From positions 159,526,001 to 159,590,000 of the forward strand of contig NC_091469.1 of assembly GCF_036971445.1 (NCBI RefSeq): DNA of 64,000 bases. Reading direction: 5' to 3'. Made by a program: the position numbers and the translations under genes. How positions within the stretch are numbered: position 1 is the stretch's first letter; every line of letters starts with the position of its first letter. This stretch comes from Narcine bancroftii. Lineage: Eukaryota. The notes beneath the pieces were generated by a model. The model saw nothing but the letters and a program-made list of their open reading frames with translations. It did not search any database and was not told the DNA's origin. This document shows positions 1 through 64,000 of the stretch, piece after piece.

Positions 1-1032
1 TTAGTTGTATCTTCCTTCATTGCTAATTCTTTTTCTATATTTACTATTTCCCTTTCCAACTGCTCTGTTTCCTGATTATAGTCCTTCTTCATCTTGGTTA
101 CATAACTTATTATTTGCCCTCTAATGAATGCTTTCATTGCATCCCATAGTATAAACTTATCTTTCACTGATTCCGTATTTATTTCAAAATACATTTTAAT
201 TTGTCTTTCAATGAATTCTCTAAAATCCTGCCTTTTAAGTAGCATGGTGTTTAATCTCCATCTATACATTCTTGGAGGGATGTCCTCTTACTCTATAGTC
301 AATATTAAGGGTGAATCGTCCGATAATATTCTAGCTTTATATTCTGTTTTTCTTACTCTATCTTGCATACGAGCTGATAACAAAAATAGGTCTATTCTTG
401 AGTATGTTTTATGTCTACCCGAATAATATGAATATTCCTTTTCCTTTGGGTGTTGTTTCCTCCATATATCCAAAAGTTGCATTTCTTCCATCGATTTAAT
501 TATAAATTTGGTTATTTTGTTCTTTCTGTTAATTTTTTTCCCAGCTTTGTCCATATTTGAATCCAAATTCAGGTTGAAATCCCCTCCTATTAATATGTTC
601 CCTTGCGTGTCTGCTATCTTCAAAAAAATATCTCGCATAAACTTTTGATCTTCTTCGTTAGGTGAATATACATTGAGTAGATTCCAAAACTCCGAATATA
701 TCTGACATTTTATCATTACATATCTCCCTGCTGGATCTATTATTTCCTCTTCTATTTTAATTGTTACATTTTTACTGATTAAATTAGCTACTCCTCTAGC
801 TTTTGAATTATATGACGCTGCTGTTACATGTCCTACCCAATCTCTCTTTAATTTCTTATGCTCCATTTCAGTTAAATGTGTTTCTTGCACGAATGCTATA
901 TCAATTTTTTCTTTTTTCAGTAAATTTAGCAGTTTCTTCCTTTTAATTTGGTTATGTATTCCGTTAATATTTAAAGTCATATAGTTCAACGTAGCCATTT
1001 CATACTTTGTTTATCTTCCCTTTCCGTTTCCT
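1..1032 (-). mobile_element. L1/Tx1-clade LINE, 5' part of ORF2 (APE endonuclease), running off the window to the left
   Basis: ORF 288..998: TLNINGI, VQETH, NVYSPN, IGGDFN, YSRIDLFL, SDD motifs. Premature TAA at 288; AT-rich L1-like sequence continues to base 1. Truncated just upstream of the ORF2 ATG. Confidence 0.93.
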
Positions 1033-2100
1033 AGAGGGTCAGGGTTGATATACCTTCAACAGGGATGATACAGGCTGGAGGGGCTCAGGGTGGTTATACC
1101 TACGACAGCGGAGATACAGGCTGGAGATGCTCAGGGTGGTTATACCTACAGTAGGGGAAATACAGGCTGGAGGAGCTCAGGGCTGTTATACTGATAACAG
1201 GGGAGATTCAGACAAGTGAGGATCTGGGATGTTATTCCTACAACAGGGCAGATGCAGACTGGAGGGTCTCAGGGTAGTTATACCTACAACAGCCAAGATT
1301 CAGGCAGGAGGGGCTCAGGGCTGTTATACCGACAAGAGGGGAGATACAGGTAGGTCAGTCTAAGGGCAGTTATACCTACAACAGGGTAGATATAGACAGA
1401 AGGGTCTCAGGGGGGGTATAACTACAACAGGGGAAATACAGACTGGAGGGGTTCAGTGTACTTATACCTACAACAGGGGAGATTCAGACAGGAGAGGGTC
1501 AGGGTGGATATACCTACAACAGAGATGATACAGGCTGGAGGGGCTCAGGGTGGTTATACCTACAACAGGGAAGATACTGACAGGAGAGGCTCAGGGTGGA
1601 TATACCTACAACGGGTGAGATATAGGCTGGAGGGGCTCAGCGTGGTTATACCGACAACAGCGGAGATACAGGCGGGAGGGCCTCAGGGCTGTTATACCTA
1701 CAACAGGGGAGATACAGACAGGAGGGTCTCATGATGGTTATACAGACATCAGGGGATATACAGGCTTGAGGGGCTTAGGGTGGATCTACCTACTACAGGG
1801 AAGTCACAGGCTGGAGGGGCTATATCTAGGCAGGAGGGTCAGGCTGGTTTTACCTAAGACAGGGAAGACACTGACAGGAGAGGCCCAGGGTAGTTATACC
1901 GACAACAGGGGAGATACGGGCTGGAGGAACTCTGGGTGGTTATACCTACAACAGGGGAAATACAGACAGCAGGGTCTGAGGGTGGTTATACCTACAACAG
2001 GGGAGATACTGGCTGGAGGTTCGCAGGGTGGTTATTCCGACAACAGGGGAGATGCAGGCTGGAGGGGCTCATGGCGATTATACCTACAACAGGTGGAGAT
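1033..2100 (+). repeat. 46-bp tandem satellite (~23 units), G-rich orientation
   Basis: Consensus GGTGGTTATACCTACAACAGGGGAGATACAGGCTGGAGGGGCTCAG; TGGTTATACC recurs at 1091 and 1137 (period 46). Confidence 0.95.
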
Positions 2101-2469
2101 AAGGACGGTACGTTCCTTAAGAAACACGGATAACCACTGATGGGAGAGGATTGGAGGGGAATGGGCCTGATGCTGGCATGTGGGACTAAAAGCAGGAAGG
2201 CAGGTTGTTCAACATAGACAGGCTGTGTCTGCTGGCCTGGTTCCCTGCTGTCAGACTGTAGGAGTCTCGCATTGAGGGGAGAGGACGGGACAGTGGGGAG
2301 AATGCTTGTGACCAGGCAGCGGATAGTCGAGTGTTCAGCTCGGGCTGACTGCCTGGCCCTCTCCTGAGGACATCTGTGTGTCCCTGGAGAAGGAGCACTC
2401 AGTGCTCACGGACAGTTTGGAGCGTCTCCAGAAATGGTTGGCTCCCCTAAGGGTTCACCAGATATGAGC

Positions 2470-2760
2470 CATAATAGACCCATCGGCCCATCGAGTCTAT
2501 GCCACCATTCTAATCATGAGCTGATCCATCCTTTCATTCACCCCCACTCCCCAGCCTTCTCCCCATAATCCTAGATGCCCTGACTCATCATATCCCAGTT
2601 GATCTCTGTTTTAAATACCACCAACGACCTGGCTTCCACATCTGCCTGTGGCAACAAGTTCCATAGACACACAACCCTCTGCCTAACAAAATTTCTCCAC
2701 ATATCAGTTTTCAATGGATACTCTTTTATCCTGAAGTTGTTCCCTCTTGCCCTTGACTCC
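2470..2760 (-). mobile_element. CR1 LINE 3' fragment
   Basis: ORF 2571..2762 RARGNNFRI...RNFVRQRVVCLWNLLP (CR1 C-terminus), followed by 3' UTR. Confidence 0.8.
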
Positions 2761-2829
2761 ATGTATTAACAGAGATAATCTTGTTGGAATTTGTATTTTA
2801 GGTTGTAAACTTTAAATTTTATTTTATTT

Positions 2830-3055
2830 TATTTTGATATACAGCGCGATAACAGGCCTTTCAGCCCCACAAGCTCGTGCTGCCCAATTACAACCCTCCC
2901 AGCCACATTTGTTTGAATGGTGGGAAGAAATTGGAGCCCCAGGGAAATCTCACACGGACAAGAAGAGAAGGAACAAACTCCTTACAGACAGCGTGGGATA
3001 AAATCCCCTGTCCTGATCGCTGGCAGTGGAAAAGCGTTGCACTACCTGCTACGTC
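2830..3055 (-). mobile_element. tRNA-derived V-SINE/HE1-like SINE
   Basis: Reverse complement carries the CTGTCTGTAAGGAGTTTG...TTCTTCCCACC core shared with copies at 16878, 23030, 24627 and 42480. Confidence 0.65.
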
Positions 3056-3069
3056 AAATGTGCCGTTAT

Positions 3070-3430
3070 GACACCAGAAACCCTGGCAAATTTCTGCAGG
3101 TGTCGGGTGGAAAATGTGCTGACCGGCTGTATCATGGTCTGATATGGTGACACCAATACACCTGAGTGTAAAGCTCTCCAAAATGTAGTGGACACAGCCC
3201 AGGACGTCACAGGCAAATCCCTCCCCACTATTGAGAACATCTATATAGAACGCAGCCATCGGAGAGCAGCAGGAATCATCAAGGATCCACACCTCCCAGC
3301 ACACGCTCTGTTCTCGCCGCTGCCATCAGGAGAGAGGTCTCGGTGCCACAGGACTCGTACCCCCAGGTTCAGGAACAGCTGCTCCCCCTCCACCATCAGA
3401 CTCCTCAACAACAAACTCAGAGACTCACTT
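3070..3430 (+). mobile_element. Rex1/Babar LINE 3' fragment
   Basis: KDPHLPAHALFSPLPSGERSR...RFRNSCSPSTIRLLN, the typical Rex1/Babar C-terminus. Confidence 0.8.
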
Positions 3431-3440
3431 AAGAACTCTT

Positions 3441-4955
3441 TAACATAACATATAACATAACATAACAATTACAGCACGGAAACAGGCCATTAGGCCCTTC
3501 TAGTCCACACCGAACCAAGCACTCCTCTCGAGTCCCACCTACCTGCACAATGACCATAACCCTCCACCTTCTTCTCATCCATATACTTGTCCAGCTTTTT
3601 CTTAAATAATAAAATTGACTCTGCCACCACTATTTCTCCCGGAAGCTCATTCCACACCGCTACCACTCTCTGAGTCAAGAAGTTCCCCCTCATGTTACCT
3701 CTAAACCTCTGCCCCTTAACTCTTAACGCATGTCCTCTTGTTTCAATCTCTCCTACTCTTAATGGAAATAGTCTATCCACATCCACTCTGTCTATCCCTT
3801 TCATAATCTTAAATACTTCTATCAAATCCCCTCTCAACCTTCTACGCTCCAAAGAATAAAGACCTAATCTGTCCAATCTCTCCCTATACTCTAGATGCTT
3901 AAACCCAGGTAACATTCTGGTAAACCTTCTCTGCACTCTCTCCACTCTGTTTATATCCTTCCTATAATTAGGCGACCAGAACTGCACACAGAACTCCAAA
4001 TTAGGCCGCACCAACGTCTTATACAATCTCAACATCACCTCCCAACTCCTATATTCCATGCAATGATTGATAAAGGCCAGCATACTAAAAGCCTTCTTCA
4101 CCACCCTATTCACGTGAGTTTCTACCTTCAGGGAACGATGTACCGTCACTCCTAAATCTTTCTGCTCTTCTGTATTTCTCAATGCTCTCCCATTTACCAC
4201 GTATGTCCTATTCTGATTCTTCTTACCAAAATGAAGCACCTCACACTTATCAGCATTAAATTCCATCTGCCATTTTTCAGCCCACTTTTCTAAGCAGCCC
4301 AAATCCCTCTGCAATCCTTGAAAACCTTCTTCATTATGCACTATTCCACCTATCTTAGTATCATCTGCATATTTACTAATCCAATTCACCACCCCATCAT
4401 CTAGATCATTAATGTATATAACGAACAACAATGGGCCCAATACAGATCCTTGAGGCACACCACTGGTCACCGGCCTCCAACCTGACAGACAATTATCCAC
4501 TACCACTCTCTGGCCTCTCCCTTTCAGCCAATGTTCAATCCATTTGACTATCTTAAAATTTATACCTAAAGACTGCACCTTCCTAACTAACCTTCCATGT
4601 GGTACCTTATCGAAGGCCTTACTGAAGTCCATATAGACAACATCCACTGTGCTACCCTCATCCACATTCCTAGTCACCTCTTCAAAAAATTCAATCAGAT
4701 TGGTCAAACATGACCTTCCTCCCACAAATCCATGTTGAGTGCTCCTGATCAGACCCTGTCTATCCAGGTATTTATAAGTACTATCTCTAAGAACTTTCTC
4801 CATTAATTTACCTACCACAGACGTCAAACTTACAGGCCGATAATTGCCAGGCTTCCTCATTGAACCCTTTTTAAATAGCGGAACCACATGCGCAATGCGC
4901 CAATCCTCCGGCACTATCCCCATATCTAATGACATTTGGAAAATTACCGTCAGAC
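3441..4955 (-). mobile_element. Young 5'-truncated CR1 LINE, RT and C-terminus uninterrupted
   Basis: 490-aa ORF with NYRPVSLTS, DFSKAFDKVPH, SGVPQGSVLGP, YADD; (TGTTA)n-type tail at 3441-3467. Confidence 0.96.
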
Positions 4956-5789
4956 AGTCCAAACCCTCGGCAGCCCAATCTCCAGATGCACATCTCCAAC
5001 ATGGTCAGGAAACCTCCAGCGCCCTCAGCACCCACTCACATCCCAGTTCTGATACCTGGTACCCCTTCTGTCGGTCTCCAGCTGGTCTCCAGAAGTCCAC
5101 AGCCTGGTGTGAGACCCTCAACCACGGTCACCAGCAGCCACAGCCTCCGTGGACTCCTCTCCTCGGGTCACCATGTATGACTCTGAACATTATTTATTAC
5201 TGAATATTTATTTCCTGTATCGTACAGTTTGTTTACACGTCCTTCTTGTTTACAGTTCTCCCTTTCTGCATCTTTCCTTGAGTCCAGGTTTTTTCACCAC
5301 TGATAATAGAAATTCTGCCTGCCTTGCAGGAATAAGAATCTCAGGGTTGTACGTGATGCCACATCTGTTCTCTGACAATACACCTGAACTCAAAGAATAT
5401 ACTCCAGAACAAAATAAACAGGAGCAGGATGCGGCCATTCGGCCTGTTGAGCCTGTTCCGCCGTTCAATGCGATCACGGCTGATCTGGTCATGGACTCAA
5501 CTCCACTTACCCAGCTGTTCCTCACAAACCTTAACTCCCCGACAGTGTAAAAATCAACCTGTGTCGTAAATAGAGGCCACCTCTAGTGGTTCATTGTCTT
5601 GTGATTCACGACTCTCTGGAAAAAGCAGTTCCTCCTCATCTCTGTCTTAAATCTGCACGTTTTAAAGTTGACATACATTTTGTATATCACGCTTTAAAAT
5701 ATTATTTTGTGACAATAAAAGGAACCTTGAAATCTGCAGCCCTATATCGTGAGGTAACGTCCCCTCATTCTCGTCTCATTTCCCATCCT

Positions 5790-5930
5790 ATTCCCTTGCT
5801 GACATGTCTGTTCACGGCCTCATGCACGGTCGGACTGAGACCAGCCGCAAATTGGAGATTCACACCTCATCTTCCATCCAGGCACCCTCCAACCCAATGG
5901 CACCAACATTGACTTCTCTGGTTTCCATTA
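5790..5930 (+). mobile_element. Penelope-like element, GIY-YIG C-terminal fragment
   Basis: DMSVHGLMH...RKLE... similar to copies at 17190 and 22545. Confidence 0.6.
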
Positions 5931-6049
5931 AACACACCACCACCTCCATCTTTGTCCCCCTGACTCCTTTTCTCTTTCTCTGTCTCCGTCCCTCTCCCCT
6001 TTTCGCCCTGTCACTTTACACAGAACCAACATCAATTCTCACCTGCCCT

Positions 6050-6510
6050 TTTGTTTTGAAAATTTTATTTATACATCATAATAAATCATACAACCAGAGT
6101 ACAATCCAAAACATAATTCTTTATCCCATATAAACCCTGGCCTCGACCCTCTCCCACCCACCCTTCCCAACCCCCCTCTAAACTAACTGAAAGGAAGAGG
6201 AGATGAAAACATTTTTCCCTTCGATTATTGGCCCTGGATTGGGTCAACACCATCAATGCATTGGAAAGAAAATATTAATAATTAAATCACATCTATTCCA
6301 TATACAGGCTCCAAGTTTTAACAAAAAGGGAACAATTATTTTGTAAATTGTATGTTATTTTTTGCAATTGGATACAAAACCTCATTTCCAAATGCCATCT
6401 TTCAATACTCAAATTAGTTTCATTTTTAAGTAATTGCGAGACATTTTTTAACCACCCTAAAGTCAATCTTAAAAATGCAATTTGAAATTTATCTAATTTT
6501 AACTCCAAAT
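6050..6510 (-). mobile_element. L1/Tx1 3' end fragment
   Basis: ORF 6293..6508 (LDKFQIAFLRL...KITYNL...W) matches the C-terminus of the L1 at 62310; AATAAA and A-tail on minus near 6055-6070. Confidence 0.75.
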
Positions 6511-7429
6511 TTTTGAATCCCCACCCCCACCACCAACTGCCATGGAATGTCCCAAGTTCTGAACGATAAGGTTAGCAGAGAAGGTGAGAAAGAAAGGAGG
6601 CAGGGAGGTCAACAGAAAACACCTACTGTACCCCTGGATGGGAACCGACAGCAAGAGGACTTGAACGACACAGGTACCTACCATGTTGACCCATGTTGAA
6701 GTATGTATGACCCACGTAAAGTTCGACCTCCCCCCCACATTTGATCCGAAAATTTGGACCTAAAAAGTGGACTATTACACGAGTATATCCGGTTATTTTA
6801 TTTTATTTTTTCACTACCTGCTGAACTGTGTCAATGGATAGCACATAAAACAAAGCTTTTCACTGCATCTGGGAACATTGGAAACATTAATTCAATACAC
6901 TGCAGCCAAAAGCTTTCCCCATAACCAGGGAGGACCAAGGCAGGAAGCCTGAAGATGAACACCCAGTGGTACAGAAACAGCTTCTTCCCCTCCGCCATCA
7001 GATTTCTGAACAGACGATGATCCACAGACACAGCCTCACCTTCTCCTCTTGTCCACTAATTTATTTATTGTTTAAATTTCATTTGTAGCAATATGTGCAA
7101 CTAATGCTGCCCCAATACAACAAATTTCGTAACGTTCATGACATTATAGCACGACCAAAACAGGGCCACCCTCCTCACCCTGGTTTTCCCGTCAAAGCCT
7201 TTCCCCCACCATGGAAATTCCAAAGTCCCAACCGCAACGTTAACAGAGACGATACAGAAAAAGACCTACTGAAACCCTGGACGGAGATCGACAGCAGGAC
7301 CCCACAGAGACAGACCCACTGAAAGCTCATCACCAACGTTTCAGTGTCGACTTCTCTCAGCAAAATAATTCTTATTTTCCCACATTCAAAAATAGATGTG
7401 GTTGCAAATGTTTCTTCACTTCCTACCGT

Positions 7430-7870
7430 GGACACACATCATCTACTCATGTGTTCAGGAAGGTACAACAGTGACTGCGCTTCCTGAGAAGACTGAAGTG
7501 GGCAAGGCTACCAGCCACCATTATGTCATCCTTCTACAGGAGCTCTATCGAGGGTGTCCTGTTGGCTGGATCACGATGGGGTACAGTTGCTGATGAGAAA
7601 TGGAACGGAGGTCAATCCACGTGATCATAATTGTGGCAGAGAGGATCAGTGGAGTTTCCTTCCCCACCCCACATTGACGAGATCTACTGGGATTGTTGTT
7701 TGAAGTGGGTGCATGAAATCATTGAGAACCCCTTCCACCCTGCACACAGCATCTTTCAGCTGTTCCTATCAGGGAAGAGATACAGGAGGATCAGAGCCAG
7801 AACCACCAGGCTGAGGAACAGCTTCTTCCCACGGGCAGTGAGAATGCTGGACGACCAAAGGAACTGATCA
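7430..7870 (+). mobile_element. Rex1/Babar LINE 3' fragment
   Basis: HPAHSIFQLFLSGKRYRRIRARTTRLRNSFFPRAVRML. Confidence 0.8.
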
Positions 7871-8084
7871 CGCTGACCATCCGAGATTCTCACTTAGACA
7901 AAACAATATTAATTTATCTTTATCGAGGAAGTAAAAAGTTAGGTTCTACTTGTACAATCAGACAACAATAAACTTGACTTGACGAGACTTATCTTTGCCA
8001 TATAAAGGAGACTCTTTGACCAGCTGAGTTTCTCCAGCATCGGGTTTTTACTTCAACCGTGGTGTCTGCACTTTTGTGTTTTAC

Positions 8085-8400
8085 CCTCTGATTGAGTTTG
8101 TGGTTGAGGAGTCTGATGGTGGAGGGGGAGCAGCTGTTCCTGAACCTGGTGGAGCGGGACTTGTGGAACCGAGACCTCTCTCCTGATGGCTGCAGAGAGA
8201 ACAGAGCATGTGCTGGGTGGTGTGGACCCTCAATGACTGCTGCTCCTCTCTGATGGAAGCGTTCCCTGTAGATTTTGAAGTGGGTGGGGAGGGTTTGGCC
8301 TGTGATTTGCTGGGTCCATGATCTTTTGCGGGGCTTTCCACTCAGAGTTCTTGGTGACCCCATACCAGACCATGATCCGACTTCCAAGAATTGCATCATG
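8085..8400 (-). mobile_element. Rex1/Babar LINE 3' fragment
   Basis: HHPAHALFSLQPSGERSR...RFRNSCSPSTIRLLN; same subfamily as 3070. Confidence 0.8.
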
Positions 8401-8719
8401 GTGCACTTTAGTGGATCCACCTGTCAAATCTCCGCCTGACTTTCCAACTGTTTTGCCTCCTGATGTCTCCTTCAACAGCCTTTCATGGGTTGGAATGTTC
8501 ACCCCGTGTCTGTGTGGGTTTTCCCTGGGGCCTCCCGTTTCCTTCCAGCATTCTAAACGTATCAGGGGCGTAAGTTAATTGTGTGTAAATTGGGTGGCAT
8601 GGACTCGTGGGCCAAAATGACCTGTAACTGTGTGTATGTCTATAAGAAATGAATAAATTACTAACCTGCTATTAAAGAAATGTGAGAGGGTACATCAAAA
8701 AGCAAGGTCACATGATCTT

Positions 8720-9630
8720 AAGACACGAGCAGAAATACACCATTCAGCCCATCGAGTCAGCCCCACCATTTAATCATGTGCTGATCCATTTTCCCACTCA
8801 GCCACACTGCCCGGCCTCTCCCATAACCTTTAAAGCCCTGGCTAATCAATAAGCTATCAATCTCTGCCTTAAATACACCTCAATGACCTGGCCTCCCCAA
8901 CCAACTGTGGCAAAAAATTCCACAGATTCATCACCCTCTGGCTGAAGAAATTCTTACGGGTCTCTGTTCTCAGTGGACACCCTTCAATCCTAAAGCTGTG
9001 CCCTCTTGTCCAAGACTCTCCCACTGTGGGAAATAACCTTTCTACATCTACTCTGTCCATGCATTTCAACATTTGAAATATTTAAATGAGATTCCCCCTC
9101 ACACCCTCACATTCTTCATAATTCCAATGAGTACAGACCAAGAACTGTCAAATGTTCCTCAAATTGTAACCCTTTCATTCTCTGAATCATCCTTGTGAAC
9201 CTCCCCTGAATCCTCTCCAATGTCAGCACATCTTTTCTTAAATGAGGAGTCTAAAACTGCTCACAATTCTCCAAGTGAGGTCTTTCCAGGGCCTTATAAA
9301 CCTCAACATCACATCCCTGCTCTTGTATTTGATTCCTCTTGAAATGAACGGCAGCATCGCATTGGCCTTCTTCACCACCACCTCAACCTGCAAGTTCATC
9401 TTCAGACGATACTGCACGAGGACTCCCAGTCTCTCTACATCTGAGTATCTTCCATTTTCTCCCCATTTATACAATAATTTGCTCATTTATTTTTTCATGA
9501 CTGTACACTTTGTGACATCTCTGCGCATTCTCCTCTGTCCGAGTCCTTCTGCAACCTCCCTGCTTCCCCAACACTGCTAGCTCCTCCTTTGTATCAACTG
9601 CAAACTTGACCACAAAGCCCTTAATTCCAT
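8720..9630 (-). mobile_element. Degenerate CR1 3' portion
   Basis: ORFs 8869..9072 and 9238..9486 (VVKKANAML, RKNFFSQRVMNLWN). Confidence 0.85.
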
Positions 9631-10189
9631 GACCAACAAACAAAGCTCCCGGCAAGGAATGCACCAAAGTTCACGTTAATTCTCACCGGTTCTGAGATGT
9701 TGAGATGTTCTTTTACAGGCTGGCCTGTTGGATATCTCATACATAGTACAATGAATAAGATATAGTACAGAAAATCAGCCTATCAATTCTTCCCCACCAT
9801 TCAGCCCCACTGCCCGGCCTTCTCACCACTGTCTGGTTTTCTCCCCATTGCCCAGCCTTTTCCCCATTGCCCGGCCTTTTACCCAATGACTGACCTTCTC
9901 CCCACTGCCCCGCCTTCTCCCTATAAACTTTAATACCCGGGGGAATCAAGATCCTGTCAATCTCTGCCTTAAATGCACCCAATTATGTTCAAAAGCAGAA
10001 TTGTGTTTAGAAACATACAGGATGTGGAAGCTCATTAAAGCCGTGAAACTGTTTTAAGAGGAAGTCAGAAGAGAGACAGGGTATTTCAAGAATGAGCCGA
10101 GAAAGCACTCGGAACATCGAAGCCCGAACCCCCAAAAGGAACAAAGGGACATGTTGCTGCAGCAATTAACGTTTGTCACACAAGCTACA

Positions 10190-10695
10190 AGAGCAGAAGT
10201 AGGCCAATTGGCCCATCGGGGCTGCTCTGCCATTTAATCATGAGCTGATCCTTATCACTCAGCCCCACTTCCCAGCCTTCTTCCCGTAACCCTTGATGCC
10301 CTGACTAATCATTTTAAATAAACCAAATGACTTTGCTTCCACCATCGCCTGTGGCAACAAGTTCCACAGACTCGCGACCCTCTGTCTAAAGACATTTCTC
10401 CGCATCACGGTTTTAAACTGACACCCTTTTATCCTGAAGTAGTGGCCCCTTGTCCTAGACTCCCCAGGATGGGAAACACCCTTTGCACATCTACTCTGTT
10501 CAGGCCTTTCCACATTGAAAATGTCTATGAATCCCCGCTCCTCCTTCTGTACTCCAACGAGTGCCGTCCAAGAGCTGACAAACGCTCCTCATTTGCTAAC
10601 TCTATTATTCCTGGTATCATTCTAGTAAATCTGCTCTGAAACCTCTCCAATGCCAGCACATCCTTTCTCAAATAAGGTACCAAAAACTGTACAAA
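10190..10695 (-). mobile_element. CR1 3' fragment
   Basis: ESRTRGHYFRI...RRNVFRQRVASLWNLLP. Confidence 0.8.
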
Positions 10696-11004
10696 AGACA
10701 GGTAGTCCCCGACTCACAACTCTCCCCACAAACGTGCAAATTTTTATAAATATATACACATAAAAAGAACATAAGATTTACATGGTTTATGTTGTATTTC
10801 ACAAACTATAACAGGGTTACAAGAACCAAGATGTGCGTACTTACCTTGTTAGTCAACATTCCGGATACTGAGGTTGGGCACGGCCATCTTGATTCCTGTG
10901 CAAATATGCGAGCCTTCAGACGGTGCATGCGCTGTGGGGTTCGCGTATTGGAGTTCGGTTGGCGCATGTGGGGGAATTAAGGATGTGATTTGAATATGGG
11001 CAAC

Positions 11005-13575
11005 ACAGAAACATAGAAGATAGGAGCAGGAGTAGGTCATTCGGCCCTTCGTGCCTGCTCCGCCATTCAATGAGATCATGGCTGATCTTAAAGTACAGTA
11101 TCCCGTCCCCGCCTTCTCTCTGTAACCCCTAATTCCCTTATACTGAAGAAATATATATAATTCCCTCTTAAATATATTCAATGAACCTGCCTCTACTGCC
11201 CTCTGTGGCAATGAATTCCACAGATTCACCACCCTCTGGGTAAAGAAATTCCTCCTCATCTCGGTCATAAATGGTGTACCTATTATCCTCAAACCATGGC
11301 CCCGGGTTCTGCACTCCCCCACCATTGGAAACATCCCTTTCGCATCCATTTTGTCCAGTCCTGCCAGAATTTTATATGTCTCTATGAGATCCACTCTCAA
11401 TCTTCTAAACTCCAGTGAGTACAATCTCAAATTGTGCAATCTTTCCTCCTAAGTTATTCCTGCCATTCCAGGTATCAGCCTTGTGAATCGCCTTTGCACT
11501 CCCTCCATTGCAAGAACATCCTTCCATAGATAAGGCGACAAAATCTGCACAAAATACTCCAGGTGGGGTCTCACCAAGGCTCTGTACAGCTGCAGTAAGG
11601 TATCCTTATTCCTATACTCAAACGCTCATGATATGAAGGGCAACATACCATTTGCCTTTTTAACCACCTGTTGTACCTGCATACTCGCCTTCAGTGACTG
11701 GTGCACAAGAACCCCTAGGTCTCTCTGCACTTCCCCATCTCCAAATCTATTGCCATTCAAATAGTAATCTGCCCTCCGGTTTGTATTACCAAAGTGGATA
11801 ACCTCACATTTATCCACATTGTAGTGCATTTGCCATGTTTCTGCCCAGTCCCTCAATTTATCCAAATCACACTGGAGCTTCCTGACCCCTTCTTCAATGC
11901 ACACAACCGCTCCGCGCTTAGTGTCGTCTGCAAATTTGGAGATATTACATCCAATCCCCTCATCTAGATCATTAATGTAAATTGTGAACAGCTGGGATCC
12001 CAGTACAGATCCCTGTGGCACCCCACTGGTCACCGCCTGCCACTCAGAAAATGAGCCGTTTATCCCAACTCTCTGTCTTCTATCTGCCATCCAGTTCTCA
12101 ATCCACATCAATACTTTGCCCCCAATCCCATGAGCCTTGATTTTGGAAGCCAGTCATTTATGTGGGACCTTATCAAAGGCCTTTTGGAAATCCAGGTACA
12201 CCACATCCACTGGCTCTCCCCCATCTATTTTACCTGTCACCATCTCAAAGAATTCCAATAGATTTGTCAAGCATGATTTACCTTTTGTAAATCCATGTTG
12301 ACTCTGTCCGATCCCTTCTCTGCTCGTCATATGCTCCGCAATTATATCCTTAATAATAAATTCCATCATTTTGCCCACTACTGATGTAAGGCTCACCGGC
12401 CTATAATTCCCCGCTTTTTCTCTACTTTTTAAATAGTGGGGTAACATTATCTACCCTCCAATCCATGGCTTCTGATCCTGAGTCTATTGAGTTCTGGAAA
12501 ATAATTCTTAAAGCATCTTCTATCTGAATGTCCACTTCTTTAAGTACCCTAGGATGTAGATTATCAGGCCCTTGGGATTTATTGGCCTTCAATCCCATCA
12601 ATTTCCCCAAGACCATGTCCTTAGAGATCCTGATTTCTTTCAGCCTCTCCCTTGCATTAGTCTCTATGTTTCCCAACATCCTTGGGAGGTTATTTGTATC
12701 CTCTCTTGTAAAAACAGAACTAACGTAGGAATTTAATTGGTCTGCCATTTCCTTATTCCCCAATATATATTCCTAAAGAAATCTCTTGGTGCCTGCCACA
12801 TTGACCACCGCCAGTGGGCTGATAACGCCTCAAACCGTGCATCTTGGCGCCTCACAGTTTGGCGGGCAGCAGCCTCCTTTGAAGAAGACCGCAGAGCCCA
12901 CCTCACTGACAAAAGGCAAAGGAGGAAAAACCCAACACCCAACCCCAACCAACCAATTTTCCCTTGCAACCGCTGCAATCGTGTCTGCCTGTCCCGCATC
13001 GGACTGGTCAGCCACAAACGAGCCTGCAGCTGACGTGGACTTTTTTACCCCCTCCATAAATCTTCGTCCGCGAAGCCAAGCCAAAGAAAAAAAAATATAT
13101 ATATTCCCCTGATTCTGACTGCAATTTCACCAATCTTTTCCTCTTGACATATTTATTAAAGTTTTTGCAGCTGGTTTTTATGTTTGCCGCAAGTTTAGTT
13201 TCATAATTTATTTTTGCCCTCTTGATTAATCCCTTTGTCCTCCTTTGGTGCATCTTGAACTGCTCCCAGTCTTCGGATTTGGTACTTTTTTTGGCCAATT
13301 GATATGCTCTCTCTTTGGACCTAATGGTGTCTCTAATTTCCCTTGTTATCCACGGTTGAGTCACCTTTTTTGGTTTATTTTTATGCCAAACCGGTATAAA
13401 CGATTTTTGCAATTTCTCCATTAGATCTGTGAATGCTTTCCAATGTCTATCCACAGTCAACTCCCCCATAAACACCACCAAATCAATCTTACTGAACTCC
13501 CGTCTCATACCATCATAATTCAATTTATTTAAATTCAGGACCTTAGTCTCAGTTTTAATTTCTTCATTCTCCATG
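11005..13575 (-). mobile_element. CR1 LINE, same subfamily as 53144-55120, interrupted by an RTE
   Basis: Broken ORFs 10849-13661 with RT motifs (DFQKAFDKVPH, SGVPQGS, FADD); closely similar to 53144-55120 in opposite orientation. Confidence 0.95.
12774..13096 (+). mobile_element. RTE-clade LINE 3' fragment inserted in CR1, 11-bp TSD
   Basis: LKKSLGACHIDHRQW...CNRCNRVCLSRIGLVSHKRAC, near-identical to 56167-56430; TSD ATATATATTCC at 12763-12773 and 13097-13107. Confidence 0.93.
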
Positions 13576-15918
13576 TCGAGTTTTGCATCCTCTCTCATTG
13601 ATTCATCTACATATTGATTTTGAAAACTTTCCTGTACACATTTGACAAACTCCCAAGCCACCCAGTCCTTTTACAGTATGGGAGTCCCAATCAATATGTG
13701 GAAAGTTAAAATCGCCTACTACCACAACTTTGTTTCTTACAATGGTCTGCCAGCTCCTGACCGATTTGTGCCTCCAATTCTCTCAAACTATTGGGTGCTC
13801 CATAATACAAGCCTATTAATGTGTTGACACCTTTCCCGTTTCATAGTTCCACCCAAAAGGCTTCTGTAGATGAGCCCTCTGGACTGTCTTGTCTAAACTC
13901 AGCTATGATAATTTCCCTGACTAGCAACACCACTCCTTCCCCTTTCATCCCTCCCCCTTTATCCGTCTCAAACAACGGAACTCCAGAACATGGAACTGCC
14001 AGCCCTGCAACCAAGTCTCACTCAAGCAATAACATCATAATCCCACGTGCCCATCCACTCCCTCAGCTCATCTACCTTACCGACAATACTCCTCACATTG
14101 AAATAGATGCATCAGAGATCATTTCCTCCCCACCAACTGTATCCAAAGCAGTTGATTGATTGGTGATGCGAACTGCCACAGGGGTTCTTCTACCCCTTCC
14201 CCTCCCCTTCCCAACTGTCACCCAAGTGCCTGGCTCCTGACTCTTCGGGGTTCCTGCCTCCCTCAAACTCCTCTCCATCACTGCCTCTGCCGACCCAACG
14301 ATTCAAAGTTCATCCAGCTGCAGCTCCAGTTCCCTAACTCCGTTTATCAGGAGCTGCAGCTGGATGCACCTCTTGCAGGTGTCATCATTGGCAACAAAGT
14401 GTTGTCCCTGACTTCCCACATCCTGCAGGCGGAACACTGGACTGGCCTAACAACTGCCTCTATTACCCAATTCCTCAGTTAATTAACTAGCTTAATGAAA
14501 GAAACTTTCCACTCTTCGCTTACTGGGAGCAAACTCCTCCTCAGCCACCACAGACAAGGCCACCATGTCCCTTTCTTCCCCTGCCCTCCCCCCCCCCACC
14601 ATCACTGGCTGCTTTAACAGCTCTCCCTCTTTTTCCATGTCACCATCTATTGCCAGCTGAGGTGGTGAATGTGGGCTCAGTTTTAACATTTAAGAAGTAT
14701 TTGGTCAGGTGCATGGATGGGAGGGGTATGGAGGGATATGACCTAGGTACAGGTTAGTGGGACAAGGCAAAAATGGTTCAGCAAAGAATAGAAGGGCCGA
14801 AGAGGCCTGTTTCTGTGCTGTAATGTTCCATGGTTCTAAGCAGGCCCTTCAACCCTTCTAGTCTGTTCCAAACTCTTATTCTGCCTAGTCCCAATGACCA
14901 TATTCCTGCTAACCTTCCCATCCATGTCACAGTCCAAATGTTTCGTGTATGTCAAGTTCACTTTGGCAGCTCGTTCCACTCTCCCACTACTCATTCTGTG
15001 AAAAGTTTCCTCCTGACGTTCTCCCTAAACTTCTCCCCTAACCCATGTCTTCCAGTTCTTGTCCCACCCCAACCTCTGTGGAAAAATCCGCAGATAGAAC
15101 CACGTGGGGATGAAGGGAACAGTTAAGTGATGGGGGAACCAGCTGGGGGTGAGAGGTGTGGGATGGATATGGGAATGGGAACCAGGTAAGGGGTGGGGGA
15201 GAGGGGGTTTGGATGGATAAATAGTGGGGCAACCAGATTAGAGAGGGGGGGAACAGATAAATAATGAGAGATCACAACCAGACATCACACATGTACAGAC
15301 AAATAATACACATGCGGGACAAGTACTTTATTGATATAAATATTATTTTATGAATATGAGAGTTTTGGATGGTCAGTGTGAGCAGTTCCTTTGGTCATTC
15401 AGCATTCTCACTGCCAGTGGGAAGAAGGTGTTCCCCAGCCTTGTGGTGCCGGCTCTGATCCTCCTGTATCTCTTCCCTGACGGGATCAGCTGAAAGATGC
15501 TGTGTGTAGGTTGGAAGGGGTCCTCAATAATTTTACACACCTTCTTCAGACAACGATCCTGGTAGATCACATCAATGGTGGGCAGAGAGACTCTAGAGAT
15601 CCTCTCTGTCACACTTCTGGTCCTGTCGATTCACCTCCAATCCATTTCTCCACAGCAACTGTACCACACAGTGATGCAGCCGGCCAGGAGGCTCTCAGTA
15701 GATCTCCTGTAGGAGGTTGACATCATGGTGGCAGGTAGCCTTACCCGCCTCAGCCTTCTCTTGAAGTGCAGGCACTATTGTGCCTACCTGACAATTGAGG
15801 AGATGTTGCGTGTCCATAATAGGTCATTACTTAAGTCCACGATAGGTCACTAGTTGAGTGGGATAGAGGCCAGTAGATGATTTTCAGGTGGTACCAGGTC
15901 GGGTAGAGGGAATGGAAC
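13576..15918 (+). repeat. Segmental duplication copy A (CR1 5' part + CR1 tails + G-rich tract + Rex fragment)
   Basis: Collinear, high-identity match to 33571-36524 across several unrelated TE junctions. Confidence 0.93.
15370..15830 (-). mobile_element. Rex1/Babar 3' fragment (duplicated at 35975-36440)
   Basis: ORFs 15373..15612 and 35979..36218 are nearly identical. Confidence 0.8.
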
Positions 15919-16646
15919 AGAACCATAAAAGATAAAACACTTACACTAAGAAACAAGCCCCTGGCTCTTCTAGTATCTTCCAAACTAATATTCTGTCTAC
16001 TCCCACTTACCTGCACCCAGACCATACCACTGCAGGCCCCTCCTATCCGTGTAATGTCCAAATCTTTCTTGTATCTCAAATTCAAGTTGGCAGCTCATTC
16101 CACACTCTCTCTACTCTCTGTTATGAAAACATTCCCCCTGATGATCACCCTAAGCTTCTCCCCTTTCACCCTTAACCCATGTCCTCCAGGTCTTGTCTCA
16201 CTCCAACCTCAGTGCAACAAGTCTGCTTTCATTTACTCTGTCTATCCCACTCAGAATTTTAAATACCTCTATCAAATCCCCCTCATTCTTCTGCACTCCA
16301 GGGAATAAAGTTCTAACCTGTTGAACTTTTCCCTGTAACTCAGTTCCTGAAGTTCTGGCAGCATCTGAGTAAACCAAGTTGGGGTGGATGTGAGGCAGAT
16401 AGAACTAAGTGGGGGAGAGGAGGTAAGTGATGGGGAAACCAGAAGAGGTGAGCAGGATGGTTTAGTGAAGTGATGGGGGAACCAGGTAAGGGAGTAAGGG
16501 ATGGGGAAGTGAGTGAGGAGAGAGAGATGACCAGATGGAACCTGGTGGGTGTCGGGTGGGTGCAGCAGTCTCGTTTGTCCTCCATCCTTTGAGGGGCAAG
16601 GACTCAACGTGCAATGCACAATCATTGTTCTCGCTCTCTTTCCCAG

Positions 16647-16736
16647 ACTCGTTGAACCCCACCTTCATTTATGTGCCGGTTCTCCTGGTTCTCCTGATCA
16701 CACTTGGCATCATCCTTCTCATCTTCCAGAAAAAAG
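16647..16736 (+). CDS. Transmembrane exon of a type I Ig-superfamily receptor: (D)SLNPTFIYVPVLLVLLITLGIILLIFQKK(G)
   Basis: Strong acceptor ttctcgctctctttcccAG, donor G|gtgagc, 90 nt, phase 1/1; ~21-aa hydrophobic helix followed by KK; non-TE sequence. Confidence 0.82.
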
Positions 16737-16877
16737 GTGAGCTCCTTTCTCGCTGACCAAACACATCTCTCACTGAAGGAGGCCGAACCAATCAGCTCAC
16801 TAACCCATCTCTATTTTACTGCCAGTGCTGGGTGCAGGGTGGTGAAGTGGGAAATGGGTTATCCAACAGAAGATGGA

Positions 16878-17110
16878 TGGCACAGTTGACATAGTGATTA
16901 GGGCAACGCTGTTACAGCATCAGAGACCCAGGTTCCAATCTGGCGCTGTCTGTCAGGAGTTTCCACGTTCTCTCCATGACATGCGAGAGGTGCTCCGGTT
17001 TCCTCCCAATTTTCAAAACATACAAAGATTCTAGATTAATTGGGGTATTTGTGTGTTATGGCCTCATGAACCAGAAGGGCCTGTTACTGTACTGCATGTC
17101 CAAATTTAAA
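16878..17110 (+). mobile_element. tRNA-derived V-SINE/HE1-like SINE
   Basis: Degenerate A/B boxes (GGTTCCAATC), core GGAGTTTCCACGTTCTC...GCTCCGGTTTCCTCCC, CR1-like tail. Confidence 0.7.
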
Positions 17111-17189
17111 TGAAGTTGGGTGATCTCTGCTGCCCCTCCCCAGTTGCCTGGTTTCCCAAGGTCACATTCAAACCTCTCTTCACTTTCCC

Positions 17190-17640
17190 CAGGAACCACT
17201 CCCTCCATGACTCCCAAGTCCACTCCTCCCTTCCCATTCCTTGGCACCTACCCATGTTCACACAGGAGATGCTCCACCTGCCCCCACACCTCCTGCCTCA
17301 GCACGATTTGGGGCCCCAAACAGTCCTTCCAAGTAAAGCAACACTTCTCTTGTGAATCTACAGGGGTTATCTACTGCATCTGGTACTCCCTTTGTGGTCT
17401 CCTCTACATCGGAGAGACAGGGCACAGTCTGGGACATGGCTTCACTGAGCACCTTCTCTCCATCTACAGCAAGGACCTCCCAGTGGCCAACCATTTTAAT
17501 TCCCTGCACCATTCCAACACTGACATAACTGTCCATGGCCTGACATATGGCCAAACGAGGCCACCTACAAATTGGAGGAACAACACCTAATATTTGATCT
17601 GGGCCCCCTCCAACCAGAGACAACCTCCAATTTCCAGAAA
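17190..17640 (+). mobile_element. Penelope-like element, GIY-YIG endonuclease fragment
   Basis: CSTCPH...GPKQSFQVKQHFSCESTGVIYCIW...LYIGETG...EHL...VANHFN. Confidence 0.88.
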
Positions 17641-18209
17641 CACCCTTCCCTAAGATTTTCTTTCCCTCTCCCTCTGCCTCCTTCCCCCCCCCACCTTCCC
17701 CCCCCACCACCACCTTCCCTCTCCATTCAGAGAGTTACCCTGCCCCCATCACTTCTCAGCTTCTTCCTCTTCTCCCCTCCCACCCGTCTCCACCTTTTAC
17801 CTGTTGGCCTGTGATCCCCCCCCTTCCCCTTCCTCCCTCCTTCCCCCTCCCCACCTTTTTATTCAGGCACCTACCTCCTTTTAGCTTGTGCCTTGACCTG
17901 GAGTTCCCACCCACCTGTGCTGTGGCGATTCCCACTGGTCCTCTCCTTGTCCACACAAACCATCAGCTTGCTCAAACCGGAGTTGGATCTCAGGGATTGG
18001 CGGACAACTGGGTCAAGACTGGGTCCAAAGTTAGCATGGATAGCATGGGCCAAATGGCCTCATACTTCACTGCTGTTGTGATAAGTCTCCATTCAATTCT
18101 GCTCACTGTTCATGTGGCTGAAAGGTGTGATTACAGCTTGGTGAGTGAGGTTATAAATTTCGTGGTGAATTTGTCATGTGAATCCAAGGTGTGGGACTCG
18201 ATTCATTGG

Positions 18210-18430
18210 AGAGGGTGTCAGTGATAAGGGAGAGTGTCCATGGGTAGGATGTCTGTGAGGTAGAGTGTCCATGGGGAGTGGGTAATAGCGGAGAGTGTCC
18301 GTGGGGAGAGTTGGTGATGGGGGAGAGTGTCTGGGGGGAGAGTTAGTGATGGGGAGAATGTCTGTGGGGAGAGGGAGTGACGGGGGAGAGTGTCCAAGAG
18401 GAGAGTCGATGATGGGATGAGTCCCCCTGA
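18210..18430 (+). repeat. G-rich minisatellite, ~31-32 bp unit, ~6-7 copies
   Basis: GAGAGTGTC-like core recurs at 18230, 18260, 18291, 18323, 18354 and 18386. Confidence 0.8.
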
Positions 18431-18439
18431 GCCATGACA

Positions 18440-19729
18440 TTGAGTTCTCCAGTATTACATCATCTGCTCAATATTTGGAAGAAGATTCATGTAGAAAGGA
18501 ATAAAACAAATTACCAATTACCAAAACTAATACTGACGCAAAATCAGCTAATCCCTTTTACAATAGATAACCTTTCCTTTAGAGAATGGGAGAAAAAATG
18601 GATCAAAAGAATAGAAAATTGTTTTTCAGGTAATAAATTACTATCCTTTGAACAAATGAGGGATAAATATAATATAACTCAAGATACAGTGCTGGCATAT
18701 TACCAACTGAGATCCTACTTGAAGGATAAATTAGGAAGTAGTCTGAGTTTACCAGAGGGAAGTAATTTTGAATATGTGATTACAGATACAATGATAATCA
18801 AAAAATTTATAACAAATATGTATATTAAACTGCAAGAAAAGGAGAATGAGGAAACAAATGATAAAACTAAACAAAAATGGGAACAAGATTTAAACAAAAA
18901 GATAAAGAAGGAAACATGGGAGAAGTTATGCTCTGGAACTATGAGAAATACAATAAACACGAGGTTACGTATGATACAATATAACTGGATACACAGGCTA
19001 TACATTACACCTCAAAAGTTAAATAAATGAGACCCAACAGTATCTGACAGATGTTTTCATTGTAAAAAAGAAATGGGAACAACAATTCATGCAATCTGGA
19101 CGTGTGAGAAAGTGAAAAAATTTTGGGAAGATCTAAACCAGATATTAAATAAAATTACAGAAAACAATATACCAAAAAACCCAGAGATCTTCCTCCTAAG
19201 TAACATAAAAAACAAAGAATTTGGAATTGATTTGGAGGATGCACAAAAAAGATTTGTTAAGATAGCTCTAGCCGTAGCAAAAAAATGTATCATGTCAACC
19301 TGGAAATTGGAAGATAATTTGAGAATACAACAATGGTATATAGAAATGAATAAATGTATTCCATTAGAAAAAATAACATATAGTTTAAGAAATAATATTG
19401 AAATATTTGAACAAATATGGGAGCCTTACATGAAACACAATAGAGAAAACCTACCGGGGACATTCACTACCTAAATTAACGAAAGGAGAAGGAAATGAAA
19501 AGAATTGACTCAGTGGAATTTCTGGTTTATTTTTATTGAATGACAACATTGTTTGACTGGTTTAATGTATCTTAGATTCTGTACTTTAAATGAATGGGGG
19601 TGGAGATAGGGAGGGTGGGATGGGAAGAAGGAGGGGGGGAGAAAATGACACTATATATTTGAAAAGGAAAATGTATGTATTTTGGTCAATGTGGTTTATG
19701 GTGTGAAAAATAAAAAATTTTAAAAAAAA
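18440..19729 (+). mobile_element. L1/Tx1 LINE 3' part (ORF2 C-terminus with CCHC knuckle, 3' UTR, poly-A)
   Basis: ORFs 18434..19030 and 19073..19474 are in one frame, split by a single TGA; CFHC...HAIWTC; AATAAA and A-run at ~19709-19729. Confidence 0.93.
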
Positions 19730-21860
19730 CCTTGACCCTCTCCTGTCTGCATCACCTCTGTTGTCGGTATAACTACTTGAGGCTCTCCAGCCTGTATCTC
19801 CCTGTTGTAGGTGTAACTACCCAGAGCCCCTCTGTCTATATATCCCCTCATGTTGGTATAACCGTCCAGAGGCCCTCCTGCCCATATCTCCCCTTTTGTC
19901 AGTATAACTGCCCTGAGCCCATTCAGTCTGTGTCTCCCCTGTTGTAGGTATAACCACCCTGAGCCGCTGCAGCCTGTATCTCCCCTGTTGGTGGTATAAC
20001 CACTCTGAACCCCTCCAGCCTCTAACTCCCCTGTTGTAGGTATACCCACTCTGAGACCCTCCTGTCTGTATCTCCCCTGTTGTAGGTATAACCGCCCTTA
20101 GACCTCCTACCTGTATCTCCCCTGTTGTCGGTATAACAGTCCTGATTCCCGCCTGCCTGTATCTCCCCTGTTGTTGGTATAACCACGCTGAGCTCCTCCA
20201 GCCTGTATCGCCCCTAGTGTAGTTATAATAGCCCTGAGCCCCTCAAACCTCTATTTCCCATGTTCTCGGTATAACTACCCTGAGACACTCCTGTCTGTAT
20301 CTCTCCTTTTGTAGGTATAACAACCCTGAGACCCTACAGGCTGCATCTTCCCTCATCTAGGTATAACCGCCCTCAGCCCCTCAAGCCTGTATCTCCCCTG
20401 TTGTAGGTATAACCACCATGAGCCCCTCAATCCTGTATCTCCCCTCTTGTCTGTGTTACCACCTTGAGACCCTCCTGTCTGTATCTCCCCTGTTGTAGGT
20501 ATAACCACCCTGAGGCCTTCCAGCCTGCATCTCCCCTGTTGTCGGTATACCCACCCTCAGACACTGCTGTCTGTATTTCCCCTGTTGTCGGTATAATGCC
20601 CTGAGCCACTTCAGCCTGTATCTCCCCTGTTGTAGGTATCACTACCCTGAGACCCTCCTGCCTGTATCTCAGCTGTTGTCGGTATAACTACCCTGAGACC
20701 CTCCTGTCTGCATCTGCCCTGTTGTAGGTATAACCTCCCAGATCATCTCCTGACTGAATCTCCCCTGTTATCCGTATAACAGCCCTGAGCCCCTCCAGCC
20801 TGTATTTCCCCTACTGTAGGTATAACCATCCTGAGCACCTCCAGCCTGTATCTCCCTGTTGTAGGTGTAACCAACCTGAGCCCCTCCAGCCTGTATCACC
20901 CCTGTTGTAGGTATATCCACCCTGAGCCCCTCCTGTCTGTATCTCCCCTGATGTAGGTATAACCACCCATAGGCCCTCCTGCCCGTATCTCCCCTGTTGT
21001 CGTTATAACTGCCCTGAACCCCTACAGCCTCTAACTCCCCTGTTGTTGGTATAACCACGCTGATCCCCTCCAGCTAGTATCTCCCCAGATGTCTGTATAA
21101 TCAACCTGAGCCCCTCCTGTTTGTATTTCCCCTGTTTAGGTATAACCGCCCTGAGACCCTGCTACCTGTATCTCCCCTGTTATTGTTATAACTGCCCTGA
21201 ACCCCTCCAGCCTCTAACTCCCCTGTTGTAGGTATAACCGCCCTGAGACCCTGCTACCTGTATGTCCCCTGTTCTTGGTATAACATCCCTGAGCCCCTCC
21301 AGCCTGTATCTCCCCTGGTGTATGTATAACCACCCTCAGCCCCTCAAGCCTGAATCTCCCTTGTTGTAGGTATAACCACTCTGAGACCCTCCAGCCTGCA
21401 GCTTCCTTGTCGATATCACCCCCCTGAGCTCCTCCAACCTGTATGTCCCCTGTTGCAGGTATAACCACCCTGATCCCCTCCAGCCTGTATCCCCCCTGTT
21501 GTTGGTATATCCACCCTGAGCCTCTCCTGTCAGTATCTTCCCTGTTGTACATATAACCACCCTGAACCCCTACAGCCTCTAACTCCCCTGTTGTTTGTAT
21601 AACCGCCCTCAGCCCCTGCAGCCTGTATCTCCCCTTTTGTCTGTATAACCGCCATGAGCCCCTCCAGCCTGTATCTCCCCTGTTTTAGGTATAACCGCCC
21701 TGAGCCCCTACAGCCTGTATCTCCTCAGTTGTAGGTATAACCATCCAGAGCCCCTCCAGCCTGTATCTCCCCTGTTTTAGGTATAACCGCCCTGAGCCCC
21801 TCCAGCCTCTTACTCCTCTGTTGTAGGTATAATCACCCTGAGCTCCTCCTGCCTCGAACA
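19728..21860 (-). repeat. 46-bp tandem satellite (~46 units), reverse orientation to 1033-2100
   Basis: Units CTGTATCTCCCCTGTTGTAGGTATAACCACCCTGAGCCCCTCCAGC are the reverse complement of the 1033-2100 consensus. Confidence 0.95.
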
Positions 21861-21998
21861 CCCCTGTTCTACTGTGTTTATGTCTCAATCAGACCCAGCA
21901 GCATCTGACGACGTGTGATGAACAGATTCGCATCCTGAAACTCCCGGTGTTTTCTCCAGTTCTTCCAATACTGATTCCCCTCCCCTCTCTCCCTGCAG

Positions 21999-22391
21999 AT
22001 TATTCCTTCCAAGGTTGGACAATGTCTGGTGCTGATGTGGTGTCAGCCGTGGAAGGGGCCTCTGCCATGTTGCTGTGTCGTTTCATCCACCCACCCACGG
22101 AGGAGACCCTCACTGGTACCATCAAGTGGTACAAGATTAAACCAGGAGTTAAATCAGTTCCTCAACTTGTGTTTAACTGTACAAATCCCGGCCTTGGATC
22201 CTCCCGATGTGATCGGGCAACACAGGAGGTCAGAGGGGATCGTTTCACGTTCGTGGGGAACCTGTGCCGAAGAGATGCCTCGGTCATGGTGAATCGTCTG
22301 AGTCGGGAGGATGAAGCTCAGTATTGGAGCCGCGTGGAGCTCAACATCGGTAACTTTCAAACTGCACTTTCAACGAACCTGACAGTGAGAG
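21999..22391 (+). CDS. Ig V-set exon, Siglec-15-like N-terminal domain (possibly a decaying copy)
   Basis: Acceptor tcccctctctccctgcAG, donor G|gtgagc, 393 nt, phase 1/1, open. W.M...VSA.EG.SA.L.C.F.HP, C-strand W, VFNC...RC extra Cys pair, RF.FVGN..RRDAS..V.RL..ED..QYWSRVE match the Siglec-15 V-domain pattern as I recall it. Confidence 0.88.
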
Positions 22392-22544
22392 GTGAGCAAA
22401 GAGCCCACCTGCTGCAGTGGGTCACAGTCTTCACTCCTCCCCCAACTAATCATATTGTTTTCATAACTTACAAGTGGAATAAAGCAGGATAATTCTTTAT
22501 GCTCATTCACAACCCAAGTCTGCACATGGTTGAGTTGAGACCCC

Positions 22545-22880
22545 CTACATTCGGAGCCCCAAACAGTCCTTCCAAACAAAGCAACTCTTCAGTTGTGAAT
22601 CTGCATGGGTCATCTACTGCATCTGGTCTCCCGCTGTGGTCTCTTCTACACTGTGGAGGCTGGATGCCGACCGTTGAGCACCTTCACTGCCAGAGCAAGG
22701 AGCTCCCAGGGGCCAATCATTTCAATTCTCCTCGCCCCCCTCCTGCACCAACGTTTCTGTCCCTGGCCTCATGCACTGCCAGACCAAAGCTACCCGCAAA
22801 TTGGAGGAACAATCCCTCATATCCCGTCTGGGCCTTCTCCAACCAGACGGCGTGAATGCCGATGTCTCCATTTCCGTTAA
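22545..22880 (+). mobile_element. Penelope-like GIY-YIG fragment
   Basis: Frameshifted homolog of 17190 copy (PKQSFQ, IYCI, ANHFNS, RKLEEQSLI.RLG.LQPDG.N). Confidence 0.8.
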
Positions 22881-23029
22881 TACCTCCCCATGCCCCCGTC
22901 TCTCTTTCTCTTTCCCCATCCTTCTGTCTTCTTTCCTTAGTGCCCCACCTCCCCCTTTCCTCTCCTTTCAGAAAGGCCCCCCCCACTCCTAACACTTCTC
23001 AGCATTTTTCCCTTAATTTAATTTTTAAT

Positions 23030-23260
23030 TAAATTTAGATGTACAGCATGGTAATTGGCTCTTTTGGCCCACGTGTCCGTGATGTCCAATTTACAACCAA
23101 TTAACATAAACTCCTGGAACATTTTTGAATGGTGGGAGGAAACAGAAGCCCCCGGGGAAATCCCACAAATATATGGGGAGAACGTAGAAACTTCAGGATT
23201 TGAACCCTGATCCCAATCGTTGGCGCTGTAACAGCGTTGTGGTAACTGTTATGCCAACCC
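23030..23260 (-). mobile_element. V-SINE/HE1-like SINE
   Basis: Same core as other SINE copies; B-box GGGTTCAAATCC on minus. Confidence 0.65.
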
Positions 23261-23519
23261 ATGGTGACCCACCCACCTATAACCTTTTGCCTGTGGGCCT
23301 GTGCCCCTCCTCCTCCCACTATTTTATCCAGGTGGTAACAGAGGGCTCAGGCCCGAAACATTGGCTTCCTTTTCCTTCCTGACGATGCTCAGTGATCTGC
23401 TGAGTTTTCCCGAGATGAGGATCCATTTTCCATCTCAGGTCACATCAGGGTTCCCTTCATGCACATTACTTGAGTGAGGAGCTTCATCGGCAGTTGGACA
23501 GGATCCGGTCTTTCAGAGA

Positions 23520-24370
23520 CCAGCTGCAGGTGATGGAGTCTTTCAGAAGGCCTGTTGTACGTTGGCCTTTATTAGTTGGGGATTGAGCTGAGGAGTTCTG
23601 AGATAATGTCACAGCTCGACAAATATCCTGTTAGACCACAACCGTGTTACAGGAAGGATGTGGAAGCTAAGGAGAGGGTGCAGAGGAGATAGGCCAAGGT
23701 GTTTCCTGGATTGGAAAACAAGACTTATTAGGCAAGTTTAGCAGAGCTGGGACTTTTCTCTTTGATGCGAAGAAGGACATGAGGAGACTTGACCGAGGTC
23801 GACAAGATTAGGAGAGACATAGATGGGGTGAACAGACAGCACCTGTTCCCCAGGGCCGGATCAGCAAACACCAGAGGACACGTGTACAAGGTGAAGGGAG
23901 GGACATTTAGGGGAGATATCAGGGGTAAGTTTGTTTTTAGACGGAGACTGGTGGGCACAGTTAACTGGAATTCACTGACTATGTGGAGTTCAGATGGCTG
24001 GCTCCTCCCTTGGCTCCACCTCACCCCCCCCCCCCAATATAAACCCTGGATTTCCTGCCTTACTTCAGATTCACCCAAGGACCATTGTATCCACTGGCCA
24101 TTGATTGTAAGCTATTAAAAGTGTGTCTGTGCTCCTCTCTCGTCTCTGAGTGCAATCAGTTATGTTACAGTGGGTGCCTAGAACACCTTGCCAGGGGTAG
24201 TGGTGGAGGCTGGTATAATAGGGACATTTAAAAGACTCTTAGACTCAGGGATGCAAGAAAAATTGAGGGTTGTGTGTGTGAGGTAGGGAAAGCTTATACT
24301 GTTGAGTAGGTTTATATGGTCAGCACAACATTGAGGGCTGAAGGGCCTGTGCTGTGCTGGAGTGTTTTAT
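23520..24370 (+). mobile_element. Degenerate CR1 3' portion containing a putative solo LTR
   Basis: RQHLFPRAGSANTRGHVYKVKGG...; CR1 resumes at 24170. Confidence 0.8.
23956..24169 (+). mobile_element. Putative 214-bp solo LTR with 5-bp TSD
   Basis: GTGGG at 23951-55 and 24170-74; internal TATA (AATATAAA) and ATTAAA; ends TTACA; 5' end is not TG. Confidence 0.6.
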
Positions 24371-24626
24371 GTTGTTCAATAAAATTGGAAGGGGAGCAGA
24401 GAAGATTGACCAGAATGTTGCCAGGATTGGAAGGGTTGAGTAAAAGGGGAGGTTGGATAAGGTGGGTCTTTATTCCCTGGAGCAGAGGAAGATGAGGGAC
24501 CTGGATGAAGTGAATGCTCACAGAATTGTCGCCAAGGTAGATGATCCCGAACCCAGAGGGCCTTAGTTTGAGGTAAGAAGGGAAAGACAGAAGAGGGACC
24601 TGATGGCCATCTTTTCACACAGAGAT

Positions 24627-24860
24627 GGGCTCCACGGTTGGCGTTGTGGTTACAACACCAGCAATTGGAACTGGGGTTCAAAACCTGCCCTGTCTGTAAG
24701 GAGTTTGCATGTCCTCTCCATGTCTGTGTGGGTTACCTCCGGGGGTTTTGGTTTCCTCCCACCCTTTAAAGTGTACTGAGGGTTGTAGGTTAATTGGGCA
24801 GCGCGGGCTTGTGGGCTGAAAGGGCCTGTATCTGTGCTGTATATCTCAATTTTAAAATAG
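24627..24860 (+). mobile_element. V-SINE/HE1-like SINE
   Basis: B-box GGGGTTCAAAACC, CTGTCTGTAAGGAGTTTGCATG core, GGTTTCCTCCCAC. Confidence 0.7.
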
Positions 24861-25162
24861 AGTTGTTTGTATCTGGAATGAGCTGCCAGAGGATCCTGTA
24901 GAAATGGGCACGATTGCAACATCCCAAAGAAATTTGGTGGGGTGAACGGATGAGAAGGTTTGAAAGATATGGGATAAATGCAGGAAAATGGGACTGGCCC
25001 AGAATTGCAGCTGGGTCAGTATGAAAGAGTCAGGCCAAAGGGCCTGTTTTGTGCTCTACAACCCCACGACTATTATTTTACAAGGTGGAAATTTTGGCAG
25101 GAATTGACTGTGAAGATGGGGGCAGGTCGACTGATACATTCTGGTGTCTGTCCTTCCATCAG

Positions 25163-25558
25163 CTCCTAACAGGAAGGGCTCAGTGGTGAGTGGGACTGAG
25201 GGAGGTTCAGTCACCTTACCCTGTGTGTTCCAACGGCCTCTGTCTGACCTCACCCTGCACACAGTCACTTGGATGATGAAGGATCCTTATTGGCACGTTC
25301 TCACATTCAGGCACAGATCTGATGGATCGTGGGTGGCAGAAAGTGATGCAACTCGATACGAGCTCGTCGGGGACCCTGAACATGGAAACACCTCAAACCG
25401 GATAAACCAGCTGAGTGTACGAAACAGTCACGGCTACCTGTGTCTGGTGGAGTCCGGAAAACCAGCTCATTTCCGTTACCCAATGGAATATTATGATCAT
25501 GCGAAGACCCCGTATATTTATCTGAGCCAGTGCGAGGCCCACTTGGTGGACTCTCCCG
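25163..25558 (+). CDS. Second Ig V-set exon (Siglec/PILR-like fold, long F-G loop)
   Basis: Acceptor tgtctgtccttccatcAG, donor G|gtaaga, 396 nt, phase 1/1, open; GTEGGSVTLPC, VTW, RYELVGDPEHGNTS.RINQL, YLC. Confidence 0.87.
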
Positions 25559-26599
25559 GTAAGAAACCATTGGCACTTTCTCCAGTGTGTGGTGAGGGGG
25601 AGGGCAGGGTGGAGGGAGTGGTGGAGAGTATGTCACAGGGTGGGACACACCAGGCATTTAGCTGCGACCTGCGCCCCATGTTCAGAACCTTGAACTGAAG
25701 GTCAGATCTGTCGCTGCCAGAATTGGGCCAACTCCCTTCTTTGACACCCATTTGTCTCACCTCTTGTTCGGCACCTGCTGATTACTGGCCTCTGTCCATC
25801 AACCATGAACCTTCCCTGATCCACCAATCCCTCTCTGGCTCCTGCCCAACCCTTCCCACCTTTACTTAATTATTTAAGATTCCCTTTTTGTCATGTAATG
25901 TTATACAACATGTAATATTACATGAAATCGGTTTCCTCAGGTAGAATATGGCCATTAGTGTCACGTGAGGGGAAGAAACAAAGGAGAGTCCCTTCAGAGT
26001 CATTGAGTGTCCGTGGATTTGCCACCAACCCTCCCGCAGCCTCTGCAGCCACACAGACTCCTGTTTGATCCATCGACAACCCAAGCTCCAGATCCAAACC
26101 CTGATCCTATCAGGAAGCCTTCAGTGCCCGAGGCCATTTGGGAGCCCTTCTTCCCCTCAACTCCCTCTCAAATCCAGGTTCCAATATCTTGTTCCAAAGA
26201 TCCAGTCTCCAGCAGCCCAATGGGTTCCCCAACCACAAGTCACCCACAGCCTGTGTGGGTTCCTCAGCCACTGAGCCCCTCGCTGCTCCACCGCCATGGT
26301 TACCACCCTTATAGTCATCGCTTCTGCTTCACCTGCTCAACTTTTGGGGGGTGGGATGTTCTCCCCATTTCTGCTGCTCCCCGCAGACTTCAACCCCTCA
26401 CGGCCACTGCTGAGCATGGGCACCACCATCTTGGGTGCAGTCTTCTGTGGATGCAGGATTTGATTTCCAGACACCGTGGGCTCCTTTAATGGGCCATTTA
26501 AAGCCTGTACGGAGCCACTGGCATTAGAAGGCCTTTGGAGCAGCCCCGTGTCCCCGCTCTCCCAGGTCTGTACCAGCGGCAGCACTGTCGGGAGAGGAG

Positions 26600-27110
26600 A
26601 GGACAGAAGACAGAAGACAGAAAAGAAAAGAGTCGGGGGCAGGTAGGAAAACTTTTTTTAAAACGTCTCTTACCAGGGCCTGAGGGGAGGAGTCGGCGTT
26701 GGAGGCGGCCATTGGTCGGGAGGCCGTGCAGGTGAGCGTGTCGGGGTTAATTGGGTAAAAGGCAGATAAATAAGAGGCCCAGCGCGTGAGTGGCCCAGCG
26801 AAGGAGTGGGACTTCCAGGCTTTGGCTCATCAGGCTTCGGCGAAAGCAGGCGTAGAGAAAGACCTTCCTAGGTAAAGTGCATTGTGAGTAACCTACCATT
26901 AAAAGGCTGAGCCATGTCCATGGGGTTGGTGCTATGCTCAAGTTTCCAGATGTGGGAGCCATGGGTGACCTCCACCCTCCCAAAAGACCATATCTGTGCC
27001 AGGTACAAGGAGGTGGGGTTCCTTAGGGGCCAAGTTGAGGTACTGGAGCTCCAACTAGATGACCTTAGGCTCACCAGAGAGTGTGAGGAGGTTGGTGACA
27101 AGACCATAAA
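26600..27110 (+). mobile_element. 5' UTR and ORF1 N-terminus of an older CR1
   Basis: CSSFQMWE...HICAR...LELQLDDLRLTRE (CR1 ORF1 zinc finger/coiled coil). Confidence 0.75.
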
Positions 27111-30100
27111 CATTTCCACAGGACATACCTGCAGGGGATGTAATGAGACACAAGCATTTAGGAAAAAAAATTGAAGAAATGGAGATGCAGCTAGATGATC
27201 TGAGGCTAATCAGAGAGAGCGAGGAATTTATTGATTCAACACTCAGGGAAGTGCTTACCCCTGGATTGGGGGGGGTCAGGAAAGTGGACTACTGTCAGGA
27301 GTGGGGAAAAAGTTGCTAGCTCTGTGGAGAGCACCCCAGTGGCTACAGATCTTAGCAACGAATATACAGTATTGGATGAAGTAGGGGAAGATAACCTGCC
27401 AGAGGTAGCGCCAAAGGAGACAGTGGTACGGAAGGAGAAGAAGGGGAACAAGGTGGTCATTGGGGACTCCATCGCTAGGGGAACGGACAGAAGATTCTGC
27501 GAACCTGACAAGTGTTCCCGTATGGTGTGTTGCCTCCCAGGAGCCAGGGTACGTGACGTCTCGGATAGGGTTCAGAGTATCCTGGGGGGGGAAGGAGACC
27601 GGCCAGAGGTCCTGATACACGTGGGCATAAATGACGTAGATAGATTGAAGGAGGAGATCCTGAAGAGAGACTACCGTGAGCTCGGAAGGAGGTTGAGAAG
27701 CAGGACCTCCAGGATTGTAATCTCGGGGCTGCTTCCTGTACTGTGCGTGGGTGGGGGCAAGAATAATAAAATCAAGAGGTTAAACGTGTGGCTGAGGGAA
27801 TGGTGCAGAGTGCAGGGATTCAGGTTCATTGACCATTGGGATCTCTTCTGGGGACCTATACAGGAGGGATGGTTTACACCTGAATGAGAAGGGGGCGAAT
27901 ATACTGGCAGTTAGGTTTAATAAAGCTGTCGGAGCTGATTTAAACTAATTTGGCAGGGGGAAGGGAACAGGACTGATAGGGAAGTAGATAGGAGAGAGAA
28001 TATAGGGGTGGTTCCGATAGACAGTGAAACAATAAGGAATAAGGGAGCTAAAAGTGATAGGAGAATAAGAACGAATGCACCAAGAACCAAGGTGGAGGGA
28101 GAAAGGAGGTATGGCATCAAGGTATTGTGTATGAATGCAAGGAGTGTAAGGAATAAAATGGATGAGCTTGAGGCGCAAATGACAATGGGAGGTTATGACA
28201 TTGTCGGAATAACGGAGACATGGCTGCGGGAAGGGCAGGATTGGGAAATAAATGTTCCAGGGTACACGTCCTTTAGAAAGGACAGAAAGTTAAGAAGAGG
28301 AGGTGGGGCAGCTCTGTTGGTAAGAAATGAGATTCAGGCATTTGAAAGGAAGGACATTGAAACAGGTGAGGTAGAGTCTGTTTGGATTGAATTAAGAAAT
28401 TGCAAGGGCAAGAGGAATATAATGGGGGTCATTTACAGGCCTCCGAAAAGTAGCTCAGATATCGGTAGTAGTATAAATCAGGAATTAAGAGTGGCATGTC
28501 AAAGTGGTAGCAATACGGTAGTTATGGGGGACTTCAACATGAAGGTGGACTGGGTTAATCAGACGGGGGCAGGAACACAAGAGAGCGAGTTTATAGAATG
28601 TCTACGAGATACTTTCTTGGAACAGCTAGTGGAGGAACCTACCAGGGGGAAGTCGATTCTGGACTGGGTGCTGTGCAGCGACGCAGACTTAATAAGTAAC
28701 CTTGATGTAGGGGAGCCATTAGGGAATAGTGACCATGGTATGGTTACTTTTAAGCTGCAACTAGAAAGGGAAATGGAAAGGAAGTCGGAAGCATCTGTAC
28801 TTCAGTTAAATAAAGGGAATTTTGCAGCTATGAGGGAAGAGCTATCCAAAATAAAATGGGAAGATACACTAGCTGGGAGGACAACTGGGGAAAAATGGCA
28901 GGTTTTTATGGACATTTTTCACAGGATTCAGGACAAATTTATTCCAAAGTGGAGGAAAGGCTCTAGGAGATGCAAATGGCAGCCCTGGCTAACTAAGGAA
29001 ATCAAGTGGATTATCAAGTCCAAAGGGAGTAATTATAAGATAGCGAAGCGGAGTGGGAAATTAGAGGATTGGGAAACCTTCAAAGAACATCAGAGGGTAA
29101 CTAAGAAAGCCATAAGAGATGGGAAAATGAAGTACGAGAGGAAATTAGCAGATAATATTGCGGAGGATAGCAAAAGCTTTTTTAAGTATGTGAAGAGGAA
29201 GAAATTGGTTCGGTCTAAAATTGGCCCTTTGAAAATGGGCAAGGGTGAAATTATTACCGGAAACAAGGAGATGGCAGAGGAATTTAACAAATTCTTTGCA
29301 ACTGTCTTCACCAAGGAGGATATAGGTTATAGTCAGTTAGGGGGTAGTGGTCATGCGGTACCAAGAGACTTGGGGAACTTTACTGGGGAGGTAGGGGATC
29401 TAATGGATATCCGGATCCAGAAGCAGGAGGTTATGAGTAAATTGTTGGGACTGAGGGCTGATAAATCCCCAGGGCCTGATGGGCTGCATCCTAGGGTGCT
29501 TAAAGAGGTGGCTATGGAAATTGTGGAGGCACTGGTCGACATTTTCCAAAGTTCCATAGATTCCGGAGAGGTCCCTGAGGATTGGAGAGTGGCTGATGTG
29601 GTGCCGCTTTTTAAGAAAGGAGGGAGGGAGAAAACGGGAAATTATAGACCGGTCAGCCTGACATCAGTGGTGGGGAAGATATTGGAGTCCATCATAAAAG
29701 GAGAAATAGCAGAACACTTAGTCAGTAATAATAGTATAAGGGCTAGTCAGCATGGATTCCTTAAGGGTAAGTCATGCTTGACTAACCTTCTGGAATTTTT
29801 TGAGGATGTGACAAAGAGGGTGGGCTCGGGAGAGCCAGTGGATGTGGTGTATTTGGACATGAGCAAATTTGCAGATGACACTAAACTGCGTGGCGGTGTG
29901 GGGTGTGAGGAGGATGTAAGGAAAATGCAGAGGGACTTGGACAGGCTGGAGGAGTGGGCGGCTAAATGGAAGATGAATTTCAATGTGAACAAATGTGAGG
30001 TTATTCATTTTGGGGGAAGTAATAGGAAAGCTGAGTATTATTTAAATGGAGACAAGCTAGGGAGTGGGGAAGTGCAAATGGATCTGGGTGTACTTGTTCA

Positions 30101-30805
30101 CCGGTCACTGAAGGCTAGCATGCAGGTTCAGAAAGCTGTGAAGAAGGCAAATGGAATGTTGGCTTTCATAAAGAGGGGATTGGAGTATAGGAACAGAGAC
30201 GCCCTTCTGCAGTTGTACAGGGCCCTGGTGAGACCCCACCTGGAGTATTGCGTCCAGTTCTGGTCTCCAAACTTGAGGAAGGACATACTAGCTATAGAGG
30301 GTGTGCAGCGCAGATTTACAAGGTTAGTTCCAGCGATGGCGGGGTTGACATATGCAGCAAGGCTAGAAAAACTGGACTTGTATCTGATGGAGTTTAGAAG
30401 GATGAGGGGGGACATGATTGAGGTATACAAAATCATCAGGGGGATAGACAAGGTGAAGTCGGATTACTTGTTCCCAGTGATGGGGGAGACGAGGACTAGA
30501 GGGCATAGTTTAAGAATACAGGGTAGGCCCTTTAGGACGGAGATGAGAAAGCATTTTTTTACCCAGAGAAGTGTGAATCTGTGGAATGCTCTGCCACAGA
30601 GGGTGGTAGAGGCGGATTCGCTGACTATGTTCAAAAGAGAGTTAGATAAGACTCTTGTGGGTAACGGAGTTAAGGGTTATGGGGATAAGGCTGGAAAGGG
30701 GTACTGATGGTAATGATCAGCCATGATCTAAAATGGCAGTGCTGGCCCAATGGGCCAAATGGCCTACTCCAGCTCCTATTGTCTATTGTATATTGTCTAT
30801 TGTCT
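27110..30805 (+). mobile_element. Near full-length young CR1 (ORF1 esterase + ORF2) with internal RT deletion
   Basis: ORF1 SGNH esterase (VIGDS, CLPGA, HVGIND, DHW); ORF2 899 aa; (CTATTGT)n tail at ~30775-30805. Confidence 0.95.
28008..30707 (+). CDS. CR1 ORF2: APE endonuclease + internally deleted reverse transcriptase
   Basis: MNARS, GITETW, YRPP, GDFN, LDWV, SDH; RT reads VYLD|MSKFADD, lacking the KAFD and QGS motifs. Confidence 0.9.
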   Translation: MVPIDSETIRNKGAKSDRRIRTNAPRTKVEGERRYGIKVLCMNARSVRNKMDELEAQMTMGGYDIVGITETWLREGQDWEINVPGYTSFRKDRKLRRGGGAALLVRNEIQAFERKDIETGEVESVWIELRNCKGKRNIMGVIYRPPKSSSDIGSSINQELRVACQSGSNTVVMGDFNMKVDWVNQTGAGTQESEFIECLRDTFLEQLVEEPTRGKSILDWVLCSDADLISNLDVGEPLGNSDHGMVTFKLQLEREMERKSEASVLQLNKGNFAAMREELSKIKWEDTLAGRTTGEKWQVFMDIFHRIQDKFIPKWRKGSRRCKWQPWLTKEIKWIIKSKGSNYKIAKRSGKLEDWETFKEHQRVTKKAIRDGKMKYERKLADNIAEDSKSFFKYVKRKKLVRSKIGPLKMGKGEIITGNKEMAEEFNKFFATVFTKEDIGYSQLGGSGHAVPRDLGNFTGEVGDLMDIRIQKQEVMSKLLGLRADKSPGPDGLHPRVLKEVAMEIVEALVDIFQSSIDSGEVPEDWRVADVVPLFKKGGREKTGNYRPVSLTSVVGKILESIIKGEIAEHLVSNNSIRASQHGFLKGKSCLTNLLEFFEDVTKRVGSGEPVDVVYLDMSKFADDTKLRGGVGCEEDVRKMQRDLDRLEEWAAKWKMNFNVNKCEVIHFGGSNRKAEYYLNGDKLGSGEVQMDLGVLVHRSLKASMQVQKAVKKANGMLAFIKRGLEYRNRDALLQLYRALVRPHLEYCVQFWSPNLRKDILAIEGVQRRFTRLVPAMAGLTYAARLEKLDLYLMEFRRMRGDMIEVYKIIRGIDKVKSDYLFPVMGETRTRGHSLRIQGRPFRTEMRKHFFTQRSVNLWNALPQRVVEADSLTMFKRELDKTLVGNGVKGYGDKAGKGY

Positions 30806-31239
30806 GCCGTAACAGCAGCTCCGCCAGCACCGCCCATTGTCATTTACACTGAGCCCATCTCCCCTACACCCTCAGCCCTGATGAAGGGATCTGGCCCAAA
30901 ATGTTGACTGTTCTCTCTCTCCCACGGTTGCTGCTCGACCCACTGAGTTTTCCAGCGGATTGTCTGTGGCTCTGGATTCAAGCGCCCGCAGTCTGCTTCC
31001 TTACACCCCTTGACCTTGGACCCTCCTTCACTCAGGCCGACTATGGGAAGGTGTCACGGTCTAGCCTTGCCCCCCTAACATGTGTGGACTGGTGGCTGTC
31101 CATGAAGGGCCATGGGACCGGCAGCAATCACTGGGCACACATCTCCCGTACAGGGTGAGGGAAGGAAAGAGGACACTATGTAGGGTCTCGGTTCATGTCT
31201 CCAACTCCAAGTGTAACAACACTTCACTTGTGAATCCTC

Positions 31240-34200
31240 AGAGGTCATAGAACACTACAGCACAGAAACAGGCCTTTCAGCCCTTCTGGTTCTGCTAACC
31301 TGCACCTAGTCCATATCCCTCCATACCAAACCCATCCATGTACTTGTCTAAATTCTTCTTAAATGTTAAAATTGTGCCCACATTAACCACTGATCGTTCC
31401 TCACTCCACCACCTTCTGTTCCCCCTAAACCTTTCCCCTTTCACCCTAAAGCCATGTCCTCTCGTATTTCTCTCTCCTAATCTAAGTGGAAAGTGCCTTC
31501 TCCCATTTACTCGGACTATACCCTTCATAATTTTGTAAACCTTGATTAAATCTCCACTTATTCTTCTTCATTCCAAGGAATAAAATCCAAACCTGTTTAA
31601 TCTTTCCCTGTAACTCAACTCCTGAAGACTCAGCAACATCCTAGTAAATCTTTTCTGCACTTTCAATCTTATTGATAGCCTTCCTGTTGCTAGGCAACCA
31701 GAACTGCACACAATATTCCAAATTTGGCCTCACCAATGTCTGAAATAACTTCAAGATAACATCCCAACTCTTATCCTCAATACTTAGATTTATAAAGGCC
31801 AGATGCCAAAAGCTTCCTTTACAACCTGTCAACATGTGACACCCCCTTCAGGGAACAATGTACCTGTATCCCCAGGTCCCTTTCCTCCTCCACACTGCTC
31901 AGTGCCTGATCATTTACAGTGAAGGTCCTTTCTGGATTTGCTCTTCCAAAATTCAACACCTCACACTTGCCTGCATTAAACTCCATCATCCATTTACTGG
32001 CCCAGTTTCCCAGCTGGTCCAGATCCTTCTTCCAGCTTTGAAAACCTTCCTCACTGTCCATAATGTCTCCTACCTTTGAGTCAGTGGCAAATTTGCTGAT
32101 CCAATTTACCACATTATCATCCAGATCATTGATATGGACAATAGTCCCAACACAGATTCCCGAGGCACACCACTCATCACAGGCCTCCGGTCTGAGAAGC
32201 AATGATCCACGAGCACTCAGTTTTCTCCCCCACAGACAATTTCAAATCCAGTTTACAACCACTCTATGTAGTGTTACGAGTCCAGAGGGCCCAAAAACCC
32301 AGCAGCAGTAGAAATTCACCAAGACAAAGCTGCTTTTAATTTTGTTTGAACATAAAAACAGAATCAAGCTTTAACTTATTACTACTAACTTAATCCCCTA
32401 CTAATTCTAAGTGCACATGGATGTAATGTGTTTGTGTTCAGGAAAGTTCTGTCTCACTGTCCAATCATTCACTTTTCACTTCTCCAAGTTTACCCATTAT
32501 TATTCTAACATATCCTCTAACACTCGTGTCTTAACCTTCTGAACTAACCTCCCTTGTAGAATATTTCCCTCATCCACCCTTCTTGGTAACTTCTTTCAAA
32601 AACTCAACAAGATTTGTTAACCTTGAGCTACAACACACAAATCCATGCTGACTGGACTTAATCAGTCCATGTCTGGACTAAACCTAAACAACCTATCTCT
32701 CAGAACTCCGAATAAATTACCTACTACTGACATCAGGCTCACTGGCCCATAGTTACCTGGTTTACTCCAGGAGACTTTCTTAAACAGGGGGATAACAGGA
32801 GCCACACTCCAATCCCCTGGCACCTCTCCGGTGGCTATGAACATGTTGAATCAGTCAGGGCCCCTGCAATTTCAACACTGGTCTCTCTCAAGGTCCGAGT
32901 GAATATCAGATCTGCCCCAAGAGATTTGTCTACCTTTTTTCGTTGTCAGGCAGCGATCAATCTCCATATGTTTCATGTCACTTCTATTTGTTTCCCTTCC
33001 ATCCATATGCACGGTACCAGTTTCCTGAGGATATACTGATGTAAAAATAAACTGTCTAATTCCTCCCCCATTTAGTGAGGCTCCACACATCGTTGACCAC
33101 TCTGATCCTCCAGGGGACCATTTTTCCCTTCCTGATTTCATTCTTTAGTATTCCCTTACATTTTCGATACACTGCGACTACCTCATTTCCTCCTTGTTGC
33201 CTATAACAGGTTACACAACTCTCTCTTCTTCCGAATCCAATCCCCAATATCCCTTGAAAACCAAGGTTCCCTATGCCTGTTAATTTTCCCTTTAATCCTG
33301 GTAGGAACGTACCTCAAAATCTCGCCCTTGAGTGCCTTCCACTTGTTTGATGAATCCTTGCCAGAAAACAACTTGTTCCAGTAGATTCCTCCAAGATCCT
33401 TTCTCATTTCCACAAAATTGGCCTTTCTCCAATGTAGAACCTCAGCACGAGGACCAGATCTATCCTTATCCATAAGTAACTTGAATCTAATTACATTATG
33501 GTCACTGGACCCAAAATTCTCACTGACACAGACTTCTGCCAACTGACCTGCCTGGTTCTCTAATAGGAGATCAAGTTTTGCATCCTCTCTCATCGGTTCA
33601 TCTCCATATTGATTTTGAAAACTTTCCTGTACACATTTGACAAACTCCCAAGCCACCCAGTCCTTTTACAGTATGGGAGTCCCAATCAATATGTGGAAAG
33701 TTAAAATCACCTACTACCACAACTTTGTTTCTTACAATGGTCTGCCAGCTCCCGACTGATTTGTGCCTCCAATTCTCTCAAACTATTGGGTGCTCCATAA
33801 TACAAGCCTATTAATGTGTTAACACCTTTCCCGTTTCATAGTTCCACCCAAAAGGCTTCTGTAGATGAGCCCTCTGGACTGTCTTGTCTAAACTCAGCTG
33901 TGATAATTTCCCTGACTAGCAACACCACTCCTTCCCCTTTCATCCCTCCCCCTTTATCCGTCTCAAACAACGGAACTCCAGAACATGGAACTGCCAGCCC
34001 TGCAACCAAGTCTCACTCATAGCAATAACATCATAATCCCACGTGCCCATCCACTCCCTCAGCTCATCTACCTTACCGACAATACTCCTCACATTGAAAT
34101 AGATGCATCAGAGATCATTTCCTCCCCACCAACTGTATCCAAAGCAGTAGATTGATTGGTGATGCGAACAGCCACAGAGGTTCTCTGCTTCTTCTGCCCC

Positions 34201-34730
34201 TTCCCCTCCCTTTCCCAACTGTCACCCAGGTGCCTGCCTCCTGACTGTTAGGGGTTCCTGCCTCCCTCAAACTCCTCTCCATCACTGCTTCTGCCGACCC
34301 AATGATCTAAAGTTCATCCAGCTGCAGCTCCAGTTCCCTAACTCCGTTTATCAGGAGCTGCAGCTGGATGCACCTCTTGCAGGTGTCATCATTGGCAACA
34401 AAGTGTTGTCCCTGACTTCCCACATCCTGCAGGCGGAACACTGGACTGGCCTAACAACTGCCTCTATTACCCAATTCCTCAGTTAATTAACTAGCTTAAT
34501 GAAACAAACTTTCCACTCTTCCCTTACTGGGAGCAAATTCTTCCTCAGCTACTGCGGATAAGGCCACCATGTCCCACTCACCCCCCACCCTCACCCCCAT
34601 CCCCCCCACCCCCCCCACCACCCACCCCCCCATCCCCCCCACCCCCCCCACCACCCACCCCCCCACCCACCCCAACCCCCCCCCACCCCCCATCACTGGC
34701 TGCTTTAACAGCTCTCCCTCTTTTTCCATG
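31240..34730 (-). mobile_element. Old degenerate CR1, including ORF1/5' remnants; unrelated insert at ~32260-32500
   Basis: ORFs 31295-33656 with CR1 motifs (GNYGPVSL, GSSDH, INDLDD). Confidence 0.85.
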
Positions 34731-36524
34731 TCCCCATCTATTATCTGAATGGCTCACTGGCCCTAATCAATTAACTCAATTGCAGCCTCCTGACTCCAAC
34801 TCCAAAAATGTTGAGGGAAACTTCTTCACACAGAGAGCGATGGGAGTGTGGACCGAGCTGCCAGCTGAATGTGGGCTTAGTTTTAACATTTAAGAAGTAT
34901 TTGGACAGGTGCATGGATGGGAGGGGTATGGAGGGATATGACCTGGGTACAGGTTAGTGGGACTAGGCAAAAATGGTTCAGCAAAGAATAGAAGGGCCGA
35001 AGAGGCCTGTTTCTGTGCTGTAATGTTCCATGGTTCTAAGCAGGCCCTTCAACACTTCTAGTCTGTTCCAAACTCTTATTCTGCCTAGTCCCAGTGACCA
35101 TATTTCTGCTAACACTCCCATCCATGTCACAGTCCAAATGTTTTTTGCATGTCAAGTTCACTTTGGCAGCTCGTTCCACTCTCCCACTACTCACTCTGTG
35201 AAAAGTTTCCTCCTGATGTTCTCCCTAAACTTCTCCCCTAACCCACGTCTTCCAGTTCTTGTCTCACCCCAACCTCAGTGGAAAAATCCTGTCTACATTT
35301 ACTCTGTGTGTACTCCTCAAAATTTTAAATACCTCTATTAAATATCCCCTAATTCTTCTACGCTCCAAGGAACAAAGTCCTATCCTGTTTAACTTTTCCT
35401 TTTACCTCAGTTCCTCAAGTCCCGGCAACATTCCTGCAAACCAAGTGAGGGTGGATTCTGGACAGATAGAATCTGGGGAAGAAGGGAACAGTTAAGTGAT
35501 GGGGGAACCAGGAGGGGGAGAGAGGTGTGGGACAGATATGGGAATGGGAACTAGCTAAGGGGTGGGGGAGAGGGGGGTTTGGATGGATAAATAGTGGGGC
35601 AATGAGATTAGAGGGGGGGGAACATTTAAATAATGAGAGATCCAGGTTGGGGTGGGAGAGGAAACAGGTAAATGATAGAGGATCCAGTTGGGGAAGCCTG
35701 GGGTGTGGTACAGGTCAGTGTTCAGGGAACTGGGTAGGGGAGAGTGGGATGGGACAGGGGCTGGTAGGTGATAGGTGGAACCAGGTGGGAGAGAAAGGGT
35801 CAAGTTTATTGACATCTCTTTGTACATGTACAACCCAATGAAACAGTGTCTCCAGTCCTCGATTCAAACTCGTAGACTCACAACCAGACATCACACGTGT
35901 ACAGACAAATAATACACATGCGGGACAAGTACTTTATTGATATAAATATTATTTTATGAATATGAGAGTTTTGGATGGTCAGTGTGAGCAGTTCCTTTGG
36001 TCATTCAGCATTCTCACTGCCAGTGGGAAGAAGGTGTTCCCCAGCCTTGTGGTGCCGGCTCTGATACTCCTGTATCTCTTCCCCGACAGGATCAGCTGAA
36101 AGATGCTGTGTGTAGGTTGGAAGGGGTCCTCAATAATTTTACACACCCTCTTCAGACAACGATCCTGGTAGATCACATCAATGGTGGGCAGAGAGACTCT
36201 AGAGATCCTCTCTGTCACAATTCTGGTCCTGTCAATTCACCTCCAATCCATTTCTCCACAGCAACTGTACCACACAGCGATGCAGCCGGCCAGGAGACTC
36301 TCAGTCGATCTCCTGTAGGAGGTTGACATCATGGTGGCAGGTAGCCTTGCCCGCCTCAGCCTTCTCTTGAAGTGCAGGCACTATTGTGCCTACCTGACAA
36401 TTGAGGAGATGTTGCGTGTCCATAATAGGTCATTACTTAAGTCCACGATAGGTCACTAGTTGAGTGGTACAGAGGCCAGTAGATGATTTTCAGTTGGTAC
36501 CAGGTCGGGTAGAGGGAATGGAAC
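33571..36524 (+). repeat. Segmental duplication copy B
   Basis: Matches 13576-15918, plus three extra segments and a C-rich expansion at 34580-34690. Confidence 0.93.
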
Positions 36525-36744
36525 CAAATTTTGAAGCTTCTGCTCATTTAATAATAATCTGCCTGTTTATTTTCTCATCCAAAAATGACCAACCGTACAT
36601 TACTCAACATTGGATCTCATCGGCCATTTCTTTGCCCCTCTCCCAAACTGTCCAAGCCTCTCTGCAACCTTTTGGTTTCTTGAACACTTCCTACTCCACC
36701 ACCCATCTTGGTGTCATCTGCAAACTTGGCCACAAAACCATTCA

Positions 36745-36980
36745 CATGAGGCTCAAGATGAAGGCGTCCAAACTCCAAATCCAATGTGTAATTATCGCAT
36801 TGGCCATGGCCAGGAAGTGCAGAGTGGTTCCCTGGCAATCTGACTCGCACTTGGGCATTGCAGCTGGAATGCAGAAATGCAAAGCTGTGTCCCCTGGAGA
36901 AAATTATCTGTAACTTAAGGGAAAAGCAGAATGTTTTCCTGAAAATTTGGGATCCATATTTAAATTTCATAGGAGCACAG
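36745..36980 (+). mobile_element. L1/Tx1 C-terminal fragment, preceded by a minus-strand CR1 piece (36530-36745)
   Basis: IALAMARKC...W, LEKIICNLR...KIWDPYL. Confidence 0.7.
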
Positions 36981-37209
36981 TTAATGTGTAGTTCTGAGTA
37001 TCTCAGTCCCCTGCCTTCCCGATCTATCCTCCTCCTGAGGGTGGGATGGGGTGGGGGGTGGGAAGTCGGGTCCTATTCCAGCCCAATCAAGTAAAGTCAA
37101 GTAAAATGTACCCGCCAAGGTGCTGGCCGTCAGGCCCTGACAAACCTCTGATGTCAATGTGGATGTCTTGAATTTCTGCCACATTAGAGGAGAGCCCATG
37201 GAATTCCAG

Positions 37210-38030
37210 AATTTATATTAGATTAGAGAGGGAGAAGCTTTGGCTGATGGGCAGGAAGCAAAAGGGTGGGAATGAAGGGATCCTATTCTGGTTGGTTTCC
37301 GGTTACAAGTGGCGTTCCACTGGGATCAATGTTGGGGCTGCTTCTTTTCACAATGTATACCAATTATTTAGATTATGGATAAAATGGACTTGGGGTCCTC
37401 GTGCAGAATACCCTAAAGGTTAACCACCAGTTTGGATTGGCAGTAAAGAAAGCGAATAGTGTATAAGAGTAAAGAGGTGTTGATGAGGCTCTGTGGGGCA
37501 CTGGGGAGAGCCCATTTGGAGAAGTGTGTGCATTTTTGGGCCCCTTATCTTAGAAGGGATGTAATGATGTTGGAGAGTGTACAGAGAGGTTCCTGGAATT
37601 CAAGGGTTAACATTTGAGGAAGGTTGATCAGCTCTTGGACTCTATTCATTGGAGTGTAGAAGAATGAGAGGGGATCTCAGAAATATCTTGAATGTTGACA
37701 GGATTGGACAGAGTGGCTGTGAATGGGATGCTTCCCGGACAAGAGGCACAGTCTTAGAATTAGAAGAACCCATTTAAAATAGAGGAGGAAAAATTTCTTT
37801 AGCCAGAGGGTCATAGATTTTGGAATTCGTTGCCACATAGAGCTGTGGAGCCCTGATTATTGGGGAAGTTTAAGGGGGGAGATTGTCAGGTATCTAATTA
37901 GTCAGGGTATCAAGGAACATGGGGAAAAAGCAGGAATTGGGAACTAGATGTGAGAACGGTTTAGTTCAGGGTGAATTTGCAGAGGAGACTCGATGGGCTG
38001 AATGACCTACTTCTGTTCCTTGATCTTGTG
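37210..38030 (+). mobile_element. Degenerate CR1 3' portion
   Basis: Nucleotide similarity to other CR1 copies (QGS region, CVHFWAPYLR, 3' UTR). Confidence 0.8.
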
Positions 38031-38047
38031 ACATGGTTAGTGTAGAG

Positions 38048-39090
38048 CACATATGTCAAACTCTGGCCCGCGGGCCAATTATATTTGGCCCGCAAGATCA
38101 TATTAAATATATATTAGAGTTGGCCCGCTGGCCGCCGCGGCAGTATAGGGCATGCACACTGAAGGTGAAAATGAAGACGCCGGAGGTGTGGAGGGATCTC
38201 AGAGTCCCGAATCCCGGGGATCGGAGCGCTGCACTCAGCCCGCCCGGCTCCTGGACACACAGACGCGGCTGGAGTTGGGGACCATCCTCGCTGGATCTGC
38301 GCTTCAGCGGCGACGCCGGGCCGAACGTCTCGTTGGCGATGCCTTCCCCCTCGCTCAGTGCGCGGCGGACCCTGCCTCCCGCTCCTTTTGTTGGAGACGA
38401 GCCCGGTGCCGTGAGATCGCAGTTTAATCCCTCTCCAACCATGGGAGGGAGGTGGGAGCAACGCGCTCTTCTCAGCCAATTCCTCCACTGCCCCGGACGC
38501 CGGCGTTTCAACGGGGGGTTTGGGTGACTTCGTCAGGCGACCGACCTGTTGGTCCAAGACAAGGGGAGAGCGTACAAACTCCACACAGACAGCACCTGAA
38601 CTCGGGTGAACGTGGAGCTGCGACCCCACATTCCACATCAGGACTGTGTGTAAGATTGGGAGCAGTGAGACGGAAGCTTATTTTGTTCCTGTGATTTAAG
38701 CCTTTCTTGGGGTGGGGGGGTCCTTCTCTGACCACTTGCCTAACAATTAACCTAATCAGATGTGGAGTTACCACAATACAACAGTTCTCAACCTTTTTCT
38801 TTCCACTCGCGTCCCTGTGCCATTGGTGCTCTGTGATTAGTAAGGGATTGCTTAAGGTGGTCTGTGGGTGGAAAGAAAAAGTTTGAAGACCACTGCTTTA
38901 ATCATCCCTCATTGACTCGTCATGTGCACGGTTTCAGATCTCCAAAGGAAATGGGCCAATGACAATGACAATGAAAGAGTTTATCCAAAACTATTATTAA
39001 ACATTTATTTTAATAAAAGTTTAGCATTACATATGTTGAAAGAAGAGAAAACATGCAGATGTTGTTGAAAATTTTCAATAATATTTAGTT
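38048..39090 (+). mobile_element. Non-autonomous hAT (Charlie-like) DNA transposon with CpG-rich interior and nested inserts
   Basis: Left end CACATATGTCAAACTCTGGCCCGCGGGCCAA with GGCCCG subterminal repeats, preceded by GTGTAGAG (NTCTAGAN-like target). Right TIR not found. Confidence 0.6.
38782..38895. mobile_element. Short hAT-type MITE with ~25-bp TIRs
   Basis: CAGTTCTCAACCTTTTTCTTTCCAC ... GTGGAAAGAAAAAGTTTGAAGACCACTG. Confidence 0.65.
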
Positions 39091-39149
39091 TAGTTAGGAG
39101 TCAGAGGGACAAGAGAAAGCAAGAATTTGGAGCTCAGTATTTAGTATCG

Positions 39150-39600
39150 GGTCCCACCACATGTCAAACGGCCAAACCCTGGGTACATCCACAAGGGAAC
39201 CGCAACACCTAATATTCCGTCTGGGTACTGTCTAACTGGACGGCATTAGCATCCACTTCTCCAGTTCCTGTTAACACCCCCACTTCCCCCAATCTCTCCC
39301 CCCCCCACCCGTCTGACTCCCTTCCTCCAGCTCCTCACCCCCTTCCCTCTCCATTCAGTGAGCTCCCCTCTCCCCCCTACCCCTCACCTTCTGCCCTCCC
39401 ATATATGTTCACCTCCATCTTTTTACCTGTGAGCCTGCACTCCTCACCTCTACCCCCACCTTCCCTCCCCCACTCACCCCCACCATTATATTCAGGGACT
39501 TGCCTGCTGTTTGTTCATTCCTGACGAAGGGCCTAGGCCTGAAATGTTGGTTATTCTTCACTTCCTGTTGACACTGCATGACCTGCTGAGTTTGTCCAGC
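39150..39600 (+). mobile_element. Penelope 3' end with minimal hammerhead-like motif
   Basis: EPQHLIFRLG-like coding remnant, pyrimidine tract, CTGACGAAGGGCCTAGGCCTGAAATGTT at 39521-39548. Confidence 0.65.
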
Positions 39601-39649
39601 ACATTGGTGGATGGCACCACAGTCACTGCAGAATTTCCCATTAACACCA

Positions 39650-40345
39650 GTTAGTGTCAGACCCCCACCTCCTACAGTATCAGGTCCCACCTCCCATCAG
39701 TGTCAGACCCCCACCTCCTACAGTATCAAGCCATGCCTCCCATCTGTGTCAGGCCCCGCCTCCTACAGTATCAGGTCCAACCTCCTGCAGTGTCAGGCCC
39801 AAACCTCCCATCAGTGTCAGTCCCCACCTCCTGTCGGTGTCAGGCCCCTCCTCAAATTAGTGTCAGGCCACGCCTCCAATTAGTGTTAGGCCCCACCTCC
39901 AATAAGTGTCAGGTCCTGCCTCACATTAGTGTCAGGCCCCACCTCCTTCAGTATCAGGCCCAAACCTCCCATCAGTGTCAGGCCCCACCTCCCATCAGTG
40001 TCAGCCCCCATCTCCTGCAGTATCAGGCCCAAACCTCCCATCAGTGTCAGGCCCCATCTCCTGCAGTATCAGGCCCAAACCTCCTTCAGTATCAGGCCCA
40101 AACCTCCCATCAGTGTCAGGCCCTGCCTCAAATTAGTGTCAGGCCTCACCTCCCATTAGTGTCAGGCCCCACCTCCCATCAGTGTCAGGCCCCACCTCCT
40201 AATGTTGTCAGGCCCCAAACTCCCATTAGAATCAGGCCTCGCCTCCCATTGGTGTCAAGCCCCACCTCCCATCAGTGTCAGACCCCCACTTCCCATTAGT
40301 GTCATGTCCCAACCTCCCGTCGGTGTCAGGCCCCAACCTCCATCA
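39650..40345 (+). repeat. 23-bp minisatellite, ~30 copies
   Basis: Unit CAGTGTCAGGCCCCACCTCCCAT; CAGTG at 39973 and 39996. Confidence 0.92.
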
Positions 40346-41171
40346 AACCACCAAAATTTCCATTTCTCTGCAGTAACCGAACCTCACTGTGATGCAGCCG
40401 GCCAGGATGCCCTCGATTGATTTCTTGTAGAGGCTGACCTCTCGGGGAATGAAGATCCCGCCTGTCCAACCTCCCCCTGTACCTGATGCCCCCCCACTCC
40501 CTGGCAAATTCCTGTGCTCTTCCTGTCTGAATGACCCTCTCCGTGTAGTAAGGGGAACAGGATAGAGTAAATGCAACAGGCTTTTCACACTGAGGTTGTG
40601 TGAGAGAAGAACTAGAGGGCATGGGTTAAGGGTGAAAGGGGAAATATTTAGGGGAACATTCAGGGAGCTTCTTCATGTAGAGAGGGTGAGAGTGTGGAAT
40701 GAGCTGCCAGATGAAGTGTTGAATGCAGGCTTGATCTTCACATTGAATGGAAATGTGAACATGTCCGTGCAGGGGAGGGGTATGGAGGAATTGGGTCTGG
40801 GTACAGGGACGAGGCAGTATAGTTTGAACAGACTAGATGGGCTGAAGGACCCTTTTGTGTGCCATAGTGTTCTGCATTTCTGTTTATCTGCCCACAGTAC
40901 TCCGCTGGGGAGGACTGGGTTCCGGGAGTCCATGATACCAGTGGAAAGGCCAGCCCTGTTGAACAGCATGTGCGTCAAACATCAATGCACCATCTGCAGG
41001 GCCGGGATGCTGGCTGCAACTCGGCATAGGGAGAGGGAGGGGAGGGGGGGGGTCTTTGTCACCTGCCCTTCACACTGATGGTGCCTTCTGTGCATGGAAA
41101 CCCCAGAGGTCTCGGGTCCGGGTGCGCCCATCCTGGAGTGTGCAGGCACCATCTTGCTTCTTGTGTTTCAG

Positions 41172-41206
41172 GTGCCATTTACATCAATGTGGGGATGAAC
41201 CAATGA
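41172..41206 (+). CDS. Candidate terminal cytoplasmic exon (G)AIYINVGMNQ*
   Basis: Good acceptor cttgcttcttgtgtttcAG in non-TE DNA; phase-1 reading gives a YxNV tyrosine motif then a stop. Phase is assumed. Confidence 0.35.
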
Positions 41207-41666
41207 AGGTGCCGATCATGGACGACGGCTGGACCCAGGGAGACCCCGTCCCCTCCCTCATCTGGGCTGGGAACCCGTGACTGGTCTGGACTTAACTCCC
41301 AACTCTGCAATATTTGGTTGGGATGAAAAGCTCCCTGGCGCTGTCCATCCTGTCCCTGTGTTGGGAGTTGTCACCAATATTCCAGCCTCATTAGCACCAT
41401 AAGATATAGGAACAGAAAAGCCCCTTCAGCCCATCGAGACTACCCCTCCATTCAATCATGAGCTGATCCCCTTTCCCTTCTCAACCCCACTCTCCAGCCT
41501 TCTCCCCATAACCTTTGATGCCCTGGCTTATCAAGAACCAATCAATCTCTGCCTTAAATACACCCAATGACCCAGCCTCCTCAAGTTCAAGTTTATTTGT
41601 CATCTGATTGGACCAGGACAACGCGATGAAACTGCATTCTCCTGCCCACAGGGCACAACAGTGTAA

Positions 41667-42344
41667 TGTTACTGAGTTCGGTTTGTGTATTGGCCTATGT
41701 GTTGTGTGGTTTTATGATAAAAAGTGAGTTTGCCTTAGAAATGCAAGGTGAAGGTGGACTGCAGAGAGTGGGAGACGGACTGGGCATGTGCAGAAGATGA
41801 TCTAGAAATCTCTGGACTTGGATGATAAACCACCACTTGGGGTGGCTGTGGAGTGGAAGGAGGCCCAGAGCATGAGTTATGGTCTGGAGGACAGTTTAGA
41901 ATGTTGGGCATTTTAAAAGGGAGGAACATTCCGAAGGCAGCCAGAAGGATCTGGACCAAGCCTTTGTTCCTCTCTCTGCAGCAACACAAGAAGGCGACTC
42001 TTTTCTCTCTCTCGCAAAGATCTTTTGGCTTCAGTTTACCAAACAAACTGAATTTTGTTCATGATCTTTGCTTCGGTTGAGATCAAAGTTTTATGAGTCT
42101 TGTGTGTTTTTGTGTTTGTTTTGTGTCTAAGTTTTTCTGTGGGCTGGTTGGAAATATAACTTAGACTTTAATTACATATGTTATATTTAAGCTGGGGAAT
42201 GTATTAGTTTTACACTGTTATAGAGATTTGCATAGTAACCAATGGGGGATTTTGAAGGTGAATTATTTGTTAATAAAGTAATTGTTCATCTTTACCCCTG
42301 TGTGATATTGCCTTCTTTGTGGTTGCTGGTTTCATCTTGTAACA
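41667..42344 (+). mobile_element. Putative solo LTR
   Basis: TGTTAC...GTAACA inverted termini, AATAAA at ~42272; no TSD seen. Confidence 0.55.
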
Positions 42345-43019
42345 CCTCTCATTGTTCAAAATGTACTGGGGTTTGTAGGTTAACTGGGTGTAAATGGGCA
42401 GCAGGGGTTCGTGGGCTGAGTGGGCCTGTTACCACGTTGAATGTCTGAATTTAAATTAAAATAATTTCATGATTCAGAATGGTAGAAGCGCCTTCCTGCT
42501 CATGAAACCCATGCTGCCCAATTAACCTATAATCCCCGTACACATTCGGAGGGCGAGATGAAACCCGAGCCCCCGGACAAAACCCTTGCAGGTCACAAGG
42601 AGACGGTACTAACTCTTGAGAGACGACGCTGGATTTGAACCTGGGTTACTGGCACAGTAATAGTGTGGCGCTAAGTTGCCCAAGGGAAGGATGTGGAGAT
42701 TTGGAAAAGGTTCAGATTTGCCAGGGGACTGTCTGGATTGGGGGGGGGGGGTGAGGACACCTATGGAGAGAGATTGGACAAATGGGATTTTTTTCTCTGA
42801 AACGTGGGAGGCCAAGGGGAGACCTGATAGAGGTTTATAAAAATGATGAGGGGGGGAATTAAGGTGGATGATCAGAGTCTTTTTCCTCAGGGAGAAGTGT
42901 CAAATATTCTTCACAACATTTAACCTGAGGACAATTGGGAGGGTCCGCTCTGGCTGCATCATTGTGTGGGACGGCAGCTGCAAAGCATCGGAACGGACGT
43001 CATTACAGAGGGTCACCAA

Positions 43020-43530
43020 TGTCAAAGGAGAACAGGCAAAGAACTGGCAAATGAAATCCAATGTAGGAAAGTGTACGGTCACGCATTTTGTTAGAAAGAT
43101 TAAAAGGGTAGACGATTATTTGGATGGCGGAAAAATTCAAAGGGATTTGGGAGTCCTCATACAGGATCCCCTGAAGGTTGAGTCTGTGGTAAAGAAGGCA
43201 AATGCAATGTTGGCATTCATATCTAAAGGAACAGGATTCAAGAGCAGGGATGTGGGTTTGTGGCTTTATAAGGCACTTATAAAGGCCTCCAGGTGAGGCC
43301 TCACCTGGAGTACGCGTACAGTTTTGGGCTCCTTATTGAAGAAAGGATGTGTTAGCAGTGGAGAGGATTTAGAGAAGATCCACAAGAAAGATTCCTCGAC
43401 TGAAGGGATGAGAATATGAGGCTCATTTGGCCCTTGGACTGTACTCCTTGATGCTCAGAAGAATGAAGGGGGATGTCATAGTAGCATTTCCAATGTTGAA
43501 AGGTCTGGACAGAGTAGATGAAGCCAAGGT
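43020..43530 (+). mobile_element. Degenerate CR1 fragment
   Basis: WQMKSNVGKC.V.HF...RDLGVL...VVKKANAMLAFI. Confidence 0.8.
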
Positions 43531-44469
43531 AAAATAGGAAAGTCTGTAGACACCGAAGGTGAAGTAAAAACATGACGCTGGAGAAACTCAGCAGGTCAAA
43601 CAGTGTCCTTTGTGGGTAAAGATCTATAACCAAGGCTTTGGGCTTGAGGTCTTCATCAAGGTTGGGACAAAATGTGGACAGGTGTCTGAACAAAATGGTG
43701 GGTGAGAGAAAGAGGAGTGGAAGGAGCACAGACCCAAAACCACCCTTAAATTGGAGGAGCAACGCCTAAAATTCTGTCTGGGTTCTCTCCAACCGGATGT
43801 CATTAACATCAGCTTCTCCAGTTTCTGCTAGCCCACGCCCTGTTCTCCCTCCCTCCCTCATTTCCCCTGTCTTTCTTTCAACACTCCTCCCTTTTCCCTC
43901 TCCATTCACAGAGAAATTCCCCCCTCCCCCAGTTCACTGCTGTGCCTCTCTCCCTTCTCCACCTATTACCTCCAGCCTGTGGGACTCTGTTTCTCCCGCT
44001 GCCCCTTCCCCACCATTTCGTTTGGGCACCTGCCGTCATTTTTCTCATACGTTGATGAAATTCTCCCAAGCTTTTCCTTCTTCGTGGTGAAGGGAGGGGG
44101 TGTTCTCCCCAGATCTGGTGCCCTGCATCAGTCCACTGCTCCCCAAGATTCTGCAACCCCTCATGGAAAGCTACTCAGTTCAGGCACCGCCACCTTGGAC
44201 ACAGACCTCTGTGGTTTGCAGGATTTTAAAAGAAACATTGGCTCCTTCAATGGGCCATTTAATGGCTGTACAGAGTACTTGGCCTCATGACCAGGCAGTA
44301 GGACCCTGAGGGGCAGTGCTGTGTCTCCCCTCCTCACTCTCCCGGGTCCTCACTAGTGGCAGTACTGTCGTTGCAGCAGCTCTGCCAGTGCTGCCATTTT
44401 GTGTTTGTTGTTGACAGGATTAGGGAATTTCCTATCGTGAGAGATGGGAAAAACTAGGCCTGAGGATGG

Positions 44470-44910
44470 CGGAAGTCGGAGAACACGACCCAGTCCTCGT
44501 GGAGGCTCAGGATTGGAGAGGGTCAAGACCTTCAAATTCCTGTGTGTCAACATCTCCTGGAGCCTCCATGTTGATATAATCATGTTGAAGCCCCGCCAGC
44601 GGCGATACTTTGTGAGGAGTTTGAGGAGATTCGATATGTCACTGAAGATTCAAACTGCAACAGGAGAACTGTGGAGACCATTTTGGCCGGTCACATCACT
44701 GTCTGGTACAGAGGGGCCGATGCTCAAGACAAGAGAGAACTCCACAGGGTCATTTACTCGGCCAGCAACATCACGGGCTCCAGGCTTCACTCCATCGAGG
44801 ACATCTACATGAGGCGGTGTCTTAAGAAAGCAGCCTCCACCCTCATGGATTCACCACCCCCCCCCCCCCACCCAGGCCATGTTCTCTTCAATCTGCTACC
44901 ATCAGGTACA
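44470..44910 (+). mobile_element. Rex1/Babar fragment
   Basis: ERVKTFKFL, ILAGHITVWY, HPGHVLFNLLPSG. Confidence 0.8.
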
Positions 44911-45419
44911 AAGATGATTTCAGATTGATTGTCAGAGTACGTACACGACATCACATATAACCCTGAGATTCTTTTCTCCTGAGGGCCAGGCAGAATTACC
45001 ACTAATTGGTAGTGCAAACATTACACAGAGTAAAACATGAAAACAAAGAACTGTAAACAGATAACGAATGTAAATCAACTGTAATGCAGTGAGAACAAAA
45101 AGAAAAAACAATGAAATGCTTAAATGAGTGTGGTGAGTCCTTTAATACGACGGCTGCTTTTCCAAGACAGAGGGAGGAATTAATGGAGGGGACGGGGATG
45201 TGTGGGTGTGATGGTCAAACTCAGTCATTCTCAACCATTTTCGCCTCTGGCCCTCTGAGGACACAGTTCAAACTTTATTGACCCCCTTTCCAGATTGAGC
45301 AATGCTGTTACATGCCCATGATCGGGACCTCCCTCCCTACGTTTTTGTTCAGATTCCTGCCGACATTTTTTGATACCATGATGAAAGTTTCAGGCCCAAA
45401 ACATCAGTTAGATATTTTA

Positions 45420-46378
45420 ACCTTTGCAATATAAAGGACAAGAAACATGAAAGGACCTAATGGTTCGGATGAGGAATTGGAGTTGGAGGCGGCCAGAAGA
45501 GGAGGAATGAGGAGAGAGTGACAGGGGTAAATTGGTAGAAGGCCATTCAAAGGAAGGTAAGTGAAAGGAGTGGCCAGCGAGGAGCGGCCAGGGAGTGAGC
45601 AGATCAGGAAAGGATTGGGGCACCGAGGCTTTGGATTGAGAAGATTCAGTTCTGGAGCAGATGGGACCAGTACCGAGGATGGTCTACATCAGGGCAGGGC
45701 CAGGACCAATGTTCCAGGGAGTTTGTTTGGTAGTGCTATTGGGGAATGTGCAGATAGCTATGAATGAATATGATATAATTGGGATGACAGAGACATGGCT
45801 TCAGCGAGACCAAGGCTGGGAGCTCAACATCCAGGACTACTCGATTTTCAGGAGGGATAGACAGAAGGGAAAAGGAGGTGGGTAGCTTTGTTGGTTAGAG
45901 AGGAGGTAAACTCAATAGAACGGAAGGACATTAGCATGGAGGATGTGGAATCGATGTGGGTAGAGCTGTGAAACACAAAGAGGCAGAAGACGCTAGTGGG
46001 AGTTGTGTACAGGCCACCTAACAGTAGCAGTGAGGTTAGGCATGGTATTAATCAGGAAATTGGAAATGTGTGCCTCAAAGGGACAGCAGTTCGAAAGGGT
46101 GACTTTAATCTACATGGAGATTGGGTGAACCAAATTGGTCAGGGTAATGAGGAAGTGGATTTCTTAGAATGTATGTGGCATTGTTTTCTAAACCAGCGCG
46201 TTGAGGAAGCAACGAGGGAACAGGCCATTCTAGACTGGGGATTGAATAATGAGGAAGGGTTAGTTCACAATCTTGTGGTGCAAAGCCCCTTGGGCAAGTG
46301 TGACCACAATAGGGAGAAATTCTTTATTAAGATGGAGTGTGACAGAGTTTATTCGGATACAAAGGTTCTGAACTTATT
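45420..46378 (+). mobile_element. CR1 5'/endonuclease fragment
   Basis: IIGMTETW, VVYRPP, GDFN, ILDW, CDH. Confidence 0.85.
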
Positions 46379-46384
46379 CAGAAC

Positions 46385-46790
46385 CAGGGTTGATGTCACT
46401 TCTAGCTTCACTTCCAGCGAACGATGGGGACAGCCATCTTCAGGACGGACATTTTGGAGGCTGCCGACGCACACATACAATTGCAGCGAGTCAGACAATG
46501 AAATGACGCGAGCATCCATCGTTCTGGATCAGTGCAGCCCACATCAATTAGCAAGGCCCACCATGAATTGTTTGTTTGAAGCGGGAAGCACCGAAAGCTT
46601 TATACACCCTGGTAGAGTGCGGCGCTGCTCCCTCACAGTGACCCCAGTCAAGTGTAAGATCTCATTGCCCTCCAAGTCCCATTCGACCAAAATCCAAGGG
46701 AGCTGCATAGTAACACTAACCATGGGTGCCACCAAGGACAAGAATTTTAAATTGCTCATGTTGCCACAGCTCTGTTCACCATTTATACTT
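46385..46790 (+). mobile_element. Gypsy LTR retrotransposon protease remnant
   Basis: NCLFEAGSTESFIH (degenerate D-S/T-G aspartic protease site). Confidence 0.6.
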
Positions 46791-46809
46791 CCAGTGGCAA
46801 CTTAAAAGT

Positions 46810-49500
46810 ATTCTATATAACCATATAACAGTTTATGGCATGGAAACAGGCCATCTCGGCCCTACAAGTCCACGTCGGTTCACTCGAGTAGCTCCACTAG
46901 CTCCCCCACCTATTCTCCGCCCATAACCCGCTCAACCCTCTTATCCATGTATATATTCAGTCACCTCTTAAATTAAAGTATTGATTCTGCCTCAACTATT
47001 TCCTCTGGAAGATTATTCCATTCAGACACCTCTCTCTGAGTGAAGAAACATCCTCTAATGTTTCTCCTAAAATTTTGCCCCCTCACCCTCAACTTGTGTC
47101 CTCTTGTTTCAACCTCCCCTGCTCTCAGAGGAAAGAGTCTACTTGCATCTAGTCTATCTATTCCCTTCATAATTTTAAACACCTCTACCAAATCCCCTCT
47201 CATCCGTCTACGTTCCAATGAATAAAGTCCTAACCTCTTCAATCTTTCTCTGTACTCGAGGTATTTTAAGCCAGGCAACATCCTTGTAAGTCTTCTCTGC
47301 ACCCTCTCCACCTTATCTATATCCTTCCTATAATTTGGAGACCAGAACTGAGCACAATATTCCAAACCTGGCCTCGCCAATGTCTTAAACAGTTGTAGCG
47401 TCACTTCCCATGCTATGCTATGATTTACGAAGGCTAGCGTACCAAATGCCTTCTTATCCACCCTGTCAACATGGGAATCCACCTTCAAGGAACGCTGCAC
47501 CATAACTCCAAGATCACCTTGTTCTTGTGCATTCCCCAATGTCCTCTCCTTTACTACATATGTCCTATATTGATTATTTTTACCGAAATTAATCACCTCA
47601 CATTCTCTACATTAAATTCTATCTGCCATCTTTCAGCCCAACTCTCCAGACAAAGCAAATCCCTCTGTAATCTCTGAAAACCTTCCTCGCTATCCACCAC
47701 TCCCCCTATTTTCGTATCGTCTGCGTACTTACTTACACATTTAACCACCCCATCATTCAAATCATTAATATAAATTTTGAACAACAGGGGACCCAGCACC
47801 GATCCTTGAGGTACTCCGCTCATCACAGGCTTCCATCCTGACAGACAGTTGTCCACCATGACCCTCTGCTGTCTCTCCTCCAGCCACCTCTGAACCCATC
47901 TTACTATTTCTCTATTAATCCCTATCTTTTCCATAACTAAGCCATTTGCCTTACTTATCTCACATAGTCCTTTTCCTTCGTGAACACAGATGAGAAAAAA
48001 TCATTTAATATCTCTCCCATCTGATACAGTTCCTCACACAGTTCACCACTCTCATTTTCCAGCAGTCCTATTCTATCCTTAACCCTCCTTTTAGTATTCA
48101 CATCTGTAAAATCCCTTAGGATTCACTTTTATTTATCAGCTATTGACACCTCATACCTTCTTTTTACCTTTCTAATTTCTTTTTTCAGTATTTTTCTTCA
48201 ATCTATGTAATAATCATCCATCATATCCATTTTTTTCCTTCTTAAATTTAGTACAAGCCCCCCACTTATCCCAAACTAACTTCCTAATTTTTCCAGAAAA
48301 CCACGGTTCCCTTAAGCTTTTGGCCTTGCCTTTTGATCTGACTGGCTCGTAAAGATCCTGTACTCTCAATATCTCTTCATTAAATACCCTCCAAATCTCC
48401 TCTCCTCTACATCCTTTCCTGAAAAAAGATCAGCCCACACAATTTTCTGCAAATCCCTTCTCATTTCTTCAATTCTGGCCTTCCCTCACTCAAAGACCTT
48501 CAACCTCGGACCTGACCTATCCCTTTCCATATTCAAGTTGAAGCTAATGGACCGATGATCACTGGATCCAAAGTTCTCACCAATGTACACTTCTGTCACC
48601 TGCCCTATTCCGTTCTCTAACAATAGATCTAACACTGCCTCCCCTCTGGTAGGCATCTCAACATACTGCTGTAAAAAGCAATCCTGAACACATTGTACAA
48701 AGACTAAGCCATCCTGCCCTCTCACTGATTGTGTTTCCCAATCAATGTTAGGAAAATTGAAATCCCCAACTATCACAACCCTGTTTCTACTACACATCTC
48801 AGCTATTTCCCTGCACATTTTCTCTTCCAGTTCCCTATCCTCTTTGGGCGGCCTATAATATACCCCTACGTTTGTAGCCTCACCTTTCTTATTTTTTTAG
48901 TTCAACCCACAGAGCCTCGTGTGATGAATCCTCCAGTCTATCTTACCTCCGTACCGCTGTAATATCTTCCCTGACAAGCAATGCCACACCTCCCCCTCGT
49001 ACCCCGCCAATTCTGTCACGTCGAAAGCAGCGAAATCCCGGAATATTTAGCTGCCAGTCACAACCTTCCTTCAACCATGTCTCACTAATTGCTTTCACAT
49101 CATAACACCACATGTCAATCTACACCATCAGTTCATCCACCTTGTTTACCTCACTCCTTGCATTGAAATAAATGCATCTCAGAGATCTTCCACCTTTAAC
49201 TTTCTGCCTCTCACCTTCTCTACAATTGTTGCTATGGCCACTATTTATTACTTGCCACTGTTCCACCTCCAGATTGTGTGAAAATGCCTTTTTACTTTGC
49301 CTAAAGACTCTGTTCTTGCTCTCCTCCCTGACATGAACCCTTGTCCCCAACCTTACTTGTTTAAAGCCCTAGCAAATGCCCCTGTCAGGAGACTGGTACC
49401 TCTGCGATTTAGATGTAACCCATCCTTATAGTATTGGTCCCATCTCTCCCAGAAACAGTCTGGACCCTGGCACCAGGAAGGCAAACCACCATCCGGTTTT
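46810..49500 (-). mobile_element. CR1 with internal deletion, lying between the Gypsy protease and RT remnants
   Basis: ORFs 46973-49350 (YFNARS, GDFN, GSSDH, QGSVLGP, YADD); jump near 47935. Confidence 0.9.
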
Positions 49501-49729
49501 CTTTATCTCATCCACAAAACCCTCTGATCAAATATGACGGGCCCCACCCCTCCCTCCCTGTCCGTAATAACCACCTTTTAAATTGCCTGCTGCCTCCCCG
49601 CACACAGTCAATCAGCGACCAAACACTGCCCACTGCTGACGACATGTGGTCAGTCCACCCTCCAGGTACCCTCCACCCTGTTCACAAACCTCACTCCCAA
49701 CTGTAAGCAGGTGACAACCAAGAGCAGGT

Positions 49730-51590
49730 GATACAGTCCCGGAACAGAGTCTTTATCAAGGCTGTGTTAAGCGACTCCTGGCAAAGGGCATACTAGAGCC
49801 CAGCATCAGCCCTTGGGGTGTGCAGGTGGTGCTGGTGGTAAAAAGCGGAGAGAAGTACAGGATGACCATGGACAACAGCCAGACCATCAACCGGTTTTCC
49901 CTCTTGGACACCTACCCCCTCCGTCGCATAGCCAACATGCTGAATACTGGGTATTCTCCACCATTGACCTCACGTCGGCCTATCACCAGCTCCCAATCTG
50001 ACTGGAGGACAGGCCATACAAGGTGTTTGAGGTGGACGGTCATCTCTTCCATTTCCTCAGGGTCCCCTTTGGAGTCATGAACAGAGTTTTGGTCTTCCAG
50101 AGAGAGATGGACTGAATGGTGGATGACCACCAACTGCAAGACACATTTCCCTTCCTGGACAATGTGACCATCTGTGGCCATGACCTGCAGGACCATGATG
50201 CTAACCTGCAAACATTTCTCCAGACAGCAAAAGCCCTAAATCTCATGTAAAACTAGCAGAAATGCGTGTTCCACACTTTCCCTCTGACTATGCTAGGGAG
50301 CGTGAAAGACAATGGAGCCATTGGGCCTGACCCTGAACATATGCAGCCCCTGCTGGAGCTCCCACTCTCCCATTACCTCAAGGCCTTGAAAAAGTGCCTG
50401 GGATACTTTTCATACTATCCAGGGGTCCGAAATTATGCAGACAAAGCCCACCCTCTGTAAAAACTACCCCCTTTCACCCATCGACCGAGGCCCAAGCAAC
50501 CTTCACTTGCATCAAAGGCGCCATTGCCAAGGTGGCGACGGACGCTGTAGACAAATCCATCCCATTCCAGGTGGAGAGCGATGCCTTTCCCCTGGCTGCT
50601 ATGCTGAACCAGGCAAGCATGCCAGTGGCATTTTTCTCCCGTACCCTGATCTCCAGCACTCAGCCATTGAGAAAGAGGCCCAGGCCATAGTGGAAGCTGT
50701 GCACCACTGGAGGCATTACCTAACCAACAAACCATCACCCTGCTGACTGGCCAACGTGCAGTCACATTCATGTTTAACAACAAACAGTGGGGAAAAATTA
50801 AGAATGACAAGATCCTGAGGTGGAGAATTGAACTGTCCACCTACAAATTCGAGAACTTGTTCCGGCCCAGGAAACTCAATGAGCCTCCCAATGCCTTGTG
50901 CTGGAGTACCTGCACCAAAAATCAAATAGATTGTCTCCAAGCCCTACACAACAGGCTCTGCCAGCTGAGGGCACCAAGCTCTATCACATTGTGAGAGCCC
51001 GCAACCTACTGTACTCAGTTAAGGACATCAGGGAGCTGACCCACAGCAGCCCGGTCTGTGTGGAGTGCAAGCCAAAGAAAGCTCATCTGATCAAGGCCAT
51101 CTGCCCCTTCGAACATCTAAGTATAGACTTCAAGGGCCCGTTCCCCTCCATGAACCAGAGGGTGTATTTCTTCAACATTGTTGACAAATACTCATGATTC
51201 CCATTCGCCCTCCCCTGCCCAGATATGACTACGGCCACTGTCATTAAGTCCCCGAGTAAACTCTTCATGGTCTTCGGATACCCGAGTTATATCCACGGTG
51301 ACCAGGGCAGTTCTTTTGTGAGTGATGAATTGCGTGAATATTTGCTGGCCAAAAGCATAGCCATGAGCAGGACCAGCAGCTGTAACCCCCTGAGGGAATG
51401 GCCTGGTGGAAAGGGAGAATGGCACTATTTCAAGGGCAGTCCTCCTGGCTCTCAAGTCAAATGGGCTGCCCATCACCTGGAGGCAAGAGGTCCTACCAGA
51501 GGCACTCCACATCAGAAAATCCCTCCTCTGTACAGTGACAAAGGCCACCCCGCATGAAAAATTATTCTCCTTCCACAGGAGGTTGGCGTT
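49730..51590 (+). mobile_element. Decayed Gypsy pol (RT, RNase H, integrase)
   Basis: KYRMTMD, IDLTSAYHQ, VPFG, FLDN, FQVESDA, EKEAQAI, SIDFKGP, HGDQGSSF, ERENGT; RT-RH-IN order. Confidence 0.9.
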
Positions 51591-53143
51591 GGGAACAGTG
51601 CCACCCAAGGCTCCAGGTCCGAGCACGATCAGGAAGCCCTTCAGCGCCCAAGGCCCCTTCTTGCCTTCAGCGCCCTCTAGAATCCTGGCTCCGATACCTG
51701 GTTCCCATGAGCTGGGCTCCAGCAGCCTGTGGTGTGAGCCCTTTGACCTCGAGTCGCCAGCAGCCCATGTCCTGTGTGGGTTCCTGGCCCACAAGTCACC
51801 AACAGCTCACCACCCTGTGAGGGTCCTTCTGCTGTAGAAGCCCCTGGCTGGTCCACCACCATAGTCACCGCCCTTGTGGTTGTCTCCTCTCAACGGAGGG
51901 TGTTCTCCCCCTCAGAGATCCACTGCTCCCCCATGGCCATGGCCAAGCATAGGCGCAGCCATCTTCACCCCAGACCCAAACCATAAGAATATTACAGTAC
52001 GTAAAAGGCCCCTTTCGGCCCTTCTAGTCTGTGCCAAACCATTCTTCTGCCTGGTCCCACTGAATCTGTGATTCAGTGATTTGAAATAAAACACCACCAG
52101 CTCCTTTAACTGGTAATTTAAAGCCTCAGGGGAACCGTTGGTAGTAGGACCAGACAGTAGGACCTGGTGGGGAAGCACTATGTCTATGCTCCCCGCTCTC
52201 CCTGGGTCCACACCAGTGGCAGTACTGCCATTACAGTAGCTCTGGAGGCACCGCCATTTTTATTATTGAATGTATCTGCTTTTACTGTGTGGGTATGTTG
52301 GGGGCTCAGTGTGGTTACCATCCTTGGATGTCAACTATTGAACATGCACAGGCCTGAGTTCAGATTCCAAATTTGTTAGTGTAAAATTTCAATTCAGTTA
52401 TCCTGGATGTTTTTTCAAAAAAGCTAACTGCTAGTGGGCAATTATCAATAATGTCCTTCATTGCCCAGGGTCATCGAAGGTGGTAAACACAGAGAGGTCC
52501 CTCAGGCACTGACCACCCATCCACTGTAGAACAGAGGGATCTGGGAATACAGATACCGAATTCCCTGAAAGTGGCATCACAGGTGGATAGGGTTGTAAAG
52601 AGAATTTTTGGCATAGTGGCCTTCATAAATCTAAGTATTGAGTTGGGATGTTATGGTGAAGTTGTATAAAAAATTTGGAGGATTGTGTGCAGTTTCGGTC
52701 ACCGAACTACAGGAAATAAATCAATAAGATGGACACCAAGATAGGTGGCAGCGAAGGAAGTATAGAAACAACGTGTAAAGGAAAAAGACAGATGAGGAAA
52801 CTGGCAAAATTTATGGCAGATGATATTTAACATAGAGAAAGGTGCAGTTGTACACTTTGGCAGTGGAAATAAACAGGCAGAATATTATTTGGATGGGGTG
52901 AAAATTCAGGCCTCAGATGTGCAAAGGGACCTGGGTGTCCTCGTGCAGGGAAACCTAAAGGTTAAACACCTCCCTCTGCAATTGGATTCTCAACTTCCTG
53001 TTGGGGTGATCTCAGGCAGTCTGGATTGGTTACAGCAACTCCAAGACCATCACACTGAGCAAGTTCCTCCACCTCCCCCACCACACCGCCTCCCCCCCCC
53101 CGCCCCCCCCCCCCCCCCCCACCACCCTGGTCTGCAAATAGAG

Positions 53144-55120
53144 TAATTGGCCAAAAAAAGTACCGCAACCAAAGACTGGGAGCAGTTCAAGATGCACCAA
53201 AGGAGGACAAAGGGATTAATCAAGAGGGCAAAAATAAATTACGAAAGTAAGCTTGCGGCAAATATAAAAACCGACTGCAAAAGCTTTTATAAATATGTCA
53301 AGAGGAAAAGATTGGTGAAATCCAGAGTAGGTCCTTTGCAGTCGGAATCAGGGGAATATATAATGGGGAATAAGGAAATGGCAGACCAATTAAATTCTTG
53401 CTTTGGTTCTGTTTTTACAAGAGAGGATACAAATAACCTCCCAAGGATGTTGGGAAACATAGAGACTAATGCAAGGGAGGAACTGAAAGAAATCAATATC
53501 TCTCATGGTCTTGGGGAAATTGATGGGATTGAAGGCAGATAAATCACAAGAGCCTGATAATCTACATCCTAGGGAACTCAAGGAAGTGGCCATTCAGATA
53601 GCAGATGCTTTAAGAATTATTTTCCAGAACTCGATAGACTCAGGATCAGTACCCATGAATTGGAGGGTAGCTAATGTTACCCCACTATTTAAAAAGGGGG
53701 GTAGAGAAAAAGCGGGGAATTATAGGCCGGTGAGCCTTACATCAGTAGTGGGCAAAATGAAGGAATCCATTATTAAGGATGTAATAGCGGAGCATATGAC
53801 TAGCAGAGAAGGGATCGGATGGAGTCAACATGGATTTACAAAAGGTAAATCGTGCTTGACAAATCTATTGGAATTCTTTGAGATGGTGACAGGTAAAATA
53901 GATGGGGGAGAGCCAGTGGATGTGGTGTACCTAGACTTCCAAAAGGCCTTCGATAAGGTCCCGCATAAACGACTGGCTTCCAAAATCAAGGCTCATTGGA
54001 TTGGGGGCAAAGTATTGATGTGGATTGAGAACTGGCTGGCAGGTAGAAGACAGAGAGTTGGGATAAATGGCTTGTTATCTGAGTGGCAGGCGGTGACCAG
54101 TGGGGTGCCACAGGGATCTGTACTGGGACCCCAGCTGTTCACAATTTACATTAATGATCTGGATGAGGGGACTGGATGTAATATCTCCAAATTTGCAGAT
54201 GACACTAAGCTAGGAGGGGTTGTGTGCACGGAAGAGGGGGTCAGGAAGCTCCAGAGTGATTTGGATAAATTGAGGGACTGGGCAGATACATGGCAAATGC
54301 ACTACAATGTGGAAAAATGTGAGGTTATCCACTTTGGTAATACAAACCGGAGGGCAGATTACTATTTGAATGGCAATAGATTAAGAGATGGGGAAGTGCA
54401 GAGAGACCTAGGGATACTTGTACATCAGTCTCTGAAAGCGAGCATGCAGGTACAGCAGGCGGTTAAAAAGGCAGATGGTATGTTGGCCTTCATATCAAGA
54501 GGGTATGAGTATAGGAACAAGGATACCTTACTGCAGCTGTACAGGGCCTTGGTGAGACCCCATCTGGAGTATTGTGTGCAGTTTTGGTCACCTTATCTAA
54601 GGAAGGATGTTCTTGCAATGGAGGGAGTGCAGAGGCGATTCACCAGGCTGATACCTGGAATGGCAGGAATGACTTAGGAGGAAAGATTGCGCAAATTGGG
54701 ATTGTACTCCCTGGAGTTTAGAAGATTGAGAGGGGATCTCATAGAGACCTATAAAATTCTGGCAGGACTGGACAGAATGGATGCAGATGGGATGTTTCCA
54801 AGGATAGGAAAATCCAGAACCCGGGGCCATGGTTTGAGGATAATAGGCAAACCATTTAGGACCGAGATGAGGAGGAATTTCTTGACCCAGAGGGTGGTGA
54901 ATCTGTGGAATTCATTGCCACAGTGGGCAGTAGAGGCAGGTTCATTAAATATATTTAAGAGGGAATTAGATCTATTTCTTCAGTATAAGGGTAGTAAAGG
55001 TTACGGAGAGAAGGCGGAGACGGGGTACTGAACTTTAAGATCAGCCATGATCTCGTTTAATGGCAGAGCAGGCTCGAAGGGTCGAATGACCTACTTCTGC
55101 TCCTATTTCTATGTTTCTAT
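53144..55120 (+). mobile_element. Young 5'-truncated CR1, inserted in an older CR1 (52740-52965 / 55121-55520)
   Basis: ORFs 53147-55031 with complete RT motifs; (TATGTTTC)n-type tail. Confidence 0.95.
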
Positions 55121-55518
55121 GTTAATGACCAGGTGGGATTGGTAGTGAAGAAAGCGAATGCTATGTTGGCCTTCATTTCAAGAGGAATAATGTACAAGAG
55201 TAAAGAGGTGTTAATGAGGCTATGGGGCACTGGGGAGGCCTCATTTGGAGAACTGTGTGCAGTTTTGGGCCCCCTGTCTTAGAAAGGTCGTGATGTTGTT
55301 GGAGAGAGTGCAGAGGAGATTTACTAGGATGATTCCCAGAATGCAAGAGCTAACGTATGAGGAACGTTTGACAGCTCTTAGGTTATATTCGTTGGAGTAC
55401 AGGAGAATGAGAGGGAGATCCCATAGAGACATTTCATATATTGAAAAGTTTAGACAAGGTGGATGTGGGTAAGATGTTTCCCCTGGTGGGTGAATCGAGG
55501 ACAAGGGGTCATAGTCTG

Positions 55519-55850
55519 GGCCCAAGTGGCCAGATATCCGCCGTCTACAGCGATTCCTTGACTCAATTCACCAGCAAATCCGCGCCTGTGTGAGTTCCTT
55601 GCCTCTAGGTGACAGCAACCCGCCACCTGCAGGGGTTCCTAGCCTTGAGAGGCCAGCAGACCGCTGCCTGCATGAGTTCCTCACCTGAAGTCTCCAGAAT
55701 CCCGTATCCCATGAGTGTTCCTCATCTCAAAGCGTTATAACCCCGCCACTTGATGGGATTCCTCAACTGAAATCGATAGCAGTTCACCACCTGTGTGGTT
55801 TCCTTGCCTCGAGTCGCTAGCAGTCCACAGCCTGTGCGTATCCTTCAGTC
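55519..55850 (+). repeat. Degenerate ~41-bp tandem repeat, ~8 copies
   Basis: Recurring CGCCACCTG...TTCCT...CAGCA frame. Confidence 0.55.
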
Positions 55851-56109
55851 GCTGAGCCCCTCACCAGTTGGTCGTCATGGTCACCGTCCCATAGGGTCAT
55901 CTCCTCTGCTTCTCCTTCTCAAATGGTAGGCATTCTCCCCATTACTGGTGCCCTGCACCACACCCCCGGAGTCTTCAACCCATCGATGTCGGTACCAAAC
56001 ACAAGCGCTGCATATCTGGAAGTACAGGAAGAGTCAAGTTGACCTTTGGGAGAAAATGCCAGTGATAATGAATATCTCAATCATTTCCAACCAAATTTGT
56101 TCCCCATTT

Positions 56110-58780
56110 ATTCTTCTTTGGCTTGGCTTCGCGGACGAAGATTTATGGAGGGGGTAAATGTCCACGTCAGCTGCAGGCTTGTTTGTGGCTGACAAGTCCG
56201 ATGCGGGACAGGCAGACACGATTGCAGCGGTTGCAAGGGAAAATTGGTTGGTTGGGGTTGGGTGTTGGGTTTTTCCTCCTTTGCCTTTTGTCAGTGAGGT
56301 GGGCTCTGCGGTCTTCTTCAAAGGAGGTTGCTGCCCGCCAAACTGTGAGGAGCCAAGATGCACGGTTTGAGGCGATATCAGCCCACTGGCGGTGGTCAAT
56401 GTGGCAGGCACCAAGAGATTTCTTTAGGCAGTCCTTGTACCTTTTCTTTGGTGCACCTCTGTCACGGTGGCCAGTGGAGAGCTCACCATATAACACGATC
56501 TTGGGAAGGCGATGGTCCTCCATTCTGGAGACGTGACCCACCCAGTGCAGCTGGATCTTCAGCAGCGTGGATTCGATGCTGTCGACCTCTGCCATCTCGA
56601 GTACTTCGACGTTAGGGATGAAAGCGCTCCAATGAATGTTGACGATGGAGCGGAGACAACGCTGGCGGAAGCGTTCTAGGAGCCGTAGGTGATGCCGGTA
56701 GAGGACCCATGATTTGGAGCCGAACAGGAGTGTGGGTATGACAACAGCTCTGTATACGCTTATCTTTGTGAGGTTTTTCAGTTGGTTGTTTTTCCAGACT
56801 CTTTTGTGTAGTCTTCCAAAGGCGCTATTTGCCTTGGCGAGTCTGTTGTCTATCTCATTGTCGATCCTTGCATCTGATGAAATGGTGCGGCCGAGATAGG
56901 TAAACTGGTTGACCGTTTTGAGTTTTGTGTGCCCGATGGAGATGTGGGGGGGCTGGTAGTCATGGTGGGGAGCTGGCTGATGGAGGACCTCAGTTTTCTT
57001 CAGGCTGACTTCCAAGCCAAACATTTTGGCAGTTTCCGCAAAACAGGACGTCAAGCGCTCAAGAGCTGGCTCTGAATGGGCAACTAAAGCGGCATCGTCT
57101 GCAAAGAGTAGTTCATGGACAAGTTGCTTTTGTGTCTTGGTGTGAGCTTGCAGGCGCCTCAGACTGAAGAGACTGCCATCCGTGCGGTACCGGATGTAAA
57201 CAGCGTCTTCATTGTTGAGGTCTTTCATGGCTTGGTTCAGCATCATGCTGAAGAAGATTGAAAAGAGGGTTGGTGCGAGAACACAGCCTTGCTTCACGCC
57301 ATTGTTAATGGAGAAGTGTTCAGAAAGCTCATTGCTGTATCTGACCCGACCTTGTTGGTTTTCGTGCAGTTGGATAATCATGTTGAGGAACTTTGGGGGA
57401 CATCCGATGCGCTCTAGTATTTGCCAAAGCCCTTTCCTGCTCACGGTGTCGAAGGCTTTGGTGAGGTCAACAAAGGTGATGTAGAGTCCTTTGTTTTGTT
57501 CTCTGCACTTTTCTTGGAGCTGTCTGAGGGCAAAGACCATGTCAGTAGTTCCTCTGTTTGCGCGAAAGCCGCACTGTGATTCTGGGAGAATATTCTCGGC
57601 GACACTAGGTATTATTCTATTTAGGAGAATCCTAGCGAAGATTTTGCCTGCAATGGGGAGTAGCGTGATTCCCCTGTAGTTTGAGCAGTCTGATTTCTCG
57701 CCTTTGTTTTTGTACAGGGTGATGATGGTGGCATCACGAAGGTCCTGAGGCAGTTTTCCTTGGTCCCAACAAAGCTTGAAAAACTCATGCAGTTTGGCAT
57801 GCAGAGTTTTGCCGCCAGCCTTCCAGACCCCTGGGGGGATTCCATCCATACCTGCTGCTTTGCCACTTTTCAGTTGTTCGATTGCCTTATATGTCTCATC
57901 CTAGGTGAGGACCTCATCCAGCTCTAGCCTTAGGGGCTGTTGAGGGAGCTGGAGCAGGGCGGAATCTTGGACTGAGCGGTTGGCACTGAAAAGAGATTGG
58001 AAGTGTTCTGACCATCGGTTGAGGATGGAGATCTTGTCGCTGAGGAGGACTTTGCTGTCTGAGCTGAGCAGCAGGCTTTGGACTTGGGGTGAGGGGCCGT
58101 ACGCAGCCTTTAGAGCCTCGTAGAAACGCCTGAAGTCGCCAATGTCCGCGCTGAGCTGGGTTCGTTTGGCGAGGTTAGTCCACCACTCATTTTGGATCTC
58201 CCGGAGTTTGCGCTGAAGATGGCTGCATGCGTGATGGAAGGCTTGTTTCTTCTCTGGACAGGACGGCTTTGTAAGGTGAGCCTGGTGGGCAGCTCGCTTC
58301 TTTGGCAGCAGCTCCTGGATTTCCTGGCTGTTTTCGTCGAACCAGTCCTTGTTTTTCCTGGAGGAGAAGCCCAGTACCTCTTCAGTGGATTGCAGTATGG
58401 TAGTCTTCAACTGATCCCAGAGGGTTTCAGGGGACGGGTCCGTGAGGCGGATTGCATCGTCGAGCTTTGCTTTGAGGTTTGCCTAGAAGTTTCCTCTCGC
58501 TTCGTCTAACTGCAGGTTTCTAACATTGAACCTCTTTCTGGGGGCTTTACTGTTCCTGGGCTTTGGCTTGAAGTGAAGGTTGAGCTTGCAGCGAACCAGC
58601 CGGTGGTCAGTGTGGCATTCCGCGCTGGGCATGACCCTGATGTGGAGCACATCTCGTTTGTCACTTTCTCGTACCAGGACGTAGTCCAGGAGGTGCCAGT
58701 GTTTGGATCGGGGATGCATCCAGGTGGTCTTAAGGCTGTCCCTCTGCTGAAAAAGGGTGTTTGTAATGACAAGCCGCTGC
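56110..58780 (-). mobile_element. Young RTE-clade LINE, 5'-truncated
   Basis: One reading frame with only two TAG stops (57901, 58483); WHLLDY, TDH, NYRGITLL, DLTKAFD, KQGCVLAP, LFADD; C-terminal CxxC..H..C. Confidence 0.96.
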
Positions 58781-59117
58781 TAAACAACAGGATAGTGGAA
58801 TTACCTTCATTTATTTCTGTATCACTAATCAACTTGTAAAAACATATGTTTGTTCTCTGAATCAACAACAGCATTATCTGCTCTTTCTCTGTATTTGCAC
58901 CAGATCAATAAAAATCCATATTGTTTTCATTTATGTATGCACTGGCTGCCTGAGGGTAATAGTATCTTATGTTATTGGTTCTCGCTTCCTTTGTACATAG
59001 AACACAGTACAGGCCCTTCGGCGAACGATGTTAAACTATATAAACCAACTCAACAAATTAAACCTTCCTTACCTCAAACCCATAACCCTCTATTTTCCTT
59101 TCATTCACATTTCAGAT

Positions 59118-62100
59118 TTGGGAGTAAACATGGTATCGACTGAAACAAATATTGGATTTGAGGAAAACTGTTCATTTTAATGCAATTTACTTGACCAATT
59201 AATGTTAATGGCAGATCTTTCCATTTTAGTCAAACCCGTTTTAATCCTTTTTAATAAAGGAACATAATTTAATTTATTTAAAGATTGATAATATGCATTT
59301 ATTATAACTTCTAAATATTTATTTCTATCTGACCACTTTATTTTTATATTCTGAATAATCTCCATCCCCAACTGGCAATATTTCACTCTCATCCCAATTT
59401 ATTTTATATCTAGACAACTCCCCAAATTTCAACAAACAGTCCAATAAATATTTCAAAGATTATTCCGGTTCTGTCAAATATACCAACACATCATTTGCTA
59501 ATGAATTAATCTTATATTCATCATCCGCAATTTCCTTTCTCTAATCTCATTGTTTTGTCGTATTGTCTGAGCTAACGTTTCGATAGCCAATGCAAATAAG
59601 GCTGGTGACAATGGACAACCTTGCCGAGTCGATCGCATTAATTTAAATGGTAAAGAAATTTGGCCATTTGTCACCCCCCTGGCAATTGGGTTTGTCTATA
59701 AAGCCTTAATCCCACCATTAAAATAAGGGCCCAAATTAAACTTCTCTGACATCTTAAATAGAAACTTCCATTCAATCCTATCAAAGGTTTGTTCCGCATC
59801 CAGTGCGGTTGGGTTGCTGTCTAAATGCATTGACCAATGTTATGAATCTGAGAATATTATCAGACGCATTTCTATTTTTAATAAAACCAATCAAGTGAGG
59901 TAAATATTTAGCAAATCTATTCCCTAACACTTTCGCTATAATTTTATAATCTACATTTAAGAAAGGAATTGGCCTTAAATGAAGATACTTTCAACGGATC
60001 CCTATCTTTCTTGGGAATCACAGTAATTCAAGATTCTGGTAACAACTGTTCCTCAGTTACTTGCTGCAATACATCTCCAAATACAGAGGATAAATCTTCA
60101 TAAAATACTTTATAGAATTCAAATGAAAATCTATCATCTGCTGGCGACTTTCCATTCGGCATCTCCTGTAGAGCCTCTTTAATCTCAAAATCCGTCAATG
60201 GAGCTTCCAATTCTTGAACCTCCTCCTCCCCTAAAACAGGTCAATTTAATTTAGATAAATAGGATTCAATAGAACCAGCGTCCTGCTTTCCCTCAGACGT
60301 ATATAATTTTGGTAAAATGAATGAAACTGGGCATTAATTTCCTGAGGTTTATAGGTAACTGTTGAATTCTTTTTCACACCAAATAGTTTGTGATATCTGT
60401 TCTGTATTTAATTGCCATGCTAATACTTTATGAGCTCTCTCACCCAATTCATAATAACGTTGCTTAGATCGGTAAATTAAACGCTCATACTGATAAGTTT
60501 GTAATGTATTAGAACGTAATTTCAACTTCAGTTAAGCAGCTTTTTAAAATCTTCTGTAACATCTTTCTGAAATTCCTTTTCCAACTCAGTCATCTGTTTC
60601 TCCAATGTTAAACTTTCCGCCACAAATTGCTTTTTAACTTTCATGGTATAACTAATAATTTGCCCTCATAAATATGCTTTCAAATCATCCCACAATACAA
60701 AATTACTATGTACTGAATTGACATTCTCAGCCAAAAACAAAGTAATCTGCTTAACAAAAAATAATAAACTTGGTTTCTTCAGTAGCATTGTATTTAAACC
60801 TTCATCTATAAGACAATTGTACAACTTCTGGACTGACACAGGAGAAAAATAACATGGAATGGTCTGATACAACCCAACTTTTATATTCAGGCTGTAGTAG
60901 TCTACCTTGCAAGTGTGCCGAAACCAAAAAAAAATCTATTCTAGAAAATGAATCGTGACTCTATAGGGTTTACTCTCCTCCAAACATCAACCAGTTTCAC
61001 ATCTTTCATCAAAGCTTCTATTTGTATTGCCACCTTTGAGTTCCTTATATTTTTCGGAGATCTATCCAATAAAGGGTCCAAAACACAATTAAAATCTCCC
61101 CCAACCAGAATATTATTATTGGCCTGATTTAACAATAAAAAAGCCTCTGACATAAACCATTCATCTACATTAGGTGCGTAAATATTTAATAAAGTCCATG
61201 ATTCAGCAAAAAATGTACAGTTCACCATCAAAACCCTCCCAGCATTTCCTTCAAATGATTCCAATTCAAACGGTAATTTCTTATGAATTAAAATAGCTAC
61301 ACCTCTCACCTTAGAATTAAAAGAAGAAGAAAACACATGCCCAACCCACTCTCTGCAATTTCAAATGTTCTTTTTCGGTCAAGTGTGTTTCTTGGAAAAA
61401 AAAAATCAACTTTCATTTTTCTTAAATAAGCCAAAACGCGTTTGCGCTTAATTGGGTTGTTCAAACCGTGGACATTAAAAGATTTTTTAAGGATCTGAAT
61501 AGAGCGGTGCAAGAGATTTTATGGAAGGCAAAATTAGCACGAGTAGCTTTGCATCAACTTACATGGAAATATGCATTAGGTGGATTGCCGTTACCTCATT
61601 TTCAAAATTACTATGAAGCAGCTCAGTTGAAATTTGTTAGTAGATTGATGGATATGGACCAACCTCCAAGTTGAGCAAAGGTGGAAATGGCTTGTATTTC
61701 TGAAGCTGAGGTACACCAGTTTATATATAAATGGAATGTGAACTTATTATGGGAATGTAATATGCCGGTATTAATAGATTTGTTAAGAATATGGGTTAAG
61801 AGAAATATGGTTTTAGGATCAAAAGATAAATTATCAAACCAAACCCCGTTATATAATAATCAGCTTATTCCTTTTTCAATGTTTAATAATCATTTAGGGA
61901 GATGGAATTCTAAAGGTCTAAAGATAGTTCAGGACTGTTTCGAAGAAGGCCAGTCTTTTAACCAATTGAGGGAGAAATTCGATAGTTCTGTAAATTCTTT
62001 ATTTGTGTATTATCAACTCAGAGCTCTGATAAAAGATAATTATGGTAAAGAGATAAATTTTCCTATGTTGACGAAATCTAAAGCTAAGAAAGGTTATATT

Positions 62101-62910
62101 TTGAATATGTATCATTTGTTACAAGACAGTATGGATAAAACGGAATGGGAGAAGTCTCGGCTTAAATGGGAAAGTGATTTAACTTACGTTTTTCCTGAAG
62201 GTAACTGGGAGGTTATGTGTCACGACAGTGTAACTAAATTGACGAATGTCAGATATGGAATGGTTAATTATAACTTTTTACATCAGTTATATTTGACTCC
62301 AGAGAAAATATGGGTTTAGCAATTTGGATTCTTGTTTTAGATGTGGACTATGTACTGGAACTTTTTTTACATGCAGTCTGGTCTTGTGTTAAAGTACAAC
62401 CATTTTGGAAAGGAATCAGATTGATCTTGGAAACATTTTTTAAGATTAAATTACCATTAGACCCAACGATCTTTTTGTTGGGTTATATGGTTTATTTGCA
62501 AGGACTAGGATTGGATAAATTTAAAATTGCATTTGTACGTCGAGTTCTGTCTGTAGCACAAAAATGTGTAGCTAGTACTTGGAAAGATAATGTGGTGGTT
62601 AATATAGCACGCTAGCATAATGAATTGAGAACTTGTATAATTATGGAAAAAGTTACATGTAACTTGCATGACAATTTTTCTTTTTTTGTTAAAATGTGGT
62701 CTTCCTATTTGGAGTACATGAATTTAGAAATACTTTGAAATTCTGTCTATATTCTATGCTTTATTTTTATATTTGGCTCCCCTTAAGGGAGCTGGCTGAA
62801 GGGGTGGAGGATGGGCGGGTTTTTTTCTATTTATAAAAATTGGGTTTTTTTCTTCTGTTATGTTTGACTGTAAGTTGTTTAAAATCTTTTAAATAAAGTT
62901 TTCAAAAAAA
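59118..62910. mobile_element. L1/Tx1 LINE with 5' inversion: 59118-~61482 minus, ~61479-62910 plus
   Basis: Minus segment runs from EN (SFNVHGLN) through RT to FQSIPCLLP; plus segment resumes RFFKDLN through to poly-A; ATTTCAGAT on both flanks. Confidence 0.9.
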
Positions 62911-63096
62911 TGATTTCAGATGTATTGTCAGAGTACATACTTGACATCACATACAACCCTGAGATTCTTTTTCCTTAAGGCCAGGCAGAATTTCCAATAA
63001 TCGATAGTGCAAAAAAAAGGCCTGACTCAACATATACCTGTAAACAAATAAATAAATGTAAACAAACTGACCGTACAATATAGAGAGAGAAAACAC

Positions 63097-63880
63097 ATCC
63101 GTGTGCCTGTCTAAGAATCTTTTAAATACCCCTAATGTTCTAGCCTCCACTGCCACCCCTGGTAAGGTATTCCAGGCCCCCACAACTCTCTGGGTAGAAA
63201 ACATTTTCCACCAACGTCTACCCTAAACTTCCCTCCCTTCACTGTACACAAGTCCTCTGGTCTTTGCTGATCCTGCCCTAGGAAACAGGCGCTGGCTGTA
63301 CACCTTATCTATTCCTCTCATAATCCTCTAGTCAGTCTCCTCTCATCCTTCTACACTCCAAAGAGAAAAGTCTCAGCTCTGCTAACCTTGCCTCAAAACA
63401 AGTTCTCCAATCCAGGCAACATCCTGGTGTATCTCCTCTGGACCCTCTCCATAGCTTCCACATCCTTCATGTCATGAGGTGACCAGAACTGAACAAGGTT
63501 AGCTGAGCTGAGACTTTTCTCTGGAGCAGAGAAGGAAGAGAGGAGACTTAATAGAGGTCTACAAGATTCTGAGAGGCATAGACAGGGTGGACGGCCAGCA
63601 CCTATTTCCAAAGGCAGGAGAAGAAAACACCAGAGGAGATGTGTACAAAGTGAAGGGAGGGAAGTTTAGGGGAGACATCATGGGTACATATTTTTTTTAA
63701 ACACAGAGAGTTGTGGGGGCCTGTAACATTAGGGGGATTTAAGACTCTGAGACGGGCACATGGATGGAAGAAAAGTAGAGGGTTACGGGTTAGTGAGGGG
63801 TTAGATCTTTTTTTTAGAAAGGAATATGTACGTCAGCACATTGAGGGTTGAAGGGCCTGTATTGTGCTGTAGTGTTCTAT
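63097..63880. mobile_element. Head-to-head inverted pair of CR1 3' fragments
   Basis: 63097-63390 is the approximate reverse complement of 63494-63780. Confidence 0.75.
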
Positions 63881-64000
63881 GTTGATCCCATTCCTTCATC
63901 AAAGTAAAATAAACATTTGAAAAGTATATTTATCTGCAGAATGTATTTTGGAAAATTGGCTTACATGTGAGTTCTGGTAAATATTAGAAATATCTTTCCT

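What the first reader, a model, noticed from the sequence alone, without database searches (positions are those of the whole stretch)
1..19741. Split L1 sharing one TSD across 18.7 kb: hidden inversion or inverted duplication next to the Ig receptor exons
Seen: the minus-strand L1 5' half (1-1032) is flanked, in L1 orientation, by AACCCTGACCCTCT (revcomp of 1033-1046). The plus-strand L1 3' half is followed directly after its poly-A by AACCTTGACCCTCT (19728-19741), 13/14 identical. Both halves abut the same 46-bp satellite in the same relative orientation and register, and the parts visible here are non-overlapping. Inference: one L1 inserted in the satellite. Then either the segment ending at ~18440 was inverted (breakpoint inside the L1), or the satellite+L1 unit was duplicated in inverted orientation and truncated. 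This could explain the scrambled exon order.
Basis: partly seen in the sequence, partly recalled or inferred. Interest (0 to 1): 0.75.

Follow-up and report, generated by a model that had tools for sequence, protein, structure and literature searches.

The report
Inverted, broken copy of receptor gene
The two L1 pieces are not halves of one element but two copies of one insertion, carried by an immune-receptor gene and its inverted, about 3% diverged duplicate, which lacks its start and membrane-anchor exons and is likely a dead gene - ordinary turnover in a receptor gene cluster.

Summary
The minus-strand L1 continues 3 kb left of the window to its own poly-A and an exact 14/14 copy of the TSD; removing it restores one 46-bp satellite period. 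It lies in intron 1 of an intact Siglec-like V-V-TM receptor gene (leader at window 7330). The piece at 18442-19727 belongs to an inverted duplicate of that gene: L1, satellite units, V1, V2 and about 27 kb of homologous sequence are collinear at 3.2% divergence. The duplicate has no leader, TM or most tail exons: a pseudogene by structure. At 18442 the intron behind an orphan TM exon of another paralog joins the L1 interior over 2-bp microhomology, which explains the TM-V-V exon order. The real strand switch is near 11002. Independent targeted insertion is disfavoured (0 of 23 other family copies touch the satellite). Reads neither confirmed nor refuted the junction. Verdict: segmental duplication plus deletions in a birth-and-death Ig-receptor cluster of an electric ray; low interest.

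The parts
1..1032 (-). 5' part of a 5'-truncated L1-type element (4.07 kb in all; continues left of the window to -3037 = G000:C1:159522963); ORF2 broken into pieces
   Evidence: Exo_endo_phos PF03372 E 8e-12 on 288-1010
1033..1046 (-). 5' copy of the target-site duplication; its true partner (14/14) lies at window -3049..-3036
1039..2101 (-). upstream half of the 46-bp minisatellite in intron 1 of the left gene (GL)
7271..7330 (-). leader exon of the intact left gene GL (protein P0002); V1, V2, TM and tail exons lie at window -5443 to -54620
   Evidence: tblastn of P0002
11002..13575 (-). CR1-like LINE piece (label recalled; RVT_1 hit) whose 3' end marks the switch from GL upstream DNA (minus block) to the plus-strand block; interrupted by another repeat at 12772-13096
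   Evidence: its 5' junction at 13576 is shared with one other place only, C1:159312980-159313220 (2 of 40 scored)
13576..18441 (+). remnant U of another paralog: intron 3 end, orphan TM exon, intron 4 with 16/32-bp minisatellite; equals GL -26651 to about -32430
16647..16736 (+). orphan TM exon, open frame, AG/GT intact
18442..18443 (.). junction of U intron 4 to the L1 interior; 2-bp microhomology, no inserted bases
   Evidence: found once in the genome search
18442..19727 (+). 3' 1.29 kb of the duplicated L1 (copy of window -1748..-3036)
   Evidence: 39/1280 substitutions to the left copy; closest of 24 copies compared
19728..19741 (+). duplicated 3' TSD copy with one substitution
19729..21868 (+). 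duplicated downstream half of the 46-bp minisatellite, orthologous unit by unit to GL -3036..-5313
   Evidence: 95.5% over 2002 aligned bases against 76-77% between neighbouring units
21999..22391 (+). V1 exon of the duplicate G2 (open frame)
   Evidence: V-set E 6.7e-09
25163..25558 (+). V2 exon of G2 (open frame)
   Evidence: V-set E 6.8e-08
36524..36744 (.). deletion junction in G2: GL -29505..-48032 (TM and six tail exons) absent, with a 219-bp piece placed here inverted
41171..41206 (+). last coding exon of G2 (the penultimate exon is also deleted)

Best explanation
The two L1 pieces are two copies of one insertion: an L1 with an intact 14-bp target-site duplication sits in the intron-1 minisatellite of an intact minus-strand receptor gene, and 18442-45129 is an inverted, about 3% diverged duplicate of that gene that lacks its leader, TM and most tail exons and is likely a pseudogene. 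Shown: one complete insertion on the left; collinear homology of L1, satellite, V1, V2, introns and last exon; the junction at 18442 with 2-bp microhomology; loss of exons. Inferred order: (1) a 5'-truncated L1 inserted once by target-primed reverse transcription; (2) soon afterwards (the two copies differ by 3.05%, family pairs by 3.17% on average) a gene-sized segment was duplicated and one copy came to lie inverted; (3) a deletion repaired by end joining or template switching fused intron 4 of an upstream same-strand paralog (U) to the inside of the duplicate's L1, removing promoter, leader, upstream satellite, 5' TSD and 2.8 kb of L1, and leaving a TM exon in front of V1; (4) further deletions removed the duplicate's own TM and tail exons.
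For: Only 2 of 40 scored places match an L1-end-plus-satellite query over its full length, the window and a 96% minus-strand copy 3 kb to the left. Exact TSD on both sides of the left L1; anchors 22+24 = one 46-bp period across the removed element. G2 vs GL: 538 substitutions in 16585 compared sites over seven segments, 2.7-4.0% each. Satellite units orthologous at 95.5%. V1 exons of G2 and GL group together, FastTree support 0.963, 7 sequences. Left L1 is the nearest of 24 copies (2.83% vs 3.16-3.90%). Junction sequences. No leader-like sequence on the plus strand between 2102 and 21998 (best 31 mismatches of 61). No database protein carries the G2 V1 sequence; the best match among 12 hits is 90%, the left gene.
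Against: No orthologous empty site was found: the arrays of paralogs G3/G4 match the insertion flanks at only 80-84%. The two L1 copies share only 2 rare variants, no more than some unrelated copies (0-4), so the L1 sequence alone does not prove common descent; the flanks do. No contig bridging 18442 was listed (see Tried and rejected). Step 3 cannot be told from a head-to-tail tandem duplication by the junction alone, and U is a mosaic (1% from G2 over about 400 bp, 5% elsewhere). Which copy is the inverted one is not shown without an outgroup.
Confidence: 0.85

Rival explanations
1. One L1 was split by an inversion with a breakpoint at ~18440.
For: Same TSD motif and register on both pieces; no overlap inside the window.
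Against: The minus L1 continues through the 18442-equivalent position to its own poly-A and exact TSD; DNA left of 18442 is plus-strand paralog intron, not inverted L1-flanking DNA.
Confidence: 0.01
2. Two independent L1 insertions targeted the same satellite unit.
For: The L1 family is large and about as old as the duplication (pairwise mean 3.17%); a different LINE also inserted into this satellite in G3/G4.
Against: 0 of 23 other close copies show the satellite behind their 3' end (4 of these alignments stopped short of the tail's end); no L1 match in intron 1 of G3/G4; the flanks share private unit variants; the motif is absent from 6 other arrays.
Confidence: 0.03
3. Same duplication, but the 18442 junction is the seam of a head-to-tail tandem duplication inside G2 or the closure of a DNA circle (L1 to intron 4) that reinserted, giving the order B-C / A-B.
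For: The junction joins the end of segment C to the start of segment A over microhomology and segment B is present twice, the pattern described for circular intermediates (PMC7450558, abstract seen). In 959 columns B1 and G2 share 5 states against GL, G3, G4 and G0; a 400-bp tract is 1% apart.
Against: U's TM region is 5.2-7.1% from its nearest paralogs, about twice the G2-GL distance; U carries a LINE junction shared with the older paralog G0 and absent from GL, G2, G3, G4; 8 sites group B1 with G0.
Confidence: 0.15
4. The right-hand block or its junction is an assembly artefact.
For: No bridging contig was listed in the runs laid; a 99% identical ~200-kb duplication with a gap lies nearby.
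Against: G2 differs from GL by 3% with private insertions and deletions on each side; no N gap within 145 kb of the junction; a 2-bp overlap is not the kind of join assemblers make (general knowledge); contigs of a DNA sample match U-specific sequence 17912-18331 with 0-3 differences.
Confidence: 0.05

Closest known systems
Mammalian CD33-related Siglec cluster (SIGLEC11/16, SIGLEC5/14)
   Same: Clustered Ig-lectin-like receptor genes in both orientations that evolve by duplication, conversion, exon shuffling and loss (PMC2915791, passages seen; it cites Cao et al. 2009 on a large inverse duplication, title only); long conversion between inverted paralogs (PMC12770363, passages seen).
   Different: Here two V-set domains and no C2-set domain; cartilaginous fish; no activating partner gene was seen; orthology not shown.
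Siglec-15
   Same: Best solved-structure match for both V exons (7zoz, E 6e-07 and 2.5e-06); V1 keeps the arginine aligned with the ligand-binding Arg; ray and shark homologs are labelled Siglec-15 or Siglec-12 like.
   Different: V-V instead of V-C2, no lysine in the TM, long tail with tyrosine motifs, one leader exon, multi-copy cluster.
LINE-1 insertion used as a shared marker of segmental duplicates
   Same: 5' truncation, poly-A tail, short TSD; same insertion inherited by both duplicates (general knowledge).
   Different: Nothing in kind.
Segmental duplication through circular DNA intermediates (PMC7450558 abstract; tilapia vasa PMC3245284, listing only)
   Same: Permuted block order with a microhomology junction.
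   Different: Local, inside a paralog array where simple deletion gives the same order; the displaced block is older than the rest.

Membership tests
L1-type retrotransposon insertion | APE-like endonuclease at ORF2 start | tested here: met
   PF03372 E 8.2e-12
L1-type retrotransposon insertion | poly-A tail and flanking TSD | tested here: met
   left copy: exact 14-bp duplication, first two A's not separable from the tail
L1-type retrotransposon insertion | clade assignment against a repeat library | not testable with these tools
   no Dfam/Repbase held; the names L1 and CR1 are by anatomy and recall
Inversion splitting one element | the two halves are complementary, no overlap | tested here: not met
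   left element contains the whole right piece
Inverted segmental duplication | >1 kb, >90% identity, collinear, opposite strands | tested here: met
   16585 sites at 3.2% over a 27-kb right arm and 73-kb left arm
Siglec-15 | V-set domain with essential arginine | tested here: met
   V1 aligns R to the Siglec-15 motif; V2 has L there; feature from PMC13711574 passages
Siglec-15 | single C2-set second domain | tested here: not met
   second domain is V-set
Siglec-15 | transmembrane lysine, short tail | tested here: not met
   uncharged TM and ~110-residue tail with tyrosine motifs in P0002
Siglec family | sialic-acid binding | not testable with these tools
   needs a binding assay; GL V1 lacks both canonical V-domain cysteines
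Circular-intermediate duplication | permuted order with all blocks of one age | tested here: inconclusive
   order fits; block ages differ (3% vs 5-7%) but conversion blurs them

The most novel reading that the evidence does not exclude
The right-hand block is a circularly permuted gene copy made through a ~30-kb extrachromosomal DNA circle (closed at 18442) that recombined back into its own receptor cluster, placing a TM exon in splice phase ahead of two V exons: circle-mediated exon reordering caught in an immune-receptor array.
Probability: 0.07. Interest if true: 0.5.

Novelty: new member of a known kind. Interest (0 to 1): 0.2.

Why it matters
Little as a mechanism: duplication, inversion, conversion and decay are the normal life of Ig-receptor clusters. 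Its modest value is descriptive: the shared L1 orders and roughly dates events in a cluster of unnamed Siglec-like V-V receptor genes of an electric ray (proteins labelled 'uncharacterized'), for which 4 paper searches listed no description. The cluster shows a ~56-kb near-identity between oppositely oriented paralogs that swaps V1 against V2-plus-tail, a route to receptor diversity worth a specialist's look.

Tried and rejected
Read support for the 18442 junction: 11 runs listed; X1-X4 (one sample) laid on 17900-19000 and X1, X4, X5, X7 on 18340-18490. All are short assembled contigs; no listed piece bridges 18442, the only piece near it is the G4 paralog's version, and most pieces were not shown; no verdict. 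No RNA holder on record, so nothing on expression. Empty-site search in G3/G4 arrays: 80-84% only, uninformative. Rare-variant sharing between L1 copies: 2 shared, not discriminating. Idea that the LINE/old-LINE junction at 13576 is a dispersed chimeric family: rejected, 2 of 40 scored places span it. 3' transduction by L1 as the source of G2: rejected, 27 kb with introns and no terminal tail seen at the end of homology. Earlier scan findings: none by place or words. Paper searches: (0 papers); none listed this locus; supplements were not opened. The three distant V1 matches at C1:158.0-158.2 Mb and the array of the second truncated copy at ~322000 were not examined.
Full report
Coordinates are window coordinates; negative numbers lie left of the window (position p = G000:C1:159526000+p). 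I examined 804 kb of the own genome (window -260000 to +544000), which has one N gap, at 165362-165561. Proteins from a contig of the same length are labelled Narcine bancroftii by the database.

Observation. But a search with window 19500-19900 found a 96% full-length copy on the minus strand 3 kb left of the window, one of only 2 full-length matches among 40 scored places. Reading that DNA shows the minus L1 running on through the position where the right piece begins, to its own poly-A and an exact 14/14 TSD copy at -3049..-3036. Satellite anchors lie 22 bases before and 24 bases after the removed element, one full period. The left element is thus one complete, 5'-truncated insertion of 4.07 kb with a broken ORF2. 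The inversion-split reading is refuted.

What the left copy sits in. A leader exon at 7330-7271 (minus), V1 at -5443, V2 at -8554, TM at -30242 and tail exons to -54620 match protein P0002 at 99-100%. The L1 and satellite are in intron 1 of this gene (GL). Both Ig domains are V-set; Siglec-15 is the best solved-structure match, V1 keeps the key arginine, but the V-V layout, uncharged TM and long tyrosine-bearing tail fail Siglec-15's defining features (PMC13711574, passages seen). It is Siglec-like, probably inhibitory (inference). V1 has 10 matches among 22 candidates in the genome, all on C1: 7 within 0.6 Mb and 3 about 1.4 Mb away. Order in the region: G0(-), G1(+), GL(-), remnant U(+), G2(+), truncated copy at 127 kb(+), G3(+), truncated copy at 320 kb(+), G4(+).

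What the right piece is. From 18442 to 45129 the window is collinear with GL -1748 to -74381 on the other strand. Substitution distances G2-GL: L1 39/1280, V1 block 26/942, V1-V2 130/3241, intron 3 120/4401, later segments 67/2293, 41/1091, 115/3337; together 3.2%. The downstream satellite halves align unit by unit at 95.5% over 2002 bases, against 76-77% between neighbouring units. V1 of G2 and GL form a clade (0.963). The left L1 is the nearest of 24 copies to the right one (2.83% against 3.16-3.90%), though only 2 rare variants are shared, and none of the 23 other copies (the top hits of 40 scored among 3708 candidates) shows the satellite after its 3' end. G3 and G4 carry a different LINE in this satellite and no L1. 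So one insertion was duplicated, likely soon after it landed, since unrelated family copies differ by 3.17% on average.

G2 is broken. No leader-like sequence lies on the plus strand between 2102 and 21998. GL -29505..-48032, with the TM and six tail exons, is absent at 36524, where a 219-bp piece sits inverted; the penultimate exon is also gone. V1 and V2 frames are open. No database protein has its V1. Pseudogene status is inferred from structure; expression was not testable.

The odd exon order. 13576-18441 is a further copy of intron 3 end, TM exon (16647-16736) and intron 4, on the plus strand. At 18442 it passes into the L1 over a 2-bp microhomology with no filler; the join was found once in the genome. 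Both sides have the same orientation, so this is not an inversion breakpoint. The strand switch is at about 11002, where GL upstream DNA meets the 3' end of a CR1-like element (label recalled; RVT_1) while paralogous upstream DNA continues without it. U looks older than G2: its TM region is 7.1% from GL/G3, 5.2% from G4, 11.8% from G0, and it shares a LINE junction with G0 alone (6.1% apart in the LINE against 6.8-7.2% for two other copies). I therefore read 18442 as a deletion fusing two tandem paralogs. Against this, part of U is only 1% from G2 and 5 sites group them, so a tandem duplication or circular intermediate (PMC7450558, abstract) is not excluded. The TM exon and V1 are in the same splice phase, but no start exon or promoter was found for such a product.

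Assembly check. Contigs of one DNA sample match U-specific sequence with 0-3 differences, but no listed piece bridges 18442; this gives no verdict. Three per cent divergence with private indels argues against a haplotype artefact for G2.

Comparison with what is known. Duplication, inverse duplication, conversion and exon loss are the described mode of evolution of CD33-related Siglec clusters (PMC2915791 and PMC12770363, passages seen; Cao et al. 2009 seen as a reference title only). This locus is another instance in a ray. Searches listed no paper on it; the library lacks most subscription journals and supplements were not opened.

Verdict. New member of a known kind; interest 0.2.

Noticed in passing
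window -8100..-64102 (GL) vs 197700..247000 (G3): Oppositely oriented paralogs GL and G3 are 0.3-0.6% apart from V2 to beyond the last exon (about 56 kb) but 3-5% apart in leader-V1, and G3's 3' flank is G2's (0.84%): a very long conversion tract, repeated inversion, or two haplotypes in one assembly.
   Followed up: partly
window 41466-247020 vs 247020-about 440000: About 200-kb tandem duplication at 97.7-99.9% identity with the region's only N gap (165362-165561) inside it; may be real or a haplotype false duplication.
   Followed up: partly
window 186843-191168 and 386628-390953: The same 46-bp intron-1 satellite in G3/G4 holds a different 4.3-kb LINE (CR1-like) insertion; the array ranges from about 10 to 117 units among paralogs and was not detected in G0.
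   Followed up: partly
GL V1 exon, window -5443..-5835; G3, G4 V1: GL V1 lacks both canonical V-domain cysteines and G3/G4 lack the first, while keeping the Siglec-type arginine and an extra cysteine pair.
   Followed up: no
window -35800..-44600: A 2.8-kb tandem unit repeats a tyrosine-motif tail exon three times in GL against once in G3 and G4, changing tail length.
   Followed up: no
window -54881..-63193 and -203569..-211878: An 8.3-kb element with 478-bp terminal direct repeats is present in GL, G3 and G0 at about 99% identity and absent from G2; observed only.
   Followed up: no
P0004 (G0) C-terminus: The annotated isoform ends in sequence resembling a LINE ORF1 start (matches at window 14410-14451, 27176-27265, 34414-34455), likely an exonised repeat or annotation artefact.
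   Followed up: no
window 126929-129206 and 320410-322687: Two more truncated copies: leader exon, short satellite and only the last third of V1.
   Followed up: no

What the first reader, a model, noticed from the sequence alone, without database searches (positions are those of the whole stretch)
16647..25558. Permuted receptor: TM exon upstream of, and splice-compatible with, two V exons
Seen: all three exons are + strand, phase 1/1, open and have strong splice sites, so TM-V1-V2 would splice in frame. I found no phase-1 leader exon for V1 and no TM exon after V2. Known: Siglec-type genes run leader-V-(C2)-TM-tail. Inference: either two half-genes were juxtaposed by rearrangement (most likely), or this is a new chimeric transcript in which the hydrophobic exon serves as signal/anchor. 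The KK after the helix argues for an original type I topology.
Basis: partly seen in the sequence, partly recalled or inferred. Interest (0 to 1): 0.7.

Follow-up and report, generated by a model that had tools for sequence, protein, structure and literature searches.

The report
Fused leftovers of two receptor genes
The odd exon order is a scar where the membrane-anchor piece of one immune-receptor gene copy abuts the leaderless front half of another copy in a ray's much-duplicated gene cluster, and the result is likely a dead gene, not a new kind of receptor.

Summary
The three exons are real, open and phase 1/1. They belong to a tandem cluster of Siglec-15-like leader-V-V-TM-tail receptors. 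All 5 other TM-bearing copies in 744 kb have the normal order. The window copy is a mosaic. A 7.4-kb fragment (11002-18443) holds the TM exon. At 18442, with 2 nt of microhomology, it joins the middle of a retroelement in another copy's leader-V1 intron. That second copy lost its leader there, and its own TM and tail exons c1-c5 by two deletions (36524/36744, 39090/39096); terminal exon c6 survives at 41172. The TM fragment carries an insertion shared with copy D and absent from the V1-V2 copy, so the halves come from different genes. Splice compatibility is trivial: V1, V2, TM and c3-c5 are all symmetric exons in this family. TM-V1-V2-c6 is in frame, but has no leader and no in-frame ATG in the TM exon. 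RNA-type contigs bridge leader-V1 and V1-V2 of paralog type in 3 of 3 runs. The TM-V1 junction remains untested. Verdict: ordinary birth-and-death debris.

The parts
7271..7330 (-). Leader (signal peptide) exon of neighbouring intact gene A; not part of the + strand remnant
   Evidence: exact match to residues 1-20 of P0020; exon map
10997..11002 (.). Left breakpoint: gene A's upstream region meets the 3' end of a CR1-like element of the TM fragment
   Evidence: repeat class recalled from ORF translations
11002..18443 (+). Orphan fragment of a first gene copy (W1): end of V2-TM intron, TM exon, and TM-c1 intron up to about 90 nt before c1
   Evidence: 15269-18416 is 90.7-91.6% identical to A/B/C; 11004-14651 is collinear with copy D; D-shared insertion junction at 13576-13581
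16647..16736 (+). TM exon, phase 1/1, no in-frame ATG
   Evidence: 19-residue Kyte-Doolittle mean 3.04
18442..18443 (+). Fusion breakpoint, 2-nt (GA) microhomology, TM-c1 intron joined to interior of an L1-like element of a leader-V1 intron
   Evidence: only the window itself spans this junction among the listed matches
18442..21868 (+). Truncated leader-V1 intron of second copy (W2): L1-like 3' piece plus minisatellite, continuous with gene A's intron
   Evidence: L1 piece 95-98.5% to A's intron copy per 200 nt; first 200 nt 98.5% vs 91-93% for 4 other copies
21999..22391 (+). V1 exon, Siglec-15-like V-set; F-strand Arg present, F-strand Cys replaced by Ser (as in intact gene A)
25163..25558 (+). 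V2 exon, V-set; 9 private amino-acid changes incl. D87N in the D-x-x-x-Y-x-C motif
36524..36744 (+). Deletion junction: about 13 kb of paralog sequence with TM and c1-c4 missing, about 220 nt of repeat filler
39090..39096 (+). Deletion junction: about 1.9 kb with exon c5 missing
41172..41206 (+). Surviving terminal exon c6 (AIYINVGMNQ-stop), phase-1 acceptor intact; AATAAA at 42272

Best explanation
The TM exon and the two V exons are remnants of two different copies of a leader-V-V-TM-tail immune-receptor gene, joined at a mapped breakpoint, and together they are likely a non-coding pseudogene. Shown: the normal family order, the four breakpoints, the missing leader, the missing TM-c5 exons of the V1-V2 copy, and the different ancestry of the two halves. 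Inferred: two tandem + strand copies were fused by a microhomology-type deletion running from the first copy's TM-c1 intron to the second copy's leader-V1 intron. The first copy's promoter-leader-V1-V2 was lost at the CR1-like element at 11002, possibly by recombination between repeats. Two more deletions removed the second copy's TM and c1-c5. The order of events is not established. With no first exon, the remnant would make no receptor; at most it serves as a gene-conversion donor for its neighbours (untested).
For: 5 of 5 other TM-bearing copies (D-, E+, A-, C+, B+) have V before TM, with TM 15-23 kb downstream of V2. None of 39 family proteins fetched has a TM-strength segment ahead of a V domain; wherever a TM-like helix is present it follows the V domains. 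Base-level junction at 18442: the left side matches the paralog TM-c1 intron, the right side matches the interior of gene A's L1-like intron element. Deletion junctions at 36524/36744 and 39090/39096 skip exactly the paralog segments holding TM, c1-c4 and c5. The TM fragment and the V1-V2 copy both retain the same 2.3 kb of intron at 94-98% identity. Only D, of 5 intron copies tested (A, C, D, E, W2), shares the TM fragment's insertion junction. No in-frame ATG in the TM exon; the first in-frame Met is residue 38 of the 304-codon spliced model, inside V1. RNA-type contigs bridge leader to V1 in 3 of 3 runs and V1 to a paralog-type V2 in 2 of 3; the main contig's 29 listed alleles match copies B and C at 29 of 29. 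Other debris exists in the cluster: leader plus partial-V1 remnants F and F2, and a frameshifted fourth V exon in E. Weak: 0 of 39 database proteins carry window-private peptides, while copies A-E all have annotated products.
Against: All four exons are still open, with intact splice sites, and TM-V1-V2-c6 reads in frame to a stop with a downstream AATAAA. No stop or frameshift marks it as dead. Private changes (2 synonymous, 13 non-synonymous over 208/662 sites) do not separate it from annotated copies such as D (6/16). Gene A's promoter region lies about 9 kb upstream, head to head, and could drive divergent transcription (inference).
Confidence: 0.86

Rival explanations
1. The remnant is transcribed, probably divergently from gene A's promoter, as a spliced non-coding or abortive RNA (TM-V1-V2-c6). 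At most it gives a leaderless cytosolic V1-V2 peptide from the Met inside V1.
For: Intact splice sites, terminal exon and poly(A) signal; the V1 Met has A at -3; head-to-head layout with gene A.
Against: No first exon identified. A product without a signal peptide would likely not form Ig disulfides (established knowledge).
Confidence: 0.06
2. An expressed permuted receptor: an unrecognised upstream phase-1 exon supplies a start, and the TM helix anchors V1-V2 followed by the c6 tyrosine motif.
For: TM-V1-V2-c6 is an uninterrupted frame. The TM exon has no private changes.
Against: No in-frame ATG or leader. Frame compatibility is a family property. Charge (D before, KK after the helix) predicts N-out/C-in topology, putting the V domains in the cytosol (recalled rule). 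No relative with this order among 39 proteins.
Confidence: 0.04
3. Local misassembly of a highly duplicated cluster produced the order.
For: The cluster has near-identical roughly 200-kb duplicates and a 200-N gap at C1:159691362.
Against: The window has no N. Its exons plus flanks are distinct from every paralog: TM 91-94%, V1 85-96%, V2 86-95%. The junctions are base-precise, with microhomology or short filler.
Confidence: 0.04

Closest known systems
Siglec-15
   Same: Best PDB match for both V exons; the F-strand Arg aligns in V1; some shark and ray relatives are auto-named Siglec-15.
   Different: The family has two V-set domains and no C2-set hit. The TM has no lysine, whereas Siglec-15 uses a TM lysine for DAP10/12 (PMC7226832, passages read). 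Intact copies have tyrosine-motif tails. The window copy is a broken mosaic.
Pseudogenes in paired-receptor clusters, e.g. SIGLEC16P beside SIGLEC11
   Same: Head-to-head paralogs, homogenised sequence, non-functional copies next to functional ones (PMC5701461, passages read).
   Different: SIGLEC16P is inactivated by a 4-bp deletion. Here multi-kb deletions fused halves of two genes. A conversion-donor role for this copy was not tested.
Modular domain immune-type receptors (MDIR) of skate
   Same: Multigene activating/inhibitory V-domain receptors of a cartilaginous fish (PMC3031540, passages read).
   Different: MDIRs are described as CD300/TREM/pIgR-like. V1 here matches Siglecs best; V2 has pIgR/TIM hits behind Siglec-15. 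No MDIR-named protein was among the hits, and no direct comparison was made.

Membership tests
Ray leader-V-V-TM-tail receptor cluster (as a functional member) | Leader exon upstream of V1 on the same strand | tested here: not met
   nearest + strand leader is about 180 kb upstream and belongs to copy E
Ray leader-V-V-TM-tail receptor cluster (as a functional member) | TM and tail exons c1-c5 downstream of V2 | tested here: not met
   deleted at 36524/36744 and 39090/39096
Ray leader-V-V-TM-tail receptor cluster (as a derived fragment) | Exon and intron homology to intact copies | tested here: met
Siglec-15 orthologues | N-terminal V-set domain with essential F-strand Arg | tested here: met
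   V1 YWSRVEL aligns to YFCRVEF of 7zoz_A
Siglec-15 orthologues | One V-set followed by a C2-set domain (recalled) | tested here: not met
   second domain is V-set; no C2-set family hit in 6 of 6 proteins scanned
Siglec-15 orthologues | Lysine inside the TM helix | tested here: not met
   0 of 6 TM exons of this cluster have one; definition from PMC7226832
Siglecs | Sialic-acid binding | not testable with these tools
   needs a glycan array
Type II (signal-anchor) receptor | Initiator Met and positive charges before the helix | tested here: not met
   no in-frame ATG; D before and KK after the helix; rule recalled
MDIR | Phylogenetic grouping with skate MDIR sequences | not tested
   no MDIR sequence was returned by the searches
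Unprocessed pseudogene | No functional transcript or protein | tested here: inconclusive
   structure argues for it; the TM-V1 junction could not be tested directly

The most novel reading that the evidence does not exclude
Deletions have created a permuted gene, TM-V1-V2-c6, transcribed divergently from gene A's promoter through an unrecognised first exon. It would make a membrane-anchored protein with inverted topology: Siglec-like V domains and a tyrosine motif in the cytosol. That would be exon permutation caught at birth in an immune-receptor cluster.
Probability: 0.04. Interest if true: 0.55.

Novelty: new member of a known kind. Interest (0 to 1): 0.14.

Why it matters
As it stands it is an ordinary example of birth-and-death turnover in an immune-receptor cluster, with unusually clear breakpoints. 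It shows that symmetric phase-1 exons make scrambled remnants look spliceable. If a TM-V1 transcript with a start codon were found, it would be a rare newborn permuted receptor. The surrounding family (V-V Siglec-15-like receptors in rays, with apparent inhibitory and activating TM types) is of more interest than the remnant. My paper searches listed no paper whose title or abstract start describes it; most subscription papers are outside that library.

Tried and rejected
Sequencing-run search on 21900-25700: no RNA holder listed; three runs were added by species label only. Laying contigs of those runs on V1: 8 pieces, none 95% or more alike to the window copy, and no TM-type loose end at the V1 acceptor. 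Contigs show presence, not absence; the runs are guessed to be RNA, come from one study and may be other individuals, so this is not used as evidence. The TM exon and V2 were not covered by any read laying. dN/dS-type counts did not discriminate. Cut-and-paste relocation of the V1-V2 copy's own TM segment was rejected, because both places retain the same 2.3 kb of intron. Simple intragenic tandem duplication was disfavoured, because the insertion marker is shared with D and absent from W2; later gene conversion could mimic this. An independent 5'-truncated L1 insertion at 18442 was disfavoured, because the piece is continuous with A's L1-satellite-V1 layout. Earlier scan notes near this place: none. 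No fold or complex prediction was run, as it would not decide expression. No supplements were opened.

Full report
Observation. The three exons are present as described: TM 16647-16736, V1 21999-22391 and V2 25163-25558. All are on the + strand, open, with AG/GT ends identical in position to their paralogs. V1 and V2 are Pfam V-set domains, and their best solved-structure match is Siglec-15. The window is G000:C1:159526001-159590000. Proteins that match neighbouring copies letter for letter are labelled Narcine bancroftii, a ray, by their sources.

The family. Database proteins P0001-P0005 and their cluster members give the normal gene: leader, V1, V2, TM, then tail exons c1-c6 with tyrosine motifs. 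I mapped the ten exon types of copy A over 744 kb around the window. Five copies have the normal order: D (-), E (+, with V1-V2 duplicated and its fourth V exon frameshifted), A (-), C (+) and B (+). Two further remnants, F and F2, hold only a leader and the 3' end of V1. The window's + strand holds TM, V1, V2 and c6. The leader in the window (7330-7271) is on the minus strand and belongs to A. More distant V exons at 157.4-158.2 Mb were not mapped.

Anatomy. (1) Up to 10997 the window is A's upstream region. (2) 11002-18443 is a fragment of a V2-TM intron, the TM exon and the TM-c1 intron, ending about 90 nt before c1. (3) At 18442, with a 2-nt microhomology, it joins the interior of an L1-like element. 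In A that element lies in the leader-V1 intron and continues further upstream. The first 200 nt are 98.5% identical to A's copy and 91-93% to four others. The satellite, V1 and V2 then follow as in A. (4) At 36524/36744 about 13 kb of paralog sequence containing TM and c1-c4 is missing, and at 39090/39096 about 1.9 kb containing c5. (5) c6 and the 3' flank follow; beyond 41466 the flank is 99% identical to C's. The labels L1, CR1 and RTE are my recognition of ORF translations, not library results.

Two genes, not one. The TM fragment and the V1-V2 copy both contain the same 2.3 kb of intron (13576-15918 versus 33571-36524, 94-98%), so the TM piece was not simply moved. The fragment also carries a repeat-insertion junction at 13576-13581 that D shares across 200 of 200 nt (95.5%). 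A, C, E and the V1-V2 copy align only to the right of it. A deletion between two tandem + strand copies explains junction (3). The order of the other losses is not shown.

Could it work as a gene? Frame compatibility carries no weight, because V1, V2, TM and c3-c5 are all symmetric exons. The spliced model TM-V1-V2-c6 has 304 codons and one stop, at its end, and an AATAAA at 42272; this is the best point for the novel reading. But the TM exon has no in-frame ATG, its only ATG is out of frame, and the first in-frame Met lies inside V1. No leader-like sequence lies on 7401-22000. With D before and KK after the helix, the positive-inside rule (recalled) would leave the V domains in the cytosol. 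Private substitutions (2 synonymous, 13 non-synonymous) include D87N in V2's conserved motif but do not differ in pattern from annotated copies. None of 39 fetched proteins has the permuted order or window-private peptides; the search tool rates such a blank as weak.

RNA. Contigs of three runs guessed to be RNA bridge the family leader to the V1 acceptor in 3 of 3 runs, and V1 to a paralog-type V2 start in 2 of 3. The 29 alleles I took from the main contig match B and C at 29 of 29 and A at 11 of 29. The table was cut by the tool, with 33 rows not shown. This shows the family's normal splicing. It does not test the window copy, and the junction 16736>21999 remains open.

Comparison. The intact genes look like Siglec-type receptors: V1 keeps the F-strand Arg. 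They fail Siglec-15 membership on the C2-set domain and on the TM lysine (PMC7226832, passages read). Non-functional copies beside functional head-to-head paralogs are known from SIGLEC11/SIGLEC16P (PMC5701461, passages read). MDIRs were considered from passages of PMC3031540 and not tested. Other papers were seen only as search listings.

Verdict. An expressed permuted receptor is not excluded but unlikely (0.04). Interest 0.14.

Noticed in passing
window 22001-22390 and paralogs A, B, C; P0009, P0012: The canonical B-F disulfide of V1 is lost in different ways. B and C lack the B-strand Cys, A lacks both, and the window copy lacks the F-strand Cys; two Mobula proteins have Trp at the B-strand Cys. 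The Siglec-15-like extra Cys pair is kept in these copies. B/C alleles are the ones in the main RNA-type contig.
   Followed up: partly
P0006, P0009, P0011, P0012, P0016, P0036, P0039 versus P0010, P0014: Relatives in other rays and sharks have two TM types. One has a lysine inside the helix and, in the full-length proteins read, a short tail (activating-like). The other is uncharged, with a tyrosine-motif tail in P0014 (inhibitory-like). This looks like a paired V-V Siglec-15-like receptor family. A search of G000 with P0009 listed V-exon matches only, none for the lysine-type TM (short exons can be missed).
   Followed up: partly
G000:C1:159.57-159.97 Mb: A roughly 200-kb tandem duplication (F+C and F2+B), with a 200-N gap at 159691362. 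B and C are identical in V2, while A and C are 99-100% identical over TM-c6 exons: recent conversion or duplication, or partly an assembly duplicate.
   Followed up: partly
G000:C1:159379317-159390904 (copy E): Copy E has an internal V1-V2 duplication with a frameshift in the fourth V exon. Its annotated products (P0001, P0017) end before the TM and would be secreted.
   Followed up: no
G000:C1:159482729-159488657 (copy A) and copy D tail: The tyrosine-motif tail exon c3 is triplicated at 100% identity in A, and tail exon blocks are duplicated in D, giving variable numbers of tyrosine motifs.
   Followed up: no
window 56170-58779 (-), 3493-5004 (-), 3-1010 (-): Long retroelement ORF remnants (RTE-like, CR1-like, L1-like; classes recalled). 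An RTE-like 317-nt 3' piece at 12772-13088 is 100% identical to a copy at C1:159619864, suggesting recent activity or conversion.
   Followed up: no
window 1033-2104 (-), 19730-21868 (+), 39653-40345 (+), 18207-18440 (+): Intronic minisatellite arrays shared with the paralogs; the fusion breakpoint lies right after one of them.
   Followed up: no

What the first reader, a model, noticed from the sequence alone, without database searches (positions are those of the whole stretch)
21999..25558. Tandem V-V architecture instead of the Siglec V-C2: possible lineage-specific receptor family
Known: Siglec-15 is V + C2 with a charged Lys in the TM for DAP12. Seen: the second domain is another V-set, the associated TM has no charged residue, and a candidate tail exon has YINV. 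Inference: an expanded, little-described Siglec-15-related family that signals through cytoplasmic tyrosines, not DAP12. This is my best candidate for an undescribed system in this window.
Basis: partly seen in the sequence, partly recalled or inferred. Interest (0 to 1): 0.7.

Follow-up and report, generated by a model that had tools for sequence, protein, structure and literature searches.

The report
Broken copy of paired Siglec-15-like receptors
These two exons are a likely dead, scrambled copy from a shark-and-ray gene family related to the sugar-sensing immune receptor Siglec-15, whose intact members have two V domains and come in likely activating (membrane lysine) and likely inhibitory (tyrosine tail) forms, with the arginine predicted to grip the body's own sialic acid kept by every inhibitory-type member examined but by only half of the activating ones.

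Summary
The two V-set exons are real (21999-22391, 25163-25558), but this copy is probably a pseudogene. It has no leader exon. Deletions removed its membrane exon and five tail exons. The uncharged TM exon lies 5 kb upstream of V1 as an orphan fragment. V1 has lost a core cysteine, and YINV is not a canonical ITIM. The family is real: 115 shark and ray records from 19 genera, none with a C2 domain. V1 carries Siglec-15's own disulfides and arginine. Both types occur in this genome's cluster, next to V-V-C2 genes. The arginine is kept in 27 of 27 uncharged-TM members but 16 of 32 Lys-TM members. Tandem-V Siglec-15-like proteins also occur in chimaera, gar, lungfish and salamanders, so the layout is not lineage-specific. 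Ten literature searches found no description. This scan has reported the family and the arginine asymmetry before on other DNA. Ligand binding and signalling are untested.

The parts
7271..7330 (-). Leader exon of the neighbouring complete paralog (record P0004), which runs leftwards out of the window; not the leader of the flagged copy
   Evidence: tblastn; the other P0004 exons match at 95-100% at C1:159.47-159.52 Mb, minus strand
13576..18416 (+). Orphan duplicated fragment of the intron-TM-intron region, ending before the first cytoplasmic exon
   Evidence: blastn to the intact paralog at 90-96% identity
16647..16736 (+). Uncharged TM exon, phase 1-1, upstream of V1; the only TM match in the 174 kb searched from the window start
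19729..21868 (.). 46-bp tandem array in the intron before V1, shared with the paralogs; similarity to the paralog starts here, without the leader
21999..22391 (+). V1 exon, Siglec-15-like: keeps the residues matching W44, C64, C95, C104 and R143; C142 is Ser
25163..25558 (+). V2 exon, V-set: no Arg, no C95-C104 pair, long variable F-G loop
26176..30803 (+). Insertion absent from the paralog, holding a 922-aa endonuclease/reverse-transcriptase-like frame (27939-30707); LINE-like by my reading of the translation
36524..36744 (+). Deletion junction: about 13 kb of the paralog (TM and four tail exons) missing
39090..39096 (+). Second deletion junction: about 1.9 kb with the fifth tail exon missing
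41172..41206 (+). Last coding exon with YINV and stop; in frame with V2 if spliced directly

Best explanation
The flagged V-V exons are a likely non-functional, rearranged copy from a cluster of Siglec-15-related genes whose intact members likely work as paired immune receptors. Shown: family members share a V1-V2 ectodomain without C2 and end either in a Lys-containing TM like that of Siglec-15 with a short tail, or in an uncharged TM with a tyrosine tail. The two types often group by genus, not by type. The Siglec arginine is kept in all uncharged-TM members and lost repeatedly in Lys-TM members. Inferred: inhibitory members bind self sialic acid through V1 and recruit SHP-type phosphatases through the terminal ITIM. 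Activating members couple to DAP12/DAP10 and often shed sialic-acid binding, so they would not fire on self and could catch microbes that exploit the inhibitory twin. V2 likely acts as spacer and, through its variable F-G loop, possibly as a second binding surface. The V-V genes likely arose from V-V-C2-TM genes like those at the left end of the cluster by loss of C2. Birth-and-death duplication leaves debris such as this copy.
For: Broken copy: no plus-strand leader between C1:159,366,167 and 159,652,836 among 9 matches. TM and five tail exons deleted. C142 is Ser. V2 differs from two paralogs by 11 replacement and 4 silent changes, a ratio compatible with neutrality. Siglec-15 kinship: family profile hits 7zoz at E 2.1e-24 against 1.2e-10 for CD33. 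The V1 fold ranks 7zoz first (Z 15.0, rmsd 3.2, 121 aligned). Of 94 V1 domains, 87 have C64, 91 C95, 90 C104, 91 C142 and 69 R143; the paper calls the C95-C104 feature unique to Siglec-15 (PMC10264397 passages). The TM Lys motif lines up with that of mouse, turtle, lungfish and gar Siglec-15. Pairing: 43 Lys-TM, 35 uncharged with ITIM, 3 uncharged with other tyrosines, 7 uncharged without, 27 without TM, of 115 records; both types in 12 of 19 genera. Lys and ITIM members are sisters in Heterodontus, bamboo sharks, Scyliorhinus and Leucoraja for both V1 and V2 (bootstrap 100). Arg kept in 27 of 27 against 16 of 32 after collapsing near-duplicates, lost in about 6-8 places of a quick tree. Contigs of 3 of 3 same-species runs stop at the V1 and V2 exon borders and carry paralog letters.
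Against: The window exons keep open frames and splice sites, and V2 could splice in frame to the last exon, so decay is not proven. Some of the 11 V2 changes may be ancestral states, not new damage. The group joining V1 with bony-vertebrate Siglec-15 has only 88/88 support on 129 columns, and TIM-like long branches join the V2 side. In the fold search several V domains lie within 1 Z unit of 7zoz. Siglec-15's Y87 is kept in only 7 of 94 V1 domains, and the zebrafish ortholog bound tested glycans poorly (PMC7226832 passage). Within-genus pairing holds in 8 of 11 groups for V2 but 4 of 9 for V1, and not in this species (53% and 65%). The tree pairs were rows I chose. The Fisher value (1e-5) ignores relatedness, and records are gene models and isoforms, not gene counts. 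Two local uncharged-TM paralogs end in YINV without a canonical ITIM, and three lack the B-strand Cys in V1. The cluster is on C1, whereas ATP5F1A, an ARK2N-like gene and the urea transporters are on C8.
Confidence: 0.7

Rival explanations
1. The window copy is alive and makes a TM-less V1-V2 protein, a soluble decoy, by splicing V2 to the last exon.
For: Open frames, intact AG/GT sites, all exons phase 1-1, Arg kept. 27 of 115 records have no TM.
Against: No own leader. Unpaired core Cys in V1. V2 changes include the Asp before the F strand. TM-less records may be incomplete gene models.
Confidence: 0.1
2. One reading: a tyrosine-signalling family without DAP12 coupling.
For: All complete close paralogs at C1:159.3-159.97 Mb have uncharged TMs and tyrosine tails. 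The local Lys-TM genes are divergent, lack the Arg, and one has a stop in V1.
Against: Lys-TM V-V members exist in 14 of 19 genera and in this genome.
Confidence: 0.05
3. The family is paired but binds proteins or non-sialic glycans, like CD300, pIgR or skate MDIR receptors; the Siglec-15 likeness is ancestry only.
For: pIgR is the second-best PDB hit of the family profile (E 2e-20) and of V2. V2 lacks Arg in 105 of 105. Y87 is not kept. One V1 paralog pair shows 28 replacement to 3 silent changes (p 0.039, best of 10 pairs, uncorrected).
Against: Arg is kept in 27 of 27 uncharged-TM members across sharks and rays, with W44 and an aromatic at 154. The pIgR score is summed over several domains.
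Confidence: 0.12
4. The scrambled order in the window is an assembly artefact.
For: The region is rich in repeats and recent duplications (up to 99% identity). No DNA reads were laid.
Against: Each fragment is 92-97% identical to its nearest paralog, not 100%, and has its own junctions and insertions.
Confidence: 0.03

Closest known systems
Siglec-15 (human PDB 7zoz; PMC10264397, PMC7226832)
   Same: V domain with C64-C142 and C95-C104 pairs, W44 and R143; Lys TM motif in the activating-type members; best sequence and fold match of V1.
   Different: Second domain is V, not C2; multigene cluster; uncharged-TM members with tyrosine tails; Arg often lost in Lys-TM members; not beside ATP5F1A in this genome.
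Paired CD33-related Siglecs 5/14 and 11/16 (PMC6288428 passages)
   Same: Inhibitory and activating forms with similar ectodomains that group by lineage; Arg mutations and null copies.
   Different: Built on Siglec-15-type V domains, no C2 domains; CD33 scores far lower.
Primate Siglec-12 (two V-set domains; PMC6288428 passage)
   Same: Tandem V-V at the N terminus, so V-V as such is not new among Siglecs.
   Different: Siglec-12 also has C2 domains and is CD33-related; here V2 is a distinct, Arg-less domain.
PILR alpha/beta
   Same: All-V paired receptors with a Siglec-like fold (recalled).
   Different: Sharks and rays have a separate PILR-like family (P0268 hits PILR at E 1e-17; a V exon on C5 groups with it).
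Teleost siglec15l and tandem-V Siglec-15-like proteins of lungfish, gar, salamanders and chimaera (database records)
   Same: Siglec-15-type V domains, repeated V exons, Lys-TM or tyrosine-tail ends; the newt tail motifs closely match the shark ones.
   Different: Most keep C2; their repeated V domains are copies of one another within a lineage, whereas V1 and V2 here are two old, distinct types.
MDIR of clearnose skate (seen only in passages of PMC3031540)
   Same: Multigene activating/inhibitory Ig receptor family in cartilaginous fish.
   Different: Described as CD300/TREM/pIgR-like; no MDIR sequence was at hand to compare.

Membership tests
Siglec-15 | V domain with C64-C142 and C95-C104 disulfide cysteines | tested here: met
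   87, 91, 90 and 91 of 94 V1 domains have C64, C95, C104, C142; the window V1 lacks C142
Siglec-15 | Essential Arg (R143) on strand F | tested here: met
   69 of 94 V1 domains, window V1 included; 0 of 105 V2 domains
Siglec-15 | V followed by one C2 domain | tested here: not met
   0 of 115 records hit a Siglec-15 C2 profile; C2 exons occur only in three neighbouring V-V-C2 loci
Siglec-15 | Lys in the TM | tested here: met
   43 of 115 records and three local V-V loci; not met by the window's TM exon or its closest paralogs
Siglec-15 | Position beside SLC14A/EPG5/ATP5F1A (mammalian order recalled) | tested here: inconclusive
   ATP5F1A, ARK2N-like and urea transporter genes map to C8, the cluster to C1. 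No Siglec-15 V or C2 hit in 200 kb beside ATP5F1A, but EPG5 was not located
Siglec-15 | Sialic-acid binding and DAP12/DAP10 coupling | not testable with these tools
   needs binding and co-precipitation assays
CD33-related Siglecs / Siglec-12 | V domain closer to CD33 than to Siglec-15, followed by C2 domains | tested here: not met
   profile E 2.1e-24 for Siglec-15 against 1.2e-10 for CD33; no C2; no mammalian CD33-related row was in the tree
PILR | V domain groups with PILR-like sequences | tested here: not met
   PILR-like rows form their own clade (99/93) apart from V1 and V2; PILR is not among the best 60 of 122 PDB hits of the family profile
MDIR / CD300-pIgR-like receptors | Sequence membership of the MDIR domain types | not tested
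   no MDIR sequence retrieved; pIgR similarity is real but second to Siglec-15
Paired receptors | Similar ectodomains with opposite TM/tail types, clustered | tested here: met
   both types in 12 of 19 genera, up to 94-97% identical domains; both types in the C1 cluster, though divergent in this species
Paired receptors | Opposite signalling in the same cells | not testable with these tools
   no cell-type expression or signalling data

The most novel reading that the evidence does not exclude
Siglec-15, a single conserved activating gene in tetrapods, is the survivor of an ancestral jawed-vertebrate paired-receptor cluster. Sharks and rays keep a C2-less branch in which inhibitory members read self sialic acid with V1, while activating members repeatedly drop the arginine and recognise microbes with other surfaces, including a hypervariable, CDR3-like F-G loop on V2.
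Probability: 0.3. Interest if true: 0.72.

Novelty: new variant of a known kind. Interest (0 to 1): 0.5.

Why it matters
Paired activating and inhibitory Siglecs are mostly known from the CD33-related cluster of mammals, and Siglec-15 is treated as a lone conserved gene. A paired system built on Siglec-15 in cartilaginous fish would show that this design arose on a second Siglec scaffold. It gives a testable rule (inhibitory members keep the self-sugar arginine, activating ones lose it) and a likely origin for a cancer-immunotherapy target. The flagged copy itself matters only as a sign of rapid gene turnover.

Tried and rejected
Synteny: Pfam scans of 148 selected non-repeat frames from 400 kb flanking the cluster and 75 from 200 kb on C8 gave mostly retroelement domains. 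One laminin-G exon lies at about C1:160.045 Mb; its likeness to pikachurin (EGFLAM) is recalled, not tested. A weak integrin hit was an integrase fragment. A DAP10 family search gave one weak match with stops (E 0.3): no verdict on adaptors. Foldseek on the two-domain model returned generic V-V proteins (JAML, scFv). Expression: no RNA holder was listed for the window stretch. The listed contigs on the exons carried paralog letters; this is no evidence against expression of the copy, the runs are only guessed to be RNA, and tissue is unknown. Expression of the Lys-TM genes remains untested. A TM-V1-V2 splice product is in frame but has no start codon in the TM exon and basic residues on the wrong side, so I rejected it. 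Literature: searches found no paper on this family. The original Siglec-15 paper (PMID 17483134) is not held. Subscription papers on Siglec evolution and the MDIR paper were not seen, and no supplements were read; gene-family tables of shark genome papers could list these genes. No complex-prediction job was sent.

Full report
Observation. Both are Pfam V-set domains with human Siglec-15 as best PDB hit. A model of window V2 from a 49-row alignment has nine strands (pLDDT 85). Its top fold matches are V domains: nectin-1, Siglec-15 and NTB-A, tied within 1 Z unit. So V-V is correct. Exons of the neighbouring gene match records labelled Narcine bancroftii at 99-100%, so the window is from this electric ray or a very close species.

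The flagged copy is broken. Mapping a complete paralog (P0004) on the window gives, left to right: a leader on the minus strand (7330-7271, belonging to the neighbour), a TM exon at 16647-16736, V1, V2, and the last exon at 41172-41206. Against the intact gene at C1:159.70-159.76 Mb, the copy begins in the 46-bp array before V1 and follows the paralog to 36524. It then skips about 13 kb with the TM and four tail exons, and at 39090 skips the fifth. The TM exon sits in a separate fragment (13576-18416) and is the only TM match in 174 kb from the window start. A genome search with the leader gave 9 places, none on the plus strand between 159,366,167 and 159,652,836 (only the best candidates are scored). 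V1 has Ser for the F-strand Cys. V2 differs from two paralogs at 11 replacement and 4 silent sites, not distinguishable from neutral (p 0.76), although some of these may be ancestral states. Frames and splice sites are intact, so a TM-less product is not excluded.

The local cluster. Searches with V1, V2 and mouse Siglec-15 and mapping on fetched DNA give a cluster at C1:157.34-159.97 Mb. There are three V-V-C2-TM loci: one with a Lys TM, two uncharged, of which one is frameshifted. There are three V-V loci with a Lys TM, one with a stop in V1. There are six V-V loci of the uncharged type, among them a four-V gene with a frameshift and the window copy. Orphan leader pieces lie at 159.65, 159.85, 242.15 and 242.47 Mb. 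I read only parts of the cluster; most of 157.58-159.31 Mb was not fetched. In the V-V-C2 genes C2 and TM lie in one open frame.

The family. Two protein searches gave 115 shark and ray records from 19 genera plus 5 mammalian Siglec-15 records (120 of 127 hits were listed). None of the 115 hits a Siglec-15 C2 profile. By TM: 43 have Lys, 35 are uncharged with an ITIM-type motif, 3 uncharged with other tyrosines, 7 uncharged without, 27 have no TM; 12 genera have both types. These are gene models and isoforms, not gene counts. The Lys TM lines up with that of Siglec-15 from mouse, turtle, lungfish and gar. PMC7226832 (passages) states that this Lys couples Siglec-15 to DAP10/12 and gives the ITIM signature used here. 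Contigs from 3 of 3 same-species runs (guessed RNA, one study) stop at the V1 and V2 exon borders. They carry 32-33 and 18 differences plus a 3-base gap found in two paralogs, which fits spliced transcripts of paralogs.

Kinship. The family profile hits Siglec-15 at E 2.1e-24, pIgR at 2e-20 (summed over domains) and CD33 at 1.2e-10. The two-domain model of P0006 (pLDDT 87) ranks 7zoz first (Z 15.0). PMC10264397 (passages) names C64-C142, C95-C104, R143, W44, Y87 and Y154. Of 94 V1 domains, 87, 91, 90 and 91 have the four cysteines, 69 have Arg, 78 have W44 (16 are gaps), 69 have Phe at 154, and 7 have Y87. Of 105 V2 domains none has Arg. In a 113-row tree (129 columns) V1 is a clade (100/99) inside a weaker group (88/88) with Siglec-15 and siglec15l of bony vertebrates, apart from PILR-like (99/93) and CD22/sialoadhesin-like rows (100/98). 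V2 (96/96) falls on the side of the second V of the V-V-C2 genes, with TIM-like long branches attached. No mammalian CD33-related, NKp30 or MDIR row was in the tree. A sawfish protein of the PILR-like clade hits PILR at E 1e-17, so PILR has its own shark family.

Not lineage-specific in layout. A profile search of 1.84 billion representatives and a search with lungfish Siglec-15 returned V-V-C2 proteins of chimaera, two- and three-V Siglec-15 of lungfish, a four-V Lys-TM protein of gar, and V-V proteins of newt and axolotl with tail motifs like the shark ones. Primate Siglec-12 also has two V domains (PMC6288428 passage). What appears specific to elasmobranchs in these data is the V1-V2 pair without C2.

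Mechanism. Lys and ITIM members are sisters within Heterodontus, bamboo sharks, Scyliorhinus and Leucoraja for both domains (rows chosen by me). Over all records the best cross-type pair in a genus beats the best same-type match elsewhere in 8 of 11 groups for V2 and 4 of 9 for V1. This fits exchange of ectodomain exons, but not in this species. The Arg is kept in 32 of 32 uncharged-TM and 16 of 32 Lys-TM first domains; after collapsing near-duplicates, 27 of 27 and 16 of 32 (15 substitutions, 1 gap). The losses fall in about 6-8 places on a quick tree. The V2 F-G loop varies in length and sequence between paralogs and is longest in rays. I infer inhibitory receptors for self sialic acid paired with DAP12-type activating receptors that tend to lose this binding. 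Binding, adaptor use and cell type are untested.

Novelty. Ten searches found no description; I saw search listings, and passages of PMC7226832, PMC6288428, PMC10264397, PMC3031540 and PMC8455134. The databases label these proteins 'uncharacterized' or by loose similarity. Earlier notes of this scan report the same family and the same Arg asymmetry on other genomes. I had the pairing and the Arg counts before reading the respective notes, and they are not independent support. Verdict: an ordinary pseudogene fragment that belongs to a real, apparently undescribed variant of a known kind of system. Interest 0.5.

Noticed in passing
L001:9165-9557, L004:1566-1958, L007:1351-1743 (V1 of P0004, P0005, P0007 genes): The complete close paralogs have Phe for the B-strand Cys; P0004 has lost both core cysteines of V1, and the window copy the F-strand one. 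The core disulfide is being lost in this species' inhibitory-type genes.
   Followed up: partly
G000:C1:157,540,378-157,565,986, minus (L038, L057): V-V-C2-TM gene with Lys, C2 and TM in one frame: the closest local match to Siglec-15 in layout, but neither V has the Arg.
   Followed up: partly
L060:4591-4986, minus (G000:C5:196.28 Mb): A V exon with Arg that groups with PILR-like proteins of sawfish and horn shark.
   Followed up: partly
L110:6436-6951, plus (G000:C1:160.045 Mb): Laminin-G exon just beyond the cluster; likeness to pikachurin (EGFLAM) is recalled only. A possible synteny anchor.
   Followed up: partly
G000:C1:242.15 and 242.47 Mb; 159.65 and 159.85 Mb: Leader exon, in three of the four places seen followed by a 3' piece of V1; two copies lie 82 Mb from the cluster.
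   Followed up: partly
G000:C1:159,482,769-159,488,623, minus: One tyrosine-bearing tail exon is triplicated in the P0004 gene, so the number of tyrosine motifs varies between paralogs.
   Followed up: no
proteins P0141, P0156, P0188, P0189 (lampreys), P0171 (hagfish): Jawless-fish proteins with tandem V domains score well against the family profile and fall near the PILR and Siglec rows.
   Followed up: no
window 1039-2101, 19729-21868 and 39653-40345: 46-bp and 23-bp tandem arrays in introns, shared with the paralogs; two breakpoints of the copy lie next to them.
   Followed up: no
window 56167-58779, minus; 3490-5004, minus; 53487-54677, plus: Long reverse-transcriptase-like frames of LINE-type elements.
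   Followed up: no
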